Part shown: piece after piece, positions 1 to 64,000 of the stretch | Layout: every line of letters begins with the position of its first letter | Position numbering within the stretch: the first letter of the stretch is position 1 | NCBI GenBank assembly: GCA_013151045.1 | Contig: JAADIY010000007.1 | Location: 8,095 to 72,094 of the forward strand | DNA from: Gammaproteobacteria bacterium | Lineage (GTDB): Bacteria; Pseudomonadota; Gammaproteobacteria; GCA-2400775 | Direction of reading: 5' to 3' | DNA: 64,000 nucleotides | Notes under the pieces: generated by a model | Databases searched by the model: none | What the model saw: only the letters and a program-made list of their open reading frames with translations | What the model was told of the DNA's origin: nothing | Program-made: the position numbers and the translations under genes

Positions 1-120
1 AAAAAAGAGCCTAAATTCAGTATTGAGTTTATACTGCCGTTAAAATTAAACGCTAGCACATAACGCTAGAATTCAAACAATTTCACTGATTACACATTTT
101 TATATGGAGCTTGAGTTTCA

Positions 121-1458
121 ATGAAACTAACCGTTTTTGGTAGTGGTTATGTCGGCCTTGTGACAGGCGCTTGTCTTGCCCAAGTGGGTAATGACGTTAT
201 CTGTGTTGATATTGACCAAAATAAAATCGACCGTCTAAATAGTGGTGACGTGCCTATATATGAACCGGGTCTTGACGACATGATCGCCGCCAATATGAAA
301 AATGGCCGCCTGCGCTTTACAACTGATATTAAAGAAGGCGTGGATCATGGCTTATTTCAATTTGTTGCCGTTGGCACTCCACCTGATGAAGATGGATCGG
401 CTGACCTTCAATATGTCCTAGCCGTCGCCAAGAGTATTGGCGAAAACATGGATGAATACCGAGTAGTGATCAATAAATCGACTGTCCCTGTAGGAACAGG
501 AGATAAAGTGCGCTCCACACTAAAAGCCGCCCTAGACAAACGCGACGCAAATATCGAATTTGATATCGTGTCAAACCCGGAATTTCTGAAAGAAGGTGCT
601 GCATTAGATGATTTCATGAAACCGGACAGAATTATCGTGGGCACAGATAATCCGCGCACCACTGAACTGCTACGGGCCTTGTACGCGCCATTCAATCGTC
701 AAACTGAACGACTGGTAGTGATGGATATTCGTTCTGCCGAACTGACCAAATATGCCGCGAACTCGTTACTTGCCACCAAAATTAGTTTTATGAATGAGCT
801 GTCAAATCTCGCCGAAAGACTTGGCGCAGATATCGAGAAAGTACGTATTGGCATCGGCTCTGATCCGCGTATTGGTTACCACTTTATTTACCCTGGATGC
901 GGCTATGGTGGCTCATGTTTTCCAAAAGATGTCATGGCCTTGGCACGCACTGCCGATGAAAATGGTTATGAAGCGGAATTACTTAATGCAGTTGAATCGG
1001 TCAATAACCGTCAAAAACACCGTTTATTTGAGAAAATAAGCCATCATTTTTCAGGCAAGCTAAAAGGTAAAACCTTTGCTTTATGGGGCCTGGCCTTTAA
1101 ACCCAACACTGATGACATGCGTGCTGCGCCCAGTCGTACACTCATGGAAGCTCTATGGGCAGCAGGCGCTAAAGTTCAAGCATTTGACCCGGTTGCGTCG
1201 GAAGAATGTGAAAGAATTTACGGTAATCAAGAAGGATTAAAGTTATGTGACTCGCAAGACGGCACACTTGAAGGGGCCGACGCTTTGGTTATCATCACTG
1301 AATGGAATGCCTTTCGCAGCCCAGATTTCGACAATATCAAACAATCATTGTCCTCGGCCGTGATCTTTGATGGTCGCAATCTTTATGAACCCAGCTTAAT
1401 GGAAAGCCTAGGTATTGAGTATTATGCTATTGGTCGTGGTAAAAATAACCACCACTAA
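121..1458 (+). CDS. ugd: UDP-glucose 6-dehydrogenase
   Basis: 445 aa; N-terminal Rossmann [14 protein letters not shown], catalytic GGSCFPKD motif, full-length UDP-glucose/GDP-mannose dehydrogenase architecture. Confidence 0.9.
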
Positions 1459-1484
1459 TTACCCCTTACATAATAATGGAATAC

Positions 1485-1516
1485 AAAAAAGGGCGAGATT
1501 AACTCGCCCTTTTTTT
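1485..1516. terminator. bidirectional rho-independent terminator between convergent ugd and fba
   Basis: aaaaaaGGGCGAGattaaCTCGCCCttttttt: 7-bp GC stem flanked by A-run and T-run. Confidence 0.6.
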
Positions 1517-1532
1517 ATGCTTGGAGCAACGC

Positions 1533-2597
1533 TTACTTAACGCTAGGGTCTAGCTCGCCGCTCTCATAACGCGCAACCATATCTTCAAGGTTAATTGGCT
1601 TAATCTTAGAACCATGACCTGCACAACCGAACGCTTCAAAGCGCTGCTGACAAATATCTTTCATTGCAATCGTTGAGGCTTTTAAGAACTTACGTGGGTC
1701 AAAGTTCTTAGGGTTCTCAGCTAAATGCTTACGAATAGCGCCCGTACTGGCTAAACGCAAATCGGTATCGATATTGACTTTACGTACACCGTTCTTGATA
1801 CCTTCTTGAATTTCTTCAACTGGCACACCATAAGTTTCGCCGATATCACCACCAAACTCATGAATAATCGCTAACCAGTCTTGTGGCACTGAAGAAGAAC
1901 CGTGCATCACCAAATGTGTATCAGGAATACGTTTATGGATAGCTTTAATACGATCAATCGCCAAGATATCACCAGTAGGTGGGCGAGTGAACTTGTACGC
2001 ACCATGGCTAGTACCAATCGCAATGGCTAAAGCATCAACTTTGGTTTTCTTAACAAAATCAGCAGCTTCATCAGGGTCAGTCAATAGCTGATCCTGTGTT
2101 AATACGCCTTCAGCACCTGAACCGTCTTCTTCACCAGCCATACCGCTTTCTAATGAACCTAGGCAACCTAGCTCACCTTCAACAGAAACACCAACAGCAT
2201 GCGCCATTGCTGACGTACGGCTAGTCACATCACAGTTATATTCATAACTTGATGGTGTTTTCATATCAGCCATCAATGAACCATCCATCATCACTGATGT
2301 AAAACCCGATTGGATAGAGCGCGCACAAACATCGGGTGATGCGCCATGATCTTGGTGAACACAAACAGGGGTATCTGGCCATTGCTCAACAGCAGCATCC
2401 ATTAAATGACGAAAAAATGCGCTACCAGCATAAGAACGCGCGCCCGCCGATGCTTGAATAATAACTGGGCTATCAACTTCAGCCGCTGCTTCCATTATTG
2501 AATGTACCTGTTCCATGTTATTAGCGTTATAAGCTGGTACGCCATAACCATATTCTGCAGCATGATCTAGCAGCTGTCGCAGTGAAATTAAAGCCAT
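1533..2597 (-). CDS. fba: fructose-bisphosphate aldolase, class II
   Basis: Near-identical over full length to Pseudomonas class II Fda ([15 protein letters not shown]...GELDPSVK); start moved to the internal Met matching the homolog N-terminus (ORF track extends to 2630). Confidence 0.93.
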
Positions 2598-2640
2598 AAG
2601 AGTCTCCTCACACGTTATCAAATTGGGCATTGCCCATAAA

Positions 2641-2683
2641 TAGTAAAAAACTTATTGCCGGTAACTAACCGTTAGTTACCGGC
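2641..2683 (-). terminator. rho-independent terminator downstream of pyk
   Basis: 13-bp perfect inverted repeat GCCGGTAACTAAC/GTTAGTTACCGGC followed on the minus strand by AAUAAGUUUUUU. Confidence 0.6.
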
Positions 2684-2718
2684 CAACCTAAAAATAATTT
2701 AACCGAAGTAATAGCGCC

Positions 2719-4158
2719 TTACTTCAACTCTTCTTCGCCAACACGAACAATCGTCATGGCATTCGTACCGCCCATCAGGCCCATGCGATCACCCTTGGTA
2801 ATAAGCACTAAATCACCATTACGAACCGCACCTCGGCGCACCAACTCATCTACGGCCTCACGATTCATTCCGTGACTCTCACCTGCGCTCATATCAAAAC
2901 TGGTCGGATAAACGCCACGATATAAAGTCATAAGACGGCGCGTATTAATATGCGGTGACAAGGCGTAAATCGGAATACCCGAGCTAATACGAGACATCCA
3001 CAAAGCCGTTGAACCCGATTCAGTCAACGCGGCTATAGCCTTAATACCAGAATGGTTAGCAATATACATCGCTGCCATGGCTATCGATTCATCAACCTGT
3101 TCAAAGCGAGAATCTATACGATGAGTTGAACGCATCGCACTACGTTGCGTTTCAGCGCCTAGACAAACACGGTTTACTGCGGCAATCACTGCGCCTGGGT
3201 TTTTACCTGTAGCTGTTTCCGCCGACAACATCACTGCATCGGTACCGTCCATCACTGCGTTCGCCACATCAAAGACTTCGGCACGCGTCGGCATGGCACT
3301 GTCGATCATCGACTCCATCATCTGTGTTGCCGTTATGACGGTGCGGTTAGCACTGCGCGCGCGCGCGATTAAGTCTTTTTGTACGCCTGGTAACTCAGCA
3401 TCACCAATTTCAACTCCCAGATCACCACGCGCAATCATCACTGAATCAGAAGCTTCGATAATTTCATCGATACAATTTAACGCTTCTGCACGCTCTATCT
3501 TAGCCACTATGGCACCGTGACCACCGGCTGCACGCAATAAAGCACGTGCCTCATGAATATCCTGAGCGGTTCTGGGGAAGGAAACCGCTAAATAATCGGC
3601 TTTAATTTTTGCCGCGGTAATGACATCTTTACGGTCCTTATCTGTCAGCGCCGCCGCCGATAAGCCGCCACCTTGTAAATTAATTCCTTTGCTATTGGTT
3701 AGCTTGCCACCAATAACCACCTTTGTGCGAATTTGCGTGCCTTCTACGCTATCTACCCACAGTGTTAGGCGGCCATCATCAAGCAACAAGGTATCGCCGC
3801 GTTTAACGTCGTTAACCAACGTCGCATACGTCACACCAACACACTCTTCGGTTCCAGCATTCACATCAAGTGCGCTGTCTAACACAAAGGCGGCGCCTTC
3901 GATTAAATCGACACCACCGTCAACAAAACGCTGTATGCGAATTTTAGGTCCTTGCAAATCAGCCAACACACCGACTTGTCGACCATGTGCCGCCGCACGA
4001 TTACGCACATTTTCAGCGCGCTTAATATGATCCTCTGCATCACCATGAGAGAAATTCAAGCGTACAACATCTACGCCAGCCTCTAGAATTTGATCTAGAA
4101 CAGCGGGATCGTCTGTTGCAGGGCCTAATGTGGCCAGTATTTTTGTGCGTCTAGGCAT
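2719..4158 (-). CDS. pyk: pyruvate kinase
   Basis: 479 aa; MPRRTKILATLGP..., MIARGDLGVEIG and TQMMESM motifs typical of pyruvate kinase. Confidence 0.9.
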   Translation of the reverse strand: MPRRTKILATLGPATDDPAVLDQILEAGVDVVRLNFSHGDAEDHIKRAENVRNRAAAHGRQVGVLADLQGPKIRIQRFVDGGVDLIEGAAFVLDSALDVNAGTEECVGVTYATLVNDVKRGDTLLLDDGRLTLWVDSVEGTQIRTKVVIGGKLTNSKGINLQGGGLSAAALTDKDRKDVITAAKIKADYLAVSFPRTAQDIHEARALLRAAGGHGAIVAKIERAEALNCIDEIIEASDSVMIARGDLGVEIGDAELPGVQKDLIARARSANRTVITATQMMESMIDSAMPTRAEVFDVANAVMDGTDAVMLSAETATGKNPGAVIAAVNRVCLGAETQRSAMRSTHRIDSRFEQVDESIAMAAMYIANHSGIKAIAALTESGSTALWMSRISSGIPIYALSPHINTRRLMTLYRGVYPTSFDMSAGESHGMNREAVDELVRRGAVRNGDLVLITKGDRMGLMGGTNAMTIVRVGEEELK

Positions 4159-4224
4159 ATCGACTCGTTATTTTAAAAAAGATAGTGCAAAAGTATTTTA
4201 AGCATTTAATTAACCTGCGGCACG

Positions 4225-5406
4225 CTACACCCCGAGGGCACGTTGCTCAAGAATTTCTACGGCAGGCAATTTTTTACCTTCTAAAAATTCTAGAAATGCA
4301 CCACCACCCGTTGAAATATAGGATACTTTGTCAGCAATATCATATTTTGCAACAGCGGCCAAGGTATCACCGCCGCCAGCGATAGAAAATGCATCACTCT
4401 CAGCAATGGCCATCGCTAAGGCTTTGGTGCCTTCGCCAAATTGGTCAAATTCAAACACGCCAATAGGGCCATTCCAAACAATAGTACCGGCGTTTTTCAA
4501 AATCTCAGCAAAAGCTGCCGATGTTTCAGGACCAACATCAAAAATCATATCGTCATCGGCTGTTTCTGTAACAGATTTTAATGTCGCTTCAGTGCTCTCT
4601 GAAAATTCCTTACCACAGACGACATCTGTCGGCACTGGAATATTACCACCACGCGCTTTGGCATCAGCAGACAATTGATTCGCAACACCTATTAAACTTG
4701 ATTCGCTTAATGATTTGCCAACATTGTTTCCAGCCGCTTCAATAAAGGTATTGGCAATACCACCACCGACAATCAGCTGGTCAACTACTTTCGATAATGA
4801 TTCGAGTACTGTTAGCTTAGTAGAAACCTTAGAACCACCAACAATCGCCACCATCGGGCGCGCTGGGTTATCTAAAGCCTTGCCTAAAGCATCCAACTCA
4901 TTAGCGAGCAATGGGCCTGCACACGCAACTGGCGCATATTTAGCCACACCGTGGGTAGACGCTTGCGCACGATGGGCGGTACCAAACGCATCCATAACAA
5001 AAACATCGCATAATGCCGCCATCTTTTGTGATAGCGCATCATCATTGGCTTTTTCGCCTTTATTAAAACGCACATTTTCACAAAGCACGACTTCGCCATC
5101 AGCAACGTCAACACCGTTAAGCCAGTCTTTAACTAAGCGTACTGGAATATCACAGTTCTCAGTAATATAAGTAGCAATAGGCGCTAGCGAAGCAGCCTCA
5201 TCAAACTCGCCTTCAGTTGGCCGACCCAAATGCGACATTAACATCACTTTTGCACCCGCATCACGCGCGGCTTTGATTGTGCCCAACGACGCACGTATGC
5301 GCGTATCATCAGCAACACCACCGTCTTTTAAAGGCACATTTAAATCTTCGCGGATAAGTACACGCTTACCTGCTAAATCCATATCTATCATCTTCAAGAC
5401 TGACAT
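4225..5406 (-). CDS. pgk: phosphoglycerate kinase
   Basis: [21 protein letters not shown]... N-terminus typical of PGK; start set at an internal ATG preceded by GGAG (ORF track extends to 5463). Confidence 0.93.
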
Positions 5407-5472
5407 AAGAAACTCCAGAAACAGAGGTGGCCGCGAAAGCGGCCACCTGAGCAAAAGTATCAAATACTAAGC

Positions 5473-6492
5473 TTATTTAGCATTCATCAAAGCGACAGTG
5501 GTATCTAGCATACGGTTTGAGAAACCCCATTCGTTATCATACCAAGCGCAAATTTTAATCAACTTGCTATCAATCACTTTCGTCAAGGTCGAATCATAAG
5601 TCGAAGAAGCTGGATCATGGTTGAAGTCAATCGATACCAATGGAGCATCACTGTAATTCAATACACCTTTCAACTCACCTTCAGAAGCCTCTTTCATGAT
5701 CGCGTCAATAGCTTCTTTACTTGTTGGTTTTTTCGGCACAAAGGTCAAGTCAACGGTAGAAACATTAATAGTTGGAACACGCATGGCAAAACCATCTAAC
5801 TTGCCGTTTAGCTCAGGCAATACCAAACCTACTGCTGCTGCCGCACCCGTTTTAGTTGGAATTTGTGATTGCGTAGCAGAACGCGCACGACGCAAATCCG
5901 AATGGTAAACGTCAGTTAACACTTGATCATTGGTATAAGAATGAATCGTTGTCATCAAACCATGTTCGATACCAATACGGTCATTCAACGGTTTAACCAA
6001 AGGCGCTAAACAGTTAGTCGTACAAGAAGCATTAGAAATAACCGTATCACTAGCTTTCAAAGATTTGTGGTTAACACCATAGACGATGGTGGCATCAACA
6101 TCAGCACCACCTGGCGCAGAAATAATCACTTTCTTCGCACCTGCCGCTAAATGTGCAGAGGCTTTTTCTTTGTTAGCAAAGAAACCCGTACATTCATGAA
6201 CAACATCAACGCCTAAATCTGCCCAAGGCAATTTGGATGGATCACGTTCGGCTAACACACGAATACGATCGCCATTAACGACCATATAGTCACCATCCAC
6301 TGACACATCAGCGTTAAATTTACCGTGCGCAGTATCGTATTTGGTCAAGTGAGCGTTAGTACTACTATCACCCAGGTCATTGATCGCAACGATTTCAATC
6401 TCATCATTACGGTTTGCTTCATACAAGGCACGTAAAACGTTACGACCAATACGGCCGTAGCCATTGATTGCTACTTTAATGCTCATATTCAT
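5473..6492 (-). CDS. gap: glyceraldehyde-3-phosphate dehydrogenase
   Basis: 339 aa; [17 protein letters not shown]-binding motif, SCTTNCLAP active-site Cys motif. Confidence 0.92.
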
Positions 6493-6537
6493 TTCCTAAT
6501 ATAGATTCAACAAAAACTTTTTAGCGAGAGCCTTGCT

Positions 6538-8532
6538 CTATGCCATCACTTCGTTCACTGCAGCAACGACGTTGTCCACAGTAAAACCAAAGTGTTTGAA
6601 CAAATCACCGGCAGGGGCTGATTCACCAAAAGTGGTCATGCCTATCACTTTGCCACCGAAACCAACATAGCCTTGCCAAATATGCGGAACACCAGCTTCC
6701 ACAGCAACGCGTGCAGTAATAGCACTTGGAATCACAGACTCTTTGTATGCCGCATCTTGTGCTTCGAAGATTTCCAAACAAGGAATAGACACAACACGGA
6801 TATTTTTACCAGAAAGCGCCTTAGCGGCGTCGACTGCAAGCTCAACTTCAGAACCCGTAGCAATAATAATCGCATCAAGATTATCACCACCATCCAATAA
6901 TACATAACCGCCCTTTTCAATATTGGCAATCTGTGCATCTGTACGTGGCTGATTAGGCAAGCCTTGACGAGAAAATATCAACGTACTTGGCTGATTCTTA
7001 CTCTCAATCGCCACTTTCCAGCTAACAGCAGATTCGACCGCATCACAAGGACGCCAAACATGCATGCCTGGAATAATACGCAGCGAACTCACATGCTCAA
7101 TAGGTTGGTGAGTCGGACCATCTTCACCCAGACCAATAGAGTCATGGGTAAATACGAAGATACTCTGAATTTTCATCAACGCAGCCATACGCAAAGCATT
7201 ACGTGCATAGTCAGAGAAAACCAAGAACGTGCCGCCGTAAGGAATGAAACCACCATGAACAACAATACCGTTCATGATCGCTGACATCGCAAACTCACGC
7301 ACACCGTAGTGTATGTAATTAACATCACCCATAGCCTTAGCTTCCATACCCTTCGATCCTGACCACATGGTCAAGTTAGAAGGCGCTAAGTCAGCTGACC
7401 CACCCAATAATTCAGGTAGCATTGGAGCAAAGGCTTCTATGGCCTTTTGTGACGCTTGACGTGTAGCAATTTTTTCGCCTTTGGCATTAACATCAGCAAT
7501 ATATGCCGCTGCTTTTTCTGCCCAATCGTCAGGCAAATCACCCGCCATACGACGTTTATATTCAGCCGCTAACTCAGGATAGGCATGCTCATATTTAGAA
7601 AAATGGAAATTCCAATCTTCTTCTAAGCCCGCGCCCGTTTCTTTGGCGCTCCAACCAGCATAGACATCATCTGGGATCTCAAATGGAGCATGCGGCCAAC
7701 CGATATTTTTACGGGTTAAAGCAATCTCTTCATCACCTAAAGCCGCACCATGACAGTCATGACCACCCGCTTTATTAGGTGAACCCTGGCCAATCACCGT
7801 CTTACAACAAATCATCGTTGGCTTATCAGGCTCTGCGCGAGCATTGCGGATAGCCAGATGCAAGGCATCAGGATCATGCCCATCGACATCAGCAATCACA
7901 TGCCAACCATAAGCTTCGAAACGTTTTACAGAATCGTCGGTAAACCAACCTTCCACATCACCGTCGATAGAAATACCGTTATCATCGTAAAAGGCAATCA
8001 ACTTACCGAGCCCTAGCGTACCCGCTAAAGAACTGGCCTCGTGAGAAATACCTTCCATTAAGCAACCATCACCTAAGAAGACATAAGTAAAGTGATCGAC
8101 AATTTTGTAAGAATCCGTATTAAAACGCGCTGCTAACAATTTCTCAGCAATCGCCATCCCCACCGCGTTGGTCAAACCCTGGCCCAACGGCCCTGTCGTG
8201 GTTTCGACACCCGCTGTATAGCCGTATTCCGGATGCCCAGGCGTCTTTGAACCCATTTGACGGAACTGCTTGAGCTCCTCAATTGGAAGATCATAGCCAG
8301 ACAAATGCAGCAATGAGTAATGCAGCATAGAGCCATGACCGTTAGAGAGAATGAAGCGATCACGGTTGTGCCAGCTTGGATTCGCTGGGTTATGACGCAA
8401 ATAGTCATTCCACAGCACTTCGGCGATATCCGCCATTCCCATAGGCATACCTGGGTGTCCAGAATTCGCTTTTTGTACAGCATCCATGCTCAATGCACGG
8501 ATAGCATTGGCCAAATCAGTCCGAGAGGGCAT
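6538..8532 (-). CDS. tkt: transketolase
   Basis: 664 aa; GHPG...LGDGCLMEG thiamine-diphosphate motif and full transketolase architecture. Confidence 0.95.
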
Positions 8533-8998
8533 CTATCTCTCCTATTAGTAAGTTAAATTTCGTTGTAATAGACTATCAAGAAACATATGCCAACACAGCA
8601 CCTTCAAATACCAGCACTGAAAAAGCTCATCCACGCATCTCAACAGCTCGCCACCAGATATTAAGAGCAGGTGAAAAAATCTCACTACAACCCAGGCAGC
8701 ACGTTATTTTTTTGACCCCAGAACCAAGGCAACCCTATCATGGGCGCATAGCGGGGCGGCCCATTATACTGGAACTTGAAAAAAGCTCCAGCGCTACGAT
8801 AGTTAACCGTGGCTATAAAGCTAAAACACCTAATAAACCTAGCCCAAGCGACGAGAAGGCACTAGAATGCCGTCTGCATGGAGCTAGATTACTTTTAAAG
8901 GTATGAATTTAATACCCGAAACAGTACTAATAACACTTTAATTATCGCTTTAAACCATTTAACTAACATGCCCAAAACAAACATGGAGCTCTGCCCGC

Positions 8999-10162
8999 AT
9001 GTCGAATAGCTATCTCTTTACCTCTGAATCTGTTTCAGAAGGCCACCCTGACAAAATCGCCGATCAAATTTCAGATGCCGTGCTCGATGCCTTATTGGCA
9101 CAAGACCCTAAAGCTCGTGTTGCCTGTGAAACATTGGTAAAAACCGGCATGGTCTTAATCGCCGGCGAAATCACTACGACAGCCTGGGTCGACCTAGAAG
9201 AAATTGTCCGCACAACCGTTAAAGAGATCGGCTACAACAGCTCCGAAATGGGCTTTGACTGGGAATCTTGTGCTGTTTTAAACGGTATCGGCAAGCAATC
9301 TCCTGATATCGCTATGGGTGTTGATGAAAGCGAAGATCATGAGCAAGGCGCTGGCGACCAAGGCCTGATGTTTGGCTACGCTAGTAACGAGACGGATGTC
9401 TTGATGCCGGCACCCATCACCTATTCGCATCGTTTGGTTAGACGCCAAGCGGAAGTGAGAAAAAATGGCACACTGCCTTGGCTACGCCCGGATGCTAAGA
9501 GCCAAATCACCTTTCGCTACGAAAATAACAAACCTGTTGGCATTGACGCATTAGTATTGTCGACACAGCATGACCCTGAAATTGATAACGACACACTTCG
9601 CGAAGCAGTAATGGAAGAAATCATTAAACCCATTTTGCCAGCAGAATGGTTAAGCGAATCCACCAAAATTCATATCAATCCTACAGGACGCTTTGTTATT
9701 GGCGGTCCAGTCGGTGACTGTGGCCTGACAGGCCGTAAAATCATTGTCGACACCTATGGCGGCATGGCACGTCATGGCGGCGGCGCTTTCTCAGGTAAAG
9801 ACCCTAGTAAAGTTGATCGCTCTGCTGCTTATGCTGGTCGCTACGTGGCAAAAAATATTGTCGCTGCAGGTCTTGCCGAGCGCTGTGAAATACAAATTTC
9901 CTATGCCATCGGCGTTGCTGAACCAACATCGATTAGCATTGACACATTCGGCACCGGCAAAATCAGTGACCAAGAAATCGTCACCCTGGTTAACCAACAT
10001 TTTGATTTACGCCCCCGCGGCCTAATTAAAATGCTCGACCTGCTGAAGCCTATTTACGCCCCTACTGCTGCTTATGGTCATTTCGGTCGAGAAGAAGCGG
10101 GCTTTTCTTGGGAAAAGACCGATAAGGCCGATGAACTCAAAAGCGCAGCAGGCATCAACTAG
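8999..10162 (+). CDS. metK: S-adenosylmethionine synthetase
   Basis: 387 aa; [32 protein letters not shown] signature. Confidence 0.95.
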
Positions 10163-10219
10163 CTACAAAATATAGACCACTAAGTATATAACTCGACCAC
10201 ATTCCCACGGAGAACACTC

Positions 10220-11647
10220 ATGAGCGCAACCTCACCAATCGAAAACTTAGCATCTGATTACAAAGTCGCTGATATGTCCTTAGCCGACTGGGGACGTAAA
10301 GAAATCAGAATCGCTGAAACCGAAATGCCTGGCCTAATGGCATTGCGTAAGAAGTACGGCACCTCAAAACCACTGACTGGTGCCCGTATCACTGGTTCTT
10401 TGCATATGACCATCCAAACCGCGGTACTGATGGAAACCTTAGTCGAGCTCGGTGCGCAGGTACGTTGGTGTTCGTGCAATATTTTCTCCACCCAAGATCA
10501 CGCCGCTGCTGCGATGGCCGCTGTTGGCATTCCCGTTTATGCCTGGAAAGGTGAAACCTTAGAAGAATACTGGTGGTGTACGGAACAAGTGATCAATTGG
10601 CCTGACGGTCAACTGCCCAATATGATCTTGGATGATGGTGGCGACGCGACCTTGTTAGTACATAAAGGCGTGGAATACTCCGATGCCGGTGCCGTACCTG
10701 AGCCTCAAGCCGACGACGCAGAAGAATGGAAGGTCATTCTTGGCGTTTTGAAACGTAGCCTTGAAGAAGACCCTCAACGCTATAACAAAATGGCTGCTTC
10801 AATTAAAGGGGTCACCGAAGAAACGACAACAGGCGTGCACCGTCTCTATGAGATGTTCAAACAAGGTCAGCTGCTTTTCCCTGGCATGAACGTTAATGAC
10901 TCAGTCACCAAATCTAAATTCGACAACCTCTATGGCTGCCGCGAATCATTAGTTGATGGTATTAAGCGTGCTACCGATGTCATGATCGCCGGTAAAACTG
11001 CATTGGTCTGTGGCTATGGCGATGTCGGCAAGGGCTCTGCACAGTCTTTACGTGGACTCGGCGCGATAGTATGGGTAACAGAAATCGATCCAATCTGTGC
11101 CCTACAAGCAGCAATGGAAGGCTTTCGTGTCATCACGATTGAAGAGGCTGCACCACTTGTAGATATATTCGTCACCACGACTGGCAACAAAGATATCATC
11201 ACACACGACCATATGGCAGCAATGAAAGATCAAGCTATTGTCTGCAACATCGGCCACTTCGACAACGAAATCGACATTGCTGGCGTGCAAAAATACGAAT
11301 GGGAAAACATCAAACCTCAGGTTGATCACATCATCTTTCCCGACGGCAAACGCATTATCATGCTTGCTGAAGGACGCCTAGTGAATCTCGGTTGCGGCAC
11401 CGGTCACCCGAGCTTTGTTATGTCTAACTCCTTTAGTAACCAAGTGCTCGCGCAAATAGAATTATTCACTAAGACTGATGAATACCCTATCGGCGTCTTT
11501 ATCCTACCGAAAAAGCTAGACGAGGAAGTTGCGCGTTTGCATCTTGATAAAATTGGTGTCAAATTAACTACGCTTTCACAAGAACAGGCTGACTACATCG
11601 GCGTACCTGTTGAAGGCCCATACAAACCTGAGCATTACCGTTACTAG
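10220..11647 (+). CDS. ahcY: adenosylhomocysteinase
   Basis: 475 aa; [10 protein letters not shown]..., NAD-binding GYGDVGKG, C-terminal ...PYKPEHYRY. Confidence 0.95.
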
Positions 11648-11683
11648 GGCCTACAGCACATAGCTTAAATCGTCACGTTTGCT

Positions 11684-11709
11684 GCGCCTTATTTGGCCAA
11701 ATAAGGCGC
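11684..11709. repeat. 26-bp perfect palindrome (GCGCCTTATTTGG|CCAAATAAGGCGC) between ahcY and metF
   Basis: Exact self-complementary sequence read directly; no U-tract on either strand, so not a canonical terminator. Confidence 0.6.
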
Positions 11710-11820
11710 AAGAAGAGAAAACTAGTGATTCTAAATAAACGACAAGCAACGCTGGATGGGCAAATTCGGTCGCCCCGTTGCTATAATCTAAACTGGACTA
11801 ACAAGCCCTAGGAAACAAGC

Positions 11821-12660
11821 GTGGAAAACGATCAACGCACCATTAGCTTCGAGTTTTTTCCACCTAAAAACGAGCAAGCTGCCGAAAAACTAGCTCAAAC
11901 TAGCGCAGCCCTGGCTGAGTTAGAACCCGAGTTCTTCTCAGTCACGTTTGGCGCGGGCGGCAGCACGCGCGACAACACTCTTGAATGCGTATCAAGCATC
12001 AACAGCGCTACTGGCATTGAAGTCGCACCACATTTGTCTTGCATTGGCTCGACCCAGCAAAGCATCAGCGAACTCTTAGAAACCTACAAACAACAAGGTA
12101 TTAAACGTATCGTCGCATTGCGCGGAGATATGCCGTCAGGCATGCGTGACCCTGGCGAAATCAATTACGCTAACGAGCTAGTTGAATTCATTCGAAAAAC
12201 GACCGGCGATCACTTTCACATTGAGGTCGCTGCTTACCCTGAGTTCCACCCACAGGCTCGCTCCGCTCAAGAAGACGTCGCAAACTTTAAACGTAAAGTC
12301 GATGCCGGTGCCGACAGTGCGCTGACACAATATTTTTTCAATGCCGATGCATACTTCCGCTTCTTAGACGACTGCAGCGCGGCGGGAATAGATATTCCTA
12401 TTGTCCCCGGCATCATGCCCATCACTAACTATATACAGCTAGCAAGATTTTCAGATGCTTGCGGCGCTGAAATTCCACGCTGGATACGCCAACGCTTAGA
12501 AGGCTTTGGCGATGATATGGAATCATTAAGAGCATTCGGCACCGACATCATGACCGAGCTTTGCGCAACACTGCTTGAAGGTGACGCACCTGGCCTACAT
12601 TTCTACACAATGAATCAAACTAGGGCGACGCTAGCGATTTGGCAACAACTGCAAGGCTAA
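11821..12660 (+). CDS. metF: 5,10-methylenetetrahydrofolate reductase
   Basis: 279 aa; ISFEFFPPK..., FSVTFGAGGSTR motif; GTG start preceded by AGGAAA. Confidence 0.9.
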   Translation: MENDQRTISFEFFPPKNEQAAEKLAQTSAALAELEPEFFSVTFGAGGSTRDNTLECVSSINSATGIEVAPHLSCIGSTQQSISELLETYKQQGIKRIVALRGDMPSGMRDPGEINYANELVEFIRKTTGDHFHIEVAAYPEFHPQARSAQEDVANFKRKVDAGADSALTQYFFNADAYFRFLDDCSAAGIDIPIVPGIMPITNYIQLARFSDACGAEIPRWIRQRLEGFGDDMESLRAFGTDIMTELCATLLEGDAPGLHFYTMNQTRATLAIWQQLQG

Positions 12661-12676
12661 GCAATAGCTAGACCCT

Positions 12677-13414
12677 ATGGCCAAACATAGACTTTATATC
12701 CCGAACAATCTTAGCGCCAACGCCACGCTAACACTGGACGCGGCAACCATTCATTACGTGCTTAATGTATTACGTCTACGTGATAATACAGAAATTGAGG
12801 CCTTTGACGGGCAGGGAAAATCTTATTCAGCTAATCTATGCATCAAGGGTAAACGCGATGCAGAATTAGTCACCAGCAATGAAGTTTTCTCTAGTACTGA
12901 ATCGCCCTTAAAAATTGAACTGCTACAAGTCTTATCCCGCGGTGAAAAAATGGATTGGACCATCCAGAAAGCCGTCGAACTCGGCGTCTCCTCTATTCGC
13001 CCTCTGACTAGCGAGCGTTGTAACGTCAAACTAGACACAAAGCGTTTACAAAGCCGTTACCAACACTGGCAGGGAGTCATCAATAGCGCTTGCGAGCAAT
13101 GTGGACGCAATGTAGTGCCTACATTAAAGCATTTGTTAGATATTACAGAACTGGCCAATGAAAATATTATTGCATCTGATCATCAATGGCTACTGCACCC
13201 TGAAGCAGAAGATTCACTAACAGAAAACAAGCTCGCGAAGATCAAATCTGTCGGTCTCTTGATCGGGCCCGAAGGTGGCTTCAGCAATAACGAAATTCAT
13301 CTATTGAGTCAATCAGGCTTTAAACAAAAATGTTTTGGCCCACGCGTTTTACGTACGGAAACTGCCGCTATCGCGGCAATAGCTGCAATACAAAGTCGAT
13401 GGGGTGACATGTGA
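12677..13414 (+). CDS. rsmE: 16S rRNA (uracil1498-N3)-methyltransferase RsmE
   Basis: 245 aa; C-terminal LIGPEGGFSNNEI...GPRVLRTETAAIAA knot-MTase motif. Confidence 0.85.
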   Translation: MAKHRLYIPNNLSANATLTLDAATIHYVLNVLRLRDNTEIEAFDGQGKSYSANLCIKGKRDAELVTSNEVFSSTESPLKIELLQVLSRGEKMDWTIQKAVELGVSSIRPLTSERCNVKLDTKRLQSRYQHWQGVINSACEQCGRNVVPTLKHLLDITELANENIIASDHQWLLHPEAEDSLTENKLAKIKSVGLLIGPEGGFSNNEIHLLSQSGFKQKCFGPRVLRTETAAIAAIAAIQSRWGDM

Positions 13415-13455
13415 AAGAGAGCGATAAGAGAGCCTTGAGAAATGACTGAGAGAAA

Positions 13456-14424
13456 TTACTGATAAAGCGCATTCAGCTGTTGTGCTAAATTTACCGGCGA
13501 TGCAACGGTAAGGCGGCTATCATTACAATCCTCTGCCAATTGTACGAAACTACCTGATAAGTCTTTATGTAGCCACACTTTCCCACCTGCATCAAAAATC
13601 CGCCTACAACCCGCCATGCCATCTTCACCTATCGCACTAAACACAATCGCTCCTGCCTTACTTCCATAGCGCTTAGCGACTACTGTCATCATCTGATCAT
13701 ACATTCGGTCGCAAGGCGAAATACTGTTTGGTAAGAGTTTATCCTTATCATCAATGGAAAAACATTTGCCATCGGCAATCAGCACTATAGAACCGTCGCG
13801 CAAAACGGTACCCTCTCTCATCGCTACGATAGAGTAATCTGTACAATGTTTTAGGTGGTTCGCCAACACATCAAGATGCTCTTCTGCTATACGCTGCATA
13901 ACAATAAAGCTGACTGGCAAACTCGGAGATAAAGCGCTAAAAAATTCTCGCAATGCTTCAGGCCCACCAAGCGAACCACTAAGCAGCCAGACATTCCCAG
14001 ACATTCCTATCTGATCAACCTCATATGCATCGGGCTTAGATGCATCGCTATCAACAGTAAAATCGTCCTTATCGGCAACCGGTTTTAGCTGAACAGCACT
14101 TAACACTTCAGCTAATTTATCGTTTAAGCGTTGCGACCAATTTGCGTCTTGCGAAGAATCATTAAATAAAACGGGGCGAACTTCTATACTAACGAGCTCA
14201 TTGAGGTGTGCTAACTGATAGTTATCTGCGCCATCAAGATCAACAACAATGGCATTGGCGTCATAGAATAGATTTGCACCTTCGGCACCATCAATCTGGC
14301 TATTGGACAATACCGCACTCTGACTTATTATCCAGCCGCACTGTTCAAGTGGCTCAGACAATCGCTGAACCGCCTCTGGTTTACACACCAGTAATCCTAA
14401 TCTATTCACAGCTTGTGTTGACAT
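13456..14424 (-). CDS. chpB: ChpB-like chemotaxis methylesterase (CheB catalytic domain with degenerate N-terminal receiver-like domain)
   Basis: 322 aa; C-terminal LSGSLGGPEALREFFSAL...FIVMQRI...LIADGK resembles the CheB Ser-nucleophile region; position last in the pilG-pilI-pilJ-chpA cluster. Confidence 0.65.
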   Translation of the reverse strand: MSTQAVNRLGLLVCKPEAVQRLSEPLEQCGWIISQSAVLSNSQIDGAEGANLFYDANAIVVDLDGADNYQLAHLNELVSIEVRPVLFNDSSQDANWSQRLNDKLAEVLSAVQLKPVADKDDFTVDSDASKPDAYEVDQIGMSGNVWLLSGSLGGPEALREFFSALSPSLPVSFIVMQRIAEEHLDVLANHLKHCTDYSIVAMREGTVLRDGSIVLIADGKCFSIDDKDKLLPNSISPCDRMYDQMMTVVAKRYGSKAGAIVFSAIGEDGMAGCRRIFDAGGKVWLHKDLSGSFVQLAEDCNDSRLTVASPVNLAQQLNALYQ

Positions 14425-14526
14425 AATTGCGTTAAGCGCTAGCCCTATACACTAAGCATCGACATATTAGGCATGAAACTTGAATAATAATCAATGTGGC
14501 ATCAACGCAGCGCGACCCAAGCATCA

Positions 14527-17500
14527 TCAGTCATTATCCATGAGACGTGTAACGATCTCATAAAGCTCTTCATCACGATACGGCTTATTCAACCACGCCG
14601 CAATATTGTACTGCCGTGACTGCTCTTCATCATATTCGCTAGCGCTGATCAACACTACCGGTAAGTCACGATACTCTGACTTTGCGCGCAAGCTCTCAGC
14701 CAATTCGAGGCCACTCATTTTTGGTAACTGTAAATCAGATAGCAATAAATCTATTTTTATTCGATTAGATAGTTCAAGCGCTTCCTCAGCAGTCTTGGCA
14801 ATTTTTACTTGGTAGCCATAACCCTCCAACACTTTCTCGCAGTAGCGTCGCATAGTCAGCGAATCGTCGACTAGCAAGATAGTTTTTCTGATCACAGCAG
14901 ACGCTTCATTGCTTGTGTGATTCCCATCAGAAGAATGATTCAATTCAAGAAAGAATACGGGGTTTAATATCGGCACCAAACCACCCTCTTCAAGCAAACC
15001 TATTCCAGCCAAATAATCAGCATGCTTTAATTGATTACTCCGCTCTCCACTCAGAATGTTTTCGCTACCTTCAACAGTATCAACAATCAAAGCAAATCGA
15101 GCATTATCATCATTCAGCAATAGCGCCTGCTTATTAGTGTTGTCATGAGATTGGCTTTCAATCTGTAGCAATTCTCCTAACTGACCACACTCGTACACTT
15201 TGTCACCAACAGACAGTGTCTTCTCAACATTATTCGCGTCAACGGCAATAACATCTATTTGTCCTGGCAAAGCGAAACGCTGACCAGCGACCGTGATAAT
15301 TGTGGCCGGCATCAAAGCAGCCGAATAAGGCAAACACAAGGTAAAGCAAACGCCTCTACCAAATTCATTGCTGACCGAAATTGTTCCACCCAGCTCTTCT
15401 ATTCCTGCTCGTACTGCGTTAAGACCTACGCCTCTTCCCGATACTTGAGTGACTTGCGTCTTCGTTGAGATGACACCGTCAAATAATAAATCAATCGCCT
15501 TTTCTTCACTATAAGGCTCATCATCTCTAACTAAGTTTTGCTTTAGCGCTTTACGCCATATTCGACGCGTATCAATACCCGCACCGTCATCGGCAATAGC
15601 AATGGATATACCTATAACACCAACCGAGCAAGCTAAACGAATCGCAGCACGCGCTGGCTTCCCTGCGTTCAATCGTATCTCTTCTGTCTCAATACCGTGA
15701 TCAACCGCATTACGTAATATATGGCCTAATATTGCTGAGATACGGCGCAACATCACACGATCAAATTTAATCTCTGTATCGCCAATATATAAAGCAACGT
15801 TCTTCTCTAGCTGTGCTGAAGTTTGCTCAACCAAGCGCTGATACTTATTCGCATCAAAGCCAATTCCAACCATGCGCGCATCAACTAGCGACTGGCGTAT
15901 AAAAGACGTCGCCGCTGACATGTCATCAAGACGAGTCTCTATATTACCGACACGACGCAGCACTTGATTCGTCGCCAAACGCATATCACTTATTGCTTCA
16001 GCCAAACGTACTTTTTGATCCGATGATGTTGAACTATCATCGAGCTCTGACGACAAACGATAAATAGTCCCATCAAGCTCAGCAACTACTGCCATGGCAT
16101 TGCTCACTTCATCAAATAACGCAGTTTGTCCAACAAGCTCTTCAGCATTAAGCTGAAATAAGCGATGCAACTGGGCATCACTTATTTGAAAATGATCTTC
16201 ATTACTTTCTGTTGAAATGATGATAGGTTCAGAGACATCTTTATTAGCAACTCCAGCTGTTTGCTCTGACACTACGTTCGAGTGATTTTGAGCAACTTCA
16301 TTATCACTCGATCTCGACGTGAACCCAAGCATATGGCGCATGCTATCAATAGATTGCTCAAACGAATCTATTAACTGTGGTGACGACGGCAATAATCCAG
16401 ATTGGATAGACGACAACATCGACTCTAAGCCATGACATAAATCGCCGATATCTCGATACCCAGCCACTAACGAACTGCCTTTGAGCGTATGCAGCGAGCG
16501 TTGCAAGGCATTTATAGACTCATCAGCACTATCAGAAGAGTGCCAACGCGCTAATTGTGCAACCATCTCATCAAGTAGCCCCGAAGCTTCTTGGGTAAAG
16601 CTCTCGACAATATCCAAATCAACATGTTGACTAATAGTAGTAATATTAACCGAACGTTGACTCTCCTCCTTTTCATCAGGTTCGGGCGCATCATCTACGA
16701 TACCTTGATCCGACAGCGACAATAAATCTGAAGTTTCAAGCAACGAATCAAAGTCATCTAATAAATTTTCAGTTTCTTCGATAAACTCATTCACCGGCAT
16801 CGGTGCTTCGTCATTAGTTGCTTCATGCAATGTCAATTTATTGCTATCTACTGCGGCGTGTTCCAAATCAAGCTCAGCAAAGCGGGTTTCTGACAACTGC
16901 AATAAGCTTTCAACATTTAACGACATCGCGGCACGCGCTTGTGTAATCTCATCCAACGAACACGCCAGCGCAGCAACCCCTTCGGCAAAGGTCATATAGC
17001 GATTAGTATCTAAATCCCGAACGCTCTCATTGGACTCCCCGCCCGATGTACTTTGCAATTCCACAAGATAGCTTTGCGCGCTCGCACATAATTCTCTATG
17101 TTTGTCTAAACCAACAAGTTCAAAACAACGCATAACACGATAGCTAATATCATAGGCATGAGACAAGGCATTAGGGTTGGCTGATTGATCTCGCAACCAT
17201 GCTTCTAGAACTTGCTCCATGCTTGCTAATTCATGTCGGCATTCGGCCAAGGCCTGACGCGTGGAATCATCTTTGAGAGCAGATAGATCATCTAATGGTT
17301 GTCTACTGCCATTGGCCAAATCCTTTATCTTGCGGCCACGCCCACTACGGCGGTCGCGTAGACCATAACGGCCTAATATTCCTAATACACGCTCACTATG
17401 CTGATAAGCATTGGTGGCTATATGGAAAAGCGCTTCTTTAGTTAGCGCTGTCGGCACGTAAGCTGTATCAGAAACTGCCAATTGTCGAATGTAACGCTCG

Positions 17501-18210
17501 ACATGGGCCAACAAAAGCCGCACTGATTGGCTGACCTGTGAACAACCACGCTGCGAATCTATCAGCGCTGCAATCACTTCAAAAAACTGGATATGTGGCC
17601 GTTCCACTGCTGCCAACCTCAAGCTATCTGTAATGGCAACCAGAACATTAATTGAATCAGGGTTCTCACAATCCTGATACCAGGCTAACAGCGCAGCCTG
17701 AAACTGATGTGCCTGTGTTTTCGCTGCCTCGATAAACTTATCTAAAGTTGCATGGAGATTTTGATTCACTGGCACAACATCAAGATCAATGGTGTGCACC
17801 TCGCTTGCGGTAACAATCTGAGCACCACGCTGCTCACGCAAGGTATTTATGACAGTCAACAAATGGTAATTCATATCTGCCGTAAGCGATGGCTTCTGCA
17901 CTGCTTCATCTAGCTCGACCAGGGCATCTTTAACCAACATTAAAACAGCAACTTTTTTAGCACCTTGCGCACCCGCAGCAACTGCCAAGGCCTCGCCAAG
18001 CTCTCGCGCCAGCAATGCAGATGCTTTGCTGGCGAGCATACTCAATGCACCGCTAACGCGTTTCAGCTCTAGCGCAAAGCCCTCTAGCTCTGCAACCGAC
18101 AAACACTCCTGTTTATCAGTGACGAGCTGTCGGCATGCCGCAATTATTTGCAATAATTGACGGCCAACTTCATGCTCTGCAATGAGGCAATTGCTGTGTG
18201 AATCCGTCAT
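14527..18210 (-). CDS. chpA: ChpA-like hybrid CheA histidine kinase (Hpt, HATPase, CheW-like, C-terminal REC)
   Basis: 1227 aa; Hpt motif HTLKGSSLVAGYRDIGDL, HATPase SGRGVGLNAVRAGIEELGGTISV, C-terminal receiver LLVDDSLTMRR...DLLLSDLQLPKMSG. Confidence 0.85.
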   Translation of the reverse strand: MTDSHSNCLIAEHEVGRQLLQIIAACRQLVTDKQECLSVAELEGFALELKRVSGALSMLASKASALLARELGEALAVAAGAQGAKKVAVLMLVKDALVELDEAVQKPSLTADMNYHLLTVINTLREQRGAQIVTASEVHTIDLDVVPVNQNLHATLDKFIEAAKTQAHQFQAALLAWYQDCENPDSINVLVAITDSLRLAAVERPHIQFFEVIAALIDSQRGCSQVSQSVRLLLAHVERYIRQLAVSDTAYVPTALTKEALFHIATNAYQHSERVLGILGRYGLRDRRSGRGRKIKDLANGSRQPLDDLSALKDDSTRQALAECRHELASMEQVLEAWLRDQSANPNALSHAYDISYRVMRCFELVGLDKHRELCASAQSYLVELQSTSGGESNESVRDLDTNRYMTFAEGVAALACSLDEITQARAAMSLNVESLLQLSETRFAELDLEHAAVDSNKLTLHEATNDEAPMPVNEFIEETENLLDDFDSLLETSDLLSLSDQGIVDDAPEPDEKEESQRSVNITTISQHVDLDIVESFTQEASGLLDEMVAQLARWHSSDSADESINALQRSLHTLKGSSLVAGYRDIGDLCHGLESMLSSIQSGLLPSSPQLIDSFEQSIDSMRHMLGFTSRSSDNEVAQNHSNVVSEQTAGVANKDVSEPIIISTESNEDHFQISDAQLHRLFQLNAEELVGQTALFDEVSNAMAVVAELDGTIYRLSSELDDSSTSSDQKVRLAEAISDMRLATNQVLRRVGNIETRLDDMSAATSFIRQSLVDARMVGIGFDANKYQRLVEQTSAQLEKNVALYIGDTEIKFDRVMLRRISAILGHILRNAVDHGIETEEIRLNAGKPARAAIRLACSVGVIGISIAIADDGAGIDTRRIWRKALKQNLVRDDEPYSEEKAIDLLFDGVISTKTQVTQVSGRGVGLNAVRAGIEELGGTISVSNEFGRGVCFTLCLPYSAALMPATIITVAGQRFALPGQIDVIAVDANNVEKTLSVGDKVYECGQLGELLQIESQSHDNTNKQALLLNDDNARFALIVDTVEGSENILSGERSNQLKHADYLAGIGLLEEGGLVPILNPVFFLELNHSSDGNHTSNEASAVIRKTILLVDDSLTMRRYCEKVLEGYGYQVKIAKTAEEALELSNRIKIDLLLSDLQLPKMSGLELAESLRAKSEYRDLPVVLISASEYDEEQSRQYNIAAWLNKPYRDEELYEIVTRLMDND

Positions 18211-20225
18211 GACTCGACCTTCTGTTGCGAATCATTTTCAGCAACAACATTGACCTGAGTAGCAATAAGCTTATCCAACTTCCTAACACATAGGTCACTT
18301 TCTGTCGCCGCCACTAACAAACGCTGGTTACCATCTTGCAACTCATCCAAAACTAAGGATATAGTTTCTGTATGCCGCGCCTGCGAACGATCTGCTCCGG
18401 CAATTGCACGGGCAAACTCTGACGTACTTACATCGACCTTATTAACCTTACTTAGAACACTAGATTGAAAATGGTCAAAAAGCTCTGGAACACCTTCAAT
18501 TTTTTCTATTTGTTGTAGTAACGAACTCATGCTCGATGTCATATCAACCAGCAACTGCATAATATCGTTAACCTGACCGTGATAACGCCCTGTTAGCGAC
18601 TGCAAGGACTCCATCGCCCTGCGCACAGCTCGATCACTACCCGGCCTACCCGCTAATGACGTACTGGTATCAATGACTTCTAGATTAATGCGTTGTGACA
18701 ATTTGGCTAAGGAGTGCAATCGATCATCAATGTGCTGCTGTAACTGACGCACAGCATGCGCGGTAATATCTGTTGAACCACCTTTTTCACTATCCGACAA
18801 TTGCAATGCTGCCTGATCAATATGTTGAATTAGCGATTGTAACTGTGATTGGGTCTGCACTAGATGACCCGCTAATTCAGTTGAAGCAGAAGTCTGCCCA
18901 GAGACTATATTACTTAGCCCAACACTCAGGCGCGCGATATCATTTGCTTGGCGATCAATAGTCGCCACCATACCCGCCTCGGCCTTAGCCAAGCCTTTGA
19001 CTAATGGCAAAAAGTCTTTTTCTATTTGCTTATCAAGCAAACCTACATAAGCTACCATTCGATTAGCCTGACCTGCCAAATGCCGACAATTTATCGATTC
19101 AACACGCACAGTAATCGCATGATCGCCTTCAGAAAAAGCCGCCATCTGCCTAGAAATATTATCAATCCCTTCCTGCGTGCTATCTTTTTCAATAGATAAG
19201 CTGACTCTTTCAGCATCCACCGTTCGCACATGACAATAAGCCATATACAACAGCCACAACATGACTAATGCAATAGCAAAATATAGCGACAACCGTTCTT
19301 TAGTGAAACCCTTGGTTAACTGTAGTCGATCTTTTACCAACTGCTGAACTGGCGTTATTAGTAAGCCACTGTCCTCAACAAGCAATTGCACATGCTTATT
19401 AATATCCTGGGTCACAACAAGAGAGCCCATCACTTTACGAATACTAATAGCCAACTCCGCCAAACGTTGTGCTATCGCATTAATTTTCAATAATAGTGAG
19501 ACATCTGAACCATCTTGCTTAGCCTCCTCTAAAGCCTCTTTGTTATCCACAGACATAATCTCGAGACTTTTTTCTAGCAAGAACAAATCGGCTTCTATCG
19601 AACTTGTCAGGGCCGCGCGCGCATTGACATTAACTGCACTCAGTACACTGGCTGTCGCAGCATTGGTATTAGCCGCCATTCGTTGTAAAATGATGCGCTG
19701 CTCACGCAGCAATCTCAAACTTGCTGGTTTTCTTAAAGCGACGCGCAATTCATCTATAACAAGATTATGTTCAGTTAATACATCTGGAAGACGCTGATCT
19801 GTATCTTCAACAGCAATTCGTAGATCAGACAATTTGTCCTTGCTTGACAACAAACCCATTACTGCCTCGCGCACTGGCTGCCAAATATCGCTTAGCTGTT
19901 TAAATGTCTGCCACGAATCACTAACATCTTTTTGATAACTAGGTCTCAACACATCTAAGCCTTGCTGATAGCCCTCAACACTTGATGCCAGTTTTTCAAA
20001 TGCATTCAGCTCGAGCTGACTAATAGCAACCGCATGACTTGCCATTAAGGCTGATTGCGCATTAAGGCTGAATAATTGCTCAACATGAGCTTCGCTCTCT
20101 GCGCCTTGTTGATGTAAGAACCAAGCCGCTACACCCACCTGCAATAGCAAAGCTATTAGCAAGGCTACGTGCCAACGCTTATTACCGTTGAACAACGTTA
20201 ACAGATAATGAAAAAAATCATGCAT
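18207..20225 (-). CDS. pilJ: PilJ-like transmembrane chemoreceptor (MCP-like architecture; signalling domain divergent)
   Basis: 672 aa; two TM segments flanking a ~270-aa periplasmic domain, post-TM region resembling PilJ (MAAFSEGDHAITV), long coiled-coil cytoplasmic domain; sits between pilI and chpA. Confidence 0.6.
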   Translation of the reverse strand: MHDFFHYLLTLFNGNKRWHVALLIALLLQVGVAAWFLHQQGAESEAHVEQLFSLNAQSALMASHAVAISQLELNAFEKLASSVEGYQQGLDVLRPSYQKDVSDSWQTFKQLSDIWQPVREAVMGLLSSKDKLSDLRIAVEDTDQRLPDVLTEHNLVIDELRVALRKPASLRLLREQRIILQRMAANTNAATASVLSAVNVNARAALTSSIEADLFLLEKSLEIMSVDNKEALEEAKQDGSDVSLLLKINAIAQRLAELAISIRKVMGSLVVTQDINKHVQLLVEDSGLLITPVQQLVKDRLQLTKGFTKERLSLYFAIALVMLWLLYMAYCHVRTVDAERVSLSIEKDSTQEGIDNISRQMAAFSEGDHAITVRVESINCRHLAGQANRMVAYVGLLDKQIEKDFLPLVKGLAKAEAGMVATIDRQANDIARLSVGLSNIVSGQTSASTELAGHLVQTQSQLQSLIQHIDQAALQLSDSEKGGSTDITAHAVRQLQQHIDDRLHSLAKLSQRINLEVIDTSTSLAGRPGSDRAVRRAMESLQSLTGRYHGQVNDIMQLLVDMTSSMSSLLQQIEKIEGVPELFDHFQSSVLSKVNKVDVSTSEFARAIAGADRSQARHTETISLVLDELQDGNQRLLVAATESDLCVRKLDKLIATQVNVVAENDSQQKVES

Positions 20226-20227
20226 GC

Positions 20228-20773
20228 TTATAACGCGCTCAAGTCTTGAGTTGAGCCAACTGGCTGCGCCACCAACGTATCATCAACAGCATCGAGAAAA
20301 CGTTCCTCAACAAATAGTTTATAGACATCAAATTCGTCATAACACTCGCCATCAGCACAACGCTGACCTTGCATATATTGCTCGATATCCAATGGATAAA
20401 ATGATCGCTGACGTTCACACGGCTGACATTCAATCACCCCGTGTACGGCATCCACTATCAAACCAAAATGATCGCTACCATGCTTGAATAATAAAACCCG
20501 ACTAGACTCTTGCTTTGAAGCCGCAGGCATTGCTAAATATTCACTCAAGTCAGTAATGCTAGCAATGTAACCATGAATACTTGCTACACCAGAAAACCAT
20601 GATCGACTGAAAGGCATTGGCACGATGGCTGGTAACGCACTGATTGCTAGCACATGGTCTTTTGCGACAGCAAAACGGTATTCACCACAGCTAAAAATGG
20701 CGTATAACAAAGCATTTGCGCCATGTTCCCGATCGACTCTGCGGCGATCGCTATAGCGACGACGATCCTCCAT
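20228..20773 (-). CDS. pilI: CheW-like coupling protein PilI
   Basis: 181 aa; CheW-like core (WFSGVASIHGYIASITDLSEYL...GLIVDAVHGV); position between pilG and pilJ. Confidence 0.75.
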   Translation of the reverse strand: MEDRRRYSDRRRVDREHGANALLYAIFSCGEYRFAVAKDHVLAISALPAIVPMPFSRSWFSGVASIHGYIASITDLSEYLAMPAASKQESSRVLLFKHGSDHFGLIVDAVHGVIECQPCERQRSFYPLDIEQYMQGQRCADGECYDEFDVYKLFVEERFLDAVDDTLVAQPVGSTQDLSAL

Positions 20774-20775
20774 TT

Positions 20776-21195
20776 CTATACCCTATTTATGCTGCGGTTG
20801 CTTACGTCAACATGGCGTCGAACCATGTCTAATAATTCATCTCGACTAAATGGCTTAACTAAATAGTCATCTACCTGAACCACCCGACTGCGCGCACGAT
20901 CAAATACTCCGCTTTGAGCAGACAATAAAATTATCGGTATCTTGCCAAAACTATCATTCTGCTTGACCAATACGCAGGTCTGATAACCATCAAGGCGCGG
21001 CATATTGATATCTAGAAAGATTAGATCAGGCTTTTCATCGACAATCTTAGTTAATACGTCGAAACCATCCTCAGCGACAACGACTCGACAACCTGCAGCG
21101 CCCAACAAAGCGGACACGGCATGCCTGATAGTTTGGCTATCATCGGCGATTACTACCGTAACTCCGTCGAATGGTCTCACTTTATCCATTTTCAA
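20776..21195 (-). CDS. pilG: twitching-motility response regulator PilG (CheY-like)
   Basis: 139 aa; very close to P. aeruginosa PilG (VVIADDSQTIR...DINMPRLDGYQTC...YLVKPFS). Confidence 0.85.
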   Translation of the reverse strand: MKMDKVRPFDGVTVVIADDSQTIRHAVSALLGAAGCRVVVAEDGFDVLTKIVDEKPDLIFLDINMPRLDGYQTCVLVKQNDSFGKIPIILLSAQSGVFDRARSRVVQVDDYLVKPFSRDELLDMVRRHVDVSNRSINRV

Positions 21196-21412
21196 TGCTA
21201 CGCCTAAATTCTCTACTTTATAGTGTCCTGCAATACTATCGGCCCAAATCCACCATAAAATGAATCTAGATCAAATTAAATGGCAAATAAGCTGCCAACC
21301 GATAAATTTAAGGTTTTCATATTGTTACGGTCGTTTCTGTACCTGTAAGTCGTCTTCGCCTAGCACGACTTATCAGCTACACTATCGGCAAATTACCCTC
21401 GGATCGTGAACA

Positions 21413-22720
21413 ATGAGCATAGAAAACCTGCACGCAGTGCCCAATCTCACTACAGTATTGACCGGTCCACTACGTGAAATTGAGCAACATCTGCTCAACC
21501 AGCAAGCTTCGATAGAAAACTGGTTTCGCAATCAATGGCGCAAAACACCTGCGCCTTTTTATGCTTCCGTAGATTTACGTAACGCTGGGTTCAAGCTCGC
21601 ACCTGTCGACACCAATCTGTTTCCCGCTGGGTTTAACAACCTTAACCCCGCTTTTATGCCACTGTGCATCCAAGCGACCCAGTCAGCGCTAGAACAAATC
21701 TGCCCAGATGCCAACAATGTACTTATCGTCCCTGAGAACCACACCCGTAATACGGCTTATTTTGAGAGCCTGGCCATGTTACAAAACATTCTCAGCAAAG
21801 CCGGTTATACGGTAAAAATTGGCTCTATTAATCCTGAAATTACTGAGATACAGACTCAAAAACTTGCCTCAGGTGATGAGTTAACACTGCATCCGTTGAC
21901 ACGCATTGGCAATAAAGTTTCAGTAGAGGGCTTTGAACCCTGCCTCGTGTTGCTCAATAACGATCTCTCCGGCGGCACACCTGAAATTCTCGAAAATATT
22001 GACCAAACCATTATTCCACCGATGCGCTCAGGTTGGGCCCATCGATTAAAATCGGGGCACTTCGGTCACTATCAACAAGTTGCCGAGTCATTTGCCGAGC
22101 AAATCGGCATTGACTCATGGCTAATTAACCCGCTGTTTACCACCTGCGGTGAAATCAACTTCATGAAACGCGAAGGCGAAGATTGCATCGCTCACAACGT
22201 CGGTAATTTACTCAAGGCAATTCAAGCAAAGTACGATCAATACGGTATTGAAGAAAAACCCTTTATCATCGTCAAAGCCGACGCCGGCACCTACGGCATG
22301 GGTATTATGACCATACATTCAGTTGAAGAAGCACGCGAACTTAACCGCAAACAACGTACTAAAATGTCAAAGATCAAAGGCGGACAGGCGGTCTCTAAAG
22401 TGATCTTACAAGAAGGCGTCTATACTTTTGAAAGCTGGGGCAATGAACAAGCTGTCGCCGAACCTGTCGTCTATATGCTCGACCATTTTGTCGTTGGCGG
22501 TTTTTATCGTGTGCATACAGGTCGTGGTCGCACAGAAAACCTCAATGCTCCAGGCATGCACTTTGAACCGCTAGCCTTTGCCGAACCATGCAATTCGCCA
22601 GATGAAAAAATGTCTCCCGACGCTTGTCCAAATCGATTTTATGCCTACGGTGTTATCGCTCGCCTAGCGCTACTCGCCGCCGCTCGTGAAATCGACGAAC
22701 TAAAACGCAGCGACGCTTAG
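21413..22720 (+). CDS. gshA: glutamate--cysteine ligase (short proteobacterial GshA family, probable)
   Basis: 435 aa; immediately upstream of and co-directional with gshB (9-bp gap); recalled similarity to the ~430-aa non-E.coli GshA family; family assignment from memory only. Confidence 0.55.
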   Translation: MSIENLHAVPNLTTVLTGPLREIEQHLLNQQASIENWFRNQWRKTPAPFYASVDLRNAGFKLAPVDTNLFPAGFNNLNPAFMPLCIQATQSALEQICPDANNVLIVPENHTRNTAYFESLAMLQNILSKAGYTVKIGSINPEITEIQTQKLASGDELTLHPLTRIGNKVSVEGFEPCLVLLNNDLSGGTPEILENIDQTIIPPMRSGWAHRLKSGHFGHYQQVAESFAEQIGIDSWLINPLFTTCGEINFMKREGEDCIAHNVGNLLKAIQAKYDQYGIEEKPFIIVKADAGTYGMGIMTIHSVEEARELNRKQRTKMSKIKGGQAVSKVILQEGVYTFESWGNEQAVAEPVVYMLDHFVVGGFYRVHTGRGRTENLNAPGMHFEPLAFAEPCNSPDEKMSPDACPNRFYAYGVIARLALLAAAREIDELKRSDA

Positions 22721-22728
22721 GTTTCATT

Positions 22729-23676
22729 ATGAGCTATCGTCTTGGGGTCATAATGGACTCTATTGATTCTATCTATCCAGCTAAAGACAGCACACTGGCC
22801 ATGCTGCTTGAAGCGCAAGCGCGCGGTTACGAACTGCATTACATGCAGCAACATGACATCTCCGTACGCGAAGGCATCAGTTACTGTGCTAGCCAAAAAC
22901 TCAGCGTTACCGACGGTAACAAAGATTGGTTTCAACTGGGCGCAAGCCAAACGCAGCCCTTACATGAACTAGACCTTGTGCTCATGCGCAAAGACCCACC
23001 CTTTGATATGGAATACGTCTACACGACTTATGCCTTAGAGCTTGCTGAAAATAATGGCTGCTTAATCATCAATAAACCGCAGAGCTTGCGTGACGTAAAC
23101 GAAAAGATGTTCATCTCGTGGTTTCCACAATGCTGTGCAACCACGCTAATTTGCCGGAATCGCCAACAACTACGTAACTTTATCGATGAACAAAAAAACG
23201 TCGTGGTAAAACCACTTGACGGCATGGGCGGTGAATCCGTATTTCGTACTGCGATTGACGACCCAAACAAATCCGTAATTATCGATACTATCACTCAAAA
23301 TGGCGTACGCAGTGTCATGGCACAACGTTATATACCCGAAATCAGCGCAGGTGATAAACGCATTTTAATTGTAGATGGCGAACCTATTCCCTATGCACTT
23401 GCACGCATCCCTGCTGCAGGTGAAAGCAGAGGCAATCTAGCCGCAGGCGGCACCGGCAAAGGTGTTGAGCTCAGTGAACGTGACCGCTGGATTTGCCAAC
23501 AGGTCGGGCCAGAACTAAAAAAACGCGGCCTCGTTTTTGTCGGCCTAGATGTCATAGGCGACTATCTAACTGAAGTTAACGTTACCAGCCCTACATGCAT
23601 CCGCCAGCTCGATCATATCTATGATATTAATATCAGCGCCACTTTATTTGATGCTATTGAACGTAAACTGGCCTAG
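22729..23676 (+). CDS. gshB: glutathione synthetase
   Basis: 315 aa; N-terminal MSYRLGVIMDSIDSI..., ATP-grasp C-terminal half typical of GshB. Confidence 0.9.
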   Translation: MSYRLGVIMDSIDSIYPAKDSTLAMLLEAQARGYELHYMQQHDISVREGISYCASQKLSVTDGNKDWFQLGASQTQPLHELDLVLMRKDPPFDMEYVYTTYALELAENNGCLIINKPQSLRDVNEKMFISWFPQCCATTLICRNRQQLRNFIDEQKNVVVKPLDGMGGESVFRTAIDDPNKSVIIDTITQNGVRSVMAQRYIPEISAGDKRILIVDGEPIPYALARIPAAGESRGNLAAGGTGKGVELSERDRWICQQVGPELKKRGLVFVGLDVIGDYLTEVNVTSPTCIRQLDHIYDINISATLFDAIERKLA

Positions 23677-23690
23677 TTATTTTTATCTAT

Positions 23691-24025
23691 ATTAAGGGTG
23701 CCTCTAAAAATGAAGATTTTTTCATGAGCGCAAGGAAGCGCCATGCGCAGAATCGTACTAAGATCCCTACGGCATCATTAAGTACTTCTTCACGTTGTTC
23801 AGGTCGCACTAAGATCCCTGCGGCATCATTAAGTACTTCTTCACGTTGTTCAGGTCGCACTGAGATCCCTACGGCATCATTAAGTACTTCTTCACGTTGT
23901 TCAGGTCGCACTGACTGCGTGATAGATGAGGATTCACGCACGGAGCTGACGCCGCTATCGCGGATTCACGCACGGAGCTGACGCCGCTATCGCGGAAAAA
24001 GATCATTTTTAGAGACGCCCTTAAT
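23691..24025. mobile_element. ~335-bp MITE-like element: 23-bp terminal inverted repeats enclosing 3x51-bp and 2x32-bp tandem direct repeats
   Basis: Left end ATTAAGGGTGCCTCTAAAAATGA (23691-23713) vs reverse complement of right end TCATTTTTAGAGACGCCCTTAAT (24003-24025) match at 21/23; 51-bp units at 23761/23812/23863; 32-bp units at 23931/23963. Confidence 0.5.
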
Positions 24026-25091
24026 GCAATATCGACGCACTAGCGCATTACTCTCCTTACTATTTATCTGCATACTCGTTACTGCGTGCAGTAAAACACA
24101 GGATGAACCCATCTATCGCAATCAAATTTTTGCCTTTGGCACAATCGTTGAGCTCACCCTGTTCAATACTAATGACGAGACAGGAGACAAACTCAGCAGT
24201 GAAATTCGCCTGATGATGGAAGAATTTCATCATCACTGGCATGCCTGGCAAAACGGCCCACTCACTGAATTGAACAACGCACTAAGCGACACAAAAAACA
24301 AAACTAAGCAATACAATGTTAGCACTGAAGACGCCAAAGTAATAAACCAAGCATTAGCCCTGGCTAAAACTAGCGACGCCTTATTTCACCCAACATTAGG
24401 CAAGCTTATTGCACTATGGGGCTTTCATAAAGATGAACCCAACACTGTCCCACCAAGTGCTCAGCAGATTGTCGACACGCTTAACTCACTGCCTTCACTT
24501 GAAGACATCAGTATCGAAAACAACACTATTAGTAATAATGGCGATAAGCCCATACATTTTGATTTCGGTGGCTTTGCCAAAGGGGTTATCGTTGATCGCA
24601 CGATTAGGTTTTTACGCCAATCTGGCGTTGAAAATGCCATAGTCAACGCCGGTGGCGACTTACGTGCAATAGGCTCAGCAGGCAATCGCCCCTGGCGTAT
24701 AGGCATTCGTCACCCACGCGACTTAGGGGTGTTCGCTTCTCTCACCATAGACAATGATGAAGCGGTATTTACGTCTGGTGACTATGAACGTTATTTTGAA
24801 CATAATGGTCAACGCTACCACCATATCATCGACCCACGCAGTGGTTACCCGGCGAACACCATTGCCTCGGTAACCGTCGTGCATAATGACAGCGCAACTG
24901 CGGATGCCGCAGCAACGGCGCTATTCATTGCTGGCAAACAACATTGGCCGCGCATCGCCAAATCGATGGGTATTGAACACGTCATGATTATAGACAAAGA
25001 AAATAAAGTGGAAATTACCGCCAAGCTTGCACAACGAATGGAGTACGAAGTCACTCCACCACCCAATATTGAAATTCGCCACCTCCCCTAA
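24024..25091 (+). CDS. apbE: FAD:protein FMN transferase ApbE (lipoprotein)
   Basis: 355 aa; lipobox LVTAC; GGFAKGVIVDR and NAGGDLRAIG ApbE motifs. Confidence 0.85.
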   Translation: MQYRRTSALLSLLFICILVTACSKTQDEPIYRNQIFAFGTIVELTLFNTNDETGDKLSSEIRLMMEEFHHHWHAWQNGPLTELNNALSDTKNKTKQYNVSTEDAKVINQALALAKTSDALFHPTLGKLIALWGFHKDEPNTVPPSAQQIVDTLNSLPSLEDISIENNTISNNGDKPIHFDFGGFAKGVIVDRTIRFLRQSGVENAIVNAGGDLRAIGSAGNRPWRIGIRHPRDLGVFASLTIDNDEAVFTSGDYERYFEHNGQRYHHIIDPRSGYPANTIASVTVVHNDSATADAAATALFIAGKQHWPRIAKSMGIEHVMIIDKENKVEITAKLAQRMEYEVTPPPNIEIRHLP

Positions 25092-25106
25092 GGCTTAGCC
25101 CAGCTT

Positions 25107-25484
25107 ATGACTCGACCCGCAATCACCACTCTCGATATGCTGCTTATAGCCATAGCAATCGCCGCTTTACCTCTAGCTTACCAACAACTCTGGGGGCCTA
25201 ACTATCGCGGCACCGAAGTCAATATTCTTGTCACGGGACAAGAAAACCAACGCCATTCTTTACTACGCAACCAAACCTTAACGGTTAACGGCAAACTTGG
25301 TGACAGTGTCATTCGTATAAAAAATGGTAAAGCTGCCTTTATCAATTCGCCTTGTGCCAACAAACAATGCATCCACAGTGGTTGGTTAGATCGCAATGGC
25401 GATACTACCGCTTGCCTACCAAACCGCATTACGCTTAGTGTAGTAGGCAACGGTATTGCTCGCTACGACAGCGTTAATTTCTAA
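25107..25484 (+). CDS. NusG domain II-containing small membrane-anchored protein (DUF1312-like)
   Basis: 125 aa; N-terminal TM helix and conserved Cys pairs; family assigned from recalled recurrent neighbourhood ApbE / NusG_II / Hpre_diP_synt_I. Confidence 0.5.
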   Translation: MTRPAITTLDMLLIAIAIAALPLAYQQLWGPNYRGTEVNILVTGQENQRHSLLRNQTLTVNGKLGDSVIRIKNGKAAFINSPCANKQCIHSGWLDRNGDTTACLPNRITLSVVGNGIARYDSVNF

Positions 25485-26065
25485 TGTCAGCAAACACCAA
25501 GGCCATCAGCAATAGCATTGCTAGCCAACGACACGACCATATCATTGCCTGGTTTGCCGCACTCGCCATCGCCATCCATGTACTTGAGAGTGTGATACCG
25601 AGTCCTCTTCCCGGAATCAAAATTGGCCTCGCCAATATCGTTACCATCATTGTCTTAGTACACTTTGGCTGGCGTACCGCAGCCTGGGTATCACTCTTGC
25701 GCGTACTTATAGGTAGCTTGATCATTGGCAGCTTTCTATCGCCTACTTTTGTTCTGAGCCTAAGCGGTGCCTGCGCCAGTCTCATTGTCATAGGCCTAGC
25801 CTATACTTTGTTGGGCGATAAACTGAGCGCACTCGGATATAGTGTATTAGCGGCTATTGCGCATATTTTGGCGCAATTTTGGGCTGCCTATTGGTTGTTT
25901 ATTCCACACGATGCCTTATTTCACCTACTGCCAGTGCTGCTAACGGTCGCTATAATCACAGGTATAGTCAATGGTATTCTTGCCCTTGCTGTGCAAAAAC
26001 GTTTAAAACCATTAATTTACGAATCAATACACACCGATGAGCAACCCGCAAAGTCATCACAGTGA
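25484..26065 (+). CDS. Gx transporter family protein (Hpre_diP_synt_I / 'heptaprenyl diphosphate synthase component I'-like integral membrane protein)
   Basis: 193 aa, ~5 TM helices, start overlaps the upstream stop (TAATG); recalled family resemblance. Confidence 0.55.
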   Translation: MSANTKAISNSIASQRHDHIIAWFAALAIAIHVLESVIPSPLPGIKIGLANIVTIIVLVHFGWRTAAWVSLLRVLIGSLIIGSFLSPTFVLSLSGACASLIVIGLAYTLLGDKLSALGYSVLAAIAHILAQFWAAYWLFIPHDALFHLLPVLLTVAIITGIVNGILALAVQKRLKPLIYESIHTDEQPAKSSQ

Positions 26066-26903
26066 CCACCTAACATTAACGTTATTTTTTGCGTTATTAC
26101 TGCACGCCTTTATTATCTTAGGTGTGAGCTTTTCACCGCAAGATTATTCTCAAATTCAGCGACATACCATGGACATAACCCTTGTCCACCAAGAAAACGA
26201 AGACGAACAAAACGATGCCAAAGTACTAGCACAAGCCAACCAAGATGGTGGCAGCGAAACTGAGCACGAACAGGCATCTGCCAGCCCATCAGCGGCTCCT
26301 ATCCAGCCTCCTTCACCGTCACTTGAACAACAGCCGCAACAGCAAAGCTCACCAGCACGTAGCGAGCAAGAAACAAAAAAAATTGCGGTTAAAAAAGAGA
26401 CTGGCAAAATCCGCGAGCAAACGGCAAAAAAACCCGTAGAAAAAGAATCACCTCAACCTAGTGCAGCAGAGCTGGTTTCGCGCAGCCTAGCAATGGCTAG
26501 AATGAGTAGTGAAATCGGCCCAATCAAAAACGCACAAAGTAATAATCCTCGGCGCCGCCTCATCACAACTAAGACCAAAGAATTTCGCGACGCTGCCTAT
26601 TTTGATTCGTGGCGTAAAAAAATCGAGAAAATAGGTAATCTTAATTATCCAGAAGAAGCGCGGCGACGCAAACTTAGCGGCAAACTCAGACTCGATGTCG
26701 GGCTATTCCCAGATGGCTCGATTGAAAGCATCACCGTCATTAAGTCATCAGGCAAAAAACTGCTCGATGATGCGGCAATTCGTATCGTTAAACTGGCCGC
26801 CCCTTTTTCACCCTTCCCTAAAGAAATGCGTGGTGACACCGATGTGTTAATTATTAGCCGTGTCTGGGAGTTTGGCGGTACTGGCGGCTTTTTATCACGC
26901 TAA
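26037..26903 (+). CDS. tonB: TonB family energy transducer (TonB3-like)
   Basis: 288 aa; N-terminal TM, Pro/Gln-rich linker (PIQPPSPSLEQQPQQQ), C-terminal TonB domain (YPEEARRRKLSGKLRLDV...); synteny with P. aeruginosa tonB3-yqgE-yqgF-pyrR. Confidence 0.7.
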   Translation: MSNPQSHHSDHLTLTLFFALLLHAFIILGVSFSPQDYSQIQRHTMDITLVHQENEDEQNDAKVLAQANQDGGSETEHEQASASPSAAPIQPPSPSLEQQPQQQSSPARSEQETKKIAVKKETGKIREQTAKKPVEKESPQPSAAELVSRSLAMARMSSEIGPIKNAQSNNPRRRLITTKTKEFRDAAYFDSWRKKIEKIGNLNYPEEARRRKLSGKLRLDVGLFPDGSIESITVIKSSGKKLLDDAAIRIVKLAAPFSPFPKEMRGDTDVLIISRVWEFGGTGGFLSR

Positions 26904-27078
26904 GGCCCAGCAAAGTAAGTACTATTACTTGTGAGCCATGACTAAAACCTTATACTTTAGGAGGTATTCTCAGCCATCTTGATTATTCTGTGCTAGATTT
27001 AGCTAATCTTCTCAAATAAACGATAGGCTGTTTTGCCAAAAATTACTATAAAAACAACGCCACACAAAGCCCAGCGTA

Positions 27079-27241
27079 TTTTTTGCTCTAGCCGCGTTGC
27101 ACCCCAAGAGCATGCCCCCGCAAAAGCGTGGGGGCACCTAGTACCCCAAGAGCCTGTCCCCGCAAAAGCGTGGGGGCACTTATTCCCTCACTTATATAGC
27201 ATATCTACACGGCATTCACCCCGCCTTGCTAGAGCAAAAAA
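27079..27241. repeat. REP/MITE-like element: 14-bp perfect terminal inverted repeats (TTTTTTGCTCTAGC / GCTAGAGCAAAAAA) enclosing two tandem 36-bp hairpin-forming repeats
   Basis: Copies at 27102-27137 and 27144-27179 (CCCCAAGAGC(A/C)TG(C/T)CCCCGCAAAAGCGTGGGGGCAC), each with an internal GC stem-loop. Confidence 0.55.
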
Positions 27242-27264
27242 TACACAGCGGCAAAATAATCAAT

Positions 27265-27849
27265 ATGACTGACAACACCCCCAAGATAGAAGACACTCTT
27301 AGCCTAAGTAATCAGTTTCTGATTGCCATGCCGTCGCTTAACGACCACAATTTTTCACGCAGCGTTACGTATATATGCCAGCACAACGAGCATGGTGCCA
27401 TGGGTATAGTCATTAATCAGCCATTAGAACTCACGCTTGGCGAAGTATTAAGCGACCTAGAGCTCGACACTGATCAAGAGACAATTCGTGACAGTACCGT
27501 ATTTCTCGGTGGCCCAGTGCAATGTGAGCGCGGCTTTGTCCTACACCAACCCGTTGGTGAATGGGAAGCCACACTTAATATTAGCGATGAAATTGGACTT
27601 ACCGCGTCGCGCAGTATTTTGGCTTCTATTGCTAAAGGTCATGGGCCGAGAAATAATATTGTTGTGCTCGGCTATGCCGGCTGGGCAGCCGGTCAACTAG
27701 AACAAGAGCTATTAGCCAATAGCTGGCTCAGCGGCCCTGCTGATAATGAGATTATTTTTGATCTACCTATTGAAGAACGTTGGCAAGCAGCGGCGACACA
27801 CGCGGGTATCGACATTACTCGCCTGTCTAGCGATGTGGGACACGCATGA
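27265..27849 (+). CDS. yqgE: YqgE/AlgH family protein (UPF0301)
   Basis: LIAMPSLNDHNFSRSVTYICQHNEHGAMGIVINQP motif; start set at internal ATG after the REP element (ORF track starts 27226). Confidence 0.85.
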   Translation: MTDNTPKIEDTLSLSNQFLIAMPSLNDHNFSRSVTYICQHNEHGAMGIVINQPLELTLGEVLSDLELDTDQETIRDSTVFLGGPVQCERGFVLHQPVGEWEATLNISDEIGLTASRSILASIAKGHGPRNNIVVLGYAGWAAGQLEQELLANSWLSGPADNEIIFDLPIEERWQAAATHAGIDITRLSSDVGHA

Positions 27850-28379
27850 CATCAAATCAAACTAAGCAAAAACACTATGGACAACGTACTCTGCTCGGTT
27901 TCGATCATGGCACTCGCTGTATTGGCGTCGCTGTCGGACAAGAACTCACTGGTAGCACACAACCTATAGTGACACTCAAAGCTCAAAACGGTGAACCACG
28001 CTGGGAAGAGATTGATAAATTGGTTAAAACTTGGGCCGCCGATGCGCTAATCGTCGGCATTCCACTGGATCTCGACGATACCCGTCAAGAAATGACCGAA
28101 CGTGCCGAAGACTTTGCCAGAGCTTTATTAAAGCGCTATCAATTGCCCGTATTTCATAGTGATGAACGTCTAACTTCAATGGAAGCTAAGAATCACTTAC
28201 CACCGAACACTAAAGCCACCCAGCGTCGTGATGACTGGCAGCGCAAATCTATTCTTGACCAAGTCGCCGCACAATTGATTCTGCAAACGTGGTTGTCTGG
28301 CTCGCAAGATGACCAACCGATTAGCTTAACCTCATCTACCATAACGTCCCCGCAAGGTAATAATGCTAATGGCTCTTGA
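27846..28379 (+). CDS. ruvX: Holliday junction resolvase-like RuvX/YqgF (with ~35-aa C-terminal extension)
   Basis: LLGFDHGTRCIGVAVG...ALIVGIPL motifs; 177 aa versus ~140 typical. Confidence 0.85.
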   Translation: MTSNQTKQKHYGQRTLLGFDHGTRCIGVAVGQELTGSTQPIVTLKAQNGEPRWEEIDKLVKTWAADALIVGIPLDLDDTRQEMTERAEDFARALLKRYQLPVFHSDERLTSMEAKNHLPPNTKATQRRDDWQRKSILDQVAAQLILQTWLSGSQDDQPISLTSSTITSPQGNNANGS

Positions 28380-28896
28380 ATCACCTGACGTTCTGCTGAG
28401 CAAAATGGCTGAGCAGCTTAAGACACGCATCAACAATCAACACATCGACAACCCCGCAATGATTGGCATACACACTGGCGGAGTATGGGTCGCGAGACAT
28501 TTGCATCAACAGCTTGGCATTGAAGAGCCTCTAGGCACTCTCGACATCTCTTTTTATCGAGATGATTTCAGCCGCATCGGCATGAGCCCTCAGGTCAAAC
28601 CTTCGCAGCTACCGTTTAGTATTGATGATCGCAACATCATTTTGGTCGATGACGTCCTTTACACTGGGCGTACTATTCGTGCAGCGCTCAACGAGCTATT
28701 TGATTACGGACGCCCTGCCAGCATCACCTTAGCCGTGCTCATCGTCCGTAGCGGCCGCGAAATACCTATCAGTGCTGATGTAGCAGGTACAGAGCTGGTA
28801 CTTGAAAAGCATCAGCAAATTAAGCTCTACGTACCCGCGGGGTGCAAAGGGACTGATGCCTTGTCATTAGAAATCGTCGAGGTCAGCAATAATTAG
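28363..28896 (+). CDS. pyrR: bifunctional pyrimidine regulatory protein / uracil phosphoribosyltransferase PyrR
   Basis: 177 aa; PRTase motif ILVDDVLYTGRTIRAA. Confidence 0.9.
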   Translation: MLMALESPDVLLSKMAEQLKTRINNQHIDNPAMIGIHTGGVWVARHLHQQLGIEEPLGTLDISFYRDDFSRIGMSPQVKPSQLPFSIDDRNIILVDDVLYTGRTIRAALNELFDYGRPASITLAVLIVRSGREIPISADVAGTELVLEKHQQIKLYVPAGCKGTDALSLEIVEVSNN

Positions 28897-28949
28897 CCGA
28901 TGTCCCGCTTACTGATGCCGAATAGCCGATATATAGAACACACGAGGGT

Positions 28950-29954
28950 GTGTATAATGCTGCCCATCTCATGAAGCAGCGACATCTTCAACTAGACAAC
29001 AATAAGCGCCTGCGTCACTTTTTGACAACCGAAGGCCTGAAACGCGATCTTCTTGTAGAAATACTCGATACCGCCGAATCTTTTACCAGTGTTGCCCATC
29101 AACAAGTAAAAAAAGTCCCACTGCTACGCGGTAAAACCGTCGTTAATTTATTCTTTGAAGCCAGCACACGTACACGCACTACCTTTGAGCTTGCCGCTAA
29201 ACGTCTCTCCGCAGATGTGTTAAATATTAATGTCCCGGCATCGGCAACAAACAAAGGCGAAACACTGCTTGATACCCTGCGTAACTTAGAGGCTATGCAC
29301 TGCGACATGTTTGTCGTACGTCACCAAAATAGCGGCGCCGCACATTTTATTGCCGAACACTGCGCGCCACACATAAGCGTATTGAACGCTGGCGATGGTG
29401 CTCATGCACATCCGACACAAGCGATGATCGACATGTTTACCATACGCCGACACAAACAAGAATTTCACAATCTCTCCGTCGCTATAGTCGGCGATATTTT
29501 GCATTCACGCGTAGCGCGCTCGCAAATACACGCCTTAAGCACACTGGGCGTGCCTGATATTCGGGTGATAGCCCCGCGGACACTTATCCCTGCTGAAGCC
29601 AATAGTTTAGGAGTTCATGTCTACCACGATTTAGACGCTGGACTTAAAGACGTTGACGTCATCATTATGTTACGACTGCAACGCGAGCGCATGAGTAGCG
29701 CGCTGCTACCTAGCGAACAGGAATACTTCAAACTCTATGGCCTAACCAAAGAAAAATTGGCCTTAGCAAAACCTGATGTCATTGTTATGCACCCCGGGCC
29801 AATAAACCGCGGCGTTGAAATGGACTCGTCTGTCGCTGATGGTAAACATTCTGTCATATTGCAGCAAGTCAGCCACGGTATATCGATTCGCATGGCAGTG
29901 ATGTCTATGACTATGCAATCACAAGTCGCGCAACGTAGCGAGCAAGCACAATGA
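28950..29954 (+). CDS. pyrB: aspartate carbamoyltransferase catalytic subunit
   Basis: 334 aa; FFEASTRTR and HPTQ signature motifs. Confidence 0.9.
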
Positions 29955-31240
29955 GCGCGCAGAAAATACACATTCGCGGTGGCACCGTAGTTGATCCGGC
30001 TAACGGCATCAATGGACAGCGCGATATATTTATCAGCGAAGGGAAAATTACTGCTGTCTCTAACGACGTGCCAAAAGGTTTTAAAGCCGACAGCGTTATA
30101 GATGCTAGCGGTCATATCGTCTGCCCCGGCTTGGTCGATATGTGCGCGCGTTTACGTGAACCAGGGCAAGAATCAAAAGCCACCATCGCCAGCGAAACTA
30201 CTGCCGCTGCCGCTGCCGGCATTACGTCATTATGCTGCCCGCCTGATACCGACCCAGTTATCGATACACCTGCTGTTGCCACGCTAATTCAAGACAAAGC
30301 AAAAGATTCGGGCAAGACATTTGTCTATACACTCGGCGCACTAACCCAAGAGCTAGAGGGAGAACGCCTCAGCGAAATGGGCTCACTCAAGGCCGCTGGC
30401 TGCGTTGGCGTAAGCAATGCTTATTCACCCTTTAAAAACACATTAATCTTACGACATGCCTTGGAGTATGCGGCAAGCCATGACCTCGTCGTCCATTTAC
30501 ATGCAGAAGATAAAGACCTACGCAAAGATGGCTGTGTCCATGAAGGACAAATTAGCACTCGCCTTGGCCTAGCAGGCAATCCCACCGCCGCAGAAACCGT
30601 TGCCGTCAGCCAAATATTAGCGTTGATTGAACAAATTGGCGTTAAAGCCCATTTTTGTCGCTTATCAACAGCACGTGCGGTACAAATGATTGCCAGGGCA
30701 CAATACAGCGGCTTACAAGTGACCGCAGACGTTAGCGCGCACCAACTGCACCTTACTGATATGGACGTGGGCTATTTCAATAGCGACTGCCATGTATCAC
30801 CACCGCTGCGCAGCTTACGTGACCGTGAAGGCCTCCGTGCCGGTCTCAGCAAAGGAACGATTAGTGCCATTTGCTCCGATCATCAGCCACACGAAGCCGA
30901 TGCCAAATTAGCGCCGTTTGCTGCAACAGAACCGGGCATATCGTCTCTTGAAACTTTGCTGCCGCTGAGTTTGCGCCTCGTTAACGAAGGCCTTATCGAA
31001 CTGAGTCCGCTCATTGCCTCATTAACGCATAAGCCTGCGCAACTGCTCGGCATCGAAGCTGGCACACTCAGCCCTGGATCACTCGCCGATGTGTGTATCT
31101 ACGACCCAGAACGAGAATGGCAACTCGATAACGACACCATACGTAGCCAAGGCCACAATACGCCAATGATGCATTGGCAGTTTACTGGGCAAGTCACCCA
31201 TACCCTGCTCCACGGCAAGGTCATCTTCCAACTCGATTAA
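29951..31240 (+). CDS. pyrC': dihydroorotase-like protein (PyrC', probable non-catalytic ATCase partner)
   Basis: 429 aa amidohydrolase fold; pyrR-pyrB-pyrC' order as in Pseudomonas. Confidence 0.8.
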
Positions 31241-31248
31241 GTATTATT

Positions 31249-32145
31249 ATGAGCAGTCACAAACACCCAGCGCATCGCGGCTCTATTTTTGTCGAAGATG
31301 CAACCATTATCAGTCACCAACGTTTCGATGCAGATCAATACATACTGCGCCTATCGTCTGCACGCTGCGCCAAACGCGCCGAACCTGGCAGCTTTTCGCA
31401 TCTGCAATGTAGCAAAGATTTACCTATGCGCCGCCCGCTATCAATCATGCGCGTCGACAAACAAGCTGGCTGGGTCGAATATCTTTATCGTGATGTCGGG
31501 CTGGGCACGCACGCCTTGGCGCAACGACAAATCGGTGAAGTGATTAGCGTCATGGGCCCCATTGGCAAACCGTTTGCGACAACCGCTAATAAATCTCGTC
31601 CTCTGCTTATCGGCGGTGGTGTCGGTATTCCACCAATGATTTTCTTGGCTGAACGTTTAAAACAAGAGGGCATAGCGCCATTAGTGCTCATGGGCTCTGA
31701 AGTTCCTTACCCATTTCAAACACAGTCTTCATCGCTCGCAGTCCCCGGCCTTGATAGCGATGATACAAACTATGGCATTACCTTGTTAGAAGACATGGGG
31801 GTTGCCAGCCGCCTTGCTAGCTTACAAAACTACGAAGGCTGCTTTCAGGGTTATGTCACTGATCTCGGCCGTGCTTACCTGCAAGCCTTATCAACTGAAG
31901 AGCTCGCTGAAGTGGAAATATTTAGCTGCGGCCCACACCCTATGTTAGAGGCATGTGCCAAACTCGCCCAAGAGTTCTCACTTGATTGCCAAATTTCACT
32001 TGAAGAATATATGGCTTGTGCCGTCGGCGGTTGTGCAGGCTGTGTGGTAGAGATTCAAACTGACTCAGGCCCCGCTATGCAACGCGTTTGTGTTGATGGA
32101 CCAATATTCGACGCTAAGCAAGTTTATCCTGCCATCTACGCTTAA
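31249..32145 (+). CDS. PyrK-like FAD / 2Fe-2S electron-transfer protein (dihydroorotate dehydrogenase electron transfer subunit family)
   Basis: RRPLSIM FAD-binding motif and C-terminal CAVGGCAGCVVE Cys cluster as in PyrK; start set at ATG 9 bp after the pyrC' stop (ORF track starts 31174). Confidence 0.6.
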   Translation: MSSHKHPAHRGSIFVEDATIISHQRFDADQYILRLSSARCAKRAEPGSFSHLQCSKDLPMRRPLSIMRVDKQAGWVEYLYRDVGLGTHALAQRQIGEVISVMGPIGKPFATTANKSRPLLIGGGVGIPPMIFLAERLKQEGIAPLVLMGSEVPYPFQTQSSSLAVPGLDSDDTNYGITLLEDMGVASRLASLQNYEGCFQGYVTDLGRAYLQALSTEELAEVEIFSCGPHPMLEACAKLAQEFSLDCQISLEEYMACAVGGCAGCVVEIQTDSGPAMQRVCVDGPIFDAKQVYPAIYA

Positions 32146-32203
32146 TATTTTACTGAAAAAGCATTTAACGAATTATTATTCACTAACTACCAATGTAGGG
32201 ATA

Positions 32204-33337
32204 CTATTTGGCGCTTGTCAAAGAGATATGGCTAGACCGACTCGCAAGATCATCAGAAAGATCATTGCTACCGAATTTAATCATTAAGCGTAAATCATTG
32301 GGTGAATCAGCATACTGCAAGGCGTCTTCTTCTGTCACAAGCCCTTCTCGATATAACTCGAATAAAGACTGTTCAAACGTACACATATCGTGCTGATCAG
32401 ATTTTTTCATGACTTCTTTAATTTCATCAAAACGGCCTGCCGCGATTAAATCAATCGCTAAAGCGCTATTTGTCAGTATTTCCAAAGCCAACACACGACC
32501 TTCACCATCCGCCGCGGGCACTAAACGTTGCGCGATAATCGCGCGCATATTGAGCGACATATCCATCAATATTTCGTCACGGCGATCACGTGGGAAAAAA
32601 TTAATAACACGCTCTAAAGCCTGAGAGCAATTAGCGGCATGCAGCGGCGCTAACGATAAATGACCGGTCTCGGCAAACGCTAAAGAATGATGCATCGTTG
32701 TGCGGTCTAATATCTCGCCAATCAAGATGACATCTGGCGCTTGGCGCAAAGAATTTTTCAGGGCACTCTCATAAGACTTGGTATCAATTCCCACCTCACG
32801 CTGCGTCACAACACAACCTGCCGGGTTATGGACAAATTCAATGGGGTCTTCTACGGTGACAATATGACCACTACCATGACGATTACGATGACCTACCATC
32901 GACGCCATGGTCGTTGACTTACCCACTCCGGTCGCGCCAACAACGAGAATCAAACCGCGCTTTTCCATTGCCATCTTTTCAAGAGATTGAGGTAAGCCCA
33001 AAGACTCAATAGTGGGAATATCAGTTTCAATACGGCGTATCACCATACCCGGCTGATATTGTTGCTGATACACATTGGCGCGGAAACGACCAATGCGGTC
33101 ACGAGAGATACCAAAATTCAGCTCGTAATCGCGCTCAAATTGCTCCTGCTGCTCTTGGTGCATGGCGCCATAGATCATCTCATGCGCGGCTTTTCCATCG
33201 ATCACATCGTCATCTATGGAATAAAGCACACCATCTACCTTAATTGACGGGCGTGAGCCAACGCTAATAAATAAATCAGACGCTTGCTCATCAACCATTA
33301 TCTGGAGATATTCGTCAAGTCTCATGAGATTACCCAA
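32204..33337 (-). CDS. pilU: type IV pilus retraction ATPase PilU
   Basis: 377 aa; Walker A GATGVGKST, LHAANCSQALERVINFFP closely matching PilU rather than PilT. Confidence 0.85.
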   Translation of the reverse strand: MGNLMRLDEYLQIMVDEQASDLFISVGSRPSIKVDGVLYSIDDDVIDGKAAHEMIYGAMHQEQQEQFERDYELNFGISRDRIGRFRANVYQQQYQPGMVIRRIETDIPTIESLGLPQSLEKMAMEKRGLILVVGATGVGKSTTMASMVGHRNRHGSGHIVTVEDPIEFVHNPAGCVVTQREVGIDTKSYESALKNSLRQAPDVILIGEILDRTTMHHSLAFAETGHLSLAPLHAANCSQALERVINFFPRDRRDEILMDMSLNMRAIIAQRLVPAADGEGRVLALEILTNSALAIDLIAAGRFDEIKEVMKKSDQHDMCTFEQSLFELYREGLVTEEDALQYADSPNDLRLMIKFGSNDLSDDLASRSSHISLTSAK

Positions 33338-33432
33338 CTATTTCCTAGACCAATTTCGAGTCTATTTTCTAATGTTTACAGCATAACAGCGTTTTCGCCA
33401 GAGCAGCCATCAAGTACACTGATAAAAACGAT

Positions 33433-34020
33433 ATGACTATGACTAGCAGCAAAACTTACCCAAATATGAACCCTTCGAGCTGGCTCGACGATTATGGCGA
33501 TGAGTTATATCGCTATGCCTTAGCCCGCTTGCGCGACAAATCTGCGGCCGAAGATGTCGTACAAGAAACGCTACTCGCTGCACTCAAAGCACAAGAGAAT
33601 TTCCGTGGTGATTCGGCTGTTAAAACATGGTTAATCGGCATCATGAAATTCAAGATCATCGATTTTTATCGTAAATCTGCTCGTGAAATCCAAAGTGAAA
33701 GCTTAGAACACACTTTATCCTCTTCTGAAGATAATGATTTTGACGAAAATGGCCGTTGGCTAACAGCGGTTAATAGCTGGTCTGACCCTGATTTAGCCTT
33801 GCATCAAGATCAGTTCTTTGCTGTCTATCAGAGTTGCATCGACGCCCTACCCGAAGATCAAGCAAAGCTATTTGTTCTCAACGAGACCAGTGATCTGAGC
33901 AGCGAAGAATTATGCAAGATAATAAATATCTCTACGACTAATAATCTCTGGGTAATTTTATCACGGACAAGGAAGCGCCTGAGAGACTGTATTGATAAAA
34001 ACTGGTTTAACGCGGAATAG
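33433..34020 (+). CDS. RNA polymerase sigma-70 factor, ECF subfamily
   Basis: 195 aa; region 2 (DVVQETLLAALKA...FKIIDFYRK) and region 4. Confidence 0.8.
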   Translation: MTMTSSKTYPNMNPSSWLDDYGDELYRYALARLRDKSAAEDVVQETLLAALKAQENFRGDSAVKTWLIGIMKFKIIDFYRKSAREIQSESLEHTLSSSEDNDFDENGRWLTAVNSWSDPDLALHQDQFFAVYQSCIDALPEDQAKLFVLNETSDLSSEELCKIINISTTNNLWVILSRTRKRLRDCIDKNWFNAE

Positions 34021-34022
34021 AT

Positions 34023-34274
34023 ATGCTGTCATGTAAGCAAGTATCTGAATTATCAGCTCGCGCAAAATGTGAAGGACTAAGTTTTAGCGATAGAATAAAG
34101 CTTAAGTACCATATGATGATGTGCAAGGGATGCCAAACCTATCATCAGCAAATTAACCTACTACAACAAGCCACTGCAAAACTATTCAACAAGCCCACGG
34201 GGGGCGATACACTCTGCAAAGAAGCCCGTGAGCGTATCAAACAAAACTTAAAATCCGACAAATCGAAAGACTAA
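34023..34274 (+). CDS. zinc-finger (zf-HC2 / ChrR-like) anti-sigma factor
   Basis: 83 aa; H-x3-C-x2-C motif (HMMMCKGCQTYH); 2 bp downstream of the ECF sigma gene. Confidence 0.6.
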   Translation: MLSCKQVSELSARAKCEGLSFSDRIKLKYHMMMCKGCQTYHQQINLLQQATAKLFNKPTGGDTLCKEARERIKQNLKSDKSKD

Positions 34275-34302
34275 AACTAACATTACGCTGCTATTTAAGC
34301 AG

Positions 34303-34338
34303 GCCATAAAAAACCCCACGTTTTACCGTGAGGTTTTT
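34303..34338. terminator. bidirectional terminator between anti-sigma gene and pntB
   Basis: aaaaaaCCCCACGttttacCGTGAGGttttt hairpin flanked by A-run and T-run. Confidence 0.5.
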
Positions 34339-34362
34339 CAAACAAACCCTTAAACGCTGAAC

Positions 34363-35742
34363 TTAAAGCTGTTTTACACTCTGCACAAGCTCATTAACCA
34401 TACTCTGCGCATCGCCATAAAGCATACGGGTATTATCTGCATAAAATAACTCGTTTTCGATACCGGCAAACCCCTTACCACGACCACGCTTAATCACTAA
34501 GACGTTACCAGAATAATCAACATCCAATATTGGCATACCATAAATGGGGCTAGCTGGGTTTGTCCGTGCTGCCGGATTAACCACATCGTTGGCACCAATA
34601 ACCAAGGTAACGTCCGTGCTTTGAAACTCAGCATTGATCTCTTCAAGATCAAATAACTTATCGTAAGGCACACCAGCCTCGGCTAATAGTACGTTCATAT
34701 GACCTGGCATACGTCCAGCAACAGGATGAATCGCAAACTTAACTTCAACATCGTTTTCTTCAAGCTGTTTAGCCAACTCATAGACTTTATGCTGCGCTTG
34801 CGCCATTGCCATGCCGTAACCCGTGACAATAATCACTTTATTGGCATAACCCATCATAATAGCGGCATCATTCGGCTCAATTTCTTTAAGTGAACCAGCA
34901 ACCTCGCCATCTTCACCTTCTTGCTCTGCACCAAAGGCACCAAACAATACATTCGACAACGGCCGGTTCATCGCTTTCGCCATCAACTGGGTCAGCAGAG
35001 TACCTGCAGCACCAACAACAGTACCGGCAACGATCATCGCGGCATTGCCTAACGCAAAACCTTCAAAGGCTACGGCCATGCCCGTTAGCGCGTTGAACAA
35101 AGAAATTACCACTGGCATATCAGCACCGCCGATAGGCAGTGTCATCATCACACCAAAAGCCAAGGCCGCAGCAAAGAAAATAACGATCATTATCGGCGCA
35201 TCAGTGAACAACAGTACAAACCCTGCAACAACCGCTATTGCTAACACAATAATGTTAATTTTCTGCTGGTTAGAAAACGTCATTGGACGCTCACTAATCA
35301 AACGCTGCAATTTAGCAAAGGCGACACAGCTACCACTGAATGCGACGGCACCAATCAAACCACCCACTACGGCTAAGAATACCAATACGCTGTTTGCAGA
35401 AATACCGGTCAACAGCTCGCCACGAAATAGCTCTACTGCGGCAATCGCTGCTGCGGCACCACCACCAAGGCCGTTATAAATAGCAACCATCTGCGGCATA
35501 TTGGTCATTTCAACTTTCTTCGCTGAAATCCATGCAGCACCACCACCAACAATGGTTGCCACTAAGATCAAACCAATATTATGTAAGCCTGGCGTAAAGA
35601 AGGTGACAATCACCGCTAAACCCATGGCGCCGCCAGCCCAAAGAATACCGTTGCGCGCTGTCTTCGGTGAAGACATCTGACGCAGGCCTAAAATAAACAA
35701 GAGTGCCGTGATGAAATACGCGGCTTGTATTACGTGTTCCAC
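34363..35742 (-). CDS. pntB: NAD(P) transhydrogenase subunit beta
   Basis: 459 aa polytopic membrane protein with C-terminal NADP(H)-binding domain (GYGMAMAQAQ). Confidence 0.95.
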   Translation of the reverse strand: MEHVIQAAYFITALLFILGLRQMSSPKTARNGILWAGGAMGLAVIVTFFTPGLHNIGLILVATIVGGGAAWISAKKVEMTNMPQMVAIYNGLGGGAAAAIAAVELFRGELLTGISANSVLVFLAVVGGLIGAVAFSGSCVAFAKLQRLISERPMTFSNQQKINIIVLAIAVVAGFVLLFTDAPIMIVIFFAAALAFGVMMTLPIGGADMPVVISLFNALTGMAVAFEGFALGNAAMIVAGTVVGAAGTLLTQLMAKAMNRPLSNVLFGAFGAEQEGEDGEVAGSLKEIEPNDAAIMMGYANKVIIVTGYGMAMAQAQHKVYELAKQLEENDVEVKFAIHPVAGRMPGHMNVLLAEAGVPYDKLFDLEEINAEFQSTDVTLVIGANDVVNPAARTNPASPIYGMPILDVDYSGNVLVIKRGRGKGFAGIENELFYADNTRMLYGDAQSMVNELVQSVKQL

Positions 35743-35744
35743 AG

Positions 35745-36038
35745 CTATTTCCTTTTTTTCTTTTCTTCGAACATCTCAAGCATACGCTCGGTCGCAACAT
35801 AACCACCCGCGGCATTGCCAGCAGCTAGAGCCACAGCAATAAAACCAATAACTTGTTGCAAACCTGTTTCTGCATGACCCAGCACAACCATCGCACCGAC
35901 TAAAACAATGCCATGAATAAAGTTGGAGCCGGCCATCAACGGCGTATGCAATATCACCGGTACGCGGTTAATGACTTCGTAACCGGCAAAGCCTGCCAAC
36001 ATGACAATAAAGAGTGCAGCCCAAACGCCTTCTATCAT
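35745..36038 (-). CDS. pntAB: NAD(P) transhydrogenase subunit alpha, part 2 (membrane)
   Basis: 97 aa, 3 TM helices, located between pntAA and pntB. Confidence 0.85.
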   Translation of the reverse strand: MIEGVWAALFIVMLAGFAGYEVINRVPVILHTPLMAGSNFIHGIVLVGAMVVLGHAETGLQQVIGFIAVALAAGNAAGGYVATERMLEMFEEKKKRK

Positions 36039-37189
36039 GAGTTTGCTCCCTCTGGATTTTTACTCAGTGCTGCTTTCACAGCCTCGTGTTTAATTTCACC
36101 ATCATGCGTCAACGCACTACCGGCAATCACTTCATCTTCCCAATCGAAGCTCAAATTACCGTCCTCGTTACTAAATAAGGTAATGAAGTTAAGCAAGTTC
36201 TTAGAATACATTTCGCTAGCATGTACCGCTAAGCTACTAGCAACCGCAACTGGCCCATGAACCAATACACCTTCGTGAATGATTGTTTCACCCGCTTTCG
36301 TTAATTCGCAGTTACCACCGCTCTCAGCAGCCAAATCAACAATAACCGCGCCTGGCTTCATAATAGATACCATCTCTTTCGAGATAAGCTTAGGTGCAGC
36401 ACGACCCGGTATTTGCGCTGTGGTAATCACCACATCTGCCTGCGAAACATGCTTATTGAGCATTGCTTGCTCTTTCACTTTCTCTTCTGCTGTCAGTTCA
36501 CGTGCATAACCACCCTCACCTTCAGCATCGAGCTCTAACGCTAGAAACTTGGCTCCCAGAGATTGCACTTGCTCACCCGCAGCGCGGCGTACATCGTAAG
36601 CTTCAACAATAGCGCCTAAACGACGAGCCGTAGCAATCGCCTGCAGGCCTGCAACACCCGCACCCATAATCAGCACCTTGGCAGGACGAATCGTGCCCGC
36701 CGCTGTGGTCAACATCGGGAAAAACCGATCACTCAACTGAGCGCCTATCAAAGCTGCGCGATAACCCACAATTGTCGCCTGCGAAGATAGCGAGTCAATC
36801 GACTGCGCGCGCGAAATACGCGGCACCAATTCCATAGCAAAAGCAGTGATTTTACGGTCACACAAGGCTTTTACATTGTCAGCATTGTTATAGGCATCCA
36901 TATAGCCCATTAACGCTGAGCCTTGTGGCATTAAATTGATCTCGGCCAACGTCGGCGGAGCCACCTTAAGCAGCAGATTCGCTTGCTCTAGAACATCGCT
37001 TGCACTATCAACCAACTTGGCGCCTGCCTCTTCATAAGCAAAATCAACAAAATGTGCAGCAGCGCCTGCGCCCTTTTCGACCAACACTTCATAGCCGTTT
37101 TTGACTAAACGCGCGACCACGTCAGGCACCAAAGCAACACGGCGCTCGCCCTCTGCCGTCTCGGCAAGGACTCCTAGTCTTACTGACAT
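36035..37189 (-). CDS. pntAA: NAD(P) transhydrogenase subunit alpha, part 1 (NAD(H)-binding dI)
   Basis: 384 aa; alanine-dehydrogenase-like Rossmann GAGVAGLQA. Confidence 0.9.
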   Translation of the reverse strand: MSVRLGVLAETAEGERRVALVPDVVARLVKNGYEVLVEKGAGAAAHFVDFAYEEAGAKLVDSASDVLEQANLLLKVAPPTLAEINLMPQGSALMGYMDAYNNADNVKALCDRKITAFAMELVPRISRAQSIDSLSSQATIVGYRAALIGAQLSDRFFPMLTTAAGTIRPAKVLIMGAGVAGLQAIATARRLGAIVEAYDVRRAAGEQVQSLGAKFLALELDAEGEGGYARELTAEEKVKEQAMLNKHVSQADVVITTAQIPGRAAPKLISKEMVSIMKPGAVIVDLAAESGGNCELTKAGETIIHEGVLVHGPVAVASSLAVHASEMYSKNLLNFITLFSNEDGNLSFDWEDEVIAGSALTHDGEIKHEAVKAALSKNPEGANS

Positions 37190-37330
37190 GTAAATGCCTC
37201 CTGGAAAATCAAACGTCTGAAAATGCCACCATGAGCACTCAGACTTCTATTAAATTCGTAAAGATAAAAAATGAAGATGTCTATATGGCCTAGCCAGTTC
37301 CCGCTGCCAAAGACCACCAGAGCTAAAAAG

Positions 37331-37376
37331 GCGTCTTTTGCGGAGTTCTCGGGGCTTGCCCCGAACAAAAGCACGC
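37331..37376. repeat. REP-like nested hairpin element
   Basis: GCGTCTTTTGcggagttctCGGGGcttgCCCCGaaCAAAAGCACGC: inner 5-bp GC stem inside an imperfect ~10-bp outer stem. Confidence 0.35.
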
Positions 37377-37636
37377 TATAATAGCCAAGCAACGGCGGCG
37401 CAGCAACTTTTGCTACTCGCAACCCAGCTTATCGTTCAACCATAACGCACTGGTAAGCCATCGCCTCGCACTGGAGTCAAAAGACCAATCACGATAATAT
37501 CGTCAGTAATTAAAACTTATTACGACTATGTGACACAGGTACAACAAGCTTCTTATAGCCTTGAACTACCATGTATCATGGGCTGACTCCCAGCACCGAC
37601 TGTATTTCAAGACCACTCGTATTCACTGAGGAAACA

Positions 37637-38602
37637 ATGCATCCTACCCTGCCACGACTCGAAAAAACTGATTTCCCTGCGCTTCGCCGTGGCACCCTTG
37701 AAACAGTACAAGTCAACGTCGGCTATCTGTGCAACCTAAGCTGTATCCACTGCCATGTTAACGCCGGGCCCGCTCGCAAAGAGATCATGACTCGAGATAC
37801 TGTCGACGAAATCCTCCAATACTTACAAGTCTGTGGCGCCAAAACGCTTGATCTGACAGGTGGCGCGCCTGAAATGAATCCTGATTTTCGCTACTTCGTC
37901 AAAGCTGCCCGCGACCTAGGTCTAGAAGTCATTGACCGCTGCAACCTGACTATATTGTCTGAACCAGGCTATGAAGGTACCGCTGAGTTTTTGGCTGAAA
38001 ATGGCGTCACCGTCGTTGCCTCACTGCCTTGCTACTCAGAAGACAATGTCGACGCACAACGTGGCGATGGTGTGTTTGATGGCAGCATCAAGGGCTTACA
38101 GATGCTCAACGCACTAGGTTATGGCCAAACCGATGGCGACTTAGTTCTCGATCTTGTCTACAACCCACAAGGCGCGACACTGCCGCCATCACAAAAAGAA
38201 TTAGCAGCAAATTATCATCACTATCTTAAGGCACAATTCGGCGTGGTGTTCAATCAACTCTATACTGTCGCCAATATGCCTATTAAACGTTTTGGTAGCA
38301 TGCTAATTTCTAACGGCACGTTTGACGGCTATATGGATTTGCTGCGCTCAGCACATAACAGTGATAACGTCTCTTCTGTCATGTGCCGTAGCTTGATCAG
38401 CGTTGACTGGAAGGGCTATGTCTATGATTGTGATTTCAATCAAATGCTTGATTTACCCTTAGCAAATGAAACCAAGCGCGCACATATCTCGGACTTAATA
38501 GATACAGACCTAAAAGGTCAAAACATAATTGTAAAAAACCACTGCTACGGATGTACTGCTGGACAAGGCAGTAGCTGTGGTGGTGCTCTTGATGCCGCGT
38601 AA
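37637..38602 (+). CDS. arsS: radical SAM / Cys-rich 'selenodomain' protein (ArsS-like, TIGR04167-type)
   Basis: CNLSCIHC (C-x3-C-x2-C) radical SAM motif near the N-terminus; C-terminal CYGCTAGQGSSCGG Cys-rich tail; start chosen at ATG with GAGGAAA RBS (alternative upstream ATG at 37571). Confidence 0.75.
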   Translation: MHPTLPRLEKTDFPALRRGTLETVQVNVGYLCNLSCIHCHVNAGPARKEIMTRDTVDEILQYLQVCGAKTLDLTGGAPEMNPDFRYFVKAARDLGLEVIDRCNLTILSEPGYEGTAEFLAENGVTVVASLPCYSEDNVDAQRGDGVFDGSIKGLQMLNALGYGQTDGDLVLDLVYNPQGATLPPSQKELAANYHHYLKAQFGVVFNQLYTVANMPIKRFGSMLISNGTFDGYMDLLRSAHNSDNVSSVMCRSLISVDWKGYVYDCDFNQMLDLPLANETKRAHISDLIDTDLKGQNIIVKNHCYGCTAGQGSSCGGALDAA

Positions 38603-38650
38603 TTTAATCACTTAACATTAATACAGTTAATAGACTTTGGAGCTTAAATC

Positions 38651-39724
38651 ATGAATATGCAGTCTGCCGTTCTTTCAACCTATTCTGACGGTGCAAAAGA
38701 GGTTCAAGCCGAACTTTGTTGTCCTGTAGATTACGACACCAGCTTGCTAAAAATGTTGCCACAAGAAATTATTGAAAAAGACTATGGTTGCGGCGACCCC
38801 TCGCGCTATGTCCGTGAAGGTGACACGGTTGTCGATCTAGGCAGTGGCGGCGGAAAAATCTGCTATATGGCTGCACATCTCGCTGGCGAAAACGGAGAAA
38901 TCATCGGCGTCGATATGAACGATGACATGCTTGGTCTCGCACGTAAATACCAAAGCGAAATGGCTAAAAAAATTGGTGGTGACCGCGTCCGTTTTGTTAA
39001 AGGGCATATCCAAGATCTCGCTTTAGATCTCGAAGCGCTCGACAAATACTTGACTGCAAACCCAGTCAACAACGCTGATGCTTATCACGATTTAATCGCA
39101 TGGAAATCAAAGCAGCGTAATGAAGCACCATTAATCGCTGACAACTCTGTTGACCTTGTTATCTCCAACTGTGTACTCAACCTTGTTAGTGATGCTGAAA
39201 AAATACAGCTCATCAATGAAATCTTTCGCGTACTCAAACCTGGCGGCCGTGTCGCAATTTCAGATATCGTTAGCGATGAATATGTGCCCGACCACTTAAA
39301 AGCTGATCCAAAGTTGTGGAGTGGTTGCATCTCAGGCGCCTTCCAAGAACAAGAATTTGCCGACGCCTTTATCGACGCTGGTTTCGTTGGAGCTTGCTAT
39401 GACAAATGGGATACTGCGCCATGGCAAACTGTCGAAGGCATTGAATTTCGTTCGGTCACGCTGACCGCGAGCAAGCCACTGGTTAGTAATGATGACACCG
39501 TGCACGAAGTAATCTATCAAGGCCCATTTGCTGAAATTTGCGATGACTACGGCAACATTTTTGTCCGCGGTGAAAAAACGCCTGTTGATGCAGAAAGTTG
39601 CGCAGCATTATTCAGTGGCGCTTACCAAAACTTATTCACCGACTGTAACGTGCCCTTGGGCTACAGTGCAGAAAGTAGCGGATGCTGTGCTCCTGCTGCA
39701 AATGAAAAGAGTAGCTGCTGTTAG
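38651..39724 (+). CDS. arsM: ArsM-like SAM-dependent (arsenite) methyltransferase
   Basis: SAM motif VVDLGSGGG; Cys pattern matching the ArsM catalytic cysteines (ELCCPVDYD, SNCVLNLV, WSGCISGA); C-terminal Cys-rich tail SSGCCAPAANEKSSCC. Confidence 0.75.
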   Translation: MNMQSAVLSTYSDGAKEVQAELCCPVDYDTSLLKMLPQEIIEKDYGCGDPSRYVREGDTVVDLGSGGGKICYMAAHLAGENGEIIGVDMNDDMLGLARKYQSEMAKKIGGDRVRFVKGHIQDLALDLEALDKYLTANPVNNADAYHDLIAWKSKQRNEAPLIADNSVDLVISNCVLNLVSDAEKIQLINEIFRVLKPGGRVAISDIVSDEYVPDHLKADPKLWSGCISGAFQEQEFADAFIDAGFVGACYDKWDTAPWQTVEGIEFRSVTLTASKPLVSNDDTVHEVIYQGPFAEICDDYGNIFVRGEKTPVDAESCAALFSGAYQNLFTDCNVPLGYSAESSGCCAPAANEKSSCC

Positions 39725-39759
39725 ACCGTAGCTAACCAAACTCTGTTATTAAACCCATC

Positions 39760-40437
39760 GTGCGTATCGCTGTTATTGTCCCGTGCTTAGACGAGGCAAG
39801 GCATATCGTCTCGATGCTTTCGCGCTTACAATACTTACGCCAAAATGGCCATCAACTCATCGTTGTTGATGGCCAGAGCACTGATGAAAGCGTTGCTCTA
39901 GCAACGCCACTAGCTGACGATGTTGTCAGCCATCAACGCGGTAGAGCGCTACAACTGAATCATGGCGCGCAAATCACCAATGCCGATATCTTGCTGTTCC
40001 TACACGCTGACACTCAACTGCCCGACAATGCTGACACACTGATTATTGAACAACTGGCAAAGTCAAAACGTCAATGGGGACGGTTTAACGTACGCCTAAG
40101 CGGCAAACACTATTGGCTACGAGTCATCGAATTTATGATGAACACACGTTCGCGCTGGAGCGGTATTGCCACAGGCGATCAGGCTATTTTCGTTGATCGC
40201 GAATTATTCAAAAAAGTTGGTGGCTTCCCGGAAATTTCGCTCATGGAAGACATTTGTCTTTGCAAACACCTTAAACCTTATTCAAAACCGCTTTGCTTAA
40301 GTGAGCCTGTCATCACATCGAGCAGACGCTGGGAAGAAAAAGGCATATGGCGAACCATATTATTAATGTGGCGTCTACGTCTCGCCTACTTCCTTGGTAT
40401 CGACACTAAGCAACTCAAACGTCAATACGACAATTAG
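39760..40437 (+). CDS. GT2-like transferase, rSAM/selenodomain-associated family (transferase 2)
   Basis: 225 aa; GT-A N-terminus IAVIVPCLDEA...VVDGQSTDES, DxD-like LHADT; position after arsS-arsM. Confidence 0.65.
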   Translation: MRIAVIVPCLDEARHIVSMLSRLQYLRQNGHQLIVVDGQSTDESVALATPLADDVVSHQRGRALQLNHGAQITNADILLFLHADTQLPDNADTLIIEQLAKSKRQWGRFNVRLSGKHYWLRVIEFMMNTRSRWSGIATGDQAIFVDRELFKKVGGFPEISLMEDICLCKHLKPYSKPLCLSEPVITSSRRWEEKGIWRTILLMWRLRLAYFLGIDTKQLKRQYDN

Positions 40438-40455
40438 AACTCTTTAAAAAACTCT

Positions 40456-41115
40456 ATGGTAGCGCCAACAACAAACGATTCAACATCGAATGAAGCCACT
40501 ATTATTGTTTTTGCTAAAGCACCCGAACCCGGCAAAGTTAAAACACGATTGACGAGTAAACTGACACCAGAACAAGCCGCGACATTGCATCAACAGCTGG
40601 CACTACGCACCATTGCGATGACGACACTGTCAACCGTAGCCAAAGTAGAGTTATGGTGCGCACCCAATACAACACACAGTTTCTTTACACACTGCATGCA
40701 AAATTACCCTCTAACACTGCATCAACAAGTTGGCGATAACCTAGGACAGCGCATGCATAACGCCATCAGTAATGTTCTAACGCGAAGCAAACACTGCCTA
40801 ATCATTGGTACAGATTGCCCGCAACTAACTCTGCCACACCTAGACAATACATTTTCACTATTAAGCAGCGAAAATGATTGCGTCATCACCCCCGCTACTG
40901 ACGGTGGCTATGTCATGCTCGGACTCAAGCAATGCGATGAAAAACTATTTGATAATATCGAATGGGGCACTGGGTCTGTCTATGAAACAACACTAACACG
41001 ATTGCAATCACTTTCTTGGCGCTGGCTACCACAACCCGCATTAAACGATATTGATCGCCCTAGCGACTTGCATCTACTACAAAACATTGATTTACCTACA
41101 CCTATTTCCTTTTAG
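40456..41115 (+). CDS. DUF2064 / CofC-like nucleotidyltransferase-fold transferase, rSAM/selenodomain-associated family (transferase 1)
   Basis: 219 aa; IIVFAKAPEPGKVKTRL N-terminal motif typical of DUF2064/MobA-like fold. Confidence 0.65.
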   Translation: MVAPTTNDSTSNEATIIVFAKAPEPGKVKTRLTSKLTPEQAATLHQQLALRTIAMTTLSTVAKVELWCAPNTTHSFFTHCMQNYPLTLHQQVGDNLGQRMHNAISNVLTRSKHCLIIGTDCPQLTLPHLDNTFSLLSSENDCVITPATDGGYVMLGLKQCDEKLFDNIEWGTGSVYETTLTRLQSLSWRWLPQPALNDIDRPSDLHLLQNIDLPTPISF

Positions 41116-41179
41116 CTTATATTTGCACTAAGCACTGCTTGATTTCTTTCAACAATCGACTATAGTAGCCACCTCAAGT

Positions 41180-41475
41180 TTACTTCTGGTGCTTTCGTCG
41201 CTCACAACGACAAAGTTAAACGGGAAGTCGGTGCGACTAATTAATATTAGTCAATGCCGACACTGCCCCCGCAACGGTAAGCGAGTTACTTAGGCAATAC
41301 GTCACTGTGCTCAGGCATGGGAAGGCGCCCAAAGTTTTACACTCGCGAGTCCGGAGACCGGCCCGAAGTCATTCGTCAGCGACTGTTGCGGAGGGCAACA
41401 CGAAGCGATAGAGCCTCTCTTTCGTACTTGTTTCCTTCGCACCCAAACCATGCACGGGTGGTGCATAAGGAAACA
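41180..41475 (+). promoter_or_regulatory. cobalamin (AdoCbl) riboswitch with RBS-sequestering expression platform, leader of btuB
   Basis: GGTGC...AAACGGGAAGTCGGTG...GCCGACACTGCCCC core plus B12 box GAGTCCGGAGACCGGCC (41347-41363); downstream hairpin TTGTTTCCTT...AAGGAAACAA pairs with the btuB RBS. Confidence 0.8.
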
Positions 41476-41481
41476 ATAAAA

Positions 41482-43443
41482 ATGAAAAACCGTCTTTTTA
41501 TCGCTCTAATTGCTAGCAATACCACGCTGGCTTTATCGTCTAATATCAGCTTTGCCGAAAGTACAGCAGTACCGCTCGATCGAATTATTATTAGCGATAC
41601 TCGCTCTGCAACTACAAGCGTTAATTTCCCCGGAAAAATCACCCTCATCGATGCAGACCAAATTGAAAAAACTGGCGCAAACAATATCGTTGACGTACTA
41701 CGCACTACCGGTGGAGTCCAAATCTCTGAACTATTCGGCAATGGTACGGATGCAAGTGTGAGCCTAAGAGGGTTTTCAGAAACAGCAGGTCAAAATACCT
41801 TGATATTGGTAGATGGCCGCCGTTTAAACAACGCCGACTTAGAAGCGCCTGACCTAAATACTATTGCCTTGCAAGATATTGAGCGCATAGAAATAACCAA
41901 AGGTAGTGCTTCAGTCCTATATGGCGACAAAGCGGTGGGCGGCGTTATCAACATCATCACCCGCTCTCCCGATGCACTACGCATCAATACAGAAGTTGGC
42001 TTTGGTTCTTTTGATAAAAAAAGTTATTTTGCTAGCGTCGAAGACCGTCACTCAAGTGGTTTCGGCTATCGAATAAACACCAAGCACCGAGAAAGCGACA
42101 ACTTTCGCGACAACAATTCATTTGAACTCACAGACTTTTTTGGCAAAGGCAGTTACGAACACGATAGTGGTGAGTTCTTTTTCGAATACCAAAGCGTAGA
42201 TGAAGACCTAAGGCTCCCTGGACCACTTGGTGCAGCGCTAATAGCTAACAATAGAGAACAAACTGTTAACCCTAACGATTTTACTAATACTAATTCTGAT
42301 ATCGGTCGAATTGGCTTTATACAGTCAATTAATGAAAGCCTTGATGCGCAATTTGAATATACTAGCCGTAGCAGTAACTCATCAGGAATGGTAACAGTAG
42401 GTGGTTTTGGCAGCGCCCTTACAACAGACCGCCAGCATATTGAATTCACTCCTCGGCTAATTTTCACCCAAGAATCATCTATCGGCGACAGAATCATTAC
42501 CGTAGGTGCGGACATATTTAAGTCAGACTATCGCCTAGAATCAACATTTGGTGTTACTGATAATGAACAAAAACAACGTAGCGTTTATTTACACGGTGTC
42601 TTTCCTGTCAGCGAGAAACTTGCTTTAACTACCGGAGCGAGACGTACACTCGTCAATAATGACTTAATTGCATCCAGCTTCCCAAATGGGGTAGACATTA
42701 ACGATGAAGAAAATGCCTGGGAAACCGGTGTTGCTTTTCAAGCCAATAAAAACCTTCGCTTATTCAGCCGTGTAGAGCAGAACTTTCGTTTTGCGGTTGC
42801 TGATGAGTATGCCTCTATATTCGGCGCATTCCCTTTCCCAAACACTCAAACAGGCATGTCATATGAAGCTGGTCTTGAATGGAAAAACCGCAATTCAGCT
42901 ATCAGCTTAGAAATTTATCAGCTTGATCTTGATAACGAGATATCATTTGACCCGAATTTATTCATAAACACTAATATCGGTGATAGCCGACGTCGCGGCC
43001 TCATCATTGAAGGCTCGCAAAGCATCAACAGTGCTTGGACTGTAAGCGCTAACCTAAGCTACCTTGATCATGAAATTACTAGCGGTTCATTCAATGGCGC
43101 CGAAATTCCTTTGGTTGCAGATAAGACCTTAGCCGTCAGCGCAAATTACCAGCACAATGAACATCTGTCTGGCTATATAGAAGTCATTGCTACTAGCGAT
43201 CGCATCCTTGGCGCTGATTTTAGTAACAACGCTTCAAGGCTAGCCGGCTACGCAATTAGCAATCTCAACTTACAGTACAAATTAAACAACTTTAGATTTG
43301 GGCTGCGCATTAACAATCTGCTCAATAAAGAATATAGTGACAACGGAAATTTTGCTGCATTCTCAACTCCACAAGAAAGCTTTTTCCCAGCACCGGAACG
43401 TAATTATTTCTTAACAATACAGTACAATCACGAAGTCATATAA
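41482..43443 (+). CDS. btuB: TonB-dependent vitamin B12 receptor
   Basis: Signal peptide, TonB box region, plug and beta-barrel, C-terminal ...YNHEVI; preceded by cobalamin riboswitch; start at internal ATG (ORF track starts 41317 inside the riboswitch). Confidence 0.8.
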   Translation: MKNRLFIALIASNTTLALSSNISFAESTAVPLDRIIISDTRSATTSVNFPGKITLIDADQIEKTGANNIVDVLRTTGGVQISELFGNGTDASVSLRGFSETAGQNTLILVDGRRLNNADLEAPDLNTIALQDIERIEITKGSASVLYGDKAVGGVINIITRSPDALRINTEVGFGSFDKKSYFASVEDRHSSGFGYRINTKHRESDNFRDNNSFELTDFFGKGSYEHDSGEFFFEYQSVDEDLRLPGPLGAALIANNREQTVNPNDFTNTNSDIGRIGFIQSINESLDAQFEYTSRSSNSSGMVTVGGFGSALTTDRQHIEFTPRLIFTQESSIGDRIITVGADIFKSDYRLESTFGVTDNEQKQRSVYLHGVFPVSEKLALTTGARRTLVNNDLIASSFPNGVDINDEENAWETGVAFQANKNLRLFSRVEQNFRFAVADEYASIFGAFPFPNTQTGMSYEAGLEWKNRNSAISLEIYQLDLDNEISFDPNLFINTNIGDSRRRGLIIEGSQSINSAWTVSANLSYLDHEITSGSFNGAEIPLVADKTLAVSANYQHNEHLSGYIEVIATSDRILGADFSNNASRLAGYAISNLNLQYKLNNFRFGLRINNLLNKEYSDNGNFAAFSTPQESFFPAPERNYFLTIQYNHEVI

Positions 43444-43458
43444 ATAGCTGGATAGAAA

Positions 43459-44001
43459 ATGGGCAATCGACTCACCAAGATATACACTTGCACCGGTGAT
43501 GATGGCAGCACAGGTCTTGGCGACGGCACACGCGTTAGCAAGGATCACATGCGTGTCGACTGTTACGGCAGTACTGATGAAACCAACGCTCAGATTGGTG
43601 TTGTGTTAACACACAATATTCCTGGCGAGGTCAGCACATGTTTATCTGCGATACAGCACCGCCTATTTGATTTAGGCGGTGAGCTATGCATCCCAGGGCA
43701 TACTATTTTAACCGCGGAACATGTCACGCAACTTGAAGAACAAATAGATGCATTCAATGAAAACCTTCCGCCACTAAAAGAATTTATTCTCCCTGGTGGC
43801 AATGCTGCTGGCGCTCATTGCCATGTCGCTCGAACCGTATGCCGACGTAGCGAGCGGCTACTCGTCACGTTAAGCAAAGAAGAAACTATTAACCCTCATG
43901 CACTAAAATATCTAAATCGCTTGTCTGACTTACTATTTGTTATCGCCCGCGTGCTAACACGCGCCGATGGCAGCGACGAAGTCTATTGGACACGCGATTA
44001 A
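43459..44001 (+). CDS. cobO: ATP:cob(I)alamin adenosyltransferase, PduO type
   Basis: 180 aa; KIYTCTGDDGSTGL N-terminus characteristic of PduO-type adenosyltransferases. Confidence 0.85.
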   Translation: MGNRLTKIYTCTGDDGSTGLGDGTRVSKDHMRVDCYGSTDETNAQIGVVLTHNIPGEVSTCLSAIQHRLFDLGGELCIPGHTILTAEHVTQLEEQIDAFNENLPPLKEFILPGGNAAGAHCHVARTVCRRSERLLVTLSKEETINPHALKYLNRLSDLLFVIARVLTRADGSDEVYWTRD

Positions 44002-44016
44002 GCAGAGAACTCAGCA

Positions 44017-44784
44017 ATGAAACAAGCAATAGTAACGATTGGCATAGGCGAAATTGGTAGTGTAATAGCACGTGGTTTTTTACGTCTCGGTCATCCTGTT
44101 TATCCTGCCACTCGTTCGAGCAAAATTGATGAGCTTGCCAGCGCTATTGATCCAGCATTAGTTATTGTTGCTGTCGGCGAAAATGATTTGCAAACGACTC
44201 TTACTAAACTACCCGATCAATGGCGTGACCGCGTTGTATTGCTGCAAAATGAATTGCTCCCTAGCAGCTGGCTACCACACCAACTGATTGATCCCACCAT
44301 CATTTCTATCTGGTTCGAAAAGAAAAAGGGCCAAGACAGCAAAGTGCTCATTCCTTCACCTGCGTTTGGGCCACACTCAACACTATTACAACAAGCTCTC
44401 GCTTCACTAGATATTCCGGTAAACCAGATCAACAACAAAAACGATCTGCTTTTTGAATTGGTGGTAAAAAATCTCTATATCGTTACCACTAATGTCGCTG
44501 GTTTAAAAGTAGGTGGTAATGTGGGCGAGCTACAAAAACATCACGAAACACTTATGCGTGATATCGCTAATGAAGTATTGAGCATTCAAGAAATATTAAC
44601 TGGCAGCACTTTCAACAACGATGCATTAATTGCTGCAATGCAAAAAGCGATGGATGCTGATCCCGAACACAAATGCATGGGCCGCTCTGCGCCGACTCGC
44701 TTAAAGCGTGCGTTAGCTCAAGCTGCCGAGTCTAATTTAGCCGTACCCACCTTGCAGAGTATTGCTGAGCTAACCGCCGAATAA
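44017..44784 (+). CDS. uncharacterised NAD(P)-binding Rossmann-fold protein in the B12 operon
   Basis: 255 aa; N-terminal IVTIGIGEIGSVIARGF dinucleotide-binding motif; 15 bp downstream of cobO; no recognisable cob/cbi family. Confidence 0.45.
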   Translation: MKQAIVTIGIGEIGSVIARGFLRLGHPVYPATRSSKIDELASAIDPALVIVAVGENDLQTTLTKLPDQWRDRVVLLQNELLPSSWLPHQLIDPTIISIWFEKKKGQDSKVLIPSPAFGPHSTLLQQALASLDIPVNQINNKNDLLFELVVKNLYIVTTNVAGLKVGGNVGELQKHHETLMRDIANEVLSIQEILTGSTFNNDALIAAMQKAMDADPEHKCMGRSAPTRLKRALAQAAESNLAVPTLQSIAELTAE

Positions 44785-44791
44785 ACAGCTA

Positions 44792-45385
44792 TCAACCTTC
44801 ATGAAACAATAATGTCGGTGGTGAACCTGGCGTAAACTGCAATCGTGTTATCGCGGCATTGCTTACTTTAATACGAAACATGTTTTCAATAGGACTGCCC
44901 AACACATAGCTAATTGCGGCACGTATCACACCCGCATGCGCAACAACTAATACGTGACGACCTGGGTTTTCATCAACAATATTATCTATTGCACGACAAA
45001 TGCGTTGCTGAAAGTCTACTAACACTTCTGCACCCTGCGGTCGGTTTGCCACAGGGTCGCTAAAAAAACGTTGTAATATATGAGGGTCATCAGCACACAG
45101 TTGATCTCGCGTCATACCCTCCCACACGCCAAAGCCTATTTCTTTTAAACGATCCTCAGAACGGCAAGATAAACCGTGGGTTTGCGCTAACTCTTCGGCA
45201 AATGCCTGACAGCGAATCAACGGTGAGCTAACAATCACTTGCCAAGGAATTTCACTGGGTACGGCATCGCGCATTTGCTGCCAACCTAAATCGCTTAGCG
45301 GATCATCAATTTGTCCGCGATAACGCCTACCGCCAACCGGCTCGCCGTGGCGCATAAAATCAATAATAGTGCGGTTAGTAGACAT
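44792..45385 (-). CDS. cobC: alpha-ribazole phosphatase / histidine phosphatase family
   Basis: IDFMRHGEP...(RHG catalytic motif), phosphoglycerate-mutase-like fold; start 2 bp after the cbiB stop (ORF track extends to 45487). Confidence 0.7.
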   Translation of the reverse strand: MSTNRTIIDFMRHGEPVGGRRYRGQIDDPLSDLGWQQMRDAVPSEIPWQVIVSSPLIRCQAFAEELAQTHGLSCRSEDRLKEIGFGVWEGMTRDQLCADDPHILQRFFSDPVANRPQGAEVLVDFQQRICRAIDNIVDENPGRHVLVVAHAGVIRAAISYVLGSPIENMFRIKVSNAAITRLQFTPGSPPTLLFHEG

Positions 45386-45387
45386 CG

Positions 45388-46287
45388 CTATGTCCACCCC
45401 CACATAGTCAATAATGCGATGACTATTAACCATATCACTACCGTGCGAGTAGTCAGCCGGTAGGCACTGTCGATGTGCCCATGCCAATCATCGGGGTCAT
45501 CGACCTCGACACCTTCTCTGCATGTACGAAACTGTAAAGCGCTGATACCTGTCTCAACTAATATACGGCGGTTACCTGCTATCCAATCTTGCTTCCAACG
45601 TGACGTGTTTTTTCTCCAACACTCCACAACATCAATAAAACTGCCAGCAAGCGCATAACCTATAGCCGTTAGACGTGCAGGAATCCAAGCCAATATGCCA
45701 TGAAGAATTCGTGCGCTCTCCACTACAGATGCCAGGCTATTACATGAATGAAGCAAATCATCACGCAATACCGATGACAGTCGAAACAACACTGCCCCAA
45801 TAGGACCTAGCACAACAAACCAAAATATGACGCCCAATAAACGTTCATTATTTGCCACTAAAACACCATCGAGCACGGCACGATGCAGTCCATGCTCGTC
45901 ATCTTTTTGAACGCTTCCTCGCGCGATAATCGTATCAACATGTTGCAGCGCGGCTTTTTCATTACCGGCATCGCAGGCGGCAATATAATTCGTCAACTGG
46001 CGCTGTAAATTCATTGGACCAAAACTGTAGATGAGTATCACTAACGAAAACACTAGATAAACTAAACTATTCCATTCAGCAAGCCTAGCTTGTAGTAGAC
46101 CTACAACTAACACGGGAACCAATAAAATTAGCAGCAGGCCAATAACGCCACCACCGAAGGCAAAAATTTTCGAGTGCGTAAGAGAAAAATCAACCAAGCG
46201 CTGAAGCCAGTGATATTTTCTAATTTCGTCAATGGATGGTGCGAAACGCTCAACGAACAGCGCTAACAATATCACTATTAAATTCAT
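45388..46287 (-). CDS. cbiB: adenosylcobinamide-phosphate synthase
   Basis: 299 aa polytopic membrane protein with CobD/CbiB-like hydropathy and motifs. Confidence 0.75.
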   Translation of the reverse strand: MNLIVILLALFVERFAPSIDEIRKYHWLQRLVDFSLTHSKIFAFGGGVIGLLLILLVPVLVVGLLQARLAEWNSLVYLVFSLVILIYSFGPMNLQRQLTNYIAACDAGNEKAALQHVDTIIARGSVQKDDEHGLHRAVLDGVLVANNERLLGVIFWFVVLGPIGAVLFRLSSVLRDDLLHSCNSLASVVESARILHGILAWIPARLTAIGYALAGSFIDVVECWRKNTSRWKQDWIAGNRRILVETGISALQFRTCREGVEVDDPDDWHGHIDSAYRLTTRTVVIWLIVIALLTMWGWT

Positions 46288-46341
46288 AGGCTATGAGTTC
46301 CTTTTTCTATTAGCTTCACTATTCACTCATCCAGCACTGAC

Positions 46342-46893
46342 TCATCCCGTGAGCATCGCTCGAAATCGCTCCCATTCAAAAGCATCGCCAGGATCTGTCT
46401 TACGTTGTGGCGCAATATCGCTATGGCCAACAATACGATCAACACTGATGGCAGGATAGCGCGACTGAATGTGGTGTGTCACGTCAACTAGCGCCTCATA
46501 TTGCTTAATCTCATAGGGCCTATCATCACAACCTTCTAGCTCAATACCGATAGAAAAGTCATTGCAGCCTGTTTGACCATCAAAACACGATTCACCCGCA
46601 TGCCATGCGCGCTGGTCAAACGAGACGTACTGTCGAATCTCACCAGTGCGACTGATTAACAAATGTGATGACACCTTAAGTTCAGCTATCTCTGCAAAGT
46701 AAGGATGCGCTGTCGAATCAAGTCGATTGCAAAACAAATCATCAATCCAGGGACCACCATATTCACCTGGTGGCAGGCTGATATTGTGGATAACTAGCAC
46801 ACTCGCCGCCGTATTTAATGGCCGCTCATCCTGATTGGGGCTCTCAATGCGAATTGCCTGGGTCAACCAACCATTTTGATCTATCAGAGACAT
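46342..46893 (-). CDS. ampD: 1,6-anhydro-N-acetylmuramyl-L-alanine amidase AmpD
   Basis: 183 aa; amidase_2 motifs (VLVIHNISLPPGEYGG..., AWHAGES). Confidence 0.85.
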   Translation of the reverse strand: MSLIDQNGWLTQAIRIESPNQDERPLNTAASVLVIHNISLPPGEYGGPWIDDLFCNRLDSTAHPYFAEIAELKVSSHLLISRTGEIRQYVSFDQRAWHAGESCFDGQTGCNDFSIGIELEGCDDRPYEIKQYEALVDVTHHIQSRYPAISVDRIVGHSDIAPQRKTDPGDAFEWERFRAMLTG

Positions 46894-47104
46894 AGTTTAC
46901 CCAGCACAAGCATTCAAGTTACTGATTTATAAACATTTAAAGAACCATAATACAGCAATTAGCACACCAGAAAACCCTATCTCGCCCCGGCTTTTATATC
47001 ATAATTAGTGAAATAGCCTAATTATTTAGTGCGCTGGCAACAAAATCGTTCGACTCGGCCGCTAAGCGACGTATAATGCGCCTCATTTTGTCCGGAGAAT
47101 TCCC

Positions 47105-48934
47105 TTGAGCGAACAGCGTCGTAATATCGCCATCGTAGCCCACGTTGACCATGGTAAAACCACCTTGGTCGATTGTTTGCTACAGCAGTCTGGCACCCTT
47201 GATGAGCGTAAACCTACCACTGAGCGCGTCATGGACAGTAATGACCTCGAAAAAGAGCGCGGCATTACTATTTTGTCAAAAAACACAGCAATTCAATGGG
47301 GCGACTATAAGATCAATATCGTCGACACCCCAGGCCATGCTGATTTTGGCGGTGAAGTTGAACGCGTATTGTCTATGGTCGACTCTGTCGTATTGTTGGT
47401 CGATGCTGTTGACGGCCCAATGCCTCAAACACGCTTCGTCACCCAAAAGGCTTTCGCTCAAGGCTTAAAACCCATTGTCGTGGTCAACAAAATTGACCGC
47501 CCTGGCGCACGTCCAGACTGGGTTGTTGATCAAACCTTTGAGCTTTTTGATCAACTCGGCGCAACCGATGACCAACTAGATTTCCCTGTCGTCTACACTT
47601 CTGCGGTCGGTGGTTACGCCACTTTAGACGCTGAAAATATAGACACCAATGGCACCATGGATCCATTATTCGAAACGATTCGTGACCATGTCGCGCCGCC
47701 TGATGTCAGCATCGACGGGCCCTTTCAGATGCAAATCAGCTCGCTCGATTACTCAAGCTATGTCGGTGCTATCGGCGTTGGACGCATTAATCGTGGTAGC
47801 GTTAAAACGAATACCCCGATTGTCGTTGTTGATGCTGAAGGTAACAAACGTAATGCACGCATCATGCAGGTTTTGGGCTTTCTCGGGCTCGAACGTATCG
47901 AAACCAGCATGGCTGAAGCCGGTGACATTATCGCCATTACCGGCGTTGAAAATATTCGCATATCAGAAACCTTGTGTGACCCTGATACGCCAGATGCATT
48001 GCCCGCACTCAGCGTTGACGAACCAACAATTTCAATGAGCTTTCACGTCAATAATTCACCGTTTGCTGGTCGTGAAGGTAAATATGTGACTAGCCGTCAA
48101 ATAGGCGATCGCCTAGATAAAGAACTTATTCATAACGTTGCGTTACGCGTCGAAGACACCCCTGATGCCAATGTGTTTTTAGTGTCAGGTCGTGGCGAAC
48201 TGCATCTTTCTATTCTTATAGAAACCATGCGCCGCGAAGGCTATGAATTAGCCATTGGTCGCCCGCAGGTCATCACTAAAGAAGTTGATGGCATCATGCA
48301 AGAGCCATGGGAACAATTGACGGTTGATGTTGAAGACAATGCCCAAGGCACTGTTATGGAAAAACTCGGCGAGCGTGGCGGTAATCTCACCAATATGGCT
48401 CCCGATGGCAATGGGCGTGTGCGCCTAGAATACGAGATCCCAGCACGCGGCTTAATCGGTTTCCGTACCGAATTCATGACAGCAACATCGGGTACTGGTT
48501 TGCTCTACCATAGCTTTGACCACTACGGGCCAGCAAAAACAGGTCATTTAGCACAGCGCCAACGTGGCGTGCTCATTTGTAATGGTAGCGGCAAAAGCGC
48601 CGGATACGCTTTATTTACATTACAAGAACGTGGCCGTTTATTTATTGGCCATGGTGAAGACTTATACGAAGGCCAAATCATCGGTATTCATTCGCGTGAT
48701 AATGATCTGACTGTTAACCCACTTAAAGGTAAACAGCTCACCAACGTGCGTGCTTCGGGAACCGACGATAATATTGTGCTGACCCCGCCTATACGTTTGG
48801 ATCTTGAGCAGTCACTTGAGTTTATCGATGACGATGAATTAGTCGAGGTTACACCCGAGTCGATTCGTATACGTAAGAAATGGTTGTTAGAAAATGAACG
48901 TAAACGCGCAGGCAGAAGCAAAGCCGCTTCGTAA
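47105..48934 (+). CDS. typA: translational GTPase TypA/BipA
   Basis: 609 aa; G-domain [21 protein letters not shown]; non-ATG (TTG) start in ORF track. Confidence 0.93.
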
Positions 48935-48964
48935 ATTCCTGCTAAAACTTCCATCATTTAAAGG

Positions 48965-48997
48965 CCCTCGATGCTTACCGCATTTGAGGGTTTTTTT
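48965..48997 (+). terminator. rho-independent terminator downstream of typA
   Basis: CCCTCgATGCttaccGCATttGAGGG followed by TTTTTTT. Confidence 0.6.
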
Positions 48998-49305
48998 GTA
49001 AGGAAACAATACCCTAATCTATTTTATTAGGGCATTCATGCAGCATAAAACTCTGCCAATAACATGACACAGCACACACAAATACAAATTTTGTATAACA
49101 AAACTATCACAAAAAAGATATAATTACCCTGCTATGTACCGATTTTTGGGCTAAACCTCACTAAATTCAGCAACAACGCGGCAGCTAGGCCGCCACTCTC
49201 CCAAACAGCACGCTATACATATGCAAGGACGCAAATAGTCAGTCAATAGTAATATCAACAAGGATTAGCTGCGCATTTTTAATATTTATTTGGAGATTTT
49301 CATTC

Positions 49306-49623
49306 ATGTCTAAAAGCGCAGACATAAGCATACAAATTTTTGCCGGCTGCTTAATCAGCTTATCAACGTTGACGTGGGCGAAAGAAACTATCAACGCCTC
49401 GCAAGCAGAAAGTTTACGCCACAGTTCAAACAACGATCCAGACATGCGCACCCCTACAACAAAGCTTAGGACTGCTCATAAAGTAGAAGTCGGTCAAATC
49501 TGCGGCAAAAAAAATAATGCAGGAGCTGAGCTTGTTTGTCGCTCAAACGCTAGGTGTGTCCTCACGGTCAATGGTGACCACGGCATGTGTGTCGCTAGCC
49601 CTTCACTTATTCAAGCTCAATGA
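49306..49623 (+). CDS. small secreted cysteine-containing hypothetical protein
   Basis: 105 aa; GGAG RBS 8 nt upstream; N-terminal signal-peptide-like segment (IFAGCLISLSTLTWA); four Cys in the predicted mature part. Confidence 0.4.
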   Translation: MSKSADISIQIFAGCLISLSTLTWAKETINASQAESLRHSSNNDPDMRTPTTKLRTAHKVEVGQICGKKNNAGAELVCRSNARCVLTVNGDHGMCVASPSLIQAQ

Positions 49624-49821
49624 CACAAACGTAGTACAAACCAGTGAGAGCAGTGTCATATCAGTAATTAACTACATAGATGGTGCCGGCGATAGGAGAA
49701 TGCTTTAAGGCCACTCACTTAATATTTGTTGTTGAGCCGTCGTCGCAAGCTCCGACGTTGCAAAGCAACTCCATCGCTTTGATCAAACCCAGATTCTATG
49801 TATGACAACATATCATCACCA

Positions 49822-49850
49822 TACATAAACCCGCCTAACGGCGGGCTTAT
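49822..49850 (-). terminator. rho-independent terminator downstream of tRNA-Thr
   Basis: Minus-strand AAGCCCGCCgttaGGCGGGTTTATG immediately 3' of the tRNA CCA end. Confidence 0.6.
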
Positions 49851-49853
49851 GTA

Positions 49854-49929
49854 TGGTGCCGGAGAGAGGAGTCGAACCCCCGACCTTCTCATTACGAATG
49901 AGCTGCTCTACCAACTGAGCTACACCGGC
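49854..49929 (-). tRNA. tRNA-Thr (anticodon CGU), 76 nt with encoded CCA
   Basis: Reverse complement GCCGGTGTAGCTCAGTTGGTAGAGCAGCTCATTCGTAATGAGAAGGTCGGGGGTTCGACTCCTCTCTCCGGCACCA; cloverleaf folds and is very similar to E. coli thrW. Confidence 0.9.
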
Positions 49930-49973
49930 GTTGAAGCGACATGGATTATAAGGGCTTAAGAATGCGAGGTAAA

Positions 49974-51053
49974 TCAAACTAAGGCATAGGGTAAACACTC
50001 TATTGGTGATTCAACGCTTTCAACCAAATCTGACATAAGCTGAGCTGATGCAGGCGCCATCGCAATACCATTACGAAAATGCCCACAACTAACAAATAAA
50101 TTTTCGTGCTCAGTTGAGCGACTAATCACCGGGATGCCCGTATCTGAGCCCGGGCGTAAACCAGCCCAATGACCAACAACAGGAGTAGCTTTTAAAGATG
50201 GGAGCAAACACTCTGCTCTTGCGCTTAGCTGTGCTAAGGCTTGTGGCGTCGTTGAGCGATCAAACCCCACATCACTCACCGTGCTACCACAAAGAATATG
50301 ACCATCCGTGCGCGGAATAAGATAGCAGTCGTCGGTAACAATAATATGAGCAAGCAGCCCTGGCTCTGCCTTATACAACAACATCTCGCCACGCATAGGC
50401 TTAATATTTCTTTGTCTCAACTCAGGCATTAATTGCGCCGCCCAAGCACCCGCGCAAACCACAACCTTATCTGCTGAATAAAGACGATCCAGCGTTTTAA
50501 CTGTAAATTTCCCACCTTTTTGCGCTTCAATGCTTTCTACCAAACAATGCTCATAGAGCGTTACATCTAGCTTACTTAGCGAAGCGCACAATGCCTTAAT
50601 TAAACGTGGGTTTCTGATCTGAGCAACACCAGGCAATCGGGTAGCAAAACCATTGAAATCAGAGGCTTTTGCATCTGGAAAAATCGCATCAAAATCCTCA
50701 GGGCTCAAACTTTCAGCATCAAGGCTATGCGCTTTTGCCCAACTACAGCCTTCGCCTTCTTCTTGCGACAACACACACATACCAGATTGATACCACTGAA
50801 CATCCACGCCCGTTTCATCATAGAGTGATTGAGCAAGTTTTTCATAGCGGGAATGACCCCAAAGAATTAACTGGTTAATCTCATCATCAGCTCGCCAAGG
50901 AATCAACGCAGAAACAATACCCCCACCCGCCCAAGAAGACTCGCCGCCAACACAACCACGATCCAAAACAGTGACATCGGCACCACGCAGCGCCAAATCA
51001 CGCGCCGTCATCATACCGACAACCCCAGCACCGATTATCACAACATCAGACAT
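49974..51053 (-). CDS. FAD-dependent oxidoreductase (ThiO / D-amino-acid-oxidase-like)
   Basis: N-terminal VVIIGAGVVGMMTARDLALRG dinucleotide motif; syntenic with the oxidoreductase adjacent to fimT in Pseudomonas. Confidence 0.7.
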   Translation of the reverse strand: MSDVVIIGAGVVGMMTARDLALRGADVTVLDRGCVGGESSWAGGGIVSALIPWRADDEINQLILWGHSRYEKLAQSLYDETGVDVQWYQSGMCVLSQEEGEGCSWAKAHSLDAESLSPEDFDAIFPDAKASDFNGFATRLPGVAQIRNPRLIKALCASLSKLDVTLYEHCLVESIEAQKGGKFTVKTLDRLYSADKVVVCAGAWAAQLMPELRQRNIKPMRGEMLLYKAEPGLLAHIIVTDDCYLIPRTDGHILCGSTVSDVGFDRSTTPQALAQLSARAECLLPSLKATPVVGHWAGLRPGSDTGIPVISRSTEHENLFVSCGHFRNGIAMAPASAQLMSDLVESVESPIECLPYALV

Positions 51054-51229
51054 CAAACACCCAAGCAAATAAAAATCAAAAACGAGTCGGCATCATACTC
51101 GAACACAGACAAAGCGTCAGTTTTATGACAACTGAAACATTTCAACCACTTATCGGAAAAACTCTTTGTCTCATCTGCCACAGTGGCGAAAGTTTTGACA
51201 CTATTAACTACTTGCGTTTAACTACACTC

Positions 51230-51706
51230 ATGCATAAAAGAAACAAAGGCTTTACACTGATTGAGTTGCTTATCACACTGGTAATAGTTGCCATTCTTGT
51301 AACAATTGCCGTACCCAATTTCAGCGGGCTTATTCAAAATAACCGGCTCGTCACACAAACAAATAGTCTTATCGCAGGCTTAAATTTCGCGCGCAGCGAG
51401 GCGATCAAACGCGGTAGAGCTGTATCAATTAATGCAATTAACGGCGACTGGGCCAACGGCTCTATCGTTAAGTTACAGGGTACGTCAGACAGTAACTTTC
51501 TCCGTAAAAACCCTGCAATTCCGACAAGCATATCTATCGATACTGCCGGTGGCGACAACATTACGTTCTTAGCAAGCGGCAATGTCAACAATACCCTTTC
51601 AAGCCTCACCTTATGCGATAGCCGTGGTGAAGGCTACGGTCGTGTAGTCAATATCGAAGCTACCGGGCGAATCGCTATTAACAACGAAGCAGCAAATTGT
51701 GGTTGA
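51230..51706 (+). CDS. fimU: type IV minor pilin, GspH/FimT/FimU family
   Basis: Prepilin leader KGFTLIELLITLVIVAIL; start at internal ATG (ORF track starts 51125). Confidence 0.75.
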   Translation: MHKRNKGFTLIELLITLVIVAILVTIAVPNFSGLIQNNRLVTQTNSLIAGLNFARSEAIKRGRAVSINAINGDWANGSIVKLQGTSDSNFLRKNPAIPTSISIDTAGGDNITFLASGNVNNTLSSLTLCDSRGEGYGRVVNIEATGRIAINNEAANCG

Positions 51707-51711
51707 CACTC

Positions 51712-52191
51712 ATGAATAAAAAACACAACTCCGGTTTCACATTATTAGAAGTATTGATTGCGTTACTAGTGCTATCCGTTGGGCTTTTAGGATTAGCAAG
51801 CCTACAAACGCGTGGACTTGCTACCGGACACAATGCCTATTTACGCAGCCAAGCGGTACTGCTAGCACGTGACATGGCCGAACGTATTAGAACCAATGCT
51901 AATTATGTCCTCGCCACCGAAGAAACTGACCAAACCATCTATACTGTTGACTACAACCAAACTCCAACAGATACCGACTGCAGCAGTAACAGCTGCTCAC
52001 CAGCACAACTGGCACAATATGATATTGATCAATGGCTAACTAGTCTTACCAACACGCTACCTACCGGTGACGGACAAATCACTAAAACGGGTATCGCCTA
52101 TGTCATCACCGTACGCTGGGACTCAGAACGTACCGGTAACATCGAGGATTTAAAAAGCTATTCCTTCAACCTTAATTTAAGGTCTTCTTAG
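51712..52191 (+). CDS. pilV: type IV pilus minor pilin PilV
   Basis: Prepilin leader SGFTLLEVLIALLVLSVGLLG. Confidence 0.8.
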   Translation: MNKKHNSGFTLLEVLIALLVLSVGLLGLASLQTRGLATGHNAYLRSQAVLLARDMAERIRTNANYVLATEETDQTIYTVDYNQTPTDTDCSSNSCSPAQLAQYDIDQWLTSLTNTLPTGDGQITKTGIAYVITVRWDSERTGNIEDLKSYSFNLNLRSS

Positions 52192-52194
52192 CCC

Positions 52195-53238
52195 ATGTTA
52201 TCTCAACTTCAATTTATTAAGCATTCCAACAACAAAGGGTTTAGCTTAATAGAGCTAATGATAGCCATCAGCATTAGTCTTGTTTTGCTCTTAGGCCTTG
52301 TGCAAATCTTTATTAGTTCGAAGCGCAGTTATAACATTCAAGACAGCATAGCCCGTATGCAAGAGAATGGCCGCTATGCTGTAGAATTACTCAGCGGTGA
52401 TATCAGACTCGCAGGTTATATGGGTGGTAACGCTGATGTCACTACAATTGGTGGTAGCACTCCTCCAGAGCTACCTGATGGAAGCTGCGTCAGCGATAGT
52501 GATAGGCAATGGGGAAGAATGATCGCTCGCGGTATATTTGGCATTAACGACGGCTTGACTGGCTATAATTGTATCGAAGCAGCTGGCGGCACACCTGAGT
52601 TTGGCCAATATCTCTCTGGTGACATTCTCACTGTTCGCTATGCTAAACCCGTAGCGTTAAAGGCTACCGACTCCGTTAACAATCTTGGCTATTATATAAA
52701 AAGCTCGCCGATGGTTGGTCAAATTGAAATCATAGACAACAAAACGAGACCAATTGACTCTTTTTTCAATACCACTGCCGCCGCCTCAGTGGCCTTTAAT
52801 ATAACTGACACACCAGTCACCTATAATAAGTTAGTAGCACGTAGCTATTATAGTGGCTTTCAGCAATCAGACTGCAATGGCAATACCTTCACAGTGCCTA
52901 CATTGTATAGATTGGCACTTGGCACCAATGGCACACCACAGCAACAAGAAATTATTCGCGGCATCGAAAACCTACAACTACAGTATGGAGAAGACGTTAA
53001 TAATGACGGCTCACCAGATCAGTACCTTGATGCAGATGATATTACAAACTGGACAGCTATCAAAGCCGTTAGACTCTGGCTCCTAGTTCGCGATGAATGC
53101 CCTAGTGCTGGCTATAACAACACCAACACTTATCAAATGGGTGATGCTAACGGTGATGCCAACTTCGAAGCCAACGACAATTTTCGCCGGCACTTATACA
53201 CCTCTACGATCATGTTGCGTAATAACGAGACAATATAA
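52195..53238 (+). CDS. pilW: type IV pilus assembly protein PilW
   Basis: Prepilin leader KGFSLIELMIAISISLVLL; ~347 aa. Confidence 0.8.
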   Translation: MLSQLQFIKHSNNKGFSLIELMIAISISLVLLLGLVQIFISSKRSYNIQDSIARMQENGRYAVELLSGDIRLAGYMGGNADVTTIGGSTPPELPDGSCVSDSDRQWGRMIARGIFGINDGLTGYNCIEAAGGTPEFGQYLSGDILTVRYAKPVALKATDSVNNLGYYIKSSPMVGQIEIIDNKTRPIDSFFNTTAAASVAFNITDTPVTYNKLVARSYYSGFQQSDCNGNTFTVPTLYRLALGTNGTPQQQEIIRGIENLQLQYGEDVNNDGSPDQYLDADDITNWTAIKAVRLWLLVRDECPSAGYNNTNTYQMGDANGDANFEANDNFRRHLYTSTIMLRNNETI

Positions 53239-53741
53239 TGATCTATCAGACGGATCTCGATAAAACCAAACAAAAAGGCGCAGCACTTATTGTTAGCCTG
53301 ATTATCCTAACCGTTATGACTTTACTCGGCGTCACAGCCATGAGCCAATCTGGCTTAGAAGCACTCATGGCAGGTAATTTTCAGACTCAAACCAATGCAA
53401 TGTCGGCAGCAGAAAATCAACTCAATCAAGCCGAGCAAGCACTCGCAGACAGTGACTCAACACCTTTCATTTTTAATGAATATGATGAAGACATCAACCC
53501 GGCAGAACAACTGACTACCGCCGCGTTAAACGCTGATGGTGACTTCAGAGATTTTTATATTGAATACTTAGGTCCACGCACCATTAGTGGAGAATCTGTG
53601 GTTATCGGCCGCGAAACACCGCGCGCAGGAGCAGAAATTTACTTATTTCGCAATACCGCATTACATAGCAACAATGACAATGGTTCACGTCGCATCGTTC
53701 AATCAATTTACGCTACCGAACAAGCACCCACCGCGCCATAA
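53238..53741 (+). CDS. pilX: type IV pilus assembly protein PilX
   Basis: 167 aa; N-terminal hydrophobic segment GAALIVSLIILTVMTLLG; position in operon. Confidence 0.7.
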   Translation: MIYQTDLDKTKQKGAALIVSLIILTVMTLLGVTAMSQSGLEALMAGNFQTQTNAMSAAENQLNQAEQALADSDSTPFIFNEYDEDINPAEQLTTAALNADGDFRDFYIEYLGPRTISGESVVIGRETPRAGAEIYLFRNTALHSNNDNGSRRIVQSIYATEQAPTAP

Positions 53742-53779
53742 GCGACACGATGCTAGAGAAAAACCAAGGACAAACGCGC

Positions 53780-56353
53780 ATGCAACACAAAGTAGTCGCA
53801 TTATGTTTAACCGTCATAAGTGTTAATGCCTATTCAGCACCCGCATTTAACCCTGCAAATGAGCCACAAGCGTGGTTAGCGCCTATTGCTTTGTCAAATA
53901 ATGATTTAAGACCTGATCCTGACTTACGACCTGAAGGCGGCGCGCAAGGGTTTCGCCCATGGTTTGAAAATGGCGCGTGGCAAGGTGACCTGATCGAGCT
54001 TGATGTCAGCGCAACAGGTATTACGACATCAACAGTTGATCTCATACCAAATCCTCCGACAACTGCTGAAAATAATGGTAATTGGTCGGCTCGCATACAA
54101 TTTAATAGTACATCTAATACGAATGCTGAAACACGCAACATTATTATTGGCAGTGGCGATGGCGACAGTGCCAGAGCGTTTCGTGTTGACTCACTTCGTG
54201 TTGACCCACCTACTAACAATGATGCGCTCAATATTGATCAGCCAAGCGACATATTGAGTAACGCACAACCTGGCAGTAACATCGATGATATCGTTGATTT
54301 TATTCGTGGTGATCGTAGCAATGAAATACAAAACGATGGTGGCACACTACGCCAACGACTTAATATACTGGGTGACATTATTCATTCACCACCACAGTAT
54401 GTTGCTGCGCCTGACCCGAATTTCACCATCAGCGAGTATACGCCTATAGCAAGCTATTCCGCCTTTGCAAACGCTAATGCCAATCGTGCACCGCGCGTTT
54501 ATGTTGGTGCTAACGATGGCATGTTACATGCGTTTGATGCCACCAGCCGCCAAGAAACAAGCGGCAACGAAGTCTTCGCCTATATCCCCTCGATGGTCAC
54601 AAAAAACCTTGGTGCATTAAGTCGCCAACCTTATCGTCATACTTACTTTGTTGACGGTCAATTGAAAACAGGTAATGTTTTTTTTGATGACGAGTGGCAT
54701 ACCGTATTAGTAGGCGGCCTAGGTGCCGGCGGCAAAGGTTTTTTTGCTTTAGACATCACTGACCCTGAGGCCGGATCCGAAGAGACGGCTAGCGACAAAT
54801 TTCTTTGGGAAATCGATGCGAATAACAGTTCTGACATAGGCTTCAGCTATAGCCGGCCAACAATTGCGTTACTAAATAACGATACTTGGTATGCCATCAT
54901 GGGCAATGGCTACAATAGTGAGTCAGGCAATGCCGTATTACTCATTGTCAATATTGAAAATGGCAATATCACTGAACTCGTCGCCGATACCCGTGGCACA
55001 GGAACAGAAGTTGACAGCGACGGTAACATTATTGGGGGTGACCCTAATGGCTTATCTAGCCCATCTTTAGTCGATGCTGACGGTGACGGCAAAGCAGATA
55101 TCGCCTATGCTGGAGACATAAACGGTAACCTATGGAAGTTTGATCTCAGCAGCGGCAGCTCCAGTAATTGGAATGTTGCATTTAACCGTCAGCCCCTGCT
55201 TTCCTTAGGTGAGAATCAGCCTATCATCATTCCACCTGACATCGTTCGAAACCCTGCAACTGGCGGCTTCTATGTATATGTTGGTACTGGTCGCGCTTTT
55301 ACTGCTCAAGACCTCTCAGACGAAACAGTGCAAAGCCTTTATGGCGTTCTTGACAATGGGCAACCCCCAGGTAATCTTAATGCAATCGAGCAAACATTAA
55401 GACGAAATAGCTTCGGCTCCCAATACGTAAGAACCATCACTGATACCCAGTTGAATCCATTCGCCAACCCACCAGCCACTGCAAACCGTGCATGGCGAGT
55501 CGACTTTCCTGGCGTTAACTCTTCTGGTGTTGACTTAGCTGGAGGTGAGCGGTTTTTAACGGAAATACAAACTCGTGCAAGCCGTGTACAAGGCTTAACG
55601 TTTAATCCCTTACTCAATGAAAACTGGCTAACCCAACCCGCCTTTGATAACGGTGGCGCGCCTAGGACGACTATCCTTGATTTAAATGGTGATGGTAGCC
55701 TCACTAGCAACGACCATGTCAATGGTGATGATGACAACATCACCGCCGCACAAGAAGACACTCCTATGGGCTTATTGTTAGGCCAAGGCATCCGTTCGCG
55801 ACCCACTATTGCGGTCATTAATAGAGAAATTGATACCGCCTTGATTAATGGCTTGTTTATTTCAAATATTGTATGCCCAGAGCGTTTTCAAGACATTTGT
55901 CTAGGGCGTTTCAGTGATCCTAGCGCTGTGCAAAACGAGCTTGACCAACTACAACGGGAAATTGAAGGTCTTAACGAACTACTTACTAGTTTAGGCGAAG
56001 AATTAGGCCAATTAGAAAACGATAGATCTACGCTAACCGATACACTCGCGCAGCTTGAAGCAGATGGCGATGACCCTAGTCTTATCGCCGAAGCCCAGCA
56101 AAACCTTGAGCAAAACCAAACGAATATTGATACCAATGCTAATGAGACATCCGATGCACAACGAGTATTAGATGCCCTTCAAGCGCAAGAACAGCAAGCG
56201 ATTGATTTCCGTAATGCAGTGCAGGAAGATATTCAACTGCGCGAGACTGGCGGCATTCGTGATATTAATAATGTCGATGTTGCTGGCATACGTAGTCTTG
56301 GCCCCAACTTCGCACTAGGCCGTCATTCATGGGTAGAACTGGAAATTGAATAG
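53780..56353 (+). CDS. pilY1: type IV pilus tip adhesin / assembly protein PilY1 (PilC-family beta-propeller)
   Basis: Signal peptide; beta-propeller with Ca-binding-like DADGDGKADIAYAGDINGNLWKFDL; conserved C-terminal ...SWVELEIE; start at internal ATG (ORF track starts 53750). Confidence 0.8.
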   Translation: MQHKVVALCLTVISVNAYSAPAFNPANEPQAWLAPIALSNNDLRPDPDLRPEGGAQGFRPWFENGAWQGDLIELDVSATGITTSTVDLIPNPPTTAENNGNWSARIQFNSTSNTNAETRNIIIGSGDGDSARAFRVDSLRVDPPTNNDALNIDQPSDILSNAQPGSNIDDIVDFIRGDRSNEIQNDGGTLRQRLNILGDIIHSPPQYVAAPDPNFTISEYTPIASYSAFANANANRAPRVYVGANDGMLHAFDATSRQETSGNEVFAYIPSMVTKNLGALSRQPYRHTYFVDGQLKTGNVFFDDEWHTVLVGGLGAGGKGFFALDITDPEAGSEETASDKFLWEIDANNSSDIGFSYSRPTIALLNNDTWYAIMGNGYNSESGNAVLLIVNIENGNITELVADTRGTGTEVDSDGNIIGGDPNGLSSPSLVDADGDGKADIAYAGDINGNLWKFDLSSGSSSNWNVAFNRQPLLSLGENQPIIIPPDIVRNPATGGFYVYVGTGRAFTAQDLSDETVQSLYGVLDNGQPPGNLNAIEQTLRRNSFGSQYVRTITDTQLNPFANPPATANRAWRVDFPGVNSSGVDLAGGERFLTEIQTRASRVQGLTFNPLLNENWLTQPAFDNGGAPRTTILDLNGDGSLTSNDHVNGDDDNITAAQEDTPMGLLLGQGIRSRPTIAVINREIDTALINGLFISNIVCPERFQDICLGRFSDPSAVQNELDQLQREIEGLNELLTSLGEELGQLENDRSTLTDTLAQLEADGDDPSLIAEAQQNLEQNQTNIDTNANETSDAQRVLDALQAQEQQAIDFRNAVQEDIQLRETGGIRDINNVDVAGIRSLGPNFALGRHSWVELEIE

Positions 56354-56784
56354 TGATTAATCAAAGAAAAACAGGCTTCGCCTTGATGGAGCTGATGATT
56401 GTCGTGGCAATCGTTGGCATCTTAGCTGCAATTGCTTACCCAAGCTATGTCGACCAAGTCAATAAAGTACGTCGTACTGATGCACAAACTGCACTCATTG
56501 AGCTCGCCGCAAGATTACAAGAATTCTATATAGATCAGACACCACCAACTTATATTGGCGCCTCATTAGAGGGAGATAACCCGATATTTCCTAACGAAGC
56601 TCCTTTAGATGGCACCAAACACTACGACCTACGCCTAACCGGACAAACTGCAACAACATTCAATATACAAGCAATTCCAAAACCAACAAGCCCAATGAAT
56701 AGTGATTTCACTTATATTCTTAATGCCCGTGGCGTAAAACAACACAACAAAGGCAGCAGTACAGCACAGGATGGTTGGCCCTAA
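56353..56784 (+). CDS. pilE: type IV pilus minor pilin PilE
   Basis: Prepilin leader [22 protein letters not shown]; GTG start. Confidence 0.8.
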
Positions 56785-57734
56785 ACTGTTTCCAGTTGCA
56801 CCGACTGCAACACTTTTGGCAGTGAAAAAGTAACCGTTTCTTTACGACCATCTAAATCTTCTACTGACGCTCCACCATAAACTTTTAGTTGCGCAATAAC
56901 ATTCTGAACCAATACCTCAGGAGCAGAAGCTCCTGCAGTGACGCCTACTGCTTTTTTTCCTGCCAACCACTCTGGGACGATATCTTCACCACCGTCTATG
57001 AGATAGGCATCAACACCATTTAGACATGCAATCTCTTTGAGCCTATTGGAATTAGAACTGTTCTTTGAACCCACCACTAACACCAAATCAGTTTGCTCGG
57101 CTAAGTGTTTCACCGATTCTTGACGATTCTGCGTGGCATAGCAAATATCATCTTTACGTGGTCCGAGAATCTTTGGAAAACGTTGCCGCAATGCATCGAT
57201 AATATCTGCGGTATCGTCAACAGATAGTGTCGTTTGAGTAACAAAGGCCAATGTATCTGAATCTTTTACTGCAAGTGCTTCAACGTCTCTCACAGTCTCA
57301 ACCAAATACATACCGCCCGTATCAGTGCGTCGATATTGACCCATAGTACCCACCACTTCAGGATGCCCTTCATGGCCAATCAAAACACATTCACGCCCTT
57401 CTTTTTCATAACGTGCCACCTCGACGTGTACTTTAGTGACTAGCGGGCATATCGCATCAAATACACGTAGGCCTCGTTCAGCCGCTACTTCTCTAACAGT
57501 ATTGGCAACGCCATGTGCGCTGAAAATCACTGTGGCATCGTCTGGCACTTCGTCTAGCTCTTCAACAAATACCACTCCCTTTTTACGCAAACCATCAACA
57601 ACATAACGATTGTGAACCACTTCATGTCTCACATAAATTGGCGCGCCATATAGCGCTAGCACACGTTCGACAATTTCGATGGCCCGGTCGACACCCGCAC
57701 AAAAACCACGTGGATTCGCTAAAATAATTTTCAC
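56781..57734 (-). CDS. ispH: 4-hydroxy-3-methylbut-2-enyl diphosphate reductase
   Basis: 317 aa; [15 protein letters not shown] motif. Confidence 0.95.
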
Positions 57735-57743
57735 TATGCTTTC

Positions 57744-58244
57744 CTATTCATCGTTATCTTTCTTCGCCGACTGTTTTTCTTGGTGGAACAACGTATCCCA
57801 CACTAACAATATTGCGCCGAGAGTAATTGCTGCATCAGCGATATTAAACGCAGGCCAATGCGATTGCTTATAATAGACATCAACAAAATCAACAACATAA
57901 CCAAGGCGAATACGGTCAATGACATTACCTAAGGCTCCCCCCAAAACCAAGCCTAATGCTCCAGCAATAAAACGTTCATCATGCACGAGCCGCCAAAGCC
58001 ATATCACTAAGAATATGCTCACAGCAATGGCTAAACCTGATAAGAGCCAGCGGCCCATATCTCCCGAATCATCAAACAGGCTAAACGCAACACCGGGATT
58101 AAAGGCTAAAGTCATATTTAACCCTGAAAATATTGCTACAGGATCATAAGGAAGCAATACATCCAATGCCCATAGCTTAGTCAACTGGTCGACCGCAATA
58201 ACAAATAGCGCTACAAACAAACCTAATTTAAATGGAAGTTTCAT
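57744..58244 (-). CDS. lspA: lipoprotein signal peptidase II
   Basis: 166 aa, 4 TM; conserved Asp/Asn motifs (FNIADAAI). Confidence 0.9.
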   Translation of the reverse strand: MKLPFKLGLFVALFVIAVDQLTKLWALDVLLPYDPVAIFSGLNMTLAFNPGVAFSLFDDSGDMGRWLLSGLAIAVSIFLVIWLWRLVHDERFIAGALGLVLGGALGNVIDRIRLGYVVDFVDVYYKQSHWPAFNIADAAITLGAILLVWDTLFHQEKQSAKKDNDE

Positions 58245-58249
58245 TACGA

Positions 58250-61096
58250 TCAGAAAAAGCGGCGTAGCTCACCGCCACCTTGAATGTTTTCGACACAACG
58301 CCCACATAAACTAGGATGCTGATCGCTACTACCGACATCAGCACGTCGATGCCAACAACGTTCGCATTTTTCATTCTCTGAGGCTAAAGCTCTGATTTTA
58401 ATTCTACGCCCATCTAACTCAACTTCTACTGCATCTCTACATTCGCTATCTTCACCAAACACGGCTGCATCAGAAGTAATCAATGCAAAACGTAATTCAT
58501 CATCTGCAACTTCTAAGGCTTTATGCAACTCGCCATTACAATAAACGCTAACATCTGCATCGAGAGATGAACCAATATCGCCAGCGACGCGCAACTCTTC
58601 CAAGCGCTTGCCTACCATCGCCCTGACCGCAAAAATATCTTGCCACTGGTCATTAGAGATTATGGCTAACTTATCTGACTTTGGTAATTGATACCACGTT
58701 TCAGTAAAAATAGTTTTTGCACGTTCACCCGGCAAAAACTGCCAAAGCTCATCAGCAGTAAAACTCAATATTGGTGCTAACCAACGTGAAAGCGCTTCAA
58801 CAATATGAAACATTGCCGTCTGCGCAGAACGACGCGCATGGCTCTCTGCTTGAGTAGTGTATTGACGGTCTTTAGTAATATCTAGATAAAGACTACCTAG
58901 TTCGTTTGCACAAAAATTATGTACACGTTGATAGATACGATGAAATTCAAATTTCTCATAGGCATCAATGACATCATCTTGAACTAACTGTGTCGTTTCT
59001 ACCGCCCAGCGATCTAAGGCAATCATATCGTCGATAGCTACGCTATGCTGCTGCGGATCAAAACCATCGAGGTTCGACAACAAATAACGTGCTGTATTAC
59101 GCATACGACGATAAGCATCAGCGGTACGCTTTAATATCTCATCCGATACGGTCATCTCTCCGCTATAGTCTGTTGCAGACACCCATAATCGCAAAACATC
59201 AGCACCGATTTGATTCATGACTTTCTGCGGCGCCACTACATTGCCCTTCGACTTGGACATCTTCATGCCTTTGGCATCAACAGTAAATCCGTGTGTAAGC
59301 ACTGCTTTATAAGGAGCGCCATAACAATCAGACTCACCGGCCTCGCCATGCACAGCGACCGAACTTAATAATGACGATTGAAACCAACCACGATGCTGAT
59401 CGGAACCTTCTAAATAAAGATCCGCAGGAAACGGCAAACTATCACGCTGCCCTAGTACCGCCTCGTGGCTCACGCCTGAATCAAACCAGACATCTAAGGT
59501 ATCAGTCACTTTCTCATAGCGGTCTTCATCAACACCCAAATCTGATGGCGACAAATCAAACCACGCATCAATACCTGATGCTTCAATTAATTTCGCAACA
59601 CGCTCGATCAACTCTGGTGTTTCAGGATGCAATACACCATCATTTTTATCGATAAATAACGCTATCGGTACACCCCACGTACGTTGACGTGAAATACACC
59701 AATCTGGTCGATTCTCTACCATAGCCTCGATACGCGCTTTACCCCAACTAGGCAGCCACTTAACAGTATCAATGCTTTTCATGACCCTATCGCGCAAACC
59801 CTGTTGCTCCATACTGATAAACCACTGTGGCGTCGCACGAAAAATCAGTGGTGTCTTGTGACGCCAGCAATGCGGGTAACTATGATTAATCGGCACATGG
59901 TTCAATAGCGCTTTATGCTCAGACAACAAATCAATAACCACGGCATTCGCTTTAAGCACATGTTGGCCGGCAACAAACTCTGTGCCTTCGACAAACACTC
60001 CGTTACTACCCACTGGGTTATCAACAGGTAAGTCATATTTCAAACCAACCACATAGTCATCTTGACCATGACCCGGCGCAGTATGCACCGCACCTGTTCC
60101 TGACTCTGTCGTGACATGGTCGCCCAATATGACAGGAACCTGACGGCCATAAAATGGATGCTTGAGCATCATACCTTCTAAAGCTTGACCTTTAACTGTC
60201 GCAAGCACCTTATGCTGCTCTACCTGATAACGCTCAAGCGCAGAATCGATTAGCGCTTGCGCCAATAGCAAGTATTCTGCGCCGTTAGTACCGTCGATAG
60301 AAACCAAGCTGTAGTCAACATCTGGATGCAAACAAACCGCTTGGTTAGCTGGCAATGTCCAAGGCGTCGTTGTCCAAATAACAACAGATGCCACAATACT
60401 ATCCGCCACTTCCACACCAACCACGTCAGAAAGCGCAGATGAATCAACGAAGTTAAATTTAACGTCGATAGCAGGCGATTGTTTATCTTGGTATTCAACT
60501 TCCGCTTCCGCCAATGCTGAACCGCAATCCATACACCAATAAACTGGCTTGAAACCTTGACTGACATGTCCAGCCTTAACAATTTTGCCCAAGGTCCGAA
60601 CAATATTCGCTTCGTATTGATAATCCATTGTCCGATACGGGTTTTGCCAATCACCCAAAACACCGAGCCGAATAAAACCTTCGCGCTGCTTATCAACTTG
60701 TTTTGCGGCGTAATCACGACAGGCTTGGCGAAATGTTTTGGCATCAACTTTATGGCCCGCTTTACCGACTTTTTTCTCAACCATCAATTCGATAGGCAAA
60801 CCATGGCAATCCCAGCCCGGCACATAATCAGCGTCATAGCCATCTAGGGTTTTAGATTTGATAATGATGTCTTTAAGTATCTTATTGACCGCATGACCAA
60901 TATGAATCTCACCATTGGCGTATGGGGGACCATCGTGTAAGACATAACGAGGCCGACCATTGCAGGCTGCGCGCACTTGCGCGTAAAGACCATCTTCCTG
61001 CCAACGCTTAAGGCGTTCAGGCTCGCGCTGCGCCAAATTCGCTTTCATAGGAAAAGCCGTTTTAGGAAGGTTTAGGGTTTTTTTATATTCGCTCAT
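58250..61096 (-). CDS. ileS: isoleucine--tRNA ligase
   Basis: 948 aa; HIGH (HIGHAVNK) and KMSKS motifs; C-terminal zinc-finger Cys. Confidence 0.95.
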
Positions 61097-61206
61097 ACAG
61101 GACCGACGGTTGATACTTCAAAACCGATTATTATCGGCGATTACTCAGCGTGCGGCCAGCGATTTACCGATTATTTATCCCGTTATTAGCCAATTATTTT
61201 CTGAAT

Positions 61207-62145
61207 TCAAGATAACACTGCAGCAAAATATTCTCTGGCGCCACGCTCATCGGCGGCCAACTGAGCTTTTAAAGCGTCTAGCGAATCAAAACGCTGCTCA
61301 TCTCGAAGCTGGGTCATAAACTCCACCTCAACATACTGATCGTAAATGTCACCGTCAAAATCGAACAAATTGACTTCAAAACGCAAGGCCCGTCCGCCGA
61401 CCGTCGGACGAAAACCAATATTGGCCATACCCAACTGCGCCTCACCAGCAACACCATGCAGCCTCACTGCAAATACGCCCGCCAATGCAAGGTTTTGTCG
61501 ACGACAATGAATATTGGCTGTCGGGTAACCTATCGTTCTACCAAGCTGATCACCTTTAACGACACGACCCGATAAGCAATAAGGTCTGCCAAGTAATTGC
61601 GTCGCTTGCTCTATCTCTCCACCTGCCAAGGCGTTACGCACCTTCGTACTGCTCACTCTCGCATCATCAATGGTAAAACTAGGCATCGACTCAACCTGAA
61701 AACTCGATTTGCCTGCCCTATTTTGTAACAAAGCAAAATCACCCTGGCGCTGATAACCAAAACGAAAATCATCACCGAGCAATATATATTGCGCTGACAA
61801 GCCATCAAGCAATATATCGCTGACAAATTGTTCTGCTGACAGCTGAGAGAGCTTTTTATTAAACGGCAGGCACAGCACACAATCGATATCACTATTTGCT
61901 GACAAATATTGCAGTTTTTCTCGCAAACCCATTAAGCGTAAAGGTGCATTAGTCCCAGCAAAAAATTCATGCGGTAAGGGCTCAAACGTCACTAATACCG
62001 ATGGCACCTGAAGCCGCCTTGCTTGCTCGCAAAGTTTTACCAACATTTGCTGATGGCCAAGATGCATACCATCGAAGTTGCCAATGGTGATCGCGCTGGT
62101 TTTATGCCACTGTTCAAGGCCGTGCAAACCACGAATCAGCTTCAT
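61207..62145 (-). CDS. ribF: bifunctional riboflavin kinase / FMN adenylyltransferase
   Basis: 312 aa; N-terminal nucleotidyltransferase (GNFDGMHLGHQ) and C-terminal riboflavin kinase. Confidence 0.9.
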   Translation of the reverse strand: MKLIRGLHGLEQWHKTSAITIGNFDGMHLGHQQMLVKLCEQARRLQVPSVLVTFEPLPHEFFAGTNAPLRLMGLREKLQYLSANSDIDCVLCLPFNKKLSQLSAEQFVSDILLDGLSAQYILLGDDFRFGYQRQGDFALLQNRAGKSSFQVESMPSFTIDDARVSSTKVRNALAGGEIEQATQLLGRPYCLSGRVVKGDQLGRTIGYPTANIHCRRQNLALAGVFAVRLHGVAGEAQLGMANIGFRPTVGGRALRFEVNLFDFDGDIYDQYVEVEFMTQLRDEQRFDSLDALKAQLAADERGAREYFAAVLS

Positions 62146-63707
62146 GCTTGGCCCTGCTCATCGCTTGATAAACGCGGACTTACCATGTGATGCCAACGCA
62201 AACCTGCCAAATACAAGGACAATAAATAAACTGCCGCACCAATGAATAACCACAGCACTAAACTTAGCCCACGCTGATACCAAAGCTGTTCTACCCACTC
62301 TGACAAGGCTGGCACTAAGAAAAACAGTACAAAGCCCATTAGTACCGTCGCAATAGCAATCCGAGCAAATAACACACTCCAGCCTGAGCGTGCCTGATAA
62401 ATACCCTCTCGTCGCAGCAAATAAAGCAGACACACAGCGTTAAGCCATGCAGATAATGATGTTGCTAAGGCCAAGCCCGCATGCTGCAGCGGGAAAACCA
62501 AGGCGAGGTTCAAAACCATATTAGCGACCATGGCAATCACCGCAATTTTTACCGGCGTTTTCATATCGTGACGCGAATAAAATCCGGCTGCCAAGACTTT
62601 AATCATAATAAATGCGGCCAAACCCAAGGAATACGCCAATAAACTTTTACCCGCCATCGCAACATCATGCTCAGTAAACGCGCCGTACTGAAACAAGGTC
62701 ACCAACATAGGCTCTGCCAATAACATCAATCCCACCGTTGATGGCATTGCAATAATCGCGACCCAGCGTAACGCCCAATCTAAGGTTTGAGAAAACTGCT
62801 GCGGTGACTCTATAGTGTGCTGCTGCGACAGCCTGGGCAGTATTACTGTTGCTAATGCCACCCCAAACACACCAAGCGGAAACTCAACCAAGCGATCTGA
62901 ATAGTAAAGCCAGCTGATACTGCCGGTCACCAAGAAAGACGCCAGCAATGTATCGATTAATAAATTAATCTGCGCTACCGATGAGCCAAAAATTGCTGGC
63001 AACATGAGTTTTTTTATACGGCTGACGCCTTCATCATCAGCACCTCGACGCGGCCTAGGCAGCATTCTAATTTTAGCTAAAAAAGGAAACTGGAATAATA
63101 GCTGCGCTACGCCGGCAATGAACACTCCCCACGCCAATGCCATAATGGGCTGATCAAAATAAGGCGCCATGACTACCGCAGCGAAAATCAACGATATATT
63201 CAGCAAAACCGGGGTAAAAGCCGGCACCGCAAAACGCCCATATGTATTTAATATGCTGCCAGCAAATGCGGTCAACGAAATAAAAAAGATATAAGGAAAG
63301 GTAATACGCAGCATATCTACTGCCAGCTCAAATTTACCTTCGTTACCGATAAACCCTGGCGCAAAAATCATGACCAATAGTGGCGCAGCAATCACGCCGA
63401 TAATGGTCACAACCAACAGAGTCAGCCCTAATGAAGCAACCACACTGTCGGCAAGGCGTTTAACGTCTTCCTCGCCACGTTGCGCTTTATACTCCGACAG
63501 TACTGGGACGAACGCCAAGGAAAAAGCGCCTTCGGCAAACAAACGCCTGAGGAAGTTGGGAATTTTAAAAGCGATAAAAAACGCGTCGGCGACAAGGCTA
63601 GCACCGAAAATCCGCGCGATGATGACATCTCTAATAAAACCGAGTATACGCGACAAAAACGTCATCGAGCTAACGCTAACAGAAGATTTGAGCAGGCCTT
63701 TACTCAC
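62142..63707 (-). CDS. murJ: lipid II flippase MurJ (MviN)
   Basis: 521 aa, ~14 TM, MurJ/MviN-type N-terminus. Confidence 0.9.
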   Translation of the reverse strand: MSKGLLKSSVSVSSMTFLSRILGFIRDVIIARIFGASLVADAFFIAFKIPNFLRRLFAEGAFSLAFVPVLSEYKAQRGEEDVKRLADSVVASLGLTLLVVTIIGVIAAPLLVMIFAPGFIGNEGKFELAVDMLRITFPYIFFISLTAFAGSILNTYGRFAVPAFTPVLLNISLIFAAVVMAPYFDQPIMALAWGVFIAGVAQLLFQFPFLAKIRMLPRPRRGADDEGVSRIKKLMLPAIFGSSVAQINLLIDTLLASFLVTGSISWLYYSDRLVEFPLGVFGVALATVILPRLSQQHTIESPQQFSQTLDWALRWVAIIAMPSTVGLMLLAEPMLVTLFQYGAFTEHDVAMAGKSLLAYSLGLAAFIMIKVLAAGFYSRHDMKTPVKIAVIAMVANMVLNLALVFPLQHAGLALATSLSAWLNAVCLLYLLRREGIYQARSGWSVLFARIAIATVLMGFVLFFLVPALSEWVEQLWYQRGLSLVLWLFIGAAVYLLSLYLAGLRWHHMVSPRLSSDEQGQA

Positions 63708-63859
63708 GTAAGTCCCTGAATAATATTAAAATAAGTCGGCTAGTGTAGCGCGCACTCCAATAATTAGCAGCATTAGAGACGATAAAGCGGCTAGATATTG
63801 ACATCAGGCCAGGATATATCGATAATGTCCGGCTCAAATACTGTTTTTGGAGCAATACC

Positions 63860-64000
63860 TTGGCAAACTCTGCTCAAGCCAGAAAACGCGCACGTCAAGC
63901 TGAACGACGCCGCATTCAAAACTCTGCGAAGCGTTCAGAATTTCGTACCGCAATTAAAAAAGTCCTTTACGCTATTGAATCTGGCGAAAAAGACAAAGCC
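63860..64000 (+). CDS. rpsT: 30S ribosomal protein S20 (5' partial, runs off window end)
   Basis: In-frame translation [47 protein letters not shown] matches S20; UUG start (as in E. coli rpsT) 7 nt after GGAG; not in ORF track because it has no stop in window. Confidence 0.8.

Follow-up and report, generated by a model that had tools for sequence, protein, structure and literature searches.

The four adjacent genes at positions 37637-41115 of the window (the whole stretch of DNA analysed here, 64 kb in length, from an uncultured gammaproteobacterium) raise the question of what they make together, and from which element. Our analysis indicates that they most likely convert arsenite to arsenic-containing ribosides, and that they represent an operon type which is already catalogued and whose last two steps are as yet putative. 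The initial annotation had regarded the system as undescribed, a view that is out of date, since NCBIfam release 20 and PGAP name all three families TIGR04167, TIGR04282 and TIGR04283 'arsenosugar biosynthesis' proteins, and genome papers reuse these names. The 'glycosyltransferase' in the family name of TIGR04283 is itself an annotation.

Coordinates and gaps agree with the earlier description of four co-directional, tightly spaced genes. According to the ORF listing of the window, all four lie on the + strand, encoding the radical SAM protein ArsS (37637..38602), an ArsM-like methyltransferase (38651..39724), a GT2-like glycosyltransferase (39760..40437) and a DUF2064/CofC-like protein (40456..41115). 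The intergenic gaps measure 48, 35 and 18 bp, no + strand terminator lies inside the set, and a cobalamin riboswitch at 41170, between the set and the downstream B12 genes, opens the next transcription unit together with its own promoter-like site. Because of this layout, and because the gene order recurs and the GT2 and DUF2064 genes accompany ArsS in other loci, the four genes constitute a single real operon. As had been described, the operon is flanked upstream by pntAB on the minus strand (Pfam annotation from the syntenic loci L164 and L165) and downstream by B12-uptake genes, namely a TonB-dependent receptor and a PduO-type adenosyltransferase. The reported lack of arsenic genes nearby was also borne out, with no arsR, arsC, acr3 or arsB among the annotated genes within ~8 kb in L164 and L165, no classical ars operon partner among the 10 window ORFs checked, and, as far as partial annotation covers the 64 kb, neither a nucleosidase nor any ars resistance gene.

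Two blocks upstream of the operon are shared by the window, L164 and L165. The first, GCTATAATAGCCAAGCA (37375..37391, + strand), is nearly invariant within an intergenic region that has otherwise diverged; with TATAAT at 37377-37382 it is a low-confidence candidate for the -10 region of the operon, and a simple sigma-70 scan made no call there. The second, TTACGACyATGTGA (37520..37533, + strand), sits ~100 bp upstream of arsS and, judging from its conservation, is possibly a regulator site.

Although the longest arsS ORF opens at 37571, we placed the start at 37637 because homologues all begin MH(A/P)TLPRLE and a ribosome-binding site, GAGGAA, immediately precedes this position. The resulting 321-aa protein carries the Pfam domains Radical_SAM and DUF3641 (189 bits for the latter) and matches the TIGR04167 equivalog at 463.5 bits (cut-off 300, E 2.8e-139, profile 2-303/303). 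The cysteines of its cluster motif CNLSCIHC (C32-x3-C36-x2-C39 in the 321-aa numbering) are invariant, and its C-terminal HCYGCTAGQGSSCGG is invariant among 20 homologues. The protein is 100% identical to one from an NCBI Gammaproteobacteria MAG and 98% identical to one named ArsS by PGAP. Other members of the family are described as converting DMAs(III) to DDMAA in vitro (PMC13598754; bioRxiv 10.64898/2026.04.29.721666), and in Synechocystis arsS is co-transcribed with arsM. From its equivalog membership we infer that the window enzyme would likewise cleave SAM reductively and couple the 5'-deoxyadenosyl radical to DMAs(III), yielding DDMAA.

Relatives of ArsS are present in no fewer than 598 species genomes, and the core conserved across loci consists of ArsS, GT2 and DUF2064. 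In a proteobacterial sample of 48 fully flanked species loci, GT2 accompanies ArsS in 33 and DUF2064 in 32, and a methyltransferase adjoins ArsS in ~11 (about a quarter). Of the four 'rSAM/selenodomain-associated' families named in the initial annotation, TIGR04167, TIGR04282 and TIGR04283 stand, while the methyltransferase does not belong with them. The order of the four genes is met again in other genomes (L001, L010, L070, L084, L093, L109, L118, L164, L165). A DedA-MerA-like fusion accompanies the trio in 25 of the 48 loci; since most genomes have this fusion and the window lacks it, the minimal cassette may not be self-sufficient.

What becomes of DDMAA would depend on the two transferases, which, like ArsS, exceed their curated equivalog cut-offs, in agreement with the proposal of an arsenosugar-type organoarsenical system. 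The 225-aa GT2 protein, which has a GTG start and the Pfam domain Glycos_transf_2, scores 272 bits against TIGR04283 (cut-off 182, E 3.5e-81), with D37, D42, H82-x-D84, D140 and E163-D164 invariant. The solved folds nearest to its AlphaFold2 model (pLDDT 93.5) are the inverting GT2 enzymes WrtF, PcManGT, ArnC, TarS/TarP and DPMS, and several of the inverting GT-A enzymes that the model resembles take lipid-phosphate or polyol-phosphate acceptors. All of these structural neighbours share < 20% identity with it, so donor and acceptor cannot be read from them. Arsenosugars are beta-ribosides, the expected product of an inverting glycosyltransferase acting on an alpha-linked NDP-sugar, and the model leads us to predict that GT2 is an inverting transferase making such a beta-riboside.

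The 219-aa DUF2064 protein (Pfam DUF2064) scores 204 bits against TIGR04282 (cut-off 134, E 1.8e-60). Its motifs GxxKTRL (26-32), GxDCP (118-122) and DGGY (149-152) are kept in 35 ArsS-linked homologues, and the KTRL and DxP motifs are, we take it, typical of MobA/CofC-type nucleotidyltransferases. The sole PDB relative is 3cgx, a 'putative nucleotide-diphospho-sugar transferase' (E 9e-18); the structure model (pLDDT 31) does not confirm the fold. We predict from these motifs that the protein is a nucleotidyltransferase that would activate arsenoribose-1-phosphate.

Additional evidence on the later steps comes from genes for methylthioadenosine phosphorylase (MTAP), which lie <= 8 kb from ArsS in 7 of 79 loci against ~0.4 expected in a test that ignores phylogeny. 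The linkage is found mainly in Burkholderiales (including Cupriavidus) and also in Psychrobacter. In Cupriavidus sp. KK10, for instance, genes for the methyltransferase, an AhpD-like protein, ArsS, a DedA-oxidoreductase, GT2, DUF2064 and MTAP are co-directional and follow one another in this order, and the MTAP scores 276.2 against TIGR01694 (cut-off 274.85). Since MTAP genes reside inside the cluster in these other bacteria, we propose that an MTAP-type enzyme encoded outside the window would remove adenine from DDMAA phosphorolytically to give 5-deoxy-5-dimethylarsinoyl-alpha-ribose-1-phosphate. On the strength of its fold family and motifs, the DUF2064 protein would then join this arsenoribose-1-phosphate to an NTP, forming NDP-arsenoribose, from which GT2 would move the arsenoribosyl group with inversion to a glycerol-type hydroxyl, generating the beta-riboside of natural arsenosugars; the acceptor is perhaps, speculatively, a membrane lipid such as phosphatidylglycerol. 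We put forward these specific roles for MTAP, DUF2064 and GT2 tentatively, as a proposal that falls a little short of probable.

The main competitor is a different division of labour, in which, for instance, DUF2064 activates the acceptor or some other phospho-acid (as CofC does with 2-phospholactate) and GT2 uses a conventional NDP-sugar, or in which hydrolysis removes adenine and the ribose is coupled by another route. The DUF2064 protein does match CofC weakly (39.9 bits), the TIGR04283 protein weakly resembles GpgS and MftF in its N-terminal part, and most cassettes are without MTAP, including that of the window, where a search of the 64 kb did not find it. The 2026 preprint treats events after DDMAA in general terms only, stating just that 'adenine can then be removed' (bioRxiv 10.64898/2026.04.29.721666). 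Against this, several independent arrangements have MTAP inside the cluster, and the beta-linkage fits an inverting enzyme with an alpha-linked NDP-sugar, leading us to regard such other roles as rather unlikely. In line with the earlier remark that a biochemical role has been proposed for the first two proteins only, we found no experimental paper on TIGR04282 or TIGR04283 in the literature searched.

The preferred route to ribosides also calls for a source of DMAs(III), for which the 357-aa methyltransferase is the candidate. Its Pfam match is Methyltransf_31, and PGAP labels it only 'methyltransferase domain-containing protein'. In contrast to the other three proteins, which passed their models, it reached none of the curated ArsM cut-offs, so that on this point the HMM check set out in the initial annotation goes against it: the best NCBIfam model (E 1.1e-111), NF040538 for arsinothricin ArsM, gave 373.4 bits in one full-length stretch (cut-off 500), PRK11873 for general arsenite methyltransferases 186.1 bits in two stretches with an insertion between them (cut-off 263), and NF038099 (AsSugarArsM) 115.1 bits (cut-off 400). 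It aligns with CmArsM structures (E 2.5e-33), C23/C24, C47, C174 and C226 matching CmArsM C44, C72, C174 and C224. The catalytic cysteines noted in the initial annotation are therefore kept, whereas their spacing of 24/127/52 is that of BgArsM (Cys30/54/181/233) and not of CmArsM; an insertion of ~25-30 residues is likewise common to BgArsM. The enzyme belongs to a large unnamed clade which, in a rough NJ tree, has arsinothricin ArsM as its sister, and of its 128 members 127-128 keep each of C23, C24, C47, C174 and C226 and a terminal CC, the counterparts of the four catalytic cysteines being invariant in all 128. A member that is 51% identical is part of an ArsR-permease-methyltransferase unit adjoining arsRBC on the S. 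aureus plasmid pSA159. The invariance of the ArsM catalytic cysteines and this ars context point to arsenic as the substrate. Given the conserved residues and the known behaviour of ArsM, we predict that this BgArsM-type enzyme would add two methyl groups from SAM to As(III) at its four-cysteine site, producing DMAs(III).

The same resemblance admits a reversed, arsinothricin-like order, in which ArsS adenosylates As(III) or MAs(III) and the methyltransferase then methylates the alkyl-arsenical, the end product being unchanged. BgArsM methylates the product of its own radical SAM partner, and the model match, cysteine spacing, insertion and tree all tie the window enzyme to arsinothricin ArsM. 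However, DMAs(III) is the shown substrate of ArsS, and the methyltransferase is just 42.9% identical to an annotated arsinothricin ArsM. Moreover, the Staphylococcus plasmid member occurs with ArsR and a permease and without a radical SAM partner, suggesting that it acts on inorganic arsenite. We therefore judge the reversed order improbable. The arsinothricin partners ArsL (a radical SAM protein with an RCCLKC tail) and the ArsQ permease have no match among the four proteins, the radical SAM member being ArsS.

Less probable still is that the methyltransferase is a stand-alone arsenite-detoxifying methylase that lies in the operon by chance, with ArsS, GT2 and DUF2064 working independently. 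The adjacency of a methyltransferase to ArsS in only about a quarter of the fully flanked loci would accord with this, as would the occurrence of the clade without ArsS, alone, beside a DedA-oxidoreductase only, or in the ArsR-permease-methyltransferase unit. Yet ArsS requires a methylated arsenic substrate and has a member of this clade beside it in 41 of 80 metagenome loci, with either gene coming first; in the lineage of the window, moreover, the four genes stand close together and in synteny (L164, L165). Finally, a seleno- or stibio-riboside made from Se, Sb or Te appears most improbable of all: some ArsS/ArsM-like family members are selenoproteins by their NCBIfam names, a TIGR03169 'Nterm_to_SelD' oxidoreductase and a YciW-like (seleno)protein neighbour the cassette in other genomes, and ars resistance genes are absent near that of the window, but an enzyme's selenocysteine tells nothing about its substrate, ArsS exceeds its equivalog cut-off by a wide margin, and the methyltransferase clade keeps all four arsenic-binding cysteines and has members in bona fide ars contexts.

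We are accordingly quite confident of the methyltransferase and ArsS steps and of the overall identity of the operon, and only slightly less so that the four genes act as one operon making dimethylarsinoyl-riboside ('arsenosugar'-type) compounds from arsenite.

Its closest counterpart is the arsM-arsS arsenosugar pathway of Synechocystis sp. PCC 6803, reportedly described by Xue et al. in 2019. As there, a TIGR04167 ArsS adjoins a methyltransferase with ArsM cysteines, probably co-transcribed, and the predicted chemistry runs from As(III) through DMAs(III) to DDMAA. Unlike Synechocystis, the window has a BgArsM-like enzyme with an insertion rather than AsSugarArsM, holds both TIGR04283 and TIGR04282 in the operon, and comes from a non-phototroph whose closest named relative is a MAG of the Thiotrichales. 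With arsQ-arsL-arsM of Burkholderia gladioli and Pseudomonas it shares a C-As-forming radical SAM enzyme and an insertion-bearing ArsM of the same cysteine spacing, but the window ArsS, whose DUF3641 tail ends GGALDAA, is predicted to transfer 5'-deoxyadenosyl whereas ArsL transfers ACP, and ArsQ and an above-cut-off NF040538 match are missing. In comparison with the usual trio, which is present and adjacent as in most of the sampled proteobacterial loci, the cassette includes a methyltransferase within the operon, as only a minority do, and is without DUF547 and DUF3047, which, like the DedA-MerA-like fusion and MTAP, are frequent companions elsewhere. The pairing of a MobA/CofC-like nucleotidyltransferase with a transferase recalls CofC/CofD and the polyprenyl-phosphate GT2 enzymes DPMS, ArnC and GtrB. 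In GT2, the GT-A catalytic domain leads into amphipathic helices at the C-terminus that resemble the interface helices in DPMS and ArnC. It differs from DPMS, ArnC and GtrB in having no transmembrane helices, and its sequence is < 20% identical to that of any enzyme characterised so far.

Among the major arsenic species of marine food webs are arsenosugars and arsenosugar phospholipids, and just the ArsM and ArsS steps of arsenosugar biosynthesis have been shown so far. Cassettes of this kind, the window being one among many, place two candidate downstream enzymes beside ArsS, and the versions with MTAP, from Cupriavidus and Psychrobacter strains that can be cultured, make the pathway concrete and testable; they also bring to light a large clade of BgArsM-like arsenic methyltransferases left unnamed by curated models. 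Bacteria have been suggested in the literature as an overlooked source of ocean arsenolipids, and the cassette gives this suggestion a genetic basis. It is possible, if doubtful, that the cassette and a housekeeping MTAP form the complete route from DDMAA to arsenosugars that has long been sought, in which DUF2064 would make NDP-5-deoxy-5-dimethylarsinoyl-ribose and GT2 would transfer its arsenoribosyl group to the head group of a membrane lipid. In that case the arsenosugar phospholipids, which dominate the arsenolipids of the surface ocean, would have abundant uncultured marine gammaproteobacteria among their direct producers, alongside algae and cyanobacteria.

The cassette consists of four co-directional genes on the forward strand, encoding ArsS (37637-38602), a methyltransferase (38651-39724), a GT2 protein (39760-40437) and a DUF2064 protein (40456-41115), with gaps of 48, 35 and 18 bp between the called ORFs. 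The longest ORF for arsS begins at 37571; since ArsS homologues share the residue coded at 37637 as their first, and a GAGGAA ribosome-binding site lies just 5' of the ATG at that position, the start of 37637 proposed in the initial annotation is right, as is its description of a tightly spaced, co-directional block. A consensus scan of the + strand found neither promoter nor terminator within the four genes. Searches against NCBIfam placed ArsS in TIGR04167, the arsenosugar biosynthesis radical SAM (seleno)protein ArsS (463.5 bits, cut-off 300), GT2 in TIGR04283 (272 bits, cut-off 182) and DUF2064 in TIGR04282 (204 bits, cut-off 134), in agreement with Pfam (Radical_SAM plus DUF3641, Glycos_transf_2 and DUF2064, respectively). 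The scores bear out the original naming of these proteins as ArsS-like, GT2-like and DUF2064/CofC-like. The 'rSAM/selenodomain-associated' label that had been attached to all four families is the former label of the three models (JGI names) and does not extend to the methyltransferase, which lies outside that set. NCBI now names the three models 'arsenosugar biosynthesis', and a sister MAG, a Thiotrichales bacterium with a 98% identical ArsS, already carries arsenosugar names in GenBank, so that the cassette is not, as had been supposed, undescribed. It belongs to an already annotated class, and what it adds is an uncurated methyltransferase variant.

Horizontal acquisition was rejected, as GC across the cassette (0.45-0.47) is the same as in its surroundings, and in two close relatives (L164 and L165) synteny holds at 78% protein identity; both have the exact four-gene order with pntAB and btuB on its flanks. 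No plasmid matched the cassette in a Megablast search. Between pntA and arsS, two blocks are kept in three genomes, GCTATAATAGCCAAGCA at 37375-37391 and TTACGACyATGTGA at 37520-37533, with a spacer that has otherwise diverged; judged from this conservation, they may represent a promoter -10 region and an operator. Further upstream, an ECF sigma factor gene (33433-34020, + strand; TIGR02943, 188 bits, cut-off 162) is followed by a gene for an 83-aa anti-sigma factor (34023-34274, + strand), which carries an HxxxCxxC zinc/thiol motif and lacks an evident membrane segment. In L164 and L165 the two genes likewise stand 3.3 kb upstream of arsS, and 8 of 48 fully flanked loci from other genomes have an ECF sigma homologue near ArsS (211 bits for the one in L006). 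The promoter region of the sigma gene and the sequence upstream of arsS had no conserved 7-8 base k-mer in common, and the pair was therefore dropped as a cassette regulator and remains an unproven association.

Directly past the last cassette stop codon lies a cobalamin riboswitch (RF00174, 41170-41380, + strand, 111.6 bits in Rfam), preceded by a promoter-like site (41139-41166) and followed by genes for a TonB-dependent receptor, a PduO-type adenosyltransferase (43459-44001) and cobC/cobD-like proteins. With this riboswitch and a promoter-like site of their own, the downstream genes therefore form a separate B12-regulated unit, and the cassette ends at 41115. A functional tie between the two was rejected on these grounds and because other lineages have a different neighbourhood. 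As the mechanical ORF start of the receptor, 41317, falls inside the riboswitch, its true start is probably an internal Met near 41479. The B12-salvage operon has an unannotated member, a 255-aa ORF between the adenosyltransferase and cobC-like genes (44017-44784, + strand), which had no NCBIfam match at E 1e-10; its 257-aa counterpart in L165 occupies the same position and has no Pfam match. A 672-aa ORF at 18207-20225 (- strand) likewise had no NCBIfam match at E 1e-10. The housekeeping genes of the window encode adenosylhomocysteinase (10220-11647, + strand), a TIGR02049-type glutamate-cysteine ligase (21413-22720, + strand), a ChpA/CheA-like hybrid kinase (14527-18210, - strand), transketolase and pyruvate kinase, a context consistent with a core chromosomal region.

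An ArsS alignment, searched against GTDB with each species represented by a single genome, confirmed ArsS relatives in at least 598 species genomes. The best 80 of these are all Proteobacteria and include the cultured carriers Pseudomonas peli, Psychrobacter nivimaris, Marinobacterium arenosum, Roseateles puraquae and Methylotetracoccus oryzae. ORFs called in the ArsS loci were searched with the window proteins and the remainder clustered; the tallies cover the 48 loci with full flanks and exclude shadow ORFs in high-GC loci (clusters c1, c4, c6, c16 and others). The conserved core is ArsS, GT2 (TIGR04283-like, 33/48) and DUF2064 (32/48), and an adjoining methyltransferase is a minority feature, being of the window type in six loci and a canonical-like ArsM in five. 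The exact four-gene order also occurs in Thiohalobacter sp. IOR34 and six further loci (L010, L070, L084, L093, L109 and L118). The commonest extra neighbour (25/48) was a protein of ~715 aa in which a DedA/VTT membrane domain is fused with a MerA/lipoamide-dehydrogenase-like FAD disulfide oxidoreductase bearing a CxxxxC site (L022 5696-7843, - strand; L047 8738-11095; L167 10750-12995; many others). A possible role for this fusion is the reduction of organoarsenicals or disulfides at the membrane. Less frequent were the unannotated family c11 (11/48), DUF547 (10/48), DUF3047 (9/48), an SSF-like transporter (6/48) and methylthioadenosine phosphorylase (MTAP, 4/48); none of these accessory families, the fusion and TIGR03169 included, occurs in the 64-kb window. 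The TIGR03169 'Nterm_to_SelD' oxidoreductase (6/48), of pyridine-nucleotide-disulfide type (L082 13624-15093, 411 bits against 310; L077, L030 and others), and a recurring AhpD/YciW-related '(seleno)protein' (for example L167 9159-9755) hint at a thiol/selenol redox link. On a Tara contig (L002) the cassette is split (10917-14250 and 15939-17131), in the order VTT/DedA-ArsS-methyltransferase-GT2, pstSCAB-like phosphate ABC transporter, ECF sigma, anti-sigma, fatty-acid hydroxylase and DUF2064, an arrangement that ties the system to phosphate uptake and to the modification of lipids.

MTAP linked to ArsS (TIGR01694, 326 bits, cut-off 274.85) lay within 8 kb of it in 7 of 79 loci, against ~0.4 expected (binomial 1e-7, ignoring phylogeny in a mostly Burkholderiales set), and in four of these it stood immediately upstream in the same orientation. 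Such clusters include L030, L024, L048, L065, L077 and L167, the last from the cultured strain Cupriavidus sp. KK10 (chromid/plasmid p1, NZ_CP073678.1, 6783-15187), where eight co-directional genes encode a PiT-like permease, window-type methyltransferase, AhpD/YciW-like protein, ArsS, DedA-oxidoreductase, GT2, DUF2064 and MTAP. From a 5'-substituted adenosine, MTAP-type enzymes release adenine and form the corresponding 5-substituted alpha-ribose-1-phosphate, and the ArsS product DDMAA is itself a 5'-substituted adenosine. Elsewhere it has been shown that ArsM methylates As(III) and that ArsS joins 5'-deoxyadenosyl to the resulting DMAs(III) to give DDMAA (PMC13598754; bioRxiv 10.64898/2026.04.29.721666). 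On the step after DDMAA, the latter, a preprint of 2026, goes no further than to state that adenine 'can then be removed'. We propose that MTAP would phosphorolyse DDMAA to arsenoribose-1-phosphate, that DUF2064 would convert this to an NDP-sugar and that an inverting GT2 would transfer the arsenoribosyl group to a glycerol-type hydroxyl, forming a beta-riboside. Natural arsenosugars have the beta-riboside configuration. More speculatively, were the acceptor a lipid, for instance phosphatidylglycerol, the transfer would yield an arsenosugar phospholipid directly.

Of the two transferases (TRANSFERASES), GT2 was modelled with a confident fold (pLDDT 93.5, 48-sequence alignment), and its nearest solved structures are the inverting GT-A/GT2 enzymes WrtF, PcManGT, ArnC, chondroitin polymerase, TarS/TarP and DPMS (E 1e-12 to 1e-8, TM ~0.65, identity <20%), with the retaining MpgS and GpgS ranking below them. 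Its invariant acidic residues (D37, D42, H82-x-D84, D140 and E163-D164) stand at what we take to be the putative nucleotide-binding, metal-binding and base positions expected of GT2 enzymes, and three predicted C-terminal amphipathic helices (189-224) resemble the interface helices of lipid-phosphate GT2 enzymes. For DUF2064, the PDB offers a single relative, 3cgx, a structural-genomics entry named 'putative nucleotide-diphospho-sugar transferase', and the match to CofC is weak; the motifs GxxKTRL, GxDCP and DGGY are kept in 35 ArsS-linked homologues, and a single-sequence AlphaFold2 model (pLDDT 31) was discarded. The searchable literature yielded no experimental characterisation of TIGR04282 or TIGR04283. 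Roles for the two transferases other than those proposed are unlikely, while still a real prospect.

The methyltransferase (METHYLTRANSFERASE) scored best with NF040538, arsinothricin biosynthesis methyltransferase ArsM (373 bits, cut-off 500), and was also below the cut-offs of the general arsenite methyltransferase (186 bits, cut-off 263) and cyanobacterial AsSugarArsM (115 bits, cut-off 400) models. Because the curated ArsM cut-offs are missed, PGAP names the enzyme and its relatives 'methyltransferase domain-containing protein'. Two stretches of it, separated by an insertion of ~30 residues, aligned with the crystal structures of CmArsM (E 2.5e-33), pairing C47, C174 and C226 with C72, C174 and C224 of CmArsM. 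An exact copy of the protein is present in the protein collection searched, and exact-sequence searches for it in the contig index gave no match. Across 128 aligned clade members, C23, C24, C47, C174 and C226 are invariant and 127 members have a C-terminal -CC. The C23/24-C47-C174-C226 spacing of 24/127/52 differs from that of CmArsM (28/102/50) and equals that of BgArsM, the arsinothricin-type enzyme of Burkholderia gladioli (Cys30/54/181/233; PMC8552651). An annotated arsinothricin ArsM from a Pseudomonas amygdali arsQ-arsL-arsM cluster is 42.9% identical, and was sister to the whole window-type clade in a rough neighbour-joining tree without bootstrap, which held one arsinothricin sequence and canonical-like ArsMs as the outgroup. 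On sequence grounds, the enzyme is predicted to be ArsM-like in mechanism and lies outside every curated ArsM equivalog; its initial assignment as ArsM-type thus held for the catalytic cysteines and the structural alignment, but not for the model scores.

The BgArsM-like spacing brings up a reversed order, in which ArsS would act first and a BgArsM-like enzyme would methylate afterwards; we regard this as improbable. The ArsS-ArsM logic of the cassette is that of Synechocystis. A methyltransferase functionally independent of ArsS, GT2 and DUF2064 we find very unlikely. A metagenome scan with the methyltransferase alignment gave at least 594 matches, and in the best 80 loci ArsS adjoins the window-type enzyme in 41, in both gene orders, and the DedA-oxidoreductase fusion adjoins it in 32, sometimes with ArsS absent nearby. 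A substrate besides arsenic is scarcely credible: a 51% identical methyltransferase on Staphylococcus aureus plasmid pSA159 (L166, NZ_CP090408.1, 5687-8056), annotated 'methyltransferase domain-containing protein', belongs to an ArsR/SmtB-permease-methyltransferase unit adjoining arsRBC, which speaks independently for arsenic as the substrate. Recombinase and transposase genes flank the unit, so this BgArsM-like clade is mobile among Gram-positive pathogens.

Arsinothricin clusters resemble the cassette in pairing a radical SAM enzyme with an insertion-type ArsM; in contrast to them, the cassette has neither ArsL nor ArsQ, and its methyltransferase falls below the arsinothricin model cut-off. 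As an observation, the organo-metalloid (arsenosugar-like) cluster of the initial annotation is confirmed, its families being of the arsenosugar type, while the interpretation is supported in part only. Among the arsenolipids of the surface ocean, arsenosugar phospholipids predominate, and the occurrence of ether-linked forms has suggested a bacterial source (bioRxiv 2021.03.22.436501). Cassettes of this kind, present in MAGs of marine gammaproteobacteria, are plausibly the genes behind such a source. Ordinary as an annotation, the cassette is a useful entry point to the downstream arsenosugar steps.

Follow-up and report, generated by a model that had tools for sequence, protein, structure and literature searches.

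A conserved TIGR04283/TIGR04282 transferase pair forms the distal half of a four-gene arsS-arsM unit on a Thiotrichales-like chromosome

In marine food webs, organic arsenic occurs mainly as arsenosugars and arsenolipids. Arsenosugars are beta-ribofuranosides, with C3 units as aglycones, some of which are phosphorylated. To our knowledge, only the first two enzymes of arsenosugar biosynthesis, ArsM and ArsS, are known. ArsS is a radical SAM enzyme that, according to published work, attaches a 5'-deoxyadenosyl group to dimethylarsenite, yielding 5'-deoxy-5'-dimethylarsinoyl-adenosine (DDMAA). Two further protein families, TIGR04283 and TIGR04282, are encoded next to arsS in RefSeq, for example on plasmid bglu_2p of Burkholderia glumae BGR1. 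NCBIfam already names both of them ‘arsenosugar biosynthesis glycosyltransferase’, reasoning from genome context just as an earlier note on the DNA analyzed here did, so that the idea of a role for the transferase pair is a curated one. In TIGRFAM they were formerly called ‘rSAM/selenodomain-associated transferase 1’ (TIGR04282) and ‘2’ (TIGR04283). These names are context-based inferences, and TIGR04282 is classified only as a ‘hypothetical equivalog’. In the searchable literature we found annotation echoes only, and no biochemical or functional study characterizing TIGR04283 or TIGR04282/DUF2064, in line with the statement in the earlier note that neither transferase has an assigned step.

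Other described systems resemble parts of this module. CofC and FbiD are guanylyltransferases for 2-phospho-L-lactate or phosphoenolpyruvate (PEP) in the F420 pathway; FbiD carries a triad of Asp residues that binds Mg and phosphate (PMC6450877), and is inactive without FbiA. In the HpnH/HpnG route to the hopanoid side chain, radical-SAM adenosylation is followed by removal of adenine by a PNP homologue (PMC13459092). In classical Leloir pairs, a sugar-1-phosphate nucleotidyltransferase is combined with a GT2 enzyme such as DPMS, ArnC, PcManGT or GpgS.

In the window, by which we mean the whole 64,000-nucleotide stretch of DNA that was analyzed, a conserved TIGR04283/TIGR04282 pair supplies the last two genes of the four-gene unit arsS-arsM-GT2-DUF2064 on the plus strand. 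The longest ORF for the radical SAM enzyme ArsS begins at 37571, but homologues favor the ATG at 37637, with GAGGA just upstream, and we place arsS at 37637..38602; gene calls in relatives likewise give 321 amino acids. The next gene (38651..39724, preceded by GGAG) encodes an ArsM-like As(III) SAM methyltransferase whose C-terminal tail is rich in Cys. It is followed by the gene for a GT2 (GT-A) glycosyltransferase of the TIGR04283 family (39760..40437, GTG start, 225 amino acids) and by that for a DUF2064/TIGR04282 protein (40456..41115, ATG start, 219 amino acids), which resembles the MobA-fold nucleotidyltransferases CofC and FbiD. The gaps between the genes are 48, 35 and 18 bp, and the transferase pair lies 1.2 kb downstream of arsS. 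The earlier note had described two adjacent genes directly after arsS-arsM, separated by very short spacers of 18-35 bp, and the ORFs and gaps are exactly as it said. Both ORFs are real rather than chance reading frames, because close homologues exist in Thiotrichales MAGs (95-97% identity) and because the four-gene order, with gaps of 3-47 bp, recurs in relatives whose DUF2064 protein is as little as 56-68% identical. A look-up of the window's DUF2064 protein by exact sequence gave no database record.

A perfect TATAAT (37377..37382, plus strand), located ~255 nt upstream of arsS, is a candidate -10 element of the cluster promoter. It lies within a block that is conserved in four relatives in an alignment of the pntA-arsS intergenic regions (the window and loci L170, L171 and L172), and it was missed by the consensus promoter scan because its -35 element is poor. 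Conserved columns of the same four-way alignment also define a 41-nt block (37495..37535, plus strand) with an imperfect dyad, CGTAA...TTACG, which may be an operator or a second promoter element. We also considered and rejected a structured RNA within the 450-nt leader of arsS, which includes the 41-nt block, as an Rfam search of the leader gave no match even at E = 1. Scans of the plus strand inside the cluster, including arsM and the GT2 gene, found neither promoter-like nor terminator-like sites. A promoter-like site at 41139-41166 and a cobalamin riboswitch at 41170-41380 (RF00174, 111.6 bits), both on the plus strand, belong to the start of the next unit, which encodes a TonB-dependent receptor and a PduO adenosyltransferase (Pfam and NCBIfam); together they mark the downstream boundary of the cluster. 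Judged from the sequence, the four genes are probably co-transcribed.

ArsS is recognized by TIGR04167 (463.5 bits, cut-off 300), PF12345 (189 bits) and PF04055, and has the DUF3641 C-terminal domain. The alignment shows the radical SAM motif CxxxCxxC (CNLSCIHC) and a C-terminal GSSCGG of the Cys type. The ArsM-like protein has a best match with E = 1e-111 and contains the Cys motifs CCP, GCGDP, SNCV and SGCISGA, but scores below every curated ArsM cut-off (NF040538, 373 versus 500 bits; NF008823, 186 versus 263; NF038099, 115 versus 400). By its sequence it is clearly ArsM-like and belongs to a subtype outside all curated models. The same subtype occurs in three further loci (L004, L006 and L013).

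The GT2 protein matches TIGR04283 (272 bits, cut-off 182) over 221/221 model positions, and Pfam PF00535 with 43.3 bits (cut-off 23.3). GT2 is an inverting family. According to the predicted model (pLDDT 93.8), the protein is a complete soluble GT-A glycosyltransferase with amphipathic C-terminal helices and without transmembrane helices. The top Foldseek matches are PcManGT, WrtF, ArnC, DPMS and GpgS, with TM-scores of about 0.6-0.68. The invariant residues of the family are D37 and D42, which represent the nucleotide-binding Asp residues of the fold, H82-x-D84, ATGDQ (137-141), MED (162-164) and S187, R189 and W191 in SSRRW (187-191). The invariant HxD aligns with the DAD of DPMS at the metal-binding position, where His replaces the first Asp of the canonical DxD. 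The window protein shares the GT-A catalytic domain with the GT2 enzymes of classical Leloir pairs, and is likewise accompanied by a partner with an NTP-transferase fold, but it is only 17-20% identical to them, carries HxD instead of DxD, and lacks transmembrane helices. We predict that it acts in glycosyl transfer during arsenosugar formation.

The DUF2064 protein scores 204 bits against TIGR04282 (cut-off 134) and 97.8 bits against PF09837 (cut-off 25.8). Its match to the CofC family PF01983 is weak and borderline (22.4 bits, cut-off 22). The closest solved sequence is PDB entry 3CGX (phmmer, E = 9e-18), which is also the best Foldseek match to the predicted model (pLDDT 94.8; TM-score 0.81, rmsd 2.5), followed by CofC (2I5E, 7P97) and FbiD (6BWH), and then by IspD and KdsB; 3-phosphoglycerate (3-PG) guanylyltransferase is also among the structural relatives. 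The loop K29-T30-R31-L32 and the residues D120, D198 and D200 are invariant or nearly so in the family, and the three Asp residues align with the Mg/phosphate-binding D116, D188 and D190 of FbiD. By fold and motif, the protein is thus probably a nucleotidyltransferase and not a glycosyltransferase, and NCBI probably errs in listing TIGR04282 under the product name ‘glycosyltransferase’. The possibility that it is a true glycosyltransferase was rejected, because such enzymes appear in the Foldseek list only at rank 38 or lower (TM-score about 0.45-0.56). The models and structure matches thus bear out the folds proposed in the earlier note, one GT2/GT-A and the other of the CofC/MobA type.

With CofC and FbiD the window protein shares the MobA-like fold (TM-score about 0.7), the KTRL loop and the three-Asp motif for two Mg ions and phosphate. 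It differs from them on the substrate side, where an invariant DGGY occupies the position of the CofC GGGT, and in its proposed substrate, a sugar-1-phosphate. The residues of FbiD that contact the carboxylate of PEP are not among the invariant residues of the DUF2064 family. Membership of the CofC family was rejected on the TIGR03552 (CofC/FbiD) score, 39.9 bits against a cut-off of 105, and on the genomic context: neither a CofD/FbiA partner nor F420 pathway genes were found in the region of the window or in 160 related loci, where the partner is always GT2. The partner in the window is accordingly a GT-A enzyme and not of the CofD type. Just as FbiD depends on FbiA, the DUF2064 protein always has a transferase gene coupled to its own. 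In comparison with the nucleotidyltransferases of classical Leloir pairs, the protein lies on the CofC branch; the RmlA/GalU/GlmU branch appears only at Foldseek rank 34 or lower.

We examined the gene neighborhoods in two sets of loci. The ArsS-anchored set comprises the 80 closest loci from a genome scan, which are proteobacterial, and 47 of them have long flanks. Within 10 kb of ArsS, these 47 loci contain GT2 (35/47), DUF2064 (31/47), both (30/47) or one or both (36/47), always on the ArsS strand; neither is present in the remaining 11/47. In all 40 ArsS-anchored loci with both genes, GT2 precedes DUF2064 on the ArsS strand. The GT2-anchored set consists of 80 metagenome loci, of which 61 were scored for DUF2064 and 32 for ArsS. 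DUF2064 lies directly downstream of GT2 in 54/61 of them, usually abutting or overlapping, and ArsS lies upstream of GT2 in 22/32 (about 69%). The genes can be said to abut or overlap because the GT2 stop codon precedes the conserved KTRL codons of DUF2064 by a median of only 55 nt (n = 96 loci). ArsM, in contrast, is adjacent in only 7/47 ArsS loci (about 15%) and 3/80 GT2 loci. The transferase pair is thus a closer companion of ArsS than ArsM, and its physical linkage to ArsS extends over several proteobacterial classes and into other phyla. The co-variation with the radical SAM gene that the earlier note had expected is found in both sets. ArsS is absent from the surrounding 10 kb at about one third of the GT2-DUF2064 pairs (for example L118, L124 and L133).

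Fifteen cluster architectures were seen, of which ArsS-GT2-NT is the commonest (44 loci). Clusters of this type have taken up three different ArsM subtypes, including one that matches NF038099 at about 550 bits; a search with this ArsM type returned betaproteobacterial proteins only, at identities of at least 84%. Plasmid searches gave no cyanobacteria among the matches. Frequent neighbors of ArsS are a TVP38-MerA-like reductase fusion (27/47 loci), a TIGR03169 oxidoreductase of the SelD-associated type, ECF sigma/anti-sigma pairs, thioredoxin/CcdA and DUF692/DUF2063/DoxX. In Burkholderiales, and only there, the clusters also contain an MTA phosphorylase (MTAP): it directly follows DUF2064 in Cupriavidus (TIGR01694, 279 bits), stands in the order MTAP-TIGR04283-TIGR04282 in the bglu_2p operon, and adjoins ArsS in 8 further loci, while none was found in the 80 GT2-anchored metagenome loci or in the 64-kb window.

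The window pair agrees with these RefSeq clusters in its scores, invariant residues, GT2-then-DUF2064 order and linkage to arsS. It differs in the position of arsM, between arsS and the pair, an order that, outside the close clade, was found in only 2 of about 90 scored clusters, and in the absence of the common accessory genes (TVP38-reductase fusion, DUF547, DUF3047, MTAP and a 340-aa family). With its four genes, the locus is a compact form of a cluster whose link to the arsenosugar pathway is already made in public annotation, and therefore not a new kind of system.

We hypothesize that the pathway would begin with the formation of dimethylarsenite by ArsM and its conversion by ArsS to DDMAA, the latter step being known from published work. 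An enzyme of the MTA phosphorylase type would then remove adenine by phosphorolysis, giving 5-deoxy-5-dimethylarsinoyl-alpha-D-ribose-1-phosphate; the product of MTAP is the alpha-1-phosphate (PMC13316717, PMC7226091). This enzyme is encoded in the cluster in Burkholderiales, and here it would presumably be a housekeeping enzyme encoded outside the window. The logic would be that of HpnH/HpnG, with a nearby PNP_UDP_1-family enzyme expected to cut off adenine and leave a ribosyl derivative, although the acceptor is an olefin in the hopanoid case and arsenic here, HpnG is replaced by an MTAP orthologue or paralogue, and the hopanoid route has no CofC-like enzyme. The DUF2064 enzyme would condense arsenoribose-1-phosphate with an NTP, GTP by analogy, to NDP-arsenoribose, and the inverting GT2 would transfer the arsenoribosyl group to a hydroxyl acceptor, such as glycerol, glycerol phosphate or a membrane lipid head group like that of phosphatidylglycerol. 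As a beta-riboside, the product would belong to the arsenosugars or the arsenosugar lipids. Because the GT2 and DUF2064 genes are so tightly coupled, a labile NDP intermediate may be handed over directly between the enzymes.

The stereochemistry fits this route, because MTAP gives the alpha-1-phosphate, GT2 enzymes invert and arsenosugars are beta-ribofuranosides. Against it stands that the closest characterized relatives of DUF2064 activate C3 phospho-acids (PEP, 2-phospholactate and 3-PG) and not sugar-1-phosphates; we also know of no described NDP-activated 5-deoxyribofuranose donor. The His in place of the first Asp of the GT2 DxD, the confinement of MTAP to Burkholderiales, the 11/47 ArsS loci without either transferase, the pairs that lack a nearby ArsS and the low adjacency of ArsM likewise weigh against it. 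The family identity of both proteins is hardly in doubt, and the pair is likely to act in the ArsS pathway, while the specific Leloir-type sequence from sugar-1-phosphate through NDP-arsenoribose to beta-arsenoriboside is a tentative proposal, somewhat short of an even bet. Taken as a whole, the TIGR04283/TIGR04282 pair as the distal half of the arsS unit, acting through phosphorolysis, activation and transfer, is our best explanation, with a probability of roughly 0.5.

The structural neighbors of DUF2064 could be taken at face value, in which case the enzyme would guanylylate a three-carbon phospho-compound (PEP, 2-phospholactate, 3-phosphoglycerate or glycerol phosphate) that becomes the aglycone, and GT2 would couple the activated compound to the DDMAA-derived ribose, as in the logic of CofC and CofD. 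The nearest characterized structures, CofC, FbiD crystallized with PEP, and 3-phospho-D-glycerate guanylyltransferase, favor such a scheme, as do the weak matches to TIGR03552 and PF01983, the C3 and partly phosphorylated aglycones of arsenosugars, and the presence among the GT2 fold matches of GpgS, which uses 3-phosphoglycerate as acceptor. However, GT-A GT2 enzymes move glycosyl groups from NDP-sugars or polyprenyl-P-sugars and are not known to transfer phospho-alcohols, a reaction of CofD/FbiA- or TagF-type enzymes, none of which occurs in the clusters. The lack of invariance at the PEP-contact positions, the replacement of GGGT by DGGY and a TIGR03552 score far under the cut-off argue in the same direction, and the MTA phosphorylases encoded in some clusters point to a sugar-1-phosphate as the substrate. 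We consider this scheme unlikely.

The scarcity of ArsM raises a different question. Since only about 15% of ArsS loci have it as an adjacent gene, the substrate of the module need not always be a methylated arsenical, and ArsS-GT2-DUF2064 could serve more generally in the processing of 5'-deoxyadenosyl adducts, or in metalloid or redox stress, usually acting on other As, Se, Te or S species, with arsenosugars as a special case or a misleading name and the window arsM as a lineage-specific addition. The absence of arsM within 20 kb of the B. glumae plasmid cluster, the frequent redox or metal-stress neighbors (the TVP38-MerA-like fusion, TIGR03169 and others) and the occurrence of ArsS as a selenoprotein in many species, reflected in the first family names, are consistent with this. 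But adenosylation of DMAs(III) is the only biochemistry of the ArsS radical SAM family, a genome can carry its arsM at another site, the three ArsM subtypes were recruited independently, and in the clade of the window arsM is conserved between arsS and GT2, so that we judge a general role to be improbable as well. That the pair are unrelated neighbors, transcribed independently of arsS-arsM and making another nucleotide-activated metabolite, is far less credible still. GT2 and DUF2064 lack a recognizable Shine-Dalgarno sequence, unlike arsS and arsM, and some pairs stand alone beside unrelated genes (L118, L133); yet spacers of 35 and 18 bp are too small for a promoter, none was detected inside arsM or GT2, and the linkage to ArsS persists in many gene orders and distant taxa. 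If a genome of a few Mb carries each gene once, the chance that they lie at most 10 kb apart is below 1%, compared with the observed 64-77% of ArsS loci and about 69% of GT2 loci.

The comparison sharpens the open step after DDMAA to a three-enzyme scheme of phosphorylase, CofC-like nucleotidyltransferase and inverting GT2, and the ArsS-GT2-DUF2064 module is carried by many non-photosynthetic bacteria. We speculate that the pair and an MTA-phosphorylase-type enzyme might constitute an undescribed Leloir-type branch that makes NDP-5-deoxy-5-(dimethylarsinoyl)-ribofuranose, with a GT2 at the membrane surface attaching the arsenoribose to glycerol phosphate or to the head group of a lipid. Such a branch would supply the missing steps between DDMAA and both arsenosugars and arsenosugar phospholipids in sulfur-oxidizer-like and many other non-photosynthetic bacteria, a possibility that we regard as doubtful; if true, such bacteria would be unrecognized sources of both compounds.

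The recurrent 340-aa neighbor of ArsS looked by eye like a degenerate metallophosphoesterase, but this assignment was dropped, as neither the single sequence nor a profile matched Pfam, NCBIfam or PDB entries. On a Hymenobacter plasmid, the genes for GT2, an NAD epimerase/dehydratase, an SDR and ArsS stand in a row, an arrangement that hints at an NDP-sugar intermediate.

The radical SAM gene arsS, the arsM-like methyltransferase gene and the two transferase genes GT2 and DUF2064 follow one another on the + strand with spacers of 48, 35 and 18 bp. The arsS ORF (37571/37637-38602) matches TIGR04167 with 463.5 bits (cut-off 300), PF12345 and PF04055; homologues start at its second Met (37637), downstream of a GAGGA. 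For the arsM-like ORF (38651-39724), the top NCBIfam models are all ArsM types, every one scoring under its curated cut-off. GT2 (39760-40437, GTG start) reaches 272 bits with TIGR04283 (cut-off 182) and matches PF00535, and DUF2064 (40456-41115) reaches 204 bits with TIGR04282 (cut-off 134) and matches PF09837, with a weak CofC match. The coordinates and spacers given for this pair in an earlier note are exact. Divergent pntAB borders the cluster upstream. Downstream, a promoter scan places a promoter-like site of the next unit at 41139-41166, followed by a cobalamin riboswitch (41170-41380, 111.6 bits) that opens a B12-uptake and salvage unit; within the four genes, the scan of the + strand detected neither promoter-like nor terminator-like sites. 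The rest of the window is ordinary chromosome, with Calvin/glycolysis genes, metK, ahcY, metF and gshAB, and the nearest public proteins (95-97% identity) are from Thiotrichales MAGs.

The pntA-arsS intergenic region (37190-37636) contains two blocks, 37355-37392 and 37495-37535, that are conserved in four relatives with proteins merely 56-68% identical and have no match in Rfam. A perfect TATAAT (37377-37382) lies in the first block, and the second is 41 nt long with a CGTAA...TTACG dyad. The two blocks probably serve the four-gene unit as promoter and operator. Shine-Dalgarno sequences are present for arsS (GAGGA) and arsM (GGAG); none is recognisable for GT2 (39725-39759) or DUF2064 (40438-40455), suggesting that the pair is translated at a lower level or by coupling. 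Among ArsM models, the arsinothricin-type NF040538 fits the window ArsM best (373 bits, cut-off 500). NF038099, the "arsenosugar ArsM" model, gives it just 115 bits, and fits instead the betaproteobacterial ArsMs of other ArsS-GT2-DUF2064 clusters.

NCBI names both transferase families "arsenosugar biosynthesis glycosyltransferase", JGI keeps the older TIGRFAM names "rSAM/selenodomain-associated transferase 1/2", and genes of these families adjoin annotated arsS on RefSeq plasmids of Burkholderia glumae, B. thailandensis, Ca. Thiodictyon and Hymenobacter. The pair as arsenosugar candidates is an idea already curated, not a new one. Beyond echoes of this annotation, the searchable literature covers the biochemistry of ArsS, in which DMAs(III) and the 5'-deoxyadenosyl radical yield 5'-deoxy-5'-dimethylarsinoyl-adenosine (DDMAA). 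It assigns neither transferase a reaction, so the premise that the pair has no assigned step stands. The locus adds one minimal new member to a named system that is defined by genome context and whose chemistry is predicted. It will not surprise a specialist; the question of the pair's function is real, and the comparative data lead to a concrete, testable three-enzyme scheme.

We scanned species-representative genomes with an ArsS alignment and took the 80 closest loci, from alpha-, beta-, gamma- and zetaproteobacteria and one Deinococcota MAG, annotating their ORFs by phmmer against window and Cupriavidus proteins. Of the 47 loci flanked by 6 kb or more on each side, 35 contain a TIGR04283-type GT2, 31 DUF2064, 30 both, 36 at least one and 11 neither; ArsM is adjacent in only seven. 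In all 40 of the 80 loci that have both genes, GT2 precedes DUF2064 on the ArsS strand. Metagenome contigs were likewise scanned, using a GT2 alignment whose first sequence is from Desulfobacterota. DUF2064 lies directly downstream of GT2 in 54 of the 61 loci with room for it, ArsS lies upstream in 22 of the 32 whose upstream flank spans 3.5 kb or more, and ArsM occurs in 3/80. About one third of the GT2-DUF2064 pairs have no ArsS within 10 kb (e.g. the comparison loci L118 and L133, beside unrelated genes). The distance from the GT2 stop to the conserved KTRL codons of DUF2064 has a median of 55 nt (96 loci; 102 nt in the window), which means that GT2 and DUF2064 usually abut or overlap. Fifteen cluster architectures occur, the commonest being ArsS-GT2-DUF2064 (44 loci). 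The order ArsS-ArsM-GT2-DUF2064 is rare outside the window's own clade, where it is kept with gaps of 3-47 bp down to 56-68% DUF2064 identity.

ArsS is bound more tightly to the transferase pair than to ArsM. That the pair are unrelated neighbours of arsS-arsM is very improbable, and effectively excluded by these statistics: in a genome of a few Mb, single-copy genes would fall within 10 kb of each other by chance in under 1% of cases, so the linkage is real. Co-variation with the radical SAM gene, on which the earlier note had staked its proposal, is seen from both sides (36/47 ArsS and 22/32 GT2 loci), and its placing of the pair after DDMAA is supported as far as sequence analysis reaches. 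The weak linkage of ArsM, and neighbours of redox, metal-stress or selenium flavour, could also mean that the substrate on which the module normally works is not an arsenical, or not methylated. We consider this unlikely in view of the known ArsS chemistry, the arsM inside the window's own cluster and the repeated recruitment of ArsM: three subtypes (NF038099 at ~550 bits, the window's sub-cut-off type and a PRK11873-like type) occur in such clusters, which supports an arsenic substrate.

The AlphaFold model of DUF2064 is confident (pLDDT 94.8). Its best structural match is 3CGX (TM 0.81), followed by CofC (2I5E), 3-phospho-D-glycerate guanylyltransferase (7P97) and FbiD (6BWH), then IspD and KdsB; glycosyltransferases come only far lower. 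In a profile search, the invariant K29-T30-R31-L32 aligns with FbiD motifs, and D120, D198 and D200 align with the three aspartates that in FbiD bind two Mg ions and the substrate phosphate (PMC6450877). Because of this fold and these motifs, DUF2064 most likely functions as a nucleotidyltransferase with a phosphorylated substrate, and its NCBI product name "glycosyltransferase" is probably a misnomer. Membership of the CofC family itself is ruled out (TIGR03552, 39.9 bits against a cut-off of 105). GT2, also modelled confidently (pLDDT 93.8), is predicted to be a complete GT-A domain without transmembrane helices, closed C-terminally by W/R/L-rich helices (residues 189-224). Its top structural matches are PcManGT, WrtF, ArnC, DPMS, GpgS and TarS (TM ~0.6-0.68). 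Family-invariant positions include D37, D42, H82-x-D84, which aligns with the DAD of DPMS, ATGDQ, MED and SSRRW.

The most informative accessory gene is that for S-methyl-5'-thioadenosine phosphorylase (MTAP). It directly follows DUF2064 in Cupriavidus (TIGR01694, 279 bits), forms an operon MTAP-TIGR04283-TIGR04282 on the B. glumae plasmid and adjoins ArsS in eight other Burkholderiales loci. DDMAA is an analogue of MTA. Hopanoid synthesis offers a precedent for adenosylation followed by adenine removal, with the radical SAM enzyme HpnH and the PNP homologue HpnG (PMC13459092). On these three grounds we infer a three-step route. Phosphorolysis of DDMAA would give 5-deoxy-5-dimethylarsinoyl-alpha-D-ribose-1-phosphate, DUF2064 would convert this arsenoribose-1-phosphate with an NTP to NDP-arsenoribose, and an inverting GT2 would move the arsenoribose to a hydroxyl acceptor, forming a beta-riboside. 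Natural arsenosugars are beta-ribosides, and the proposed stereochemical course from an alpha-1-phosphate through an inverting GT2 to a beta product accords with what is established about the enzyme families involved. A membrane-bound acceptor is plausible, given the interfacial C-terminal helices and the polyprenyl-phosphate GT2 relatives. FbiD requires its partner (PMC6450877), which by analogy may provide a rationale for the tight GT2-DUF2064 gene coupling. The 64-kb window contains no MTAP, so the first step here would need a housekeeping enzyme. DUF2064 might instead activate a C3 aglycone in a CofC-like manner, as its nearest characterised relatives would favour; the chemistry of GT2 and the in-cluster MTAP speak against this, and we regard it as improbable.

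Other frequent additions in related clusters, likewise found nowhere in the window, are DUF547, DUF3047, a TIGR03169 oxidoreductase, a symporter, a ~340-aa family and, in 27/47 ArsS loci, a fusion of a TVP38/VTT (DedA-like) membrane domain with a MerA/lipoamide-dehydrogenase-like FAD disulfide reductase (e.g. L004:6422-8593, L167:2010-4220). The fusion, commonly located between ArsS and GT2, is a candidate for reducing pentavalent arsenicals or for handling a lipid carrier. The ~340-aa family directly follows ArsS in at least 15 loci (e.g. L053:12356-13384, L167:15327-16346) and had no match in Pfam, NCBIfam or PDB searches, profile search included. Degenerate metallophosphoesterase-like motifs (NGD, GNVE, HGD) accompany an invariant GCGC(A)YP in this family, and its vicinal cysteines point to As(III) binding. 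On a Hymenobacter volaticus plasmid (Bacteroidota; L169:6153-9891), a TIGR04283 GT2, an NAD-dependent epimerase/dehydratase, an SDR and arsS lie in a row, with a DUF547 gene nearby and no DUF2064; these NDP-sugar-type modifying enzymes hint at a nucleotide-sugar intermediate. An ECF-type sigma gene with a small adjacent (zf-HC2-like) anti-sigma gene (window 33433-34274; L006:6370-7242; L167:11016-11809; nine other loci) turns up repeatedly close to ArsS clusters, in 11 of the loci surveyed as well as on the B. glumae plasmid, and is a possible dedicated regulator.

Elsewhere in the window, a 1227-aa and a 672-aa ORF lie beside a CheB-like gene on the - strand (14527-20225); Pfam gives no hit to the 672-aa product at E <=1e-5. 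The riboswitch unit (41139-44001 and 44792-46287) encodes a TonB-dependent receptor, a PduO-type adenosyltransferase, a CobC-like histidine phosphatase and CobD. Taken at its longest, the receptor ORF would begin at 41317, within the riboswitch; the true start is probably the Met at ~41482, which opens a signal-peptide-like sequence (MKNRLFIALI...).
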